Shown: one piece after another, positions 1-44,739 of the stretch
Layout: every line of letters begins with the position of its first letter
Numbering within the stretch: the stretch's first letter is position 1
DNA from: a virus
Taxonomy: Duplodnaviria; Heunggongvirae; Uroviricota; Caudoviricetes
Length of the DNA: 44,739 nucleotides
IMG/VR virus record: IMGVR_UViG_2713896776_000002
Strand: one strand, 5' to 3'
The notes under the pieces: generated by a model
Told to the model about the DNA's origin: nothing
What the model saw: the letters and a program-made list of their open reading frames with translations, nothing else
Database searches by the model: none
Made by a program: the position numbers and the translations under genes

Positions 1-46
1 GCCACTGGAGCACCTCAAAAACACCATCATACACTAAATCAGTAAG

Positions 47-1705
47 TTGGCAGCATCACCGCTACGCGCCAACATGGATGCCGCCAACTACAAGCACGTG
101 GTGCTGGGGCTTATCTTCCTCAAGTATGTGTCCGATGCCTTCGAGGCGCGTCAGCAGGAGCTAATCACCTTGTTCCGCGATGTCGGCAACCCGGACAACA
201 TCTATGCCATGTCGCGCGACGGTTACGACTCTGATGAAGAGTACGCACAGGCGATTGTGGATGAACTGGAGGTGGAAGATTACTACACCGAAAAGAACAT
301 CTTCTGGGTGCCGAAAGCCGCGCGCTGGGACACGCTGAAAAACAAAGCCATGTTGCCGACCGGCACCGTGCTGTGGGTGGATGAAACCACCGGCAAGGAT
401 GTGACGCTGCGCTCTGTGTCCTGGCTGGTGGATAACGCGCTCGATGAAATCGAAAAAACCAACCCGAAGCTGAAAGGTATTCTGAACCGTATCAGCCAGT
501 ATCAATTGGGCAACGAAGTGTTGACCGGGCTGATTAATACTTTCTCTGACGCCAACTTCAGCAACCCGGAATATAACGGCGAGAAGCTCAACTTAAAGAG
601 CAAAGATATTCTCGGTCACGTGTACGAATATTTCCTCGGTCAGTTCGCGCTGGCGGAAGGTAAGCAGGGCGGCCAGTATTACACGCCAAAAAGTATCGTC
701 ACCCTGATTGTTGAAATGCTGCAACCGTATAACGGGCGCGTGTATGACCCGGCGATGGGTTCCGGCGGGTTCTTTGTTTCCAGCGACCGTTTTATCGAAG
801 AGCACGCGGGCGAGAAGCAGTACAACGCCGCCGAGCAGAAGCGCAATATCTCTGTTTACGGCCAGGAGTCGAACCCGACCACCTGGAAGCTGGCGGCAAT
901 GAATATGGCGATCCGGGGTATCGACTTTAACTTCGGCAGCAAAAACGCCGACACCCTGCTGGACGACCAGCACCCGGATCTGCGAGCTGACTTCGTGATG
1001 GCGAACCCGCCGTTCAACATGAAGGAGTGGTGGAACGCCAAGCTGGAAAACGACGTGCGCTGGAAATACGGCACACCGCCGCAGGGCAACGCCAACTTTG
1101 CGTGGATGCAGCACATGATCCATCACCTTGCGCCAAAAGGTTCGATGGCGCTGCTGCTGGCGAACGGTTCGATGAGCTCCAACACCAACAACGAAGGCGA
1201 AATCCGCCGTAACCTGATCAAAGCCGATTTGGTCGAGTGCATGGTGGCGCTACCGGGCCAGCTCTTTACCAACACCCAAATCCCGGCCTGTATCTGGTTC
1301 CTGACCAAAGACAAATCCAGCGGCAACGGCAAAGCGCACCGCAAAGGCGAAGTGCTGTTTATCGACGCCCGCAAGATTGGCTTTATGAAAGACCGCGTGC
1401 TGCGTGACTTTACTCGTGAAGATATCGCCAGAATTGCCGACACCTTCCACAAATGGCAGGCAGATAAAGAGTACGAAGACGAAGCCGGATTCTGCTTCTC
1501 TGCAACGCTGGAAGATATTCAGAAAAACGACTTTGTGTTGACCCCTGGGCGCTATGTTGGTGCTACCGAGCAAGACGAAGATGATGAACCCTTTGCCGAG
1601 AAAATGGCACGATTGACGACGCAACTGAAAGATCAGTTGGAAGAGAGCGCGAACCTAGAAGCACAGATTAAGGCGAATCTGGGGGGGCTGGGTTATGAGT
1701 TTTGA
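47..1705 (+). CDS. hsdM: Type I restriction-modification system, DNA methyltransferase subunit HsdM
   Basis: 552-aa ORF; N6-adenine MTase motifs (DPAMGSGGFF = motif I, NPPF = motif IV); stop overlaps hsdS start. ORF starts at TTG 47 (first ATG at 74); in-frame TAA at 35-37 just upstream. Confidence 0.9.
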   Translation: MAASPLRANMDAANYKHVVLGLIFLKYVSDAFEARQQELITLFRDVGNPDNIYAMSRDGYDSDEEYAQAIVDELEVEDYYTEKNIFWVPKAARWDTLKNKAMLPTGTVLWVDETTGKDVTLRSVSWLVDNALDEIEKTNPKLKGILNRISQYQLGNEVLTGLINTFSDANFSNPEYNGEKLNLKSKDILGHVYEYFLGQFALAEGKQGGQYYTPKSIVTLIVEMLQPYNGRVYDPAMGSGGFFVSSDRFIEEHAGEKQYNAAEQKRNISVYGQESNPTTWKLAAMNMAIRGIDFNFGSKNADTLLDDQHPDLRADFVMANPPFNMKEWWNAKLENDVRWKYGTPPQGNANFAWMQHMIHHLAPKGSMALLLANGSMSSNTNNEGEIRRNLIKADLVECMVALPGQLFTNTQIPACIWFLTKDKSSGNGKAHRKGEVLFIDARKIGFMKDRVLRDFTREDIARIADTFHKWQADKEYEDEAGFCFSATLEDIQKNDFVLTPGRYVGATEQDEDDEPFAEKMARLTTQLKDQLEESANLEAQIKANLGGLGYEF

Positions 1706-3068
1706 GATTCCATTCTCTCATATTGCAGAGATTATTATGGGGCAATCCCCTAAAGGCGAAGAGGTTAATAATGAGGGGATAGGACTCCCCTTATTGAATG
1801 GACCTACAGAGTTTACTGACCGTTACCCTGCACCTGTGCAGCATACTGCATATGCAAAAAAAATATCGCTACCAGGAGATATTTTATTTTGTGTTCGTGG
1901 TTCAACAACCGGCAGGATGAACTATTCTGATCAAAAATATTGTATAGGTCGAGGTCTTGCTGCAATAAGAGGTCGAAACGGATATCCGACACCTTACGTT
2001 AAAGCTGTATTAGAGACTTATCTTCCTAAATTGCTGGCAGCTGCGACAGGATCAACTTTTCCTAATGTTAGCAAAGACCTTATTAATAATATTCCAGTAA
2101 GTGTTTTACCTGTTGAGAATGCTTGTAATATTAGTAAGCTCATCGAATTGCAGGAAGAGAAAGTATTCACGAATAATCAGATAAACCAAACCCTCGAACA
2201 AATGGCACAAGCCCTGTTCAAAAGCTGGTTTGTTAATTTTGAACCCGTAAAGGCCAAAATGGCAGTGCTGGAAGCGGGCGGTTCGCAGGAAGACGCAACG
2301 CTTGCCGCAATGACCGCCATTTCCGGGAAAAATGCGGATGCGCTAGCGGTTTTTGAGCGTGAACATCCTGAGCAGTATGCCGAATTAAAAGCCACGGCAG
2401 AGCTGTTTCCGTTGGCGATGCAGGACAGTGAGTTGGGGGAAATTCCGGAAGGGTGGACTCTATCTGAAATTGGAGCGCAAATCGATATTGCTGGTGGGGC
2501 AACGCCATCAACTAAAACACCTGATTTTTGGGATAATGGAGATATTCACTGGACTACACCTAAAGATTTATCCAACGTTAAAGACAAAATTTTACTGCAT
2601 ACAGAAAGAAAAATAACAAAAGCAGGATTGGGCAAAATTTCCTCTGGTTTACTACCTGTTAATACCGTGTTGATGTCATCACGTGCACCTGTGGGATACC
2701 TGGCAATTGCAAAAGTCCCTGTGGCGATTAATCAGGGATATATTGCCATGAAGTGTAATAAAGAGTTAAGCCCTGAATTCGTGTTACAGTGGTGTTCTGC
2801 AAACATGCCAGAAATTATATCTCGCGCAAGTGGTACCACCTTTGCTGAAATTAGTAAGAAAAATTTCAATCCAATTCCTCTTGTGAAGCCGCCACTTGAG
2901 CTTGTTAAAAATTATACCAAGCAAGTAAGTGCAATCTACTCGTTGATTGAAAATACTATGCGGGAAAATAATAGCCTAACCGAACTCCGCGACACCCTTC
3001 TCCCCAAACTTCTCTCGGGTGAAATTACCCTGCCGGAAGCAGAACAAATAATCAGCGAGGAAGCCTGA
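1695..3068 (+). CDS. hsdS: Type I R-M specificity subunit HsdS
   Basis: 457-aa ORF between hsdM and hsdR with overlapping start/stop codons; AT-rich variable regions flanking conserved stretches, typical of two target-recognition domains. Confidence 0.85.
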
Positions 3069-6000
3069 TGCTAAGCGAAGACGATTTAGAACAGCAATGC
3101 CTGCAATGGTTTGCTGAACAGGGCTGGGACGTGCTGCACGGGCCGGATATCGCACCGGATGGCGATAACCCGCTGCGTGCCTCATTTCATGATGTGTTTC
3201 TGCGCCCGGTAATGCTGGAACAGCTGCAAACCATCAATCCCCATCTCCCTGTTTCCGTGCTGGAGGAGGTGATACTGCGTATCGCCCATGCGCACAGCCC
3301 GGATCTGGTCGTCAGCAATAAAGTCTTTCATCACCTGCTGCTCAATGGCGTACCCGTTGAATATAAGCATGAAGACAAGGTAATTCACGATAACGCGCTG
3401 TTAATGGATTTCAACCATCCAGACAACAACCGCTTTATGGTGGTGAACCAGGTCGCCATTCAGGGAATAAAGCAGGTTCGTCGTCCGGATATCATTGGCT
3501 ATATCAACGGTCTGCCGGTGGCGGTGATTGAGCTGAAAAGCCCCATTGATGCTAACGCCGATATCTGGGCGGCGTTTAACCAGTTACAGACCTATAAAAA
3601 CGAATTGAGCGATCTGTTTATCTGTAACGAAGCGCTGGTGGTGAGCGATGGGCAGAATGCGCGCATTGGCTCTCTCACGGCGGATGAAGAGCGCTTCCTG
3701 CCGTGGAAAACGGTGGCGAACGAAAATGACAAACCGCAGTTTGACTGGCAGCTTAAAACCGTCGTGCAGGGCTTTTTTAACCGTGAATTATTGCTCGATT
3801 ATATCCGCTATTTTGTCCTGTTTGAGAATGACGGCAAACGGCTGATTAAGAAGATTGCCGCCTATCACCAGTTCCATGCAGTGCGTGAAGCGGTGACGGC
3901 GACGATTGTGGCCTCGACCGGTAAACACCTGCCGTTGCACAGTAATATTCAGCCCGGTAGTAAAAAAGCGGGGGTCGTCTGGCATACCCAGGGTTCCGGC
4001 AAAAGTATCTCTATGTGCTGCTATGCCGGGAAACTGCTGCAACAGGCGGAGATGAACAACCCGACCATTGTGGTGGTGACGGATCGCAACGATCTCGACG
4101 GCCAGTTATACGCCACCTTCTGCCAGGCACAGGATTTGCTGAAGCAGACGCCACTACAGGCCAACGATCGAGATGAATTGCGCGAGTTGCTTAATGCCCG
4201 TGAATCCGGCGGCATCATCTTTACCACCGTGCAGAAGTTTGCGCCGCTGGACGGTGAGCAGAGCCATCCGGCACTCAATCAGCGCAGCAACATCGTGGTG
4301 ATTTCGGATGAAGCGCACCGTAGCCAGTATGGCCTGAGCGCCACGCTGGACAGACAAACGGGTGTCTATAAATACGGCTACGCAAAACATATGCGCGACG
4401 CGCTGCCGAATGCGTCGTTTATGGGCTTTACCGGCACGCCGATTGCCTCGGAAGATAAAGATACCCGTGCCGTGTTCGGTGATTATGTCTCTATCTACGA
4501 CATTCAGGATGCGGTCGATGACGGCGCAACGGTGCCGATCTACTACGAATCCCGGCTGGCAAAACTCGACCTGAACCATGAAGAGTTGGAAACGCTATCC
4601 GATCAGGTCGATGAACTGGTAGAAGACGAAGAGACGGGTCAGCAGGAGAAAACCAAAGGCGACTGGAGCCGTCTGGAAAAGCTGGTCGGTTCAGAGCCGC
4701 GTATCAAACAGGTGGCGGCCGATCTGGTTCAACATTTTGAAACGCGCAATGCTGCTATGAACGGCAAAGCGATGATTGTCGCCATGAGCCGCGAGATCTG
4801 CGTGAAACTGTACGATGCCATCGTGGCGATCCGCCCGGAATGGCACAGTGAAGACGTTGAACAAGGGGCGATCAAAGTCATCATGACCGGATCGGCGTCA
4901 GATAAAGACCATCTGCAATCGCATATCTACAACAAACAGACCAAAAAACGCCTGGAAGCCCGCTTTAAAGATCTGAACGACCCGCTGAAACTGGTGATTG
5001 TGCGGGATATGTGGCTGACCGGGTTTGATGCCCCGTGCTGCCACACCATGTATATCGACAAACCGATGCGCGGCCATAACCTGATGCAGGCGATTGCCCG
5101 CGTTAACCGTGTGTTCCGGGATAAACCCGGCGGACTGGTGGTGGATTATATCGGCATTGCCAACGAGCTGAAGCAGGCGCTGAAAACCTATACCGACTCA
5201 AAAGGCAAAGGGCAGTCCACGGTCGATGCCCGGGAAGCCTTTGCCATTCTGCTGGAAAAAATCGACATTATTCATGGGATGTTTGCGCCCTCGGCAGGAA
5301 AACCCGGCTTCAGTTACGCAGGTTTTTCTCGCGACCCGTTAGCGTTCTTACGCGATGCGGTGAACTATATTCTGGGGCTGGATGACGGTAAAAAACGCTA
5401 CCTCGATGTTTCGCTGGCGATGAGTAAAGCCTGGTCACTGTGTAATACGCTGGATGAGGCGAAACCCTTACAGGAGGAGTTCGCGTTTCTTTCGGCGGTC
5501 AGGGTGGGGCTTATCAAGCTCGATCCGAAGGCAAAGTTTAGCCAGTCAGAAAAAAACTCTCTACTGAGCAAGATCCTCGATAACGCGGTTGTCGCGACCG
5601 GGGTTGAGGATGTCTTCGCACTCGCCGGGCTGGATAAACCGAACATAGGTTTGCTGTCCGATGAGTTTTTGGAAGAAGTGCGGGAAATGCCGCAGCGTAA
5701 TCTGGCAGTGGAACTGCTGGAAAAACTGCTCAATGACGGCATTCATGCCCGTTCGGGCAATAACGTGGTGCAGCAGAAGAAATACTCCGACCGACTGAAA
5801 GCGGTGCTGCTCAAATACAATAACCGCGCCATTGAGACCGCGCAGGTGATTGAAGAGCTGATCCAGATGGCGAAAGCGTTCCAGGAGGCGATGGCGCGTG
5901 ATGATGCGCTGGGGCTGACCCCGGATGAAATCGCCTTCTATGATGCGCTGGCTGAAAATGAAAGTGCAGTGCGTGAACTGGGCGATGATACGCTGAGAAA

Positions 6001-6199
6001 GCTGGCCATCGAAGTGACATTGAAATTGCGGCAGTCCACCACCGTGGACTGGCAGGTGCGTGAAAGCGTGCGTGCCCGATTGCGTATTCTGGTGCGCCAG
6101 ACGCTGCGTAAGTATAAGTATCCGCCGGACAAAACGCCGGGCGCCGTGGAACTGATTTTGAAGCAGGCAGAAGTGGTGTCGAACAGCTGGACAGTCTAA
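3068..6199 (+). CDS. hsdR: Type I R-M restriction subunit HsdR (helicase/nuclease)
   Basis: 1043-aa ORF; helicase motifs (GSGKS Walker A, DEAH box in [10 protein letters not shown]); ATG overlaps hsdS stop. Confidence 0.9.
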
Positions 6200-6233
6200 A
6201 ACGTTCATCGATTATCTTGACGGAGGTGGTTCA

Positions 6234-6728
6234 ATGTCGGTTACTGTAACAGTTGAAAAAGTAGGGGCGGCATTTGCATTGATCAAATGCCACCATAGGC
6301 CTGAAGCAGAATATGAATTTACTGGTGAGTTTCTCGGGCTTTCACACGAGCTGAAGTTTGCAGGGAAGAATTTACGAGAACTGAGAGAAACTGGCTGTTC
6401 TATTTATGGAATTTATCAGGATGAATACGGCATGACCTTACTTCCTGATCATCCCGGCATTAAACTGGCCGAAATACTAGCGGTATCAAATATAGGACTG
6501 AATAAATTTTCGGTTTACATGGGATGTCGCGAGCAAGAGATAGTTGAATTGTTGAACGGTTCAGTTTCACTGACGAAAGCTATGGCACTCCGATTATCGC
6601 ATGTAGTCGGTGGAAGTTGGTCGAAGTGGATGTTAATTCAAGAGCAGTTTGAATTACAGTTGGCACAACGAGAGATTAAAGAATTAATGATTTTGACTAA
6701 TATCGGGGATGAGGTCGTTGGATTATAG
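6234..6728 (+). CDS. HigA-like XRE-family HTH protein with ~70-aa N-terminal extension
   Basis: Strong RBS (GGAGGTG) before ATG; C-terminal half (HPGIKLAEILA...LNGSVSLTKAMALRLSHVVGGSWSKWMLIQEQFEL) fits the HigA antitoxin HTH pattern; no partner toxin ORF seen. Confidence 0.5.
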   Translation: MSVTVTVEKVGAAFALIKCHHRPEAEYEFTGEFLGLSHELKFAGKNLRELRETGCSIYGIYQDEYGMTLLPDHPGIKLAEILAVSNIGLNKFSVYMGCREQEIVELLNGSVSLTKAMALRLSHVVGGSWSKWMLIQEQFELQLAQREIKELMILTNIGDEVVGL

Positions 6729-6800
6729 TAAAACAACCATCTTTAACTGATGGGTTTGGCCTTTCCATCCATAAGAAAGGCCATTGCTGTAAAAAATAAA

Positions 6801-7427
6801 TTACCCGCGACTGCAGCCGAAATTACGGTCCCCATCACCGACTATTTTAGTTCTTACTTTGGTCATGTAATCCACCCTGTTCATCAAATCGCTATAAGTC
6901 TGCTCAAAGTTGTCCCTTTTACGATTTAGGAGATATTTTCCATTTGATGGGTAATTAACTAGCTTCCCAGAGTCATCTATCGGGATGCCAAGTGCACTGT
7001 ACCAGGCTGTTGTTATCATTGTACGTAACGTGTTACGCTTTAAGTCATAATCCCCCAAATGATAATAAGCATCCTGATTGAAACACAATATCAGATGGTA
7101 ATGCCGTTTTCCATTTTTGGTATATTCTCGGACCCATGCGTAACGTAAGGTTGAATGTCGGGTATCAGGCCAGTCTTTTCGTTGAGTTTTAATATGCTTA
7201 TCGTGTTCAAGCTTTGCTTTTAACGCACTGGTAAAGCGAGATATAGCACCAGAGTCAACTCTGGGTTGAAAGAATGGGTTATCCATATTTTCTGTATCAA
7301 TTGGATCATGCAGATCAACACGAAGAATCATTGAGTTAGGATGTTCGTTGAGGGAGTCATCAATAACCTGTTGTATTCTATCCCGATATAGGGATACGTG
7401 TGATCCGAATTCACTATCGTATGTCAT
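6801..7427 (-). CDS. YfjJ-like protein (inovirus Gp2 family), CP4-57-type island core gene
   Basis: 208-aa ORF; sequence and position next to DUF3987/AlpA/int recall yfjJ of CP4-57. Recognition by memory, not searched. Confidence 0.5.
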   Translation of the reverse strand: MTYDSEFGSHVSLYRDRIQQVIDDSLNEHPNSMILRVDLHDPIDTENMDNPFFQPRVDSGAISRFTSALKAKLEHDKHIKTQRKDWPDTRHSTLRYAWVREYTKNGKRHYHLILCFNQDAYYHLGDYDLKRNTLRTMITTAWYSALGIPIDDSGKLVNYPSNGKYLLNRKRDNFEQTYSDLMNRVDYMTKVRTKIVGDGDRNFGCSRG

Positions 7428-7456
7428 ATTGTATCCTATTTATTGATATTGGTGTA

Positions 7457-7481
7457 GGTAATATATACAATATATATTACC
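7457..7481. promoter_or_regulatory. Perfect inverted repeat GGTAATATATA-caa-TATATATTACC upstream of the yfjJ-like gene
   Basis: 11-bp arms, 3-bp spacer, 30 bp upstream of the minus-strand start at 7427; likely operator or promoter element. Confidence 0.4.
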
Positions 7482-7557
7482 TATCATGATAACAAACTAT
7501 TAGCCGGACTGGGCTCGGTGTTTGTTTTTACTCCTGAATTAAAATCATTTGTTATCA

Positions 7558-8973
7558 TCAAAGCACGGGGTTTAAACCAGCTATGGTTATCAATGTGGTT
7601 TTGCCTTTCTTTGCCACTAGTATTCTATTTTGAGAGTACAACATACCGAGTAATTCATTTGCTTTACTACGCTTTCTAAATTTATTAGGACCATATTGGA
7701 GAACAGTATTTTTAGTAATGTAAGGTACAACAAGGCGGTTACAATGATTTTTTATCCACCAATAAAGCTCATCCGCCTCCGAGATTGCGGGCGTTAATTC
7801 CTGAGGTTTAGAAAATATGTGGATGTACTCATTAACATACCAGGTAGTTATCTTCACAGCATCTTCGACTGCAGAAAGAGATATATCTCCATCATTGCCA
7901 TTAAAATAATGCAGCAGAGAGGCCACTCTGGCCATATTTTCTGCGACCTTAGATGCATAGTCTCTAAAATCTGATAAGGTGCCGAGTAAGCCCATATCTG
8001 ACTCCACCTTGTTATAAAATTCGATCCAGCGATTTTCTGCTTCTACAGAAAATCGCAGGCAAAGACGATCATTTTGATTATCTCTGGCAATACTTTCGTT
8101 AACTATCTCCATCAGTCGTTGATGGAATACCGGCAAATGTTCGCTTGAAACAACGGGGCTGGAGATTCTTCTGGAACCTTGCTTTGAATCAGGCTGGCAT
8201 ATGAGACATCGAGCGAAAAAACCGATCCCTTTGGCTGTATCGCCTTTACGTTGCAGATAACCTTTAAACACATCAGGCTGAACCATAAGTGCTAGCGTCA
8301 GTCTGGCATCTCTGATTAATTTCTCTGGCTCACTTTTCCTTTCCACTGAAAATGTTGCGCCATCCCACATTTTGTTGATGAAAGGCAGTTCGTTCAGCGT
8401 GTAACCGTTAAAAATAGTGCCAGCCTCATCAGACATGATACCGATAGATCGCCAATAACCACAGAGGTAATCTTTAATAGCCGCAGGAGTGGCATCATTA
8501 AATATCTGCTTGAACCTGATCGGTGGTTGCTGGTGCGACGCCAACAGCGCTTTAAGTTGTTCATTTGTCGCCAGATGATCTTTGTTACGGCGAATATCTG
8601 ATTTGAGTTTTGACATCAGTGCTTTTCTTTCAAAATTAAAAATTTCTTCATCACTTCGCCAGGTATTAAGAGCATGCGTGTACTTATCAAATAATTCTTC
8701 CTCCAGTTGATATAATGGCTTCATCAGCATTTTATCAACCGTACTTTTCCGTTCGCCAGATTCTGCAAGTGTCAGCAAGTAAAGTGATACTGGGCTACGT
8801 AGATTAGTAAGTCGACAAACATCAATCCGGTTCTGACAGGCAAGAGATATTACCCCAAGAGCAGAAGCAGCAATCAAACCTTGAGGGGCCTGCGTATGCT
8901 GTTCCACTTCATAAATTGCATTTCTGATAATCTGAGGGAACGCATTTACAGGAAAAGGATGACCGTTAAACAT
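7558..8973 (-). CDS. DUF3987-family protein (YfjI-like; P4-alpha helicase-related)
   Basis: 471-aa ORF; position between AlpA-like and YfjJ-like genes as in CP4-57. Family assignment from memory. Confidence 0.5.
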   Translation of the reverse strand: MFNGHPFPVNAFPQIIRNAIYEVEQHTQAPQGLIAASALGVISLACQNRIDVCRLTNLRSPVSLYLLTLAESGERKSTVDKMLMKPLYQLEEELFDKYTHALNTWRSDEEIFNFERKALMSKLKSDIRRNKDHLATNEQLKALLASHQQPPIRFKQIFNDATPAAIKDYLCGYWRSIGIMSDEAGTIFNGYTLNELPFINKMWDGATFSVERKSEPEKLIRDARLTLALMVQPDVFKGYLQRKGDTAKGIGFFARCLICQPDSKQGSRRISSPVVSSEHLPVFHQRLMEIVNESIARDNQNDRLCLRFSVEAENRWIEFYNKVESDMGLLGTLSDFRDYASKVAENMARVASLLHYFNGNDGDISLSAVEDAVKITTWYVNEYIHIFSKPQELTPAISEADELYWWIKNHCNRLVVPYITKNTVLQYGPNKFRKRSKANELLGMLYSQNRILVAKKGKTTLITIAGLNPVL

Positions 8974-9099
8974 ATAATACCTCTAATACAATTCACGTTA
9001 AAAAATTCTGCGCAAGTTGTTATTCCGCTATTAATAGCAGAAATAGCAGGATGAAATAACTCTAATTACAACATTTTGAATGTATGTTAGGTAATTACT

Positions 9100-9312
9100 T
9101 CAAATAAGTTTGCTGCGTTGCGATAGCCATTCATCAATCTCTGATTCAACCCATCCAACAGATTTCACTCCGAGCATTCGCTTTTTGGGGAAGGAAGCGT
9201 CGTAACGCGGTGATTTGGGGTTCAACCAGTCGTAGATTGTTGCCCTTGCCATACCAGTTTTTTGGATTACCGTAGGTAAGCGGAGTATCCTAACGGTTGA
9301 TGGATTGTTCAT
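9100..9312 (-). CDS. alpA: AlpA-family transcriptional regulator / excisionase-like HTH protein
   Basis: 70-aa ORF; motif RILRLPTVIQKTGMARATIYDW... typical of the AlpA/phage-Xis HTH family; sits next to a P4-type integrase. Confidence 0.7.
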   Translation of the reverse strand: MNNPSTVRILRLPTVIQKTGMARATIYDWLNPKSPRYDASFPKKRMLGVKSVGWVESEIDEWLSQRSKLI

Positions 9313-9419
9313 GCTTGATTGCCTCTCGTTAGTTCATTTTGGTTGTAGAAAGATTAGCGGCAAGCATTAATGCAAAAAATCCGCGTACCAAAAATACATT
9401 TTTTACAACACTTAACTAA

Positions 9420-9785
9420 TTGATATTTGGTGTTTTTATGTTGACAGCGATTGAGTTTTGCGAAGAAATTAGTCAAAAATCGGTTTGTCTTTCTGGGCAG
9501 ATGGTCGAATGTGATTGGGACATATACATTGATATGCTCAGCGAAAGTTATCCTGCGATACTGAAGGAACTAAGCGAAATGCGAGATCAGTTCTGGAATT
9601 CTGATAAGGTAGGAACACGTGTGGTTTTGTATAGTGCTCCATCTCATGAAGAGTATAAATATTGTACTGGTGACAGAGTGGGTCAATTAATAGAGGAATA
9701 TGCTGAATTATATGATCCAGTTCAGGAATGCTGGAAAGAGTTAAAGTCACGTATTTTCAGGGGAACATTTTCTCATCTTATTTAG
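9420..9785 (+). CDS. Hypothetical protein (AT-rich island cargo)
   Basis: 121-aa ORF, AT-rich, opposite strand to island core genes; no recognisable motif. Confidence 0.35.
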   Translation: MIFGVFMLTAIEFCEEISQKSVCLSGQMVECDWDIYIDMLSESYPAILKELSEMRDQFWNSDKVGTRVVLYSAPSHEEYKYCTGDRVGQLIEEYAELYDPVQECWKELKSRIFRGTFSHLI

Positions 9786-9863
9786 GATCCTTTTTTAATT
9801 AATGATGTGTTTAAATCACATCTATTTTTTGCCTCGATGTCTTATCAATGGGGAAAATCAGTT

Positions 9864-10316
9864 ATGTCAGAGAATGAGTGTGTTGCTATTAAAGCATTCA
9901 TTAAATCTTCTGAATTATTTGATAGATGTATTGGTATGTCATGGTTTCATGTTTCTGTATGTGCTCAAAAAAAATTATCCCATGTTAGAGCTAAAGCCGG
10001 AAAACAAGGTGGGAGCAGTAAAGCGGAAGTATATCGAGTAATTCAAGATAAACTTGTTTATTTGATCAATGAATCTGTTCCTGAAGGTGGGTGGAAAAGT
10101 AAAGCAGCTGCGGTAAATGCTCTCATTGATCCTTTGTGGGACTTTATTAAAGAGTCAAATTTTGACATTAATAATGAAAGTAAAAAATATCGTATCGCAA
10201 CAATGAGCCAAGATGCTTTGGAAGATACTATTATTAAAAACTGGTCAAGAAATATTGAAAGTATCAAATTGGCTTTAGATAATACAGTTGCTAGAAAAAA
10301 GAAAGTCACAGGATAA
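9864..10316 (+). CDS. Hypothetical protein (AT-rich island cargo)
   Basis: ORF 9807-10316; start placed at ATG 9864 (MSENEC...) preceded by GGGGAAAA RBS; no recognisable domain. Confidence 0.35.
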   Translation: MSENECVAIKAFIKSSELFDRCIGMSWFHVSVCAQKKLSHVRAKAGKQGGSSKAEVYRVIQDKLVYLINESVPEGGWKSKAAAVNALIDPLWDFIKESNFDINNESKKYRIATMSQDALEDTIIKNWSRNIESIKLALDNTVARKKKVTG

Positions 10317-10374
10317 AAGCCCGTATTATTAATAGTTGAATTATCAGCACCCATTATGGGTGCTGATAAAGGAT

Positions 10375-11616
10375 TCATCCCACAAGCCGTATTCCCCTAA
10401 CCCCACTATTAACGATACTGCCGCTATCTGCTGCTTTTACAAAATCAGCCCACCATTGCATCATCGGACGACGTTGCTCAAGATAATCACTGCGGTTATA
10501 AGCGCGACGCACCTCATTTTTGTCTACATGAGCAAGCGCTGCTTCAATGACATCAGGTGGAAATCCTTCCTCATTGAGTGCCGTACTGGCGATAGAACGC
10601 AAGCCGTGTGAAACAAGTACACCTCCTAAGCCAGCACGCTTGAGTGCTGCATTCACTGTTTGGCTATTCATTGGTTGGTTGGGCTTGATACGGCTAGGAA
10701 AGATAAATTCTCGGCCACCACTGAGAGGCTTCATCATTTCCAGAATAGCAAGAGCCCCATCAGATAGTGGAACCGTATGGTCCCGGTTCATCTTCATTCG
10801 AGCTGCAGGAATTTTCCATTCGCTAGCATTGAAATCGATCTCATCCCATCGAGCCTCAGCAGCTTCGGCAGGGCGGGTGATGGTTAGAAGTTGCCACATG
10901 AACAGGCATCGTGTGGACAGGCTGATACTTACCGTGCGCATAGTCTGCATTAATTGTGGAAGTTGATCCGGGCGGATACTAGGCATGTTTTTCTTCTGCG
11001 GTTTCTCGAATGCTTTCCCGATGTTAACGCTGGGAACAGCATCAATTAGGCCTGTGTTCTGAGCATAAATCATGACTTCGTTAATACGCTGACAAAGGCG
11101 GCGAACAGTCTCTAATGCACCTCTGGCCTGAACCGGCTGCACTGCTTTAACCAGAGTATGAGCCTTAATCTCGGTGACACTGATATCACCGATTGCTGGG
11201 AAAACATCTCTCTCAAGCGAGCGCCAGATATCATCGGCATAGTCCTCTGTTACGCTGGCTTTCTTCACATTCCACCAACGCTCGGCAACTAACAGGAAAG
11301 TGTTGGTTTTAGCCTCTTGAGAATTTCTAACCTGCTCTTTCTGATGTTCCTGAGGATCAATGTCTTTCGCCAATAAAACTCGAGATTCAGCTCTGAGTTT
11401 ACGCGCATCAGAAAGGGAGACAGCAGGGTAGGCTCCGAAGCTTTGCTTGGTTCGCTGTTTTGTCAGAGGTCGATAGTAACGGAATTGCCAGAGCTTACTA
11501 CCACTGGACTTGATTAACAGAGTAAGCCCGTCACCATCATATAGCTGGTAATCGGCATCTTTAGGTTTGGCGGCTTTGATTTCCGTATCGGTTAACGGCT
11601 TGGTTTTTCTTGCCAT
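10375..11616 (-). CDS. Tyrosine recombinase, P4-type integrase (CP4-57 IntA-like)
   Basis: ORF 10375-11652; start placed at MARKTKPLTDTEIKAAKPK (ATG 11616, GGAGA RBS); DUF4102-like N-terminus; sits 204 bp from the ssrA 3'-end copy. Confidence 0.9.
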   Translation of the reverse strand: MARKTKPLTDTEIKAAKPKDADYQLYDGDGLTLLIKSSGSKLWQFRYYRPLTKQRTKQSFGAYPAVSLSDARKLRAESRVLLAKDIDPQEHQKEQVRNSQEAKTNTFLLVAERWWNVKKASVTEDYADDIWRSLERDVFPAIGDISVTEIKAHTLVKAVQPVQARGALETVRRLCQRINEVMIYAQNTGLIDAVPSVNIGKAFEKPQKKNMPSIRPDQLPQLMQTMRTVSISLSTRCLFMWQLLTITRPAEAAEARWDEIDFNASEWKIPAARMKMNRDHTVPLSDGALAILEMMKPLSGGREFIFPSRIKPNQPMNSQTVNAALKRAGLGGVLVSHGLRSIASTALNEEGFPPDVIEAALAHVDKNEVRRAYNRSDYLEQRRPMMQWWADFVKAADSGSIVNSGVRGIRLVG

Positions 11617-11819
11617 GGGGAGTCTCCATGCGTTTAGGCCCAACGAAAACAATAGAGCTTTTCGTTGGGCCTATCAATGGGCCTAAAAGGTTCGGATTTA
11701 ATTAGTTCTCTTCGGACTTCGCGGGACAAAGTGAGGGCACAAAAAAGCCCGCAGGGCTTGCGCCGTGCGGGCTCTTAGGACTTCATCGGATGACTCTGGT
11801 AATCACCGATGGAGAATTT

Positions 11820-11851
11820 TGGTGGAGCTGGCGGGAGTTGAACCCGAGTCC
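11820..11851 (-). repeat. ssrA (tmRNA) 3'-terminal fragment = attachment-site core copy (att) at the junction of the two elements
   Basis: Minus-strand reading ggacTcgggttcaactcccgccagctccacca matches the tmRNA 3' end (ending CCA) with one mismatch; similarity stops after ~32 nt, so no full tmRNA gene is present. Confidence 0.7.
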
Positions 11852-11924
11852 GTATTTTTATAATTAGCTGAAATAAAACGATTAATACTAACCATTTTAT
11901 TCTGCGGATCTTTTGCGGCTCCTT

Positions 11925-12824
11925 TTATGTCTGGATGTGGTCGTCAACACATCCTCTTTTAAATACAGGCGCTTTTACCTTAGTTGGATCATCTGTTTTA
12001 AAGATTTTCAATCGTTCACTGAAGAACATTACCTCAGATCCTTTGTACCGATCTTGAGCACTGTAGTTTATTCCATATACTAATGATGATGTCTTATACA
12101 TAGCTTGGATCTCAGGAGTGTTATCGTAAGAAACAATCCAAGGTGTTTTAATATTATTCTGTACGACTTTTGCAACCCTAACATGATCATCATGATTATA
12201 ATGGTTGATATATAAACCTTTACCTTTTATGTAATAAGGTGGATCCAAATATGTTAATGAGTTTTGTGGCAATTGAATAACTATTTTTTTAATGAAATCA
12301 ATTGCATCCATGTTATATAAATCTATTCTGTGACGATTTTCTGATATTTTATGGATTCGAGAAATCAAATCACTCTTATTATAGCGAGCGTCAAGCTTCC
12401 ATTTCCCTTCTTGATTTTTACCGCCAATTACTCCACCTTTTAATATTCCAGAACGATTTGTTCTATTGAGAAAAAAGGTTGAGAAACCAATTGTTAAAAG
12501 ATCATGGTCTTTAGGATTATTAATTATATCTTTCTGCCTAAACCATTCATCCATTGTAACTTCAGTTCTTTCAATTAAAGAACATAATTGATCTGCATGA
12601 TTTAATACACTGTGCCAAAAAGCATAAACAGAAATATTAATATCATTAAGGATGATTTTTTCAGCTGCATTTAGATGTAACAGTTTCAATGCTAAACCAG
12701 CACCCCCAGCATATGGTTCGGCATAATGTATAGGCGAAAGATTATTTTCTTCAATAAGCCGAAGCATGAAATTTGCAAGCTTGCCTTTACCGCCAGGATA
12801 GCGAAGTGGGGTGTTAAAACGCAT
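11925..12824 (-). CDS. DNA adenine methyltransferase, Dam family (D12 class N6-adenine MTase)
   Basis: 299 aa; motifs LRYPGGKGKL (Dam N-terminal), EPYAGGAG (AdoMet), LDPPY (catalytic motif IV); AT-rich. Confidence 0.8.
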   Translation of the reverse strand: MRFNTPLRYPGGKGKLANFMLRLIEENNLSPIHYAEPYAGGAGLALKLLHLNAAEKIILNDINISVYAFWHSVLNHADQLCSLIERTEVTMDEWFRQKDIINNPKDHDLLTIGFSTFFLNRTNRSGILKGGVIGGKNQEGKWKLDARYNKSDLISRIHKISENRHRIDLYNMDAIDFIKKIVIQLPQNSLTYLDPPYYIKGKGLYINHYNHDDHVRVAKVVQNNIKTPWIVSYDNTPEIQAMYKTSSLVYGINYSAQDRYKGSEVMFFSERLKIFKTDDPTKVKAPVFKRGCVDDHIQT

Positions 12825-12903
12825 ATGATACCTCTAAATGTCAGATCTAAAGTATATCAAAAAAAGGGCTTTGTGGCCATCACATAAAGCCCTTTTTAAT
12901 CAA

Positions 12904-14637
12904 TTAGTTATCTGACAGATATGATGAGATGGTAGCAGAATCGACACCATGTCCACTTGTCATAATAACTTTAAGACTCTTTATTAGTTCATTCTTGAAG
13001 CTATCCGATTGCACAGGATTTTTCTCGACCCAATATCGATATGGGTTATCTTTAACTCGCCCTTTTACTTGGGCCTGAAATTGAGTCGTATGTGCAAAAT
13101 CTTTAAACAGTTTTCTAACTATCCCGCCATGGTTTTTGTTAACTTTTTTATAATTATCTATAAGGATTTTTAAATCAATCGGAGCGTTACCAATCTTTAG
13201 CGTTGCAATTATGTCTTTAGCTGTTTTCATAAAAACAGCTTTTGTAAATTTATTTTTATTTTCCCAATATGCATCATCAGGTGGTAAATTATATAAAAAC
13301 TCAAAAATCATTTGGTCTGGAGGTAAGGTGCTTGGAAGCAAACATAAGTTTTTTTCTTTTTTGGCTTTTTTTGCATTAGCACTATTGTCGTGAACAACAT
13401 CACCGTCTAAGACGATCAAGCTTTTAGCTGTAAATTCTGGTATTTTTCTTGCCATTAAGTCAAGCATGGCAGAGCAGCTAATATTTATATTCCCTAATGG
13501 ATTTAATATTTTATTTATTTTTCGATCTGTTATCAATTGTTTGAAAAAGTCGAAACCTTCTTTGTCTTCAAAATATACATTTGCCTTTGGAAGACAAATG
13601 TCATCATTAATTTTTACAGTTTCAACATGTAAATCAGCGTGGATATCTGTCCATGAAAGATTATTCTTTGTTTTAATATCTCCATATGTGTCTGTAAGAT
13701 ATATTGTTTTAAAGCTATCACTATCTTGTTTTGAACGATTATAGATATCCTCTATTATTAATGGAGAGTGCGAGGTCATGATTATTTGCAGATCGTATTG
13801 TTTTGCTGCTTTAGTTAGAATATTAATTAGCTCTAACTGTGCAGCAGGGAAAAGACCTGCATCGGCTTCATCAATTAACAATATTCCGCCATGATAATCA
13901 GAATAAGTTTCCTTCAATCTTTTAAATGAAAAAATTGCTTGGATTAATTGTCCAACATTATCTTCACCAACAGATACTGATTGGTGATCATAATTGTCAC
14001 CATGGACAACCATTGAATCGATAGTACCTTTTGTTGCTGTTACTGAGCTTCCATTGTTTTTTAGTAAGAGTTGGTTACTCATCATTCTGATTTCATCAGA
14101 ATTTTCATTGATGTACTGAACATCCCGTGTTGAGTAATCAGTCCTTAATGTAATAGGAAGAAGTCGTGCTAAGCTTAAAAAAATAACAGGATGAGTAACG
14201 TTTCTACTTTGGTTTTTTTCCGGTATTGAATCATTTCCCCTGACTACAGGCCTTGATTTATCTCTGTCACTGTAGCTGTATAAACCTAATGTTAGTTTTT
14301 CAAGATGTTTGTTCGATGCACCATCATAGACACTAATTTTGACGTCCATTGAACCAGGAACATCAAATTGTTCTGAAAGCCTAAAATGTTCGCTGAAAGC
14401 TGACTTGAAGCTGCCATTTGTTAATGTTTTATATTGTGTTAAATCAGTCTCAGGGTTTTTGGTAAAGTCCTTTGTAAAGCTAAATATTTGGGCGATAATG
14501 CCAAGAATTGTGGATTTAGATGTGCCATTTTTACCACAAATAACAGTTAGGCGAGAACCAAACTCGATGTTTATATTTTTCAGTCCGCGAAACTTCACAA
14601 CATTTATATTTTTTAGTTTGGTAATTTGATTTGCCAT
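12904..14637 (-). CDS. OLD-family-like ABC ATPase with C-terminal TOPRIM-like domain (candidate exclusion nuclease)
   Basis: ORF 12904-14688; start placed at MANQITKL (ATG 14637). Walker A GKNGTSKST, Walker B ILLIDEAD, H-loop MTSHSP; C-terminal YFEDKEG ... IVLDGD resembles TOPRIM E and DxD motifs. Same size class as P2 Old. Confidence 0.55.
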   Translation of the reverse strand: MANQITKLKNINVVKFRGLKNINIEFGSRLTVICGKNGTSKSTILGIIAQIFSFTKDFTKNPETDLTQYKTLTNGSFKSAFSEHFRLSEQFDVPGSMDVKISVYDGASNKHLEKLTLGLYSYSDRDKSRPVVRGNDSIPEKNQSRNVTHPVIFLSLARLLPITLRTDYSTRDVQYINENSDEIRMMSNQLLLKNNGSSVTATKGTIDSMVVHGDNYDHQSVSVGEDNVGQLIQAIFSFKRLKETYSDYHGGILLIDEADAGLFPAAQLELINILTKAAKQYDLQIIMTSHSPLIIEDIYNRSKQDSDSFKTIYLTDTYGDIKTKNNLSWTDIHADLHVETVKINDDICLPKANVYFEDKEGFDFFKQLITDRKINKILNPLGNINISCSAMLDLMARKIPEFTAKSLIVLDGDVVHDNSANAKKAKKEKNLCLLPSTLPPDQMIFEFLYNLPPDDAYWENKNKFTKAVFMKTAKDIIATLKIGNAPIDLKILIDNYKKVNKNHGGIVRKLFKDFAHTTQFQAQVKGRVKDNPYRYWVEKNPVQSDSFKNELIKSLKVIMTSGHGVDSATISSYLSDN

Positions 14638-14660
14638 GTTTCTATCTTGCTCCGTAAAAT

Positions 14661-14677
14661 GGCCACAAATTGTGGCC
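14661..14677. promoter_or_regulatory. Palindrome GGCCACAA-a-TTGTGGCC between the int stop and the OLD-like gene start
   Basis: 8-bp perfect arms; sits in the likely 5' leader of the OLD-like gene. Confidence 0.35.
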
Positions 14678-14695
14678 AATAGTTTCATGCTTGGA

Positions 14696-15862
14696 TTATA
14701 TTGTTATCTTCTTCAAGCTTGTTTGTCCATCATATTCCTTCAGATATGAGCCATAGTGCCTGAAAAGCATCTCAGGCCCTTTATGCCCCATTTGAGCTGC
14801 AAGCCAAAACAGGTTTGCTCCCCGGCTGATATGTCTGGTGGCGAATGTATGCCTGGTTTGATATGGGTTTCTGTAACGAATACCTGCTTTTCGCAATGTT
14901 GGCACCCATGCTTTTTTCCTAATTGCATCAGCACTTGCCCAGGGTTTATTGGTCTTTGGATCTTCAAAGACAGTAGCATCCTTCATGAATGTAAATGGCT
15001 TCTGGTTTATCAACGCCAACATTGCTTCTTCAGTCAGTTCAACTTTACGGGTACCGGCTTTTGTCTTTGTTCCTTTGATAACTCCGACAACACTTGCGCT
15101 CTGAACATGGGCTGTTTTTCCAACAAAGTCGATATCATGCCATCGTAGGGCACATAATTCAGAACTACGCAGGCCTGTATGTATGGCGAACCGGAACAGA
15201 TTTTCCCATTGTTTGTTTCCGGCTGCTGCTAGTAATGCATCAACTTCTGCTGGTGATAGCGGATCAACCACATAGCTGCTTTCTGCTTCTGACTTATCAC
15301 TTTGGTAGCGCGAAGCAGTTACCAACGATACGGGGTTAATTTGAAGTACCCCATCGGTTACGGCTTCATCAAGTGCTGACCGCAGGAAAGATAACTGGTT
15401 GCGAATTGTTTTTAAGGTCGTTTTCTGGCTTTGAATCCACGCTTTCAGGATTGCTGGTGTTAATTCACTTGCAGGGCAAATGTGGAGTGAGGCTAACGCA
15501 CTACGGCATTTTTTATAACCACCAATCGTAGATGGTGAAAGTTTTCTCGTTTCGCAGATTTCAAGGTATTCGTCCAGGTACATTTTTACCGTTTTGCCTG
15601 CAGCAGCATTACCAAAAATTTTCAAACGAGCAGAACGGGGAAAATATTCCGCATAAATGAATGTTCCCCTTTCGATCTTATTATGAATTTCGCCGAGTGT
15701 GCGCTCGGCGTATTTAATGTTCTTTGGTGTTACTTCCAGATTGGAAAGAGGCTCACGACATTTAACGCCTTTGTAGGTGAAAGTTATATTGATCGTTTCG
15801 CCCTGGCGGTGTTTCCTGATTGTTACGCCGCGCGGTAGTTTGAGCAGTTTTGTCTGGCCCAT
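14696..15862 (-). CDS. Phage integrase, tyrosine recombinase
   Basis: 388 aa; C-terminal catalytic region ...RHTFATRHISRGANLFWLAAQMGHKGPEMLFRHYGSYL (R-H-R-Y signature); overlaps upstream xis. Confidence 0.9.
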   Translation of the reverse strand: MGQTKLLKLPRGVTIRKHRQGETINITFTYKGVKCREPLSNLEVTPKNIKYAERTLGEIHNKIERGTFIYAEYFPRSARLKIFGNAAAGKTVKMYLDEYLEICETRKLSPSTIGGYKKCRSALASLHICPASELTPAILKAWIQSQKTTLKTIRNQLSFLRSALDEAVTDGVLQINPVSLVTASRYQSDKSEAESSYVVDPLSPAEVDALLAAAGNKQWENLFRFAIHTGLRSSELCALRWHDIDFVGKTAHVQSASVVGVIKGTKTKAGTRKVELTEEAMLALINQKPFTFMKDATVFEDPKTNKPWASADAIRKKAWVPTLRKAGIRYRNPYQTRHTFATRHISRGANLFWLAAQMGHKGPEMLFRHYGSYLKEYDGQTSLKKITI

Positions 15863-16041
15863 TTTGCAACCTCACTAAGATCAATCCACCTCTCCTTAAC
15901 GCCTTCAACCTTTAAAACCTGAACACCTTCACGCCAAACACCGCGCTGTACACGTTTGTTTATTGCTTCAGGAGTTTCGCCAGTTTCTTTGCAATAAGTT
16001 GAGATAGGAACACAATCGAGGTTCAGCATATGTTTCTCCAC
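15823..16041 (-). CDS. Excisionase-like protein (Xis/TorI-like)
   Basis: 72-aa ORF immediately upstream of and overlapping int; small basic HTH-like protein. Confidence 0.55.
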   Translation of the reverse strand: MEKHMLNLDCVPISTYCKETGETPEAINKRVQRGVWREGVQVLKVEGVKERWIDLSEVAKWARQNCSNYRAA

Positions 16042-16088
16042 TTAGCCCGCTGCACATGGGCAGTAATATTAAATTCCAGTCCTGATAA

Positions 16089-16304
16089 TTAATTTTGTTC
16101 TCTGGTTGCTACTTGTTTTATTGGCCTGATGCTGTCCAGGAGCAGACGGCGGCGCATGTTTGGCGCGCCCCAACGGTAACCAGTCTTTTTGTCGTAGGAT
16201 TCACAACGTCCGACAACCCAGGAGGTTTCAGTGGAATGTAATTTCATCCGCTTTTCACCGTCTCGGGTGATAACAATTCCTGTATGAGTTTTTATCACGC
16301 TCAT
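16089..16304 (-). CDS. Hypothetical early-left prophage protein (YfdT-like position)
   Basis: 71-aa ORF overlapping neighbour stop; part of a co-directional operon. Confidence 0.4.
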   Translation of the reverse strand: MSVIKTHTGIVITRDGEKRMKLHSTETSWVVGRCESYDKKTGYRWGAPNMRRRLLLDSIRPIKQVATREQN

Positions 16305-16663
16305 TTTTTATTCTCCGGTGCTTTCGGCATTACTGCCCAGTGGGTAATATTGACGTTTTCAAGGTCCCCGACCTGAAATGTCCACTGCCATTCTCCGGTT
16401 TCTTTTTGCCCCCATGTGTACCAGAGAGAACGCCAGCCAATCAGCCAGCCTTCTCCATTAGCATCAAATAACAGAACACTTTCATGTGCTGGCGGCAGTT
16501 CAGCTGACACTGGTATTACTTTGTTTTCCAGTGCTGCACATTTAGCTTCAAGCGCATCGAATTTACGTATCAGGTATTCAGCATCCGTTTCATTCACTTT
16601 CAGATCTCGCGGTACACATTTCCCGCGAAGAAACCCTTCCATTTCGAAAACATTCATGCGCAT
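16301..16663 (-). CDS. Hypothetical early-left prophage protein (YfdS-like)
   Basis: 120-aa ORF, translationally coupled to neighbours. Confidence 0.45.
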   Translation of the reverse strand: MRMNVFEMEGFLRGKCVPRDLKVNETDAEYLIRKFDALEAKCAALENKVIPVSAELPPAHESVLLFDANGEGWLIGWRSLWYTWGQKETGEWQWTFQVGDLENVNITHWAVMPKAPENKK

Positions 16664-17190
16664 TTGCGTAACTCCGATAACTCGTTGAAGCGCTCAATAA
16701 ACATCCCGTAGGCATGGCTCGGTGCCAGTGGAATCACGTTGAACATCTCTGTTGCCGGGATACCTTCCAGTACAGGCCAGAAAGAGCCATCATCAAGCCC
16801 GAGATCGCGGCGTTCGGTTGCCAGCATGATGAGATCGGCATATTTCACAGGCGTGCTCATAACCGTGGGTAACCCGTATTTCTCACGGATTACGGCGTCT
16901 ATTTTTTCTTCCATCCGTTTATAGTCGGGAAGAAGGCGTTTCAGTGGCGCGGGGATGTCCTGGCAATACGCTTCTGTCGCATCATGCATTAACGCTTCAA
17001 AAGCAAATTCCTGCGGTACCAGCTGGCTGCAAAGCACCGCATGTTGGGCGACGCTGTAGAAGTGTGAAAGATGGCCGGCAAAGCGACAGATATTTGAAAG
17101 GGAAACCGCGATATCGTTAATATCGATGTTGTCTTTATTTATCCTGTCATAATAAAAATGCTTCCCGGAAAAAGTTTTAATAAATGACAT
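16654..17190 (-). CDS. HD-domain phosphohydrolase (YfdR-like 5'-deoxynucleotidase)
   Basis: ORF 16654-17217; start placed at MSFIKTFSGKHFYY; HD motif region (...FAGHLSHFYSVAQHAVL...MHDATEAY...). Confidence 0.7.
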   Translation of the reverse strand: MSFIKTFSGKHFYYDRINKDNIDINDIAVSLSNICRFAGHLSHFYSVAQHAVLCSQLVPQEFAFEALMHDATEAYCQDIPAPLKRLLPDYKRMEEKIDAVIREKYGLPTVMSTPVKYADLIMLATERRDLGLDDGSFWPVLEGIPATEMFNVIPLAPSHAYGMFIERFNELSELRKCA

Positions 17191-17317
17191 TTTGTTCTCC
17201 ACGTATATGCGCTGCACCGCGCTGAATTCTGGTAAAAAGAATCCCTCACCATCCGGCGATTATTGAGTAAATTACGTTTCCATAAATGCCCCCGCAGGGG
17301 CATTTGCAGTAATGAAA

Positions 17318-18142
17318 TCAGGCGGTGAAAGTACCAATAAAGGTTTCTACTTTGCTGTCCTTGAATTTCTCAACAAGCAGATCACGAAATTCGTTAGCCA
17401 TTTCTTCCTGCACCGCCTCCAGCTGAATAATGCGTAGAACCAGTACAGGACGATCGCCAGTGATAATACTGAGGCGTAATTTAAACGGACGTTCTTTCAG
17501 ACCTTCAAACGGAACGCATTTAAATTCAAATGCCACTGGCATAATGTCTTTGGTCTTCGCTTCGACAGACTCCATCAGGGAGCGTTTGCCGCTGAAGTCA
17601 TTATCTTCAAAATCAGCGGTCTGGTTTGCTTCAATCGTGATTTTACGGACAGCCGCAGCCGCTTTTGTTGCCTGAATAGCGTCACCATTAGCATCAAAGC
17701 CCACAAGATAGTCGGCCCAGTCTTCAATCCATTCTGCCAGTGACTTCTGGGAGTTACGCTCGCCGTTAACAGACAACAGAGCAGAGAACGGTGCTGTCTT
17801 TTTCAGTTTGAGTGTGGCGGTGTTATCTGCGTGACCTGGTTCATCAATAGTACCCAGGTTAAGCACACTGACGGCACGCATATTATCAGCATCGATAAAG
17901 CAGCGGGTGCCTTCATCTGCAAGATCTTTAGAATAACGGGTAAAGTCATCGATGCTGGCAGTGGAAAGCGCACCACGGAAACGGAAGCGATTTAAATTAA
18001 ATTTTTCCAGATCATGAATGCGGAAATTCTCAGGCAATGCCACAGCATCGGCACCAATCTTACTGATAATTTCATTAACACCCTGAGCAGAAATAAGGGC
18101 ATGGATTTGATTAATTGCGGTTGCGTCTAAGTTCTGAGACAT
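17318..18142 (-). CDS. DUF2303-family prophage protein (YfdQ-like)
   Basis: 274-aa ORF; sequence and position recall yfdQ of CPS-53/KplE1. From memory. Confidence 0.6.
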
Positions 18143-18207
18143 AATAAGTCCTCACTATATAAAGATATTCAGTGATGAGATAAATAATCAGTTAATTAAA
18201 AACGATA

Positions 18208-18570
18208 TTAACGACCTGCTGCGCGGAGTTTTCCGTCAGGTTCACCGGCAAGAGTCAGTAACTGTCCCTGGTCTTCCTGCAGAATAGTCAGGCGACCACC
18301 GCGATTGACATACATCGGCGTTTCGGTGGTGTCTTCTTCGGAAATTTTCCCGCGGTTAGTCGGGCGAACATATGAGAGTTTGTGTTTGATTTTCACTCGG
18401 TTCTCATCAAACGGTTCGATTTCCAGGTTGAGCGAGACCTTACCTTTGGTTTTCGTGTTCATCACACCGGAAGCGACTTCACTGAGAACTGCGCCGATTT
18501 TGGTTTCAAATACGCCGCCGTCCAGCTCCCCGATAAATGCCTGCACATCAGTACTGCGTTCGCTAGCCAT
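18208..18570 (-). CDS. YfdP-like prophage protein
   Basis: ORF 18208-18888, but only the last 120 codons (from MASERSTDVQ...) look protein-like; the upstream 106 codons are GC-rich junk-like. Confidence 0.5.
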   Translation of the reverse strand: MASERSTDVQAFIGELDGGVFETKIGAVLSEVASGVMNTKTKGKVSLNLEIEPFDENRVKIKHKLSYVRPTNRGKISEEDTTETPMYVNRGGRLTILQEDQGQLLTLAGEPDGKLRAAGR

Positions 18571-19000
18571 TTTGCTGCTCCTCATCATATCGACCCTGCA
18601 AGGCCGGTTAGTTTCTCCACAAAACAGAGAAGAACACCTGCGGTGACTGCCGCCCGGATGGATTGGGTTATGAGCCCGTCGTCCGGTGATGCTCTTCTCT
18701 GTTTTGTAAAAAGGACGGTACCAGCCGGAAGCAAGGGTACAAGCTGGTACCGCCAAGACAACACACAGCATAAAGTTGTGGTGCCGGGTGCCTCCCGGTG
18801 CCTGGCGAAGGTTGTACACCAGACGGGTGGGTATCCACAGAAGGTCGACTGTCAGCCTTAACCTTAACCCGCGTGCGCTGAGCCGCATTCACCACAACGC
18901 TAAGGATTCTCTCTGGTTGAAAATTCTTAGCTGTTATGTGCCTGCTTTTAGCCACATCAGGCGAGGTGGACCTGGTTATTCCCCAACAACAAGGATTCGG

Positions 19001-19006
19001 TATAAT
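19001..19006 (+). promoter_or_regulatory. Candidate -10 hexamer (TATAAT) for the peptide/membrane-protein operon
   Basis: Perfect TATAAT 33 bp upstream of the ATG at 19039; weak -35. Confidence 0.3.
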
Positions 19007-19038
19007 CTGGATATCCCAACAACAGGTAGGAAGGAAAT

Positions 19039-19122
19039 ATGTACGTAGATAGCAATGAAAAATTTCATGTTCCGGTAAATCAGAGACCAGCACCGATCCC
19101 TGAGCCGAAACCTGAAATGTAA
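19039..19122 (+). CDS. Small proline-rich peptide 1 (27 aa; MYVDSNEKFHVPVNQRPAPIPEPKPEM)
   Basis: ATG preceded by AGGAAGGA RBS; stop lies 10 nt before the membrane-protein start; shares the H-[VI]-P ... RP-x-P ... PKP motif with two downstream mini-ORFs. Confidence 0.35.
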   Translation: MYVDSNEKFHVPVNQRPAPIPEPKPEM

Positions 19123-19132
19123 GGGAATAGAG

Positions 19133-19612
19133 ATGACTCGAGACGATCTAGCATTCGATATTCATTATTCTTTCTTTCTTGAGAAAATGAATTACACCCT
19201 TTTAAATCGGATAGACAAGAGCATAACTCTTGTTCTCATTGTCTTGGGCTTTTCTGTTTTTGCGCCATATAGCAATATGTTTATTTTTGGCGCATCTGTA
19301 GCTATTTTGTCGGTGCTTCAATTGGTATACCAATTTGGGCAGGAAGCTGGCTTATCAAAGGAACAGATGCGACAGTATAAAAGGTTGATTGTTGAGTTTT
19401 CCTCCCTTTCTGATGACGAACTACGCACTCGGTTTTTAAAGGTTCAAGACGCTGATAGTAATCCATGGAGATCTTTACAAGATGCTGCGTTCAAACGGAC
19501 CTGTATTGCGCTGGGACGTGTTGATGAGTCAGAAATATCATTCATGCATAGCGTTATCGCATGGTTTGCTGGAGATTTGCCTCGGTCAAAAAGGTGTAAT
19601 AATGACAAATAG
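19133..19612 (+). CDS. Predicted membrane protein with two N-terminal TM helices (candidate exclusion/abortive-infection factor)
   Basis: 159 aa; hydrophobic segments ITLVLIVLGFSVFAPY and MFIFGASVAILSVLQLVYQFG; lies between the early-left operon and cI, convergent to cI. Confidence 0.5.
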   Translation: MTRDDLAFDIHYSFFLEKMNYTLLNRIDKSITLVLIVLGFSVFAPYSNMFIFGASVAILSVLQLVYQFGQEAGLSKEQMRQYKRLIVEFSSLSDDELRTRFLKVQDADSNPWRSLQDAAFKRTCIALGRVDESEISFMHSVIAWFAGDLPRSKRCNNDK

Positions 19613-27980: not shown

Positions 27981-28344
27981 GCTGGCTATCTCTGCATTCT
28001 TCTTTACTGTCATCGGTTCTTTCATCTGGTCTGCCAACCACTACTACAGCAAATATCAGCACGAAAAGAAACGTGCTGATGAGGCTGTACGAAATGCTGA
28101 ATCTGCAACAGCCATTACCCGTAACGTCCTGCAATCACTGCAAATCGTCAATACAGTTATAGAGGTTAACCAGCATGCAAAACAGCAGATCGCACTGGAG
28201 TCACAGAGAACCCAGAAAGATATCAAAGTGGCTGTTGCGGATGATGATTGTGCTGCACGCCTTGTGCCTGCTGCCGCTGCTGAGCGGTTGCGGAAGTACG
28301 CGGACAGTTTACGTGAGCACTCCGGCTACAACATTACCGACTAG
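27964..28344 (+). CDS. Rz: Rz-like inner-membrane spanin (i-spanin)
   Basis: 126 aa; N-terminal TM helix (LAISAFFFTVIGSFIWSA) then charged coiled-coil; follows the endolysin. Confidence 0.6.
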   Translation: MKLSYKLAISAFFFTVIGSFIWSANHYYSKYQHEKKRADEAVRNAESATAITRNVLQSLQIVNTVIEVNQHAKQQIALESQRTQKDIKVAVADDDCAARLVPAAAAERLRKYADSLREHSGYNITD

Positions 28345-28498
28345 TCTGACTTCTGAAACACCTGTACCGTTCATACCAAATCCTCTGACGTATGGTGCCA
28401 GCCTGGAGCTGAATGTGAGTCTGTTGTCTGCACTGGCTAACTGCAATCGGGATAAAGCTGATATTCGTAAAATAGATGCAGAGAGAACTAACCATTAA
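28241..28498 (+). CDS. Rz1: Rz1-like outer-membrane lipoprotein spanin (o-spanin), overlapping Rz in another frame
   Basis: Starts inside Rz and extends 154 nt past it; lipobox LLSGC; proline-rich mature region. Confidence 0.5.
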   Translation: MMIVLHALCLLPLLSGCGSTRTVYVSTPATTLPTSLTSETPVPFIPNPLTYGASLELNVSLLSALANCNRDKADIRKIDAERTNH

Positions 28499-28519
28499 GC
28501 AATAAAATTGTCAAATTGA

Positions 28520-29146
28520 TCAGTTGTCAAATGAATATACGTTAAAGGTATATGTCGACATAATTTCACCAAGTACCTCAATACATATACTTTTTTTATG
28601 AAAATTACTGGGAAATGAACTTAGCTCTTCAAGGTATTGCACATAAGTGCTGATATCACTTGCATCACGTTCAAGGAATTTCACTTGGCCAATAGAAGGA
28701 GTATTAATCCTGGTTCTTTGCTGGATTATATGGATAAAATGTGTAGTTGGTGAAACTATTACTCTTGAAATATCGGAAATGATGTCTTCTTGAACTTGCC
28801 GATAAAGTAAATCCTTTGGGTAATGGTGTTTGATCTCGATGGTTGCAACATTGCCATTATGTTCAGACGTTAATATCGACTGGTTATAAAGTGATATGTC
28901 AACAGCGCCGATACCGAGTTTTGGATGCTCACTTAAAGCAGTTAGTGTGCTGATTTGATTGAGAATAACAACTAACTCATCACGTATTTGAGTTTCATGT
29001 TTGCGATTGTAGAAGTAGCAATTCAGTTCATTTAACTTTTTATGCATCCTATCGTGACTAATTGCTTCGATCAGTAAATCCTGAATCATACTTTTCTCTA
29101 GGTAATCCGAACGGTTGTAAGTGACAGTATTGTGCTGGCATGTCAT
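28520..29146 (-). CDS. Hypothetical moron protein (possible D...E-x-K nuclease-like motif)
   Basis: 208 aa, AT-rich, opposite strand to the late operon; GIGAVDISLY ... VATIEIKHH is compatible with a PD-(D/E)xK core. Speculative. Confidence 0.4.
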   Translation of the reverse strand: MTCQHNTVTYNRSDYLEKSMIQDLLIEAISHDRMHKKLNELNCYFYNRKHETQIRDELVVILNQISTLTALSEHPKLGIGAVDISLYNQSILTSEHNGNVATIEIKHHYPKDLLYRQVQEDIISDISRVIVSPTTHFIHIIQQRTRINTPSIGQVKFLERDASDISTYVQYLEELSSFPSNFHKKSICIEVLGEIMSTYTFNVYSFDN

Positions 29147-29189
29147 TAGTATGTAAAGGTATTGTGAATGCCAGCAAGATAACGAAGTA

Positions 29190-29543
29190 TCATCGATAGA
29201 AAAACTTTACGGCCCACTCGTAAACCGCTTTGTAAATCGGTTCATGGTAAATACTATCGATACTATTCAGATGTGCGATCATCGCCTCCACAGTTGTAGT
29301 GGTTGTTTCTAATATTTCGATTATTGCAGGGCGGTCATCATCTTCATCGAAGTATTCGAACAGCAGTACAGGTTTACCATGCCATTCAGCATCTGAGACT
29401 CTAAGGTTACAACTACCGCTCAACTCAAAGTGAATTTTGTAATTACCTTCTACAGAATGGCCTACGGGGAAAAAGCATAGGGTGTCATCTTTGTTTAAAA
29501 GCCATTCCCATTCATAACTATTCATTTGTGAACTCCTGTTCAT
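29190..29543 (-). CDS. Hypothetical acidic moron protein, upstream partner of the 208-aa gene
   Basis: 117-aa ORF co-directional with 28520-29146, 43-bp gap; no known motif. Confidence 0.35.
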   Translation of the reverse strand: MNRSSQMNSYEWEWLLNKDDTLCFFPVGHSVEGNYKIHFELSGSCNLRVSDAEWHGKPVLLFEYFDEDDDRPAIIEILETTTTTVEAMIAHLNSIDSIYHEPIYKAVYEWAVKFFYR

Positions 29544-29675
29544 TGAGTTTCAACAACTATCAACTACATCCAGCGAAGCATAAAAGATCGTTTATGGCAA
29601 AACCGGAGTGGAGTGCGATTCGATTCTGAGAAGGATGCCACGTATCGCACGCGAACCATCCAAGAGGATTATGCA

Positions 29676-30026
29676 ATGCCACCACGAACCCCAAAAGCCT
29701 GCCGCGTTCGCGGCTGCCCCCATACCACCACTGACTCGTCAGGCTATTGCGAAAGCCACAAAAGCGAAGGCTGGAAGCAATACAAGCCAGGCCAGTCCCG
29801 TCATCAGCGCGGCTACGGTTCGAAGTGGGACTGTATCCGCGCGCGTGTCCTGAAGCGTGACAAAGGCCTGTGTCAGTTATGTCTGCGTGCTGGTGTGGTG
29901 CGTGAGGCGAAAACCGTTGACCACATCATCTCTAAAGCGCGTGGCGGCACTGATGCCGACAGTAATCTACAGAGCCTGTGTTGGCCGTGTCATAAGGCGA
30001 AGACGGCCCGTGAATGGCTGAAGTAA
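29676..30026 (+). CDS. HNH endonuclease (terminase-associated)
   Basis: ORF 29613-30026; ATG 29676 after AAGAGGA RBS; Cys/His HNH motif region (CQLCLRAG ... VDHIISKARGG ... NLQSLCWPCHKAKT); adjacent to terS. Confidence 0.8.
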   Translation: MPPRTPKACRVRGCPHTTTDSSGYCESHKSEGWKQYKPGQSRHQRGYGSKWDCIRARVLKRDKGLCQLCLRAGVVREAKTVDHIISKARGGTDADSNLQSLCWPCHKAKTAREWLK

Positions 30027-30052
30027 GAACCAGTTTCCACTGCCAGAGGGGA

Positions 30053-30112
30053 GGGGCGGGTCAAATCCCTGTGACCTGACGTCTTCCGGACTGCCCGCCC
30101 CATCGTTTTTTT
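30053..30112 (+). terminator. GC-rich hairpin plus T-run between HNH and terS (terminator or cos-associated structure)
   Basis: GGGGCGGG (30053-30060) pairs with CCCGCCCC (30094-30101), followed by atcgTTTTTTT. Confidence 0.35.
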
Positions 30113-30151
30113 ATACCCGCGAAAAATGAAATTTAACCAGGAGTGCCGCAT

Positions 30152-30646
30152 ATGGCTGGAACGGCGGGGCGTTCCGGGCGTCGCCCCAAGCCAACGGCGC
30201 GCAAGGCGCTGGCCGGAAACCCCGGCAAGCGAGCCCTGAACAAAGATGAACCTGTTTTTACGCCCATCAAAGGTGTTGAGCCACCGGAGTGGTTCGCAGA
30301 AGAAGATCTCCCTCTCGCCACGATCATGTGGCAACTGACAACCAAAGAACTCTGCGGTCAGGGCCTGCTGTGCGTGACTGACCTGGCGGTACTTGAGCGG
30401 TGGTGCGTGGCCTATGAGTTCTGGCGACGTGCCGTGAAAAATATTGCCAGCCAGGGCAACACCATCACCGGTGCAATGGGCGGCAGGGTCAAAAACCCGG
30501 AGCTGACCGCCAAGAAAGAACAGGAGTCCGAGATGAGCAGCACGGGGGCAATGCTCGGACTCGACCCCAGCAGCCGCCAGCGTCTGATAGGCCTGGCGGG
30601 GCAGAAGAAAGCCACTAACCCGTTTCTGAAAATCATCGAATCATGA
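30152..30646 (+). CDS. Terminase small subunit
   Basis: ORF 30143-30646; ATG 30152 after CAGGAG RBS; basic N-terminus; stop overlaps the terL start. Confidence 0.65.
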
Positions 30647-32376
30647 GCCGGAAATCTTACCCCAACGTAAATGCTGCCAATCAGTATGCCCGTGATGTCG
30701 TGCGGGGAAAGATTGTGGCCTGCCAGTTTGTGATTCAGGCCTGCCAGCGCCATCTTGATGACCTGATGGCGGAAAAAAGTAAGTCGTTTCGTTACCGCTT
30801 CGACAAGGACCTGGCTGAACGGGCCGCCAAATTTATTCAGCTGTTGCCGCACACCAAGGGTGAGTGGGCATTTAAGAGGATGCCCATCACGCTGGAGCCG
30901 TGGCAGCTCTTTGTGATCTGCTGCGCGTTTGGCTGGGTCAATAAAGGCTCCCGGCTGCGCCGCTTCCGTGAGGTGTATACCGAAATCCCCCGTAAGAACG
31001 GCAAATCGGCAATCTCTGCCGGTGTCGCCCTGTATTGTTTTGCCTGTGATAACGAGTTTGGCGCGGAAGTGTATTCCGGTGCCACGACAGAGAAACAGGC
31101 GTGGGAAGTCTTTCGCCCGGCGCGACTGATGTGTAAACGCACACCCATGCTGACGGAAGCGTTCGGGATTGAGGTTAACGCCTCAAACATGAACCGTCCG
31201 GAGGATGGCGCGCGGTTTGAACCGCTGATCGGTAACCCCGGTGATGGATCATCACCCCACTGTGCGGTGGTGGATGAATATCACGAGCACGCCACCGATG
31301 CGCTTTACACCACGATGCTTACCGGGATGGGGGCGCGACGTCAGCCACTGATGTGGGCCATTACTACTGCCGGGTACAACATTGAGGGGCCGTGCTACGA
31401 CAAACGGCGGGAAGTTATCGAGATGCTCAACGGTTCGGTACCCAACGATGAACTGTTCGGGATCATCTATACCGTTGACGAAGGTGACGACTGGACCAAC
31501 CCACAGGTGCTGGAAAAAGCCAACCCGAATATCGGGGTGTCGGTTTACCGTGAGTTTTTGTTAAGTCAGCAACAGCGTGCGAAAAATAACGCCCGTCTGG
31601 CAAACGTCTTTAAAACAAAACACCTCAATATCTGGGTGTCGGCGCGTTCGGCGTATTTCAACCTGGTGAGCTGGCAGAGCTGCGAGGATAAATCACTGAC
31701 TCTTGAGCAATTCGAGGGGCAGCCGTGCATTCTGGCCTTTGACCTGGCGCGTAAACTGGATATGAACAGCATGGCGCGACTTTATACCCGCGAGATTGAC
31801 GGTAAAACGCATTACTACAGTGTGGCCCCGCGTTTCTGGGTACCGTATGACACGGTGTACAGCGTCGAGAAAAATGAAGATCGCCGGACAGCCGAACGCT
31901 TTCAGAAATGGGTGGAAATGGGCGTCCTGACCGTTACCGATGGTGCAGAGGTGGATTATCGCTACATCCTCGAAGAGGCCAAAGCGGCGAACAAAATCAG
32001 CCCGGTCAGCGAGTCACCCATCGACCCCTTCGGGGCGACCGGGCTGTCACATGACCTTGCTGATGAAGACCTGAATCCCGTCACTATCTTCCAGAACTTC
32101 ACCAATATGTCCGATCCGATGAAAGAGCTGGAAGCAGCGATTGAATCGGGACGTTTTCATCATGACGGCAATCCCATCATGACCTGGTGTATCGGCAACG
32201 TGGTCGGCAAAAACATGCCGGGTAACGATGATGTGGTGAAACCCGTCAAAGAGCAGGCGGAAAACAAAATTGACGGTGCAGTTGCGCTGATTATGGCGGT
32301 TGGCAGAGCCATGCTGTACGAGAAAGAAGACACGCTGTCTGATCACATTGAGTCCTACGGGATCCGCTCGCTTTAA
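30643..32376 (+). CDS. Terminase large subunit
   Basis: 577 aa; ATPase motifs (EIPRKNGKS Walker A-like, CAVVDEYHE Walker B-like) and C-terminal nuclease region; upstream of portal. Confidence 0.9.
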
Positions 32377-32387
32377 CTGAGGTAATT

Positions 32388-32570
32388 ATGATCATGCTGA
32401 TTCTCGCGCCTCTGGTGGGCGTGCTGGGGGTGCTTTTGCTGGCGTATGGTGCCTGGCTGATTTATCCCCCTGCGGGGTTTGTTGTTGCCGGGGCGTTGTG
32501 CCTGTTCTGGTCGTGGCTGGTGGCGCGATATCTCGACCGTACACAGCTGTCTGTTGGTGGAGGTAAATAG
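32388..32570 (+). CDS. Small hydrophobic protein (60 aa) between terL and portal
   Basis: Two hydrophobic stretches; tight fit between neighbours; may be spurious. Confidence 0.3.
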
Positions 32571-33811
32571 TGTTCTTTTCGGGATTATTTCAACGAAAAA
32601 GTGACACACCGGTGACCACGCCAGCAGAGCTGGCGGATGCTATCGGGCTGTCATACGACACCTATACCGGAAAGCAGATCAGCAGCCAGCGGGCCATGCG
32701 ACTGACGGCGGTTTTTTCCTGCGTCAGGGTGCTGGCAGAGTCGGTCGGGATGTTGCCCTGCAATCTGTATCACCTGAACGGCAGCCTGAAGCAGAGAGCC
32801 ACTGGCGAACGTCTGCATAAGCTGATCTCCACGCATCCCAATGGCTATATGACGCCGCAGGAGTTCTGGGAGTTGGTGGTCACCTGTCTGTGCCTGCGGG
32901 GAAACTTTTACGCCTACAAAGTGAAAGCATTTGGCGAAGTGGCTGAACTGCTGCCCGTCGATCCCGGCTGTGTGGTACCGAAGCTTAACAGTAGCTGGGA
33001 GCCGATCTATCAGGTCACATTCCCGGATGGCTCCACGGATGTACTGAGCCAGGAGGATATCTGGCATGTGCGTACGCTGACGCTGGACGGACTGGTGGGG
33101 CTGAATCCCATCGCCTATGCCCGCGAGGCAATATCGCTGGCAGCTGCGACCGAAGAGCACGGGGCCAGACTGTTCAGCAATGGCGCGGTGACGTCGGGTG
33201 TGTTGCGTACAGAGCAGACGCTGTCAGATCAGGCTTATGAGCGCCTGAAGAAAGATTTTGAGGAGCGTCACACCGGGCTTGGCAATGCTCACCGCCCGAT
33301 GATCCTTGAGATGGGGCTGGACTGGAAGTCGATGGCGCTGAACGCCGAGGACAGCCAGTTCCTGGAAACCCGCAAGTTTCAGCTTGAAGAAATCTGTCGT
33401 CTGTTCCGTGTGCCATTGCACATGGTGCAGAACACCGATCGTGCCACCTTCAACAATATCGAAGAACTGGGGCTGGGATTTATCAACTATTCACTGGTGC
33501 CGTATCTGACCCGCATTGAGCAGCGGATCAACACCGGACTGGTACGAAAAAGTAAGCAGGGCGTTTATTACGCCAAATTTAACGCCGGGGCGTTACTGCG
33601 CGGGGATATGAAGTCCCGTTTTGAAGCCTACGCCACCGGGATTAACTGGGGAATTTACTCTCCCAATGACTGCCGCGACCTGGAAGATATGAATCCGCGT
33701 CCCGGTGGTGATGTCTATCTCACACCGATGAACATGACCACGAAACCCTCCGATGGCAGTAAAGCCGGTAAGCAGAAGGATAACGCCAATGCAGACGAAA
33801 CAACGTCTTGA
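32570..33811 (+). CDS. Portal protein (HK97 family)
   Basis: 413 aa; GTG start after GGTGGAGG RBS; position and size between terL and prohead protease. Confidence 0.85.
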   Translation: MFFSGLFQRKSDTPVTTPAELADAIGLSYDTYTGKQISSQRAMRLTAVFSCVRVLAESVGMLPCNLYHLNGSLKQRATGERLHKLISTHPNGYMTPQEFWELVVTCLCLRGNFYAYKVKAFGEVAELLPVDPGCVVPKLNSSWEPIYQVTFPDGSTDVLSQEDIWHVRTLTLDGLVGLNPIAYAREAISLAAATEEHGARLFSNGAVTSGVLRTEQTLSDQAYERLKKDFEERHTGLGNAHRPMILEMGLDWKSMALNAEDSQFLETRKFQLEEICRLFRVPLHMVQNTDRATFNNIEELGLGFINYSLVPYLTRIEQRINTGLVRKSKQGVYYAKFNAGALLRGDMKSRFEAYATGINWGIYSPNDCRDLEDMNPRPGGDVYLTPMNMTTKPSDGSKAGKQKDNANADETTS

Positions 33812-34439
33812 TGTACCGCTGAGTCTGAAATCTGTCAGTGACTCCGGTGAGTTTGAAGGGTATGGCTCCGTCTTTGGTGTAAAGGACAGCCACGATGATG
33901 TGGTGATGTCCGGGGCATTTGCTGCTTCCCTGCGGGCGTGGAGTGACAGAAAAGCGTTACCTGCGCTGCTCTGGCAGCACCGCATGGATGAACCCATCGG
34001 TGTTTACACCGAAATGAAGGAAGACGATGTCGGGCTTTACGTCAGGGGACGGTTGCTTATTGATGATGATCCCCTCGCAAAACGCGCACATGCACACATG
34101 AAGGCCGGTTCGTTAACCGGCCTTTCTATTGGGTACGTCCTGAAAGACTGGGAATACGACCGGAGCAAAGAAGCCTTTCTGCTGAAAGAAATCGACCTCT
34201 GGGAAGTCAGCCTGGTGACGTTCCCGTCTAACGACGAGGCGCGGATCAGCGACGTCAAGAACGCACTGGCCCGCGGGGAAATCCCCGAACAGAAAAAAAT
34301 CGAAAGAGTCCTGCGTGATGTCGGACTCTCCCGTACCCAGGCCAAAGCATTCATGGCCGGGGGCTATGGCGCACTGTCCCTGCGCGACGCTGAGGATGTG
34401 GGCTCTGCACTGAATGCACTGAAAAATCTGAACTTCTAA
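33789..34439 (+). CDS. Prohead protease (HK97 family, S78)
   Basis: ORF 33753-34439; start placed at MQTKQRLDVPL; motif GYGSVFGVKDSHDDVVMSGAF. Confidence 0.8.
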   Translation: MQTKQRLDVPLSLKSVSDSGEFEGYGSVFGVKDSHDDVVMSGAFAASLRAWSDRKALPALLWQHRMDEPIGVYTEMKEDDVGLYVRGRLLIDDDPLAKRAHAHMKAGSLTGLSIGYVLKDWEYDRSKEAFLLKEIDLWEVSLVTFPSNDEARISDVKNALARGEIPEQKKIERVLRDVGLSRTQAKAFMAGGYGALSLRDAEDVGSALNALKNLNF

Positions 34440-34453
34440 TCAGGAGAAATACG

Positions 34454-35659
34454 ATGGCGGTTGATATTAAAGATGTCGAACAGGTCGCGCAGGAGCTGCA
34501 GCAGAAGTTTGACGACTTCAAAGCAAAGAACGACAAGCGCGTGGATGCGATTGAGCAGGAAAAAGGCAAGCTTGCCGGGCAGGTGGAAACCCTGAACGGG
34601 AAACTCAGCGAGCTGGAAAATCTCAAAAGCGACCTTGAAAAAGAGCTGCTTGAGCTGAAACGTCCGGCTGGTGGAGCGCAAAATAAACTGGCCACCGAGC
34701 ATAAAGAGGCGTTTGTGGGCTTCCTGCGTAAAGGCCGTGAAGACGGTCTGCGCGATCTGGAGCGTAAGGCATTGCAGGTGGGTACCGATGAAGACGGTGG
34801 CTACGCCGTGCCGGAAGAACTGGATCGCAACATTCTTAACCTGCTGAAAGATGAAGTGGTGATGCGTCAGGAAGCCACGGTGATCACCGTTGGCGGTTCC
34901 GACTACAAAAAACTGGTGAATCTGGGCGGTACGGCTTCCGGATGGGTGGGGGAAACGGATACGCGATCCCAGACTGCCACCTCCAGACTGGAGCTGATTG
35001 AACCTCTCATGGGGGAAATTTACGGCAACCCGCAGGCTACCCAGAAAATGCTGGACGATGCCTTCTTCAACGTGGAGGCCTGGATCAACAGCGAGCTGGC
35101 AACCGAATTTGCCGAACAGGAAGAAATTGCCTTTACCTCAGGCGATGGCACCAAGAAGCCGAAAGGGTTCCTGGCGTATGAATCCACTGATGAAACCGAT
35201 AAGGTTCGTGCGTTCGGTAAACTTCAGCATATTGTATCCGGTGAAGCGACGACGGTGACCGCAGACGCCATTATCAAACTGATTTACACGCTGCGTAAGG
35301 CACACCGCACTGGCGCGAAGTTCATGATGAACAACAACAGCCTGTTTGCCATCCGTCTGCTGAAAGACAGCGAGGGTAACTATCTGTGGCGTCCGGGGCT
35401 GGAACTGGGGCAGCCGTCCTCTCTGGCGGGTTACGGTATCGCTGAAAACGAACAGATGCCGGATATCGCTGCTGATGCGAAAGCCATTGCATTTGGTAAC
35501 TTCAAACGGGGTTACACCATCGTTGACCGTATCGGCACCCGCATTCTGCGTGACCCGTACACCAATAAACCGTTTGTCGGTTTTTATACCACCAAGCGCA
35601 CCGGCGGGATGCTGGTCGATTCGCAGGCCATCAAACTGCTGAAGATTGCAGCGGCGTAA
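34454..35659 (+). CDS. Major capsid protein (HK97 fold) with N-terminal coiled-coil delta domain
   Basis: 401 aa; coiled-coil-rich N-terminus; follows the protease. Confidence 0.85.
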   Translation: MAVDIKDVEQVAQELQQKFDDFKAKNDKRVDAIEQEKGKLAGQVETLNGKLSELENLKSDLEKELLELKRPAGGAQNKLATEHKEAFVGFLRKGREDGLRDLERKALQVGTDEDGGYAVPEELDRNILNLLKDEVVMRQEATVITVGGSDYKKLVNLGGTASGWVGETDTRSQTATSRLELIEPLMGEIYGNPQATQKMLDDAFFNVEAWINSELATEFAEQEEIAFTSGDGTKKPKGFLAYESTDETDKVRAFGKLQHIVSGEATTVTADAIIKLIYTLRKAHRTGAKFMMNNNSLFAIRLLKDSEGNYLWRPGLELGQPSSLAGYGIAENEQMPDIAADAKAIAFGNFKRGYTIVDRIGTRILRDPYTNKPFVGFYTTKRTGGMLVDSQAIKLLKIAAA

Positions 35660-35666
35660 TCACTCA

Positions 35667-35686
35667 GGGGCGCGGAACCGCGCCCC
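35667..35686 (+). terminator. Strong GC hairpin immediately after the capsid gene (attenuator/terminator candidate)
   Basis: GGGGCGCGG-aac-CCGCGCCCC perfect stem 8 nt after the stop; weak U-tract. Confidence 0.4.
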
Positions 35687-35708
35687 CTGTTCTGACGGGT
35701 GAAGAATC

Positions 35709-35909
35709 ATGATCCTGAAACAAGATCTGAAATGGTCACCGGACGGTATGCGTGTTGAGGTCATTCGGGCCGGTGAGTATGACGACGGGGCGCTTCCTGC
35801 CCGGGTGCAGGAGATTGCACTTCAGGCCGGGTTAGCAGAGCGCGGAATCAGTGCAAAAAGCAGTAAAGCGGCAAAAGAGAAAAAAGCCACGACCAGTAAA
35901 GAGGGCTGA
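35709..35909 (+). CDS. Small hypothetical head-module protein
   Basis: 66-aa ORF between capsid and connector genes. Confidence 0.35.
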   Translation: MILKQDLKWSPDGMRVEVIRAGEYDDGALPARVQEIALQAGLAERGISAKSSKAAKEKKATTSKEG

Positions 35910-35911
35910 GT

Positions 35912-36235
35912 ATGCTTCTGACAATGGAAGAGATTAAAGCCCAACTCCGGCTGGATGAGGATTTCGATACTGATGACCGCCATCTGCAACTGCTGGCCTG
36001 TGCGGCACAAAAGCGGACGGAAACGTATCTGAACCGGAAGCTCTATGCACCGGATGAAACCATTCCGGACAGCGATCCGGACGGGCTGCACCTGCCGGAT
36101 GATATTCGTCTGGGGATGCTGATGCTTATCAGCCATTTTTACGAAAACCGCTCGTCGGTTACTGAAGTGGAGAAACTCGACATGCCGCAGAGTTTTGGCT
36201 GGCTTGTCGGCCCGTACAGGTACTTTCCGCAATGA
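35912..36235 (+). CDS. Head-tail connector protein (gp6-like)
   Basis: 107 aa; N-terminus MEEIKAQLRLDEDFDTDD...LQ typical of phage gp6-like head-tail connectors. Confidence 0.6.
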   Translation: MLLTMEEIKAQLRLDEDFDTDDRHLQLLACAAQKRTETYLNRKLYAPDETIPDSDPDGLHLPDDIRLGMLMLISHFYENRSSVTEVEKLDMPQSFGWLVGPYRYFPQ

Positions 36236-36642
36236 AAATTCGTCAGGCGCAGACCAGCGCAACCTACATTCTGCCGGACCCCGGTGAACTGAATAAACGC
36301 GTCCTGATCCGCCAGCGGGTGGATATGCCCGCGGATAACTTTGGCGTGGAGCCTCAATACCCGGTTACGTTCCGGACATGGGCGAAGGTTATCCAGACCA
36401 GTGCCACCACCTGGCAGGAAACCGCGCAGACCGGGGACGCCATCACCCATTACATCACCATTCGTTACCGCCGGGGGATCACTGCTGATTATGAGGTGGT
36501 CTGTGATGACAGTGTGTACCGGGTGAAACGTCAGCGTGATCTGAACGGGGCGCGGCGCTTTCTGCTGCTGGAGTGTACGGAGCTGGGCGAATGTAGGCAG
36601 AGTCACGGAGGCAGCAATGGCGACTCCCTTTTTTCACGTTGA
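36232..36642 (+). CDS. Head-tail adaptor / head-closure protein
   Basis: 136-aa ORF in the conserved position; overlaps neighbours. Confidence 0.5.
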   Translation: MKIRQAQTSATYILPDPGELNKRVLIRQRVDMPADNFGVEPQYPVTFRTWAKVIQTSATTWQETAQTGDAITHYITIRYRRGITADYEVVCDDSVYRVKRQRDLNGARRFLLLECTELGECRQSHGGSNGDSLFSR

Positions 36643-36988
36643 TGTTCAGCAGCCCGCCGAGATGCGCTTTAACCGCGCCCGTGTCCGGCGGGCGTTTGTC
36701 ACGATTGGGCAGCGTCATATGCGTGATGCCCGTCGGCTGGTGATGCGCCGTGCGCGGTCGGTACCAGGTGAAAACCCCGGTTATCAGACCGGACGCCTGG
36801 CTCGTTCGATTGGTTATATGGTGCCGAGAGCCAGTAAAAAGCGAGCCGGTTTTATGACACGCATTGCCCCTAACCAGCGCAACGGGAAGGGGAACCGGAT
36901 GATCTCTGGTGACTTCTATCCGGCATTTCTGTTTTTTGGTGTCCGGGGAGGAGCAAAACGTCGTCGTAGTCATCATCGTGGTGCATGA
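36617..36988 (+). CDS. HK97 gp10-like tail-assembly protein
   Basis: 123-aa ORF; N-terminal region resembles the HK97 gp10 family. From memory. Confidence 0.45.
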   Translation: MATPFFHVDVQQPAEMRFNRARVRRAFVTIGQRHMRDARRLVMRRARSVPGENPGYQTGRLARSIGYMVPRASKKRAGFMTRIAPNQRNGKGNRMISGDFYPAFLFFGVRGGAKRRRSHHRGA

Positions 36989-37125
36989 TTAGACATGAGA
37001 TAAATACAGGGTTATCCGTGAGATAATTGTGGGACTATGGGGGAAGATGTTGGAAAAGGTTGGATGGGAATTTGTAAAACAGTTTCCATATACGTAACGG
37101 GAGGGCACGCCTCCCGCGCAGTCAA

Positions 37126-37470
37126 TTATTTCTGGTCGTAAAGCCACCCCATCAAATTTTCAGCATATTTTTTTACTTCATCTGCTGACAACTTCTCGTC
37201 CGTTTTTAAAGAGAGCGAGGCAAGCTCCAGACAGCGAAGTTTCGTATCCACAATGTTAGCTGTTGCGCCGGGAGTATCGCTCCCTGCTATAAGTGACAGG
37301 CGGCGACGTTCAGCATAGCGATGCACTGATGATTTTGAAACCGGGTATCCCAACGAGTTTAACCACTCAGTAAGCTGAACGTAGCCGCTGAATGAACTTT
37401 CCGTCAGCTTTTTATTCAGTTTCTTCTTGATAGAGTCGGGTAACTGATTAACCGTCTGAGGTCGTGCCAT
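37126..37470 (-). CDS. HTH-type DNA-binding protein (DUF3486-like)
   Basis: 114 aa; ...SFSGYVQLTEWLNSLGYPVSKSSVHRYAERRR... pattern; opposite strand within the structural region. Confidence 0.4.
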   Translation of the reverse strand: MARPQTVNQLPDSIKKKLNKKLTESSFSGYVQLTEWLNSLGYPVSKSSVHRYAERRRLSLIAGSDTPGATANIVDTKLRCLELASLSLKTDEKLSADEVKKYAENLMGWLYDQK

Positions 37471-37659
37471 ATTGAGATTTACCTTACTTTGAATAGTCAG
37501 GTAAACATGTTTAATCAGAACGATGAAATTTGTTTCTAATGCGCTTTAATCATAACGACATGCCAGGATATCGCAGGAATTTAAGCCGTCAGTGCCACCT
37601 TAAATTTAGCCTTAACACTCAGCCAGCTTCAAAAATGAATGGCCGGTAGAGCGGCGAGG

Positions 37660-37704
37660 CAGACTTAAAATGTTAAAGGCCACCGGGGGTGAGCCGGTGG
37701 CCTT
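37660..37704 (-). terminator. Rho-independent terminator downstream of the minus-strand mini-ORF
   Basis: 11-bp perfect stem AAGGCCACCGG/CCGGTGGCCTT; on the minus strand followed by UUUAACAUUUUAAGUC. Confidence 0.5.
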
Positions 37705-37723
37705 ACTTACGTTTCCCGGTTGC

Positions 37724-37807
37724 TTACGGTAAGCAGGCCAGAATCAGCTCAATAAAGGCGACAATTGCCTTAAGAGCGATGACAGCGATTTGAAGAAATC
37801 CCTTCAT
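37724..37807 (-). CDS. 27-aa hydrophobic peptide, type I toxin-like (TisB/DinQ-like): MKGFLQIAVIALKAIVAFIELILACLP
   Basis: ATG with GGAG-containing RBS; single amphipathic helix with one Lys and one Glu; resembles TisB as recalled; terminator 20 nt downstream. Confidence 0.35.
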   Translation of the reverse strand: MKGFLQIAVIALKAIVAFIELILACLP

Positions 37808-37880
37808 CCGTTTGCTCCACTACAGGAGCGCGGCATCACCATTAAAGCCCTTCCACTGCCTGGTTAACGGTGTTGCATTG

Positions 37881-37912
37881 TTAGTGGATGCGTGACGCGC
37901 TCTGGTTGAGGC
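37881..37912. repeat. Left arm of a 32-bp perfect inverted repeat
   Basis: ttagtggatgcgtgacgcgctctggttgaggc; exact reverse complement at 38130-38161. Confidence 0.85.
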
Positions 37913-38052
37913 ACTGGAGCGGCACCACCCGTAATCCAGCCAGGGCTTGAACACGTTTCACATGCCTGCGTTGTGTCAGAACGGGACACCCACTAACGCT
38001 GTGATTATAAAGGCATCAGCAGTGTATTCAAAGGACTGGAGTAAATAACGGA

Positions 38053-38090
38053 CAAAAAAAGCCCGACTGGTGAGGTCAGGCTTTTTTCTT
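38053..38090. terminator. Bidirectional Rho-independent terminator between the inverted-repeat arms
   Basis: A7 - hairpin (gcccgac/gtcaggc, one mismatch) - T6. Confidence 0.5.
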
Positions 38091-38129
38091 TGGGTGCTTA
38101 AGGTGATGAATCTCTGTTCAAGGTAATGA

Positions 38130-44739: not shown

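Follow-up and report, generated by a model that had tools for sequence, protein, structure and literature searches.

An orphan 3′ end of ssrA at the junction of a CP4-57-type island and a phiNP-like prophage

Introduction

Islands and phages insert into the 3′ end of ssrA, the tmRNA gene, in such a way that the gene is regenerated while a 3′ fragment of it is displaced, and tandem arrays occur in which each element carries its own integrase. Islander has catalogued 125 arrays of at least two elements, and no target is more enriched than the tmRNA gene (PMC4383910). Williams' "Traffic at the tmRNA gene" (2003), as it is cited in PMC4383910 and in Table 1 of PMC10107115, places several types of integrase at enterobacterial ssrA. 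In Salmonella LT2, an element with a P4-type integrase and the prophage Fels-2 are both found at the gene (PMC10107115).

Two described systems bear closely on the locus considered here. Islands of the CP4-57 type leave a 3′ repeat of ssrA at their distal end, often with a deletion of 1 to 5 nt near the discriminator (PMC10107115). Excision of CP4-57 itself from K-12 deletes one base of ssrA, with the result that tmRNA is inactivated and ribosome rescue passes to ArfA (PMC10107115). The other system is the Citrobacter phage phiNP, whose attP and attB were determined experimentally to be the 25-bp 3′ end of ssrA, TGGTGGAGCTGGCGGGAGTTGAACC (PMC6456863). It has been shown for C. rodentium as well as E. 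coli K-12 MG1655 that integration of phiNP duplicates this 3′ end and leaves the host with a whole ssrA once more (Magaziner et al. 2019; PMC6456863). Since CP4-57 lies immediately after ssrA in K-12, a phiNP lysogen of MG1655 is an array of the same kind as the one described below.

The stretch of DNA analyzed here (the window) comprises 44,739 nt of one strand of an IMG/VR virus record (IMGVR_UViG_2713896776_000002; Caudoviricetes). A sequence-only reading had noticed in it a copy of the ssrA 3′ end, lying between a P4-type integrase gene and a lambdoid prophage, and had proposed that two elements occupy the ssrA att site in tandem. The proposal holds: two integrases of different types, one for each element, flank the fragment (Table 1), and the same junction is found within a complete array in E. 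coli NWU_3. The reading's appeal to CP4-57-type islands at ssrA was also right, but the fragment was very probably made by integration of the phage rather than being the duplicated core of the island itself. Both partners are close relatives of elements that have been studied experimentally, CP4-57 and phiNP, and a junction of this sort is already known in kind, well documented, and ordinary.

Results

The ssrA fragment

Positions 11820 to 11851 of the window read, on the plus strand, TGGTGGAGCTGGCGGGAGTTGAACCCGAGTCC. The reference for comparison was ssrA from three complete E. coli genomes, intact copies that are identical to one another. Aligned with these, the stretch is the reverse complement of the tmRNA 3′ end, CCA included, with 31 of 32 nt matching, exactly as the sequence-only reading had counted, and the match grows to 32 of 33 with the addition of base 11852. 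The sole mismatch is at 11847, where the window has A and the wild type has C, and positions 11820 to 11846 form a perfect block of 27 nt. The same A is seen in all four phage-bearing genomes that were picked without using that base. Past 11852 the similarity ends: the window continues with TATTTTTATAATTAG..., which is dissimilar to the body of ssrA (AAATTCCTACATCC...).

The body of tmRNA had been reported missing, and it is indeed absent from the window. ARAGORN finds neither tRNA nor tmRNA in the window, and Rfam gives no match to it at the gathering threshold. When the threshold is made permissive, the tmRNA model of Rfam produces a 5′-truncated match of 24.9 bits (the gathering score is 47), with high posterior values confined to the last ~35 positions, i.e., the T-arm and the 3′ acceptor strand. 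The fragment is the 3′ terminus of the tmRNA gene and contains no internal part of it, in agreement with the Islander criterion, and its first 25 nt (11820 to 11844) are the published attP/attB core of phiNP.

None of 100 dinucleotide-preserving shuffles contained a match to the fragment. It is present as a single copy in the window with up to 3 mismatches tolerated, and the search for further direct repeats of the 32-nt core that the sequence-only reading had proposed thus came up empty at that tolerance. Nor were further copies of the core (taken as 33, 24, or 18 nt) found when indels were permitted, either in the window or in the whole of the corresponding island of E. coli EC09.

Table 1. 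Features on either side of the ssrA fragment, in order of position in the window (percentages are identities; "K-12" refers to CP4-57 proteins of E. coli K-12)
Feature	Position	Strand	Remarks
Type I R-M cargo: hsdM (5′ end lost to IS1), hsdS, hsdR	61..6199	+	island
yfjJ	6801-7427	-	96% to K-12 YfjJ; CP4-57-type backbone
yfjI/DUF3987	7558-8973	-	74% to K-12 YfjI; CP4-57-type backbone
alpA, AlpA-family regulator/excision factor	9100..9312	-	90% to K-12 AlpA
intA, P4-type tyrosine integrase, 413 aa	10375..11616	-	Arm-DNA-bind_3, Phage_int_M, Phage_integrase; 96.6% to K-12 IntA, full length
Island arm, 203 bp, ssrA core to intA	11617..11819	-	sigma-70-like promoter match at 11677-11649, upstream of intA
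Intrinsic terminator, GC-rich hairpin and U-run	11745..11775	-	~45 nt downstream of the CCA end
Orphan (probably displaced) ssrA 3′ end	11820..11852	-	T-arm and 3′ acceptor strand to CCA; 32/33
Phage P arm next to the core (TATTTTTATAATTAGCTGAAATAAAAC...)	11853..11924	-	homologous to the P arm of the phage LLS attP
D12-class adenine methyltransferase	11925-12824	-	cargo slot between att and int
ATPase, 594 aa, AAA_15/AAA_21	12904-14688	-	cargo slot; 86.8% to phiNP ATPase
Prophage tyrosine integrase, 388 aa	14696..15862	-	Arm-DNA-bind_2 and Phage_integrase; 93.3% to phiNP Int (388 aa), 86% to LLS Int
Excisionase	15823..16041	-	90.3% to annotated phiNP xis over 72 aa
Rest of visible prophage	16042..36985	.	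includes early-left genes, lysis genes, portal, head-tail genes
CI-like repressor	20033-20659		prophage
Q antiterminator	25854-26606		prophage
Large terminase	30643-32376		prophage
HK97-type capsid	34454-35659		prophage
Transposable element, 7,754 bp	36986..44739	+	in prophage late region, at the 3′ end of a head-tail gene; ends the window

The island to the left

The CCA end of the fragment lies 204 bp from the ATG of intA (11820 to 11616), the distance that had been claimed, and the same distance separates intA from intact ssrA in EC09. The deduced integrase has the length annotated for intA in relatives. A P4-type integrase gene beside the 3′ end of ssrA, with alpA, yfjI, and yfjJ coming after it (74 to 97% to the K-12 proteins), is the arrangement of a CP4-57-type island, and the likeness extends to the order of genes in K-12 (ssrA-intA-yfjH-alpA-yfjI-yfjJ) and to the 204-bp spacer between ssrA and intA, which is 98.7% identical over a 153-nt probe. 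The two islands differ in that K-12 carries abpAB as cargo whereas the window carries type I R-M genes, in that the yfjH homologue of the window is only 58% identical and apparently split, and in that CP4-57 adjoins a functional ssrA while the island of the window adjoins the orphan fragment. On the conserved CP4-57-type backbone, defense cargo is exchanged (R-M versus abpAB).

The R-M genes hsdS and hsdR are intact and hsdM is cut by IS1; the system looks otherwise complete. The first 60 nt of the window are the end of that IS1 (three annotated IS1 copies match it at their ends with 100% identity), which removes the 5′ end of hsdM. The yfjH-like gene that separates alpA from intA (9372 to 10316) falls into two ORFs, 9420 to 9785 and 9807 to 10316, and may be a pseudogene. 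In the corresponding position, EC09 is annotated with two short hypothetical proteins.

EC09 provides the closest view of the island without the phage. Positions 61 to 10300 of the window are 100% identical to EC09 and positions 10300 to 11852 are 99.9% identical, but in EC09 the same island sequence continues straight into an intact ssrA and then smpB. The homology of the window to genomes of the EC09 type breaks at 11852, which is where the fragment ends. The terminator close to the CCA end is supplied by the island, and island-only genomes have it after intact ssrA, with an identical flank. A match on the minus strand at 11741 to 11829 to IsrM, an Rfam model of an sRNA from Salmonella islands, was rejected as a gene: it scores 32 bits, where the gathering score is 376, and covers just the terminator hairpin. 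The match is limited to a nearly identical terminator sequence, and similar hairpins follow the fragment in other types of islands.

A distal ssrA repeat belonging to the island was sought with up to 3 to 4 errors in the 11.8 kb of island visible here and in the whole EC09 island, and none was found. The far end of the window's island lies outside the window, and the distal end of the EC09 island is ridden with IS elements. The distal end may be degraded, a matter that leaves unaffected the membership of the integrase and backbone in the CP4-57 family.

The prophage to the right

A lambdoid prophage had been said to start directly to the right of the fragment, and it does, at position 11853. 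The word "lambdoid" suits the regulatory layout: CI, Q, lysis genes, and an HK97-type head are present, and the PHROG matches (integrase, repressor of the CI type, Q-like antiterminator, large terminase, portal, major head protein) follow one another in a lambda-like order, in agreement with the annotations of relatives. The word is less apt in that the relative phiNP is a myovirus and in that two cargo genes come before int.

It is phiNP that emerges as the closest sequenced phage, through its Int, its Xis, and its att-proximal ATPase (Table 1). Int and Xis of the window are orthologs of those of phiNP, and the order att, cargo, int, xis is common to the window, phiNP, and the phage LLS. The record of the phiNP genome terminates exactly at the ssrA core. 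The two phages are nonetheless distinct. DNA identity is 84.6% over the att-int module, and only that module matched at the search sensitivity used; the core of phiNP has its mismatch at position 26, that of the window at position 28; the window prophage bears a 7.75-kb transposable insert; and phiNP is reported to be a myovirus, while the tail type of the window prophage falls outside the visible part.

The free phage LLS of Escherichia (PQ299149.1) is helpful because its attP is annotated, along with a "tmRNA pseudogene." The attP consists of a P′ arm (...GGTGTCCTGCTGAGACTGCTAACTTCC...CAGTCCAATCATGAT), a 33-nt ssrA-like core with one mismatch, and a P arm (TAATTCTATATCTAGTTGAAATATAAC...). 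What comes after intact ssrA in NWU_3 matches the P′ arm, and what adjoins the fragment on its right in the window matches the P arm. LLS shares with the window the layout attP core, cargo gene, int, xis, exonuclease, but it has another cargo gene in the att-int slot, and the mismatch in its core is elsewhere. Both phiNP and LLS have a single core mismatch, at positions other than that of the window but along the same body-side edge. By these comparisons, the ssrA homology that the phages carry decays at the 5′ strand of the T-stem. A search of IMG/VR for an attP of this kind in a free phage found none, all 11 matches being integrated copies.

The slot between att and int (11925 to 14688), with a GC content of ~32 to 33%, is a variable slot for defense or moron genes, occupied by a different gene in LLS. 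The methyltransferase of the window matches PADLOC PD-Lambda-5_B over its full length (E = 5e-124). PD-lambda-5 is described as a compacted RM+Abi system of prophages (PMC9519451). The identification of the methyltransferase-ATPase pair as PD-lambda-5 was rejected, since the best PADLOC matches of the ATPase are generic, of the PtuA, AriA, and GajA type.

As far as they can be seen, Int, Xis, and the two att arms look intact. With the interruption at 36986, the prophage may have lost the ability to form particles.

The array in other genomes

The array that the window shows in part can be seen whole in NWU_3. This genome is 100% identical to the window from 11853 to 16000 and has the identical junction; in order, it carries an island with a P4-type integrase, the fragment, the methyltransferase, the ATPase, int, other phage genes, intact ssrA, and smpB. 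The intact ssrA and the fragment are on the same strand, with the fragment downstream, and the ssrA is identical to that of EC09 and of phage-free genomes. Within the NWU_3 prophage (20765 to 23424), the small terminase gene is followed directly by a tape-measure gene, an order that points to a large deletion of head genes. The same prophage has a Mu-like baseplate and tail-fiber module and a pinE invertase.

Three states of occupancy are found in E. coli. Most frequent by a wide margin is the island alone, as in EC09, K-12, and numerous other genomes. The phage alone is represented by Esc3, in which the fragment adjoins the glaH backbone. Phage and island together are represented by the window, by NWU_3, by KCJ3K291 (the same junction, with a variant island flank), and by Ec-042, where the phage lies beside an island with a different integrase. 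In Esc3, ~160 nt downstream of the fragment (8843 to 9002) share 89% identity with the phage P′ arm found after intact ssrA in NWU_3. An earlier occupant from the same phage family may have left this stretch behind, or it may be a conserved terminator module adjacent to att.

A 301-nt probe spanning the junction is covered to at least 80% in 10 of 5,426 complete E. coli genomes, and the block of methyltransferase, ATPase, and int is found in 85 of the 5,426. None of these complete genomes has the exact island together with the exact phage, and the best match to the junction is 99.3% over the 301 nt. The exact junction was also absent from genome contigs sampled at one genome per species (0 matches). 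Taken over 11 IMG/VR contigs and four genomes, the flank on the phage side of the fragment is constant, while the flank on the CCA side falls into at least five unrelated classes. This is the pattern expected of the distal junction of a phage that uses a busy site.

A transposable element at the end of the window

The 7,754-bp element that interrupts the late operon of the prophage is separate from the att junction. Its termini are TGAT...ATCA, and the motifs GATAAATA and ATCCGTGAGATAA are common to its imperfect inverted repeats. Three other E. coli genomes also contain the element, at unrelated sites that each have a 6-bp target duplication: TGTCTT in a lambdoid capsid gene (AW1.7), TTCGGC in a PTS gene, and ATGAGT in the interval between sbmC and dacD. 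It matches 632 of the 5,426 complete E. coli genomes and is found as well as a 7,799-bp IMG/VR contig that ends exactly at the termini.

No recognizable transposase or integrase is encoded by the element. Its affinities are with PhiKM, a Bcepmuvirus of E. coli, whose tape measure has a homologue here with 70% identity. Lower identities are seen for the small terminase (N-terminus, 45%), for a protein at the protease/scaffold position of PhiKM (N-terminal part, 41%), for a DUF3102 protein (34%), and for an activator of the Mor/C type (29%). The left terminus matches an end-like sequence of PhiKM in 19 of 20 nt, with similarity over ~55 nt. On the strength of these resemblances, the element looks like a non-autonomous mini-BcepMu and is possibly a satellite of transposable phages; a literature search on satellites of transposable phages brought up nothing relevant. 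The element is more unusual than the ssrA junction and merits attention as a separate item.

Discussion

In all likelihood, the fragment is the 3′ end of ssrA, displaced by a phiNP-like phage that inserted between ssrA and a CP4-57-type island. The steps would have been as follows. A temperate phage of the phiNP type, through site-specific recombination by its Int, would have integrated into the T-arm/acceptor end of an ssrA that already had a CP4-57-type island downstream. The attP of the phage would have brought its own copy of the ssrA 3′ end, so that a whole ssrA would have formed again where the prophage ends on its far, tail-gene side. The displaced copy would be a recombinant, with positions 11847 to 11852, including the mismatched A, drawn from the phage attP, and with the CCA-proximal part, the 203-bp spacer, the terminator, and intA drawn from the island-bearing chromosome. 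If the one side came from the phage and the CCA side from the island, then the crossover would lie within 11820 to 11846. The fragment may now serve as two sites at once: the distal att of the prophage, as partner in excision by Int and Xis, and the integrase-proximal att of the island. Because the 27 nt are identical, excision of the phage would be expected to return the locus to the state of EC09, with a wild-type ssrA.

The window is a draft contig that begins in an IS1 end and whose last base is the last base of the transposable element. Since it is bounded by repeats, the intact ssrA, the other end of the prophage, and the far end of the island are out of view. Within the window, the phage has one ssrA 3′ repeat, the fragment, and the complete array is seen in relatives only. 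The intact ssrA is predicted to lie to the right of the window, beyond the remaining tail genes, and its 3′ flank would be the P′ arm of the phage (...CCGTCCAATCATGAT joined to TGGTGGAGC...). Just past the right end of the window, the transposable element would be followed by a 6-bp duplication, GGTGCA, and the DNA beyond would lead to the tail genes.

We infer, within this explanation, both the order in which the elements arrived and their competence for excision today. One may imagine the reverse order, in which the phage was there first and the CP4-57-type island later entered not the functional ssrA but the displaced 33-nt fragment. Such an entry would not lack for a target, as the 27 perfect nucleotides of the fragment include the crossover region of P4-type ssrA integrases (PMC10107115, Table 1), and the presence of the same phage end beside several different islands means that combinations have formed repeatedly. 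Nevertheless, EC09, which is free of the phage, has an identical island (100% over 10.2 kb) directly on intact ssrA, and phiNP is able to enter a K-12 ssrA already occupied by CP4-57; arrival of the phage second is for these two reasons more parsimonious. The prevalence of the island-only state also weighs against the reverse order, which is judged unlikely. With either order of arrival, the identity of the fragment is unchanged.

Other readings would take the phage out of the fragment's history altogether. CP4-57-type islands do leave a 3′ repeat of ssrA at their far end (PMC10107115), and the fragment might be such an attR-type distal repeat, unrelated to any insertion of a phage. It is found, however, at the integrase-proximal end, with the 204-bp spacer and the terminator that accompany intact ssrA in island-only genomes; its body-side flank is a phage attP arm homologous to that of LLS; and it is free of the small deletion typical of the distal copies of P4-type elements (PMC10107115). 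A distal repeat is for these reasons exceedingly improbable. Scarcely better is the notion of a deletion or rearrangement that destroyed ssrA and left a relic, with no tandem site-specific array: just 33 nt of ssrA are present and the remainder is not in the window, as such an event would have it, yet the break coincides precisely with the edge of the attP core of the phage, IMG/VR contigs and no fewer than 10 complete E. coli genomes have the same junction, and NWU_3 retains the intact gene at the other end of its prophage. That leaves a relic very improbable. A draft contig with repeats at its ends invites the suspicion of a chimeric assembly, or else the similarity might be fortuitous, but the shuffled sequences gave no match and independent complete genomes have the junction with every base the same, so that neither artifact nor chance is credible. 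Displacement of the ssrA 3′ end by the phage is thus the preferred account of the fragment.

So understood, the locus has what is seen in tandem tRNA and tmRNA arrays as defined by Islander, where regenerated tDNA and displaced 3′ fragments delimit elements that each have their own integrase. It differs in nothing of kind, although the island's distal fragment was not located here. The main value of the finding is for annotation, as the boundary between a defense island and a phiNP-like prophage is fixed to the base. The fragment also allows the place of the functional tmRNA gene in the source genome to be predicted, and it illustrates the heavy traffic already known at ssrA.

Perhaps there is a further consequence, though the suggestion is tentative and on balance doubtful. 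Insertion of the phage might part the functional ssrA from the excision machinery of the island, in which case a second occupant would disable a prophage "regulatory switch." The arm region of IntA adjoins the orphan copy only, so excision of the island should scar the orphan and spare the functional tmRNA gene. The prediction follows from the known requirement for binding to arm sites, and it presupposes a distal att for the island. If it is true, then excision of the island in the tandem state would no longer damage the functional tmRNA gene.

Follow-up and report, generated by a model that had tools for sequence, protein, structure and literature searches.

PD-lambda-5, which consists of the ECOR7 proteins A and B (RCQ13837.1 and RCQ13838.1), is a validated and broad defence system (Vassallo et al. 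2022, Nat Microbiol). The host in which it was cloned had to lack the mrr region, a need that we read as a sign that its methylase is active in vivo. HEC-04, a fusion of an ATPase with a Toprim domain, has been validated as a defence as well, and its Walker A and E/D/D mutants are inactive (bioRxiv 10.1101/2024.01.29.577857). For the OLD proteins, a review lists four classes, and a methylase-linked class is not among them (PMC10568477); the view of the initial annotation that the pair of genes analysed here stands outside the described OLD classes is thus in agreement with that review.

The pair was found in a window of 44,739 nucleotides (the whole stretch of DNA analysed; IMG/VR record IMGVR_UViG_2713896776_000002, Caudoviricetes), where a phiNP-like E. 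coli prophage carries the two genes between its integrase and an ssrA att site (Table 1). The att core, TGGTGGAGCTGGCGGGAGTTGAACC (11820-11844), is identical to the attP of the Citrobacter phage phiNP, published as the 25-bp ssrA 3′ end (PMC6456863). Identity to ssrA extends 2 bp past this core (to 11846), and in E. coli genomes lacking the neighbouring island the match to the window begins at ~11815-11820. The att site proposed earlier is therefore real, but its label "attL" is a matter of orientation only, since the window holds no complete tmRNA gene. As had been described, two co-directional AT-rich genes fill the space between att and integrase, both on the minus strand, and the 12-14 kb portion of the window has a GC content of 0.32-0.33, compared with 0.45-0.55 in the flanks. 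The integrase matches the Pfam families Arm-DNA-bind_2 (5.5e-23) and Phage_integrase (1e-16). The gene order xis-int-ATPase-methylase is common to the window prophage and phiNP, which has the same pair at the same position with an 87% identical ATPase, and the window region is present in E. coli 042 at 99% DNA identity; carriage by phiNP and E. coli 042 makes the cassette experimentally tractable. phiNP is an active temperate phage that lysogenises E. coli K-12.

Table 1. Coordinates of the features of the locus, in positions of the window.
Feature	Position	Strand	Basis or remark
ssrA 3′-end att core	11820..11846	-	prophage boundary marker
D12-class N6-adenine DNA methyltransferase, 299 aa, PD-Lambda-5_B family	11925..12824	-	Pfam, PADLOC
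ATPase-methylase intergenic region	12825..12903	-	hairpin and promoter-like site
ATPase open reading frame, 594 aa	12904..14688	-	list of open reading frames
Toprim-like C-terminal domain, residues ~332-577	12907..13644	-	Toprim-like alpha/beta core, then helical region
N-terminal ABC (OLD/SMC/RecF-like) ATPase domain	13645..14637	-	motifs
17 additional codons of the ATPase gene, possibly a leader or N-terminal extension	14638..14688	-	homologues mostly start downstream
Tyrosine integrase, phiNP-type prophage	14696..15862	-	other edge of the cargo slot

The methylase holds every catalytic motif of an N6-adenine methylase, including the RYPGGK, EPYAGGAG and DPPY motifs reported before, and the anticipated Pfam match to MethyltransfD12 was obtained (2e-19). 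However, the name "Dam-family" proved too specific: the score against TIGR00571 was 54.1 bits for a curated cut-off of 114.85, so that by its sequence the enzyme is of the D12 class and not a Dam. An M.EcoGII-like non-specific enzyme was rejected as its identity, EcoGII being of the beta class. Among the PADLOC models, the methylase matched PD-Lambda-5_B (PDLC04018) at 5.1e-124 (411 bits, residues 1-282 against positions 1-283 of the 291 in the model) and MTase_II (PDLC03358) at 4e-107; the methylase of a PD-lambda-5-type locus, to which it is 51% identical, scored 403 bits with the former. The initial annotation overlooked that this methylase family is known from the validated PD-lambda-5, which is thereby the closest known relative of the pair and leaves the module not wholly undescribed. 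The other component of that system is missing from the window: PD-Lambda-5_A did not rise above generic ATPase matches in the best 25 PADLOC matches of the 594-aa protein, all weaker than 1e-20, while the A protein of a PD-lambda-5-type locus scored 1e-167. Among the genes and features examined, the window methylase has only the ATPase and the att core as neighbours.

The ATPase start that is conserved in the family and used by RefSeq is M18, giving a protein of 577 aa (12904..14637), and most homologues begin at this downstream methionine. Its N-terminal domain has the Walker A (GKNGTSKS), signature-like (SxGEDN), Walker B (LLIDEAD) and H-loop (TSHSP) motifs that characterise the ABC ATPase of the OLD family. 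The strings GKNGTSKST, ILLIDEAD, MTSHSP, YFEDKEG and IVLDGD quoted in the initial annotation are all in the translation, and its ABC ATPase assignment fits the Pfam AAA_15/AAA_21-type motifs. With NCBIfam, the best 25 of 39 matches of the full-length protein were all to ATPase families. Walker A, Walker B and the H-loop are invariant in 79/79 loci, as are the DPPY and AdoMet motifs of the methylase.

The C-terminal domain looks like a very divergent, Toprim-like putative nuclease tail. The acidic residues E357/D358 (about 13564-13569) and D411/D413 (about 13399-13407) are also invariant in 79/79 loci, and this E...DxD coincides exactly with the strand ends of beta1 and beta3. The TOPRIM_OLD match that had been expected did not appear, Pfam being silent on the domain alone and the best NCBIfam matches being those to ATPases given above. 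Taken alone, the window domain matched no Pfam, NCBIfam or PADLOC model, HEC-04 included, and a profile of 40 such domains, run by hmmsearch against all sequences of the PDB, yielded nothing beyond a chance match (E 3.4). Foldseek against the PDB yielded no significant match, with TsOLD at the top probability (0.35) and XccOLD at the top TM (0.31/0.35). When the domain profile and the full-length profile were aligned by hhalign to P2 Old, only the Walker B region aligned, an outcome that is not evidence against a Toprim since a single sequence is too weak a target. The HEC-04 model of PADLOC matched the full ATPase protein at 2e-16, with the P-loop as the best stretch, and the C-terminal domains of relatives matched positions 312-409 of this model, its Toprim region, at 3e-7, 1e-3 and 4e-3. 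Relatives of ~500 aa were rejected as HEC-04 proper at 1e-25, and their C-terminal domains are also invisible to Pfam.

If the C-terminal domain were not a nuclease, the ATPase could be an accessory of the methylase (a loader, a specificity or translocation factor, or a regulator) and the pair an epigenetic or anti-restriction module, shielding the phage genome and not attacking others. We regard both parts of this explanation as improbable, given the position of the invariant acidic residues at the strand ends and the match of relatives to the Toprim region of HEC-04 at 3e-7. D12 methylases are moreover monomers that work without ATPases, and one validated defence system joins the same methylase family to an unrelated effector.

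In order to evaluate the linkage of the two genes, we used 80 loci with an ATPase homologue, one genome per species, from Proteobacteria, Bacteroidota, Mycobacterium, Listeria and Acidobacteria. A methylase homologue was present in 78 of them, usually 41-130 nt downstream of the ATPase and in most loci on the same strand; the two exceptions are both cut by contig ends, and no intact locus among the 80 had the ATPase homologue without the methylase. The co-occurrence called for in the initial annotation is thereby established, and the pairing across phyla rules out its fallback, in which a class-1 OLD just has an orphan Dam beside it. The divergence of one protein is correlated with that of the other (r = 0.77, Mantel p = 0.001). 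A remote relative (26% identity) in a P2-hotspot locus has the order methylase then ATPase, other remote loci (Vibrio phage ValB1MD-2; P0309, P0316, P0329 and P0338) keep the pair despite a different gene order, and in three-gene loci elsewhere a related ATPase is accompanied by PD-lambda-5 A and the methylase (B). The cassette occupies four cargo hotspots (phiNP-type int-att, e14-type icd-int, P4-like satellite and P2 gpA-portal) and occurs in 85-87 of 5,426 complete E. coli genomes (about 1.6%), and its relatives are found in at least five phyla, always in mobile elements.

These data largely refute, and make very improbable, the idea that two independent morons travel together, with the methylase as an orphan adenine enzyme and the ATPase as a class-1-like OLD exclusion nuclease. 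Prophages do contain either kind of gene by itself, but the 78/80 co-occurrence, the linkage kept in rearranged remote relatives, the co-divergence and the lack of a solitary ATPase homologue all speak against it. The intergenic region between the two genes does hold, as consensus matches only, a hairpin (~12861-12896), whose loop contains the half-site GGCCACAA, and a promoter-like TGGCCA-17-TATACT (12879..12851), and separate expression could thus be possible in this lineage, which is in favour of independent genes; most family members have instead an ATPase-methylase gap of 41-47 nt with neither hairpin nor promoter-like elements. The perfect palindrome announced for the leader is present as GGCCACAAATTGTGGCC at 14661-14677, in the stretch from the stop codon of int to the conserved start of the ATPase, and is even longer than thought, its full extent being 19 nt (TGGCCACAAATTGTGGCCA, 14660-14678); matches were found in 0/100 shuffles. 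It was rejected as a conserved operator, as it is absent from other family members and lineage-specific.

We propose, with a probability of about 0.45, that the pair is one functional unit, an RM-like anti-phage cassette carried as mobile-element cargo and armed with an OLD-like putative effector. The methylase would mark host and prophage DNA, and the 577-aa protein would be the effector, its ABC head dimerising on, or scanning, DNA and licensing a very divergent, metal-dependent C-terminal Toprim nuclease, which would attack incoming DNA that lacks the mark. Toxicity of the nuclease alone could be the reason why it never occurs without the methylase. We count in favour of this RM-like unit the obligate linkage, co-divergence and invariant catalytic centres, the four different hotspots, the existence of alternative effectors for the same methylase family, one of them validated (PD-lambda-5), and the validation of HEC-04 together with the match of relatives to its Toprim region. 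On the other side, we know of no Toprim restriction endonuclease, and OLD-like relatives act without a methylase, some of them (AriB) cutting tRNA and not DNA. The methylase is also evenly conserved, its putative target-recognition region included, and the comparison of its conservation revealed no specificity region co-varying with the nuclease, as would be expected under classical RM, which counts against the RM-like reading.

A further point against it is that the obligate linkage would be explained equally well by the main rival, a guard or abortive infection system resembling PrrC-EcoprrI or PARIS, which we consider rather unlikely. The ATPase-Toprim protein would be held inactive by the methylase, or would monitor it, and an attack on the methylase by a DNA mimic or an anti-restriction protein from a phage would free the nuclease to cut tRNA or bulk nucleic acid, so that the cell is killed or arrested; this course of events we likewise consider rather unlikely. 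The three-gene loci, in which the ATPase stands beside a complete PD-lambda-5 A+B as a back-up module would, and one relative that immediately follows a Type I HsdR gene are consistent with such a guard, and OLD-ABC/Toprim modules inside BREX and RM loci have been read as back-up suicidal effectors (PMC12839542). However, the two-gene form of the window has no restriction component to guard, P2 Old and HEC-04, comparable ATPase-Toprim defences made of one gene, need no methylase, and since the catalytic motifs of the methylase do not vary in 79/79 loci, methyl transfer itself is selected, and not just a bait surface.

Returning to the RM-like unit, the cassette is best read, as far as its sequence tells, as a sibling of PD-lambda-5 in which the ParB/HEPN effector would have been swapped for an OLD/HEC-04-like ATPase-Toprim effector. 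We also put forward, tentatively, that the 577-aa protein may be the first Toprim/OLD-type ATP-dependent restriction endonuclease, degrading DNA without the cognate PD-lambda-5_B-type m6A mark. If so, restriction enzymes would gain a new nuclease fold, the OLD-like proteins would have a fifth class, one linked to a methylase, and the PD-lambda-5 methylase would be a common "self-marking" hub for ParB/HEPN effectors, ATPase-Toprim effectors, or both. More generally, the pair looks like a widespread putative RM-like anti-phage module. PADLOC-DB 2.0 has no model for the window ATPase, and the methylase alone would thus probably be classed as an orphan or as an incomplete PD-lambda-5. A functional pair would be an unnamed defence cassette that ties an OLD/HEC-04 effector lineage to DNA modification, makes the PD-lambda-5 methylase a module shared among interchangeable effectors, and offers a clean test case for "restriction versus guard" logic.

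Like Type II (or ATP-dependent) RM systems, the mobile cassette of the window couples a D12 m6A methylase of the alpha class closely to a putative nuclease. The partner differs, however, in being none of the PD-(D/E)XK, HNH, GIY-YIG or PLD restriction enzymes and in having an ABC ATPase. In PrrC-EcoprrI and RloA-RloB, an arrangement that follows an "RM+Abi" logic, an ABC-type ATPase with a nuclease is also tied genetically to a DNA-modification enzyme, but these proteins sit inside complete Type I systems with their own HsdR, whereas the cassette has no separate restriction subunit and its D12 methylase is small and monomeric. The context fits none of the OLD classes (1, P2 Old/TsOLD; 2, GajA; 3, retron Eco8; 4, PARIS AriA/AriB), whose members stand alone or with a UvrD-like helicase, a retron or a split AriA/AriB, and not with a D12 methylase, and the window protein differs further from the OLD family in matching no OLD/Toprim model of Pfam or NCBIfam. 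In the HEC-04/IbfA type (Payne et al. 2024 preprint), a single polypeptide has an ABC ATPase followed by a Toprim at the C-terminus, as predicted for the window protein, and the spacing of its acidic residues (E319/D375/D377) is similar to that of E357/D411/D413; HEC-04 acts, however, as a single gene and has no methylase partner. PD-lambda-5 shares with the window its methylase family and its form, a two-gene cassette in a prophage cargo hotspot. Its protein A (~500 aa, with a ParB/DUF262-like N-terminus and a HEPN-like C-terminus) is replaced in the window by the ATPase, which is unrelated to it, and the three-gene loci with a related ATPase, A and B bridge the two architectures.

On the minus strand the prophage integrase is followed by the 594-aa ORF, the 299-aa ORF and a 25-mer, TGGTGGAGCTGGCGGGAGTTGAACC, which is the exact attP/ssrA 3′-end core of Citrobacter phage phiNP (PMC6456863); past this core come the ssrA terminator and then a second island in tandem, with its own P4-type integrase, and no complete tmRNA gene was found within the window. 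The GC content is 32-33% in both cassette genes and 45-55% in the flanks. The initial annotation's description of two co-directional AT-rich genes between the att site and the integrase was thereby confirmed, and all the motifs it cited were found in the translations. The window derives from E. coli. Among 5,426 complete genomes of this species, 85 match positions 11600-15900 over 80% or more of the stretch, and identity is 97.9-100% in the top 20 of the matches listed. The second integrative element at ssrA resembles CP4-57 or a P4-like satellite. The neighbouring island also carries a complete Type I restriction-modification operon, and therefore two modification-based systems lie less than 12 kb apart.

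Features of the window around the ATPase-methylase cassette
Feature	Position	Strand	Remarks
Type I operon	47-6199	+	complete
HsdM		+	ORF start close to window edge; N6_Mtase 3e-115
HsdS	within 47-6199	+	Methylase_S
HsdR	within 47-6199	+	HSDR_N, SWI2_SNF2, T1RH-like_C
Second integrative element	6801-11652	-	
YagK/YfjJ protein	6801..7427	-	second element
DUF3987 primase-like protein	7558..8973	-	second element
AlpA-like 70-aa ORF	9100..9312	-	second element
P4-type integrase	10375..11652	-	second element
att core	11820-11844	-	
299-aa ORF	11925..12824	-	'DNA adenine methylase'
594-aa ORF	12904..14688	-	RefSeq 'AAA family ATPase'; RefSeq and family-conserved start M18 gives 577 aa
Prophage integrase	14696..15862	-	phiNP-type

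The ATPase ORF may begin 17 codons 5′ of the annotated Met (14638-14688); the long form (595 aa) is annotated or predicted in phiNP and some Citrobacter homologues, and the downstream Met start in most of the family. The palindrome reported in the leader was borne out at 14661-14677, extends to 19 nt (14660-14678) and had 0 matches in 100 shuffles. Its half-site GGCCACAA recurs at 12871-12878, within the hairpin loop between the ATPase and methylase genes, where it overlaps a promoter-like -35 TGGCCA; it is lineage-specific, and the two copies could serve as a common operator or be a site for the methylase/nuclease.

In order to evaluate the linkage of the two genes, a pattern-plus-tblastn scan with one genome per species was used, which gave 80 loci with ATPase homologues (42-89% identity) from Gamma- and Betaproteobacteria, Bacteroidota, Mycobacterium, Listeria and Acidobacteria. 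The proposed co-occurrence held: 78 loci also encode a homologue of the window methylase, about 72 of them directly after the ATPase gene, in the same orientation and separated from it by 41-130 nt, and the two loci without it both run into a contig edge. The pairwise distances of the two proteins are correlated (Pearson 0.77, Mantel p = 0.001), and invariant in 79/79 loci are the methylase RYPGGK, EP.AGG and DPPY, the ATPase Walker A K41, SxGEDN, Walker B D256/E257 and H290, and E357/D358 and D411/D413 of the C-terminal domain (CTD; residues ~332-577). The linkage is also retained in remote relatives, with the order reversed at a P2-hotspot locus (methylase, then ATPase; E 3e-26), with convergent genes in the P2-like Vibrio phage ValB1MD-2, and in four relatives of ~500-640 aa found by phmmer with the CTD. 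Given this co-occurrence and its persistence in remote gene orders, the independent-neighbour reading was dropped and with it the suggestion of an orphan Dam next to an OLD; that the genes are two independent morons is highly improbable.

Four separate cargo hotspots of E. coli elements carry the cassette: the phiNP-type int-att site of the window, icd-intE in an e14-like prophage (47% ATPase identity), a P4-like satellite (76%) and P2 gpA-portal (26%). Phage phiNP shares the xis-int-ATPase order, with an ATPase 87% identical to that of the window. At 43926-44807 of OR565852.1 (4314-5195 of comparison locus L097) phiNP encodes an intact D12 methylase of 293 aa that closely resembles the one in the window. 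The deposited annotation omits this ORF and shows no gene 3′ of the ATPase; the C. rodentium prophage paper lists phiNP ORF56 and ORF59 simply as 'ATPase' fitness factors (PMC6456863).

The methylase belongs to the D12 class, as first proposed (MethyltransfD12, Pfam 2e-19), and the Dam identity is rejected (TIGR00571, 54 bits, with the cut-off at 114.85). Its best PADLOC model is PD-Lambda-5_B (5e-124, 411 bits), and a Type II methylase model ranks second (4e-107). A PD-lambda-5-type locus in an E. coli P2 hotspot (A at 1e-167) has a methylase that scores 403 bits for B and is 51% identical to ours and, judged by these values, the window methylase is as good a match to PD-Lambda-5_B as the genuine type. 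Protein A is absent from the window and the ATPase stands in its place. PD-lambda-5, a two-gene system of ECOR7 that has been validated ('ParB/HEPN, methyltransferase'), affected 9 of ten phages tested, and its cloning required a host lacking the mrr region (Vassallo et al. 2022).

Three metagenomic or genomic loci join a related ATPase to both PD-Lambda-5_A and PD-Lambda-5_B, in the orders ATPase-A-methylase, ATPase-A(5e-138)-methylase and A-like-ATPase-methylase, and may be an 'uncompacted' form of PD-lambda-5. Across the two- and three-gene loci the methylase thus stays constant, joined by a ParB/HEPN effector, by an ATPase-Toprim effector or by the two together. A further hotspot of the same methylase family is found in E. 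coli 2014C-3599 (L088, 3901-6205), where a PD-lambda-5-like pair, its protein A annotated as ParB/Srx (4e-74) and its two genes convergent, lies just downstream of a lambdoid-prophage antiterminator Q gene. A methylase-then-ATPase pair of a remote subfamily (L093, 1-5548) immediately follows a Type I hsdR gene, which recalls 'restriction-linked' Rlo/PrrC modules.

The ATPase half of the initial ATPase/TOPRIM reading is supported by Pfam for residues 1-~330 (ABC-type; AAA_15, AAA_21), but the CTD had no Pfam match in any of eight diverse members. A 40-sequence CTD profile found no match among PDB sequences, the whole protein falls in phrog_3940 ('unknown function'), and PADLOC gave only generic matches among the best 25 (PtuA, AriA, GajA, HEC-04 and retron ATPase-Toprim, 1e-13 to 4e-20). 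The AF2 model of the CTD alone is confident (pLDDT 93.5), with helices behind a beta-alpha-beta-alpha-beta-alpha-beta core; E357/D358 lie right after the first strand and D411-x-D413 right after the third. This placement matches the Toprim topology, reportedly described by Aravind et al. 1998. Named beside the model are AriB (5.6, 144), the BpOLD C-terminal region (5.4, 150) and TsOLD (5.2, 120). Isolated CTDs of three relatives match the Toprim part of the PADLOC HEC-04 model (positions ~312-409; 3e-7, 1e-3 and 4e-3), to which the CTD of the window had no match. The E-to-DxD spacing of 54-56 in the window CTD agrees with that of 56-58 in HEC-04, an ATPase-TOPRIM fusion whose defence depends on the lysine of Walker A and on E319/D375/D377 (preprint 10.1101/2024.01.29.577857). 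The CTD is probably a highly divergent Toprim domain with putative nuclease activity, and it is rare (194 of 1.84 billion cluster representatives match at E <= 1e-3); a non-nuclease accessory role for the ATPase is improbable.

The best-supported reading, to which we give a probability of about 0.45, is a restriction-modification-like unit, in which self DNA would be marked by the methylase, and DNA without the mark attacked by the ATP-driven Toprim nuclease. It is favoured because the nuclease gene was never seen without the methylase while the methylase occurs with other effectors, because the methyl-transfer motifs are invariant, because the gene pair moves as a block and because the family methylase is presumably active in vivo in PD-lambda-5, as read from the mrr-deleted cloning host. 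The methylase is conserved evenly along its length, so that no specificity-determining region is seen to co-vary with the ATPase, which mildly disfavours a classical sequence-specific RM pair. The three-gene loci, the pair beside hsdR and the 'RM+Abi' description of PD-lambda-5 would rather suit a guard/Abi arrangement like PrrC-EcoprrI or PARIS, in which a nuclease restrained by or monitoring the methylase fires upon phage anti-restriction interference; the two-gene form without any restriction component and the conserved methylase chemistry speak against it, and we regard it as the main rival but as less likely.

The pair is, judged from sequence, a real and conserved cassette of putative defence type. 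PADLOC-DB 2.0 holds no specific model for the ATPase and our literature search found no paper naming the pair, although an earlier in-silico mention may exist; joint action of ABC ATPase-nuclease modules and RM systems was proposed by Krishnan et al. 2020, according to a passage in PMC12839542. The modification side would work as in PD-lambda-5 or RM systems and the effector side as in OLD/HEC-04. The cassette lies outside PD-lambda-5 as defined since component A is absent, it fits none of the four classes of OLD proteins covered by the review PMC10568477, and its methylase is not a Dam.
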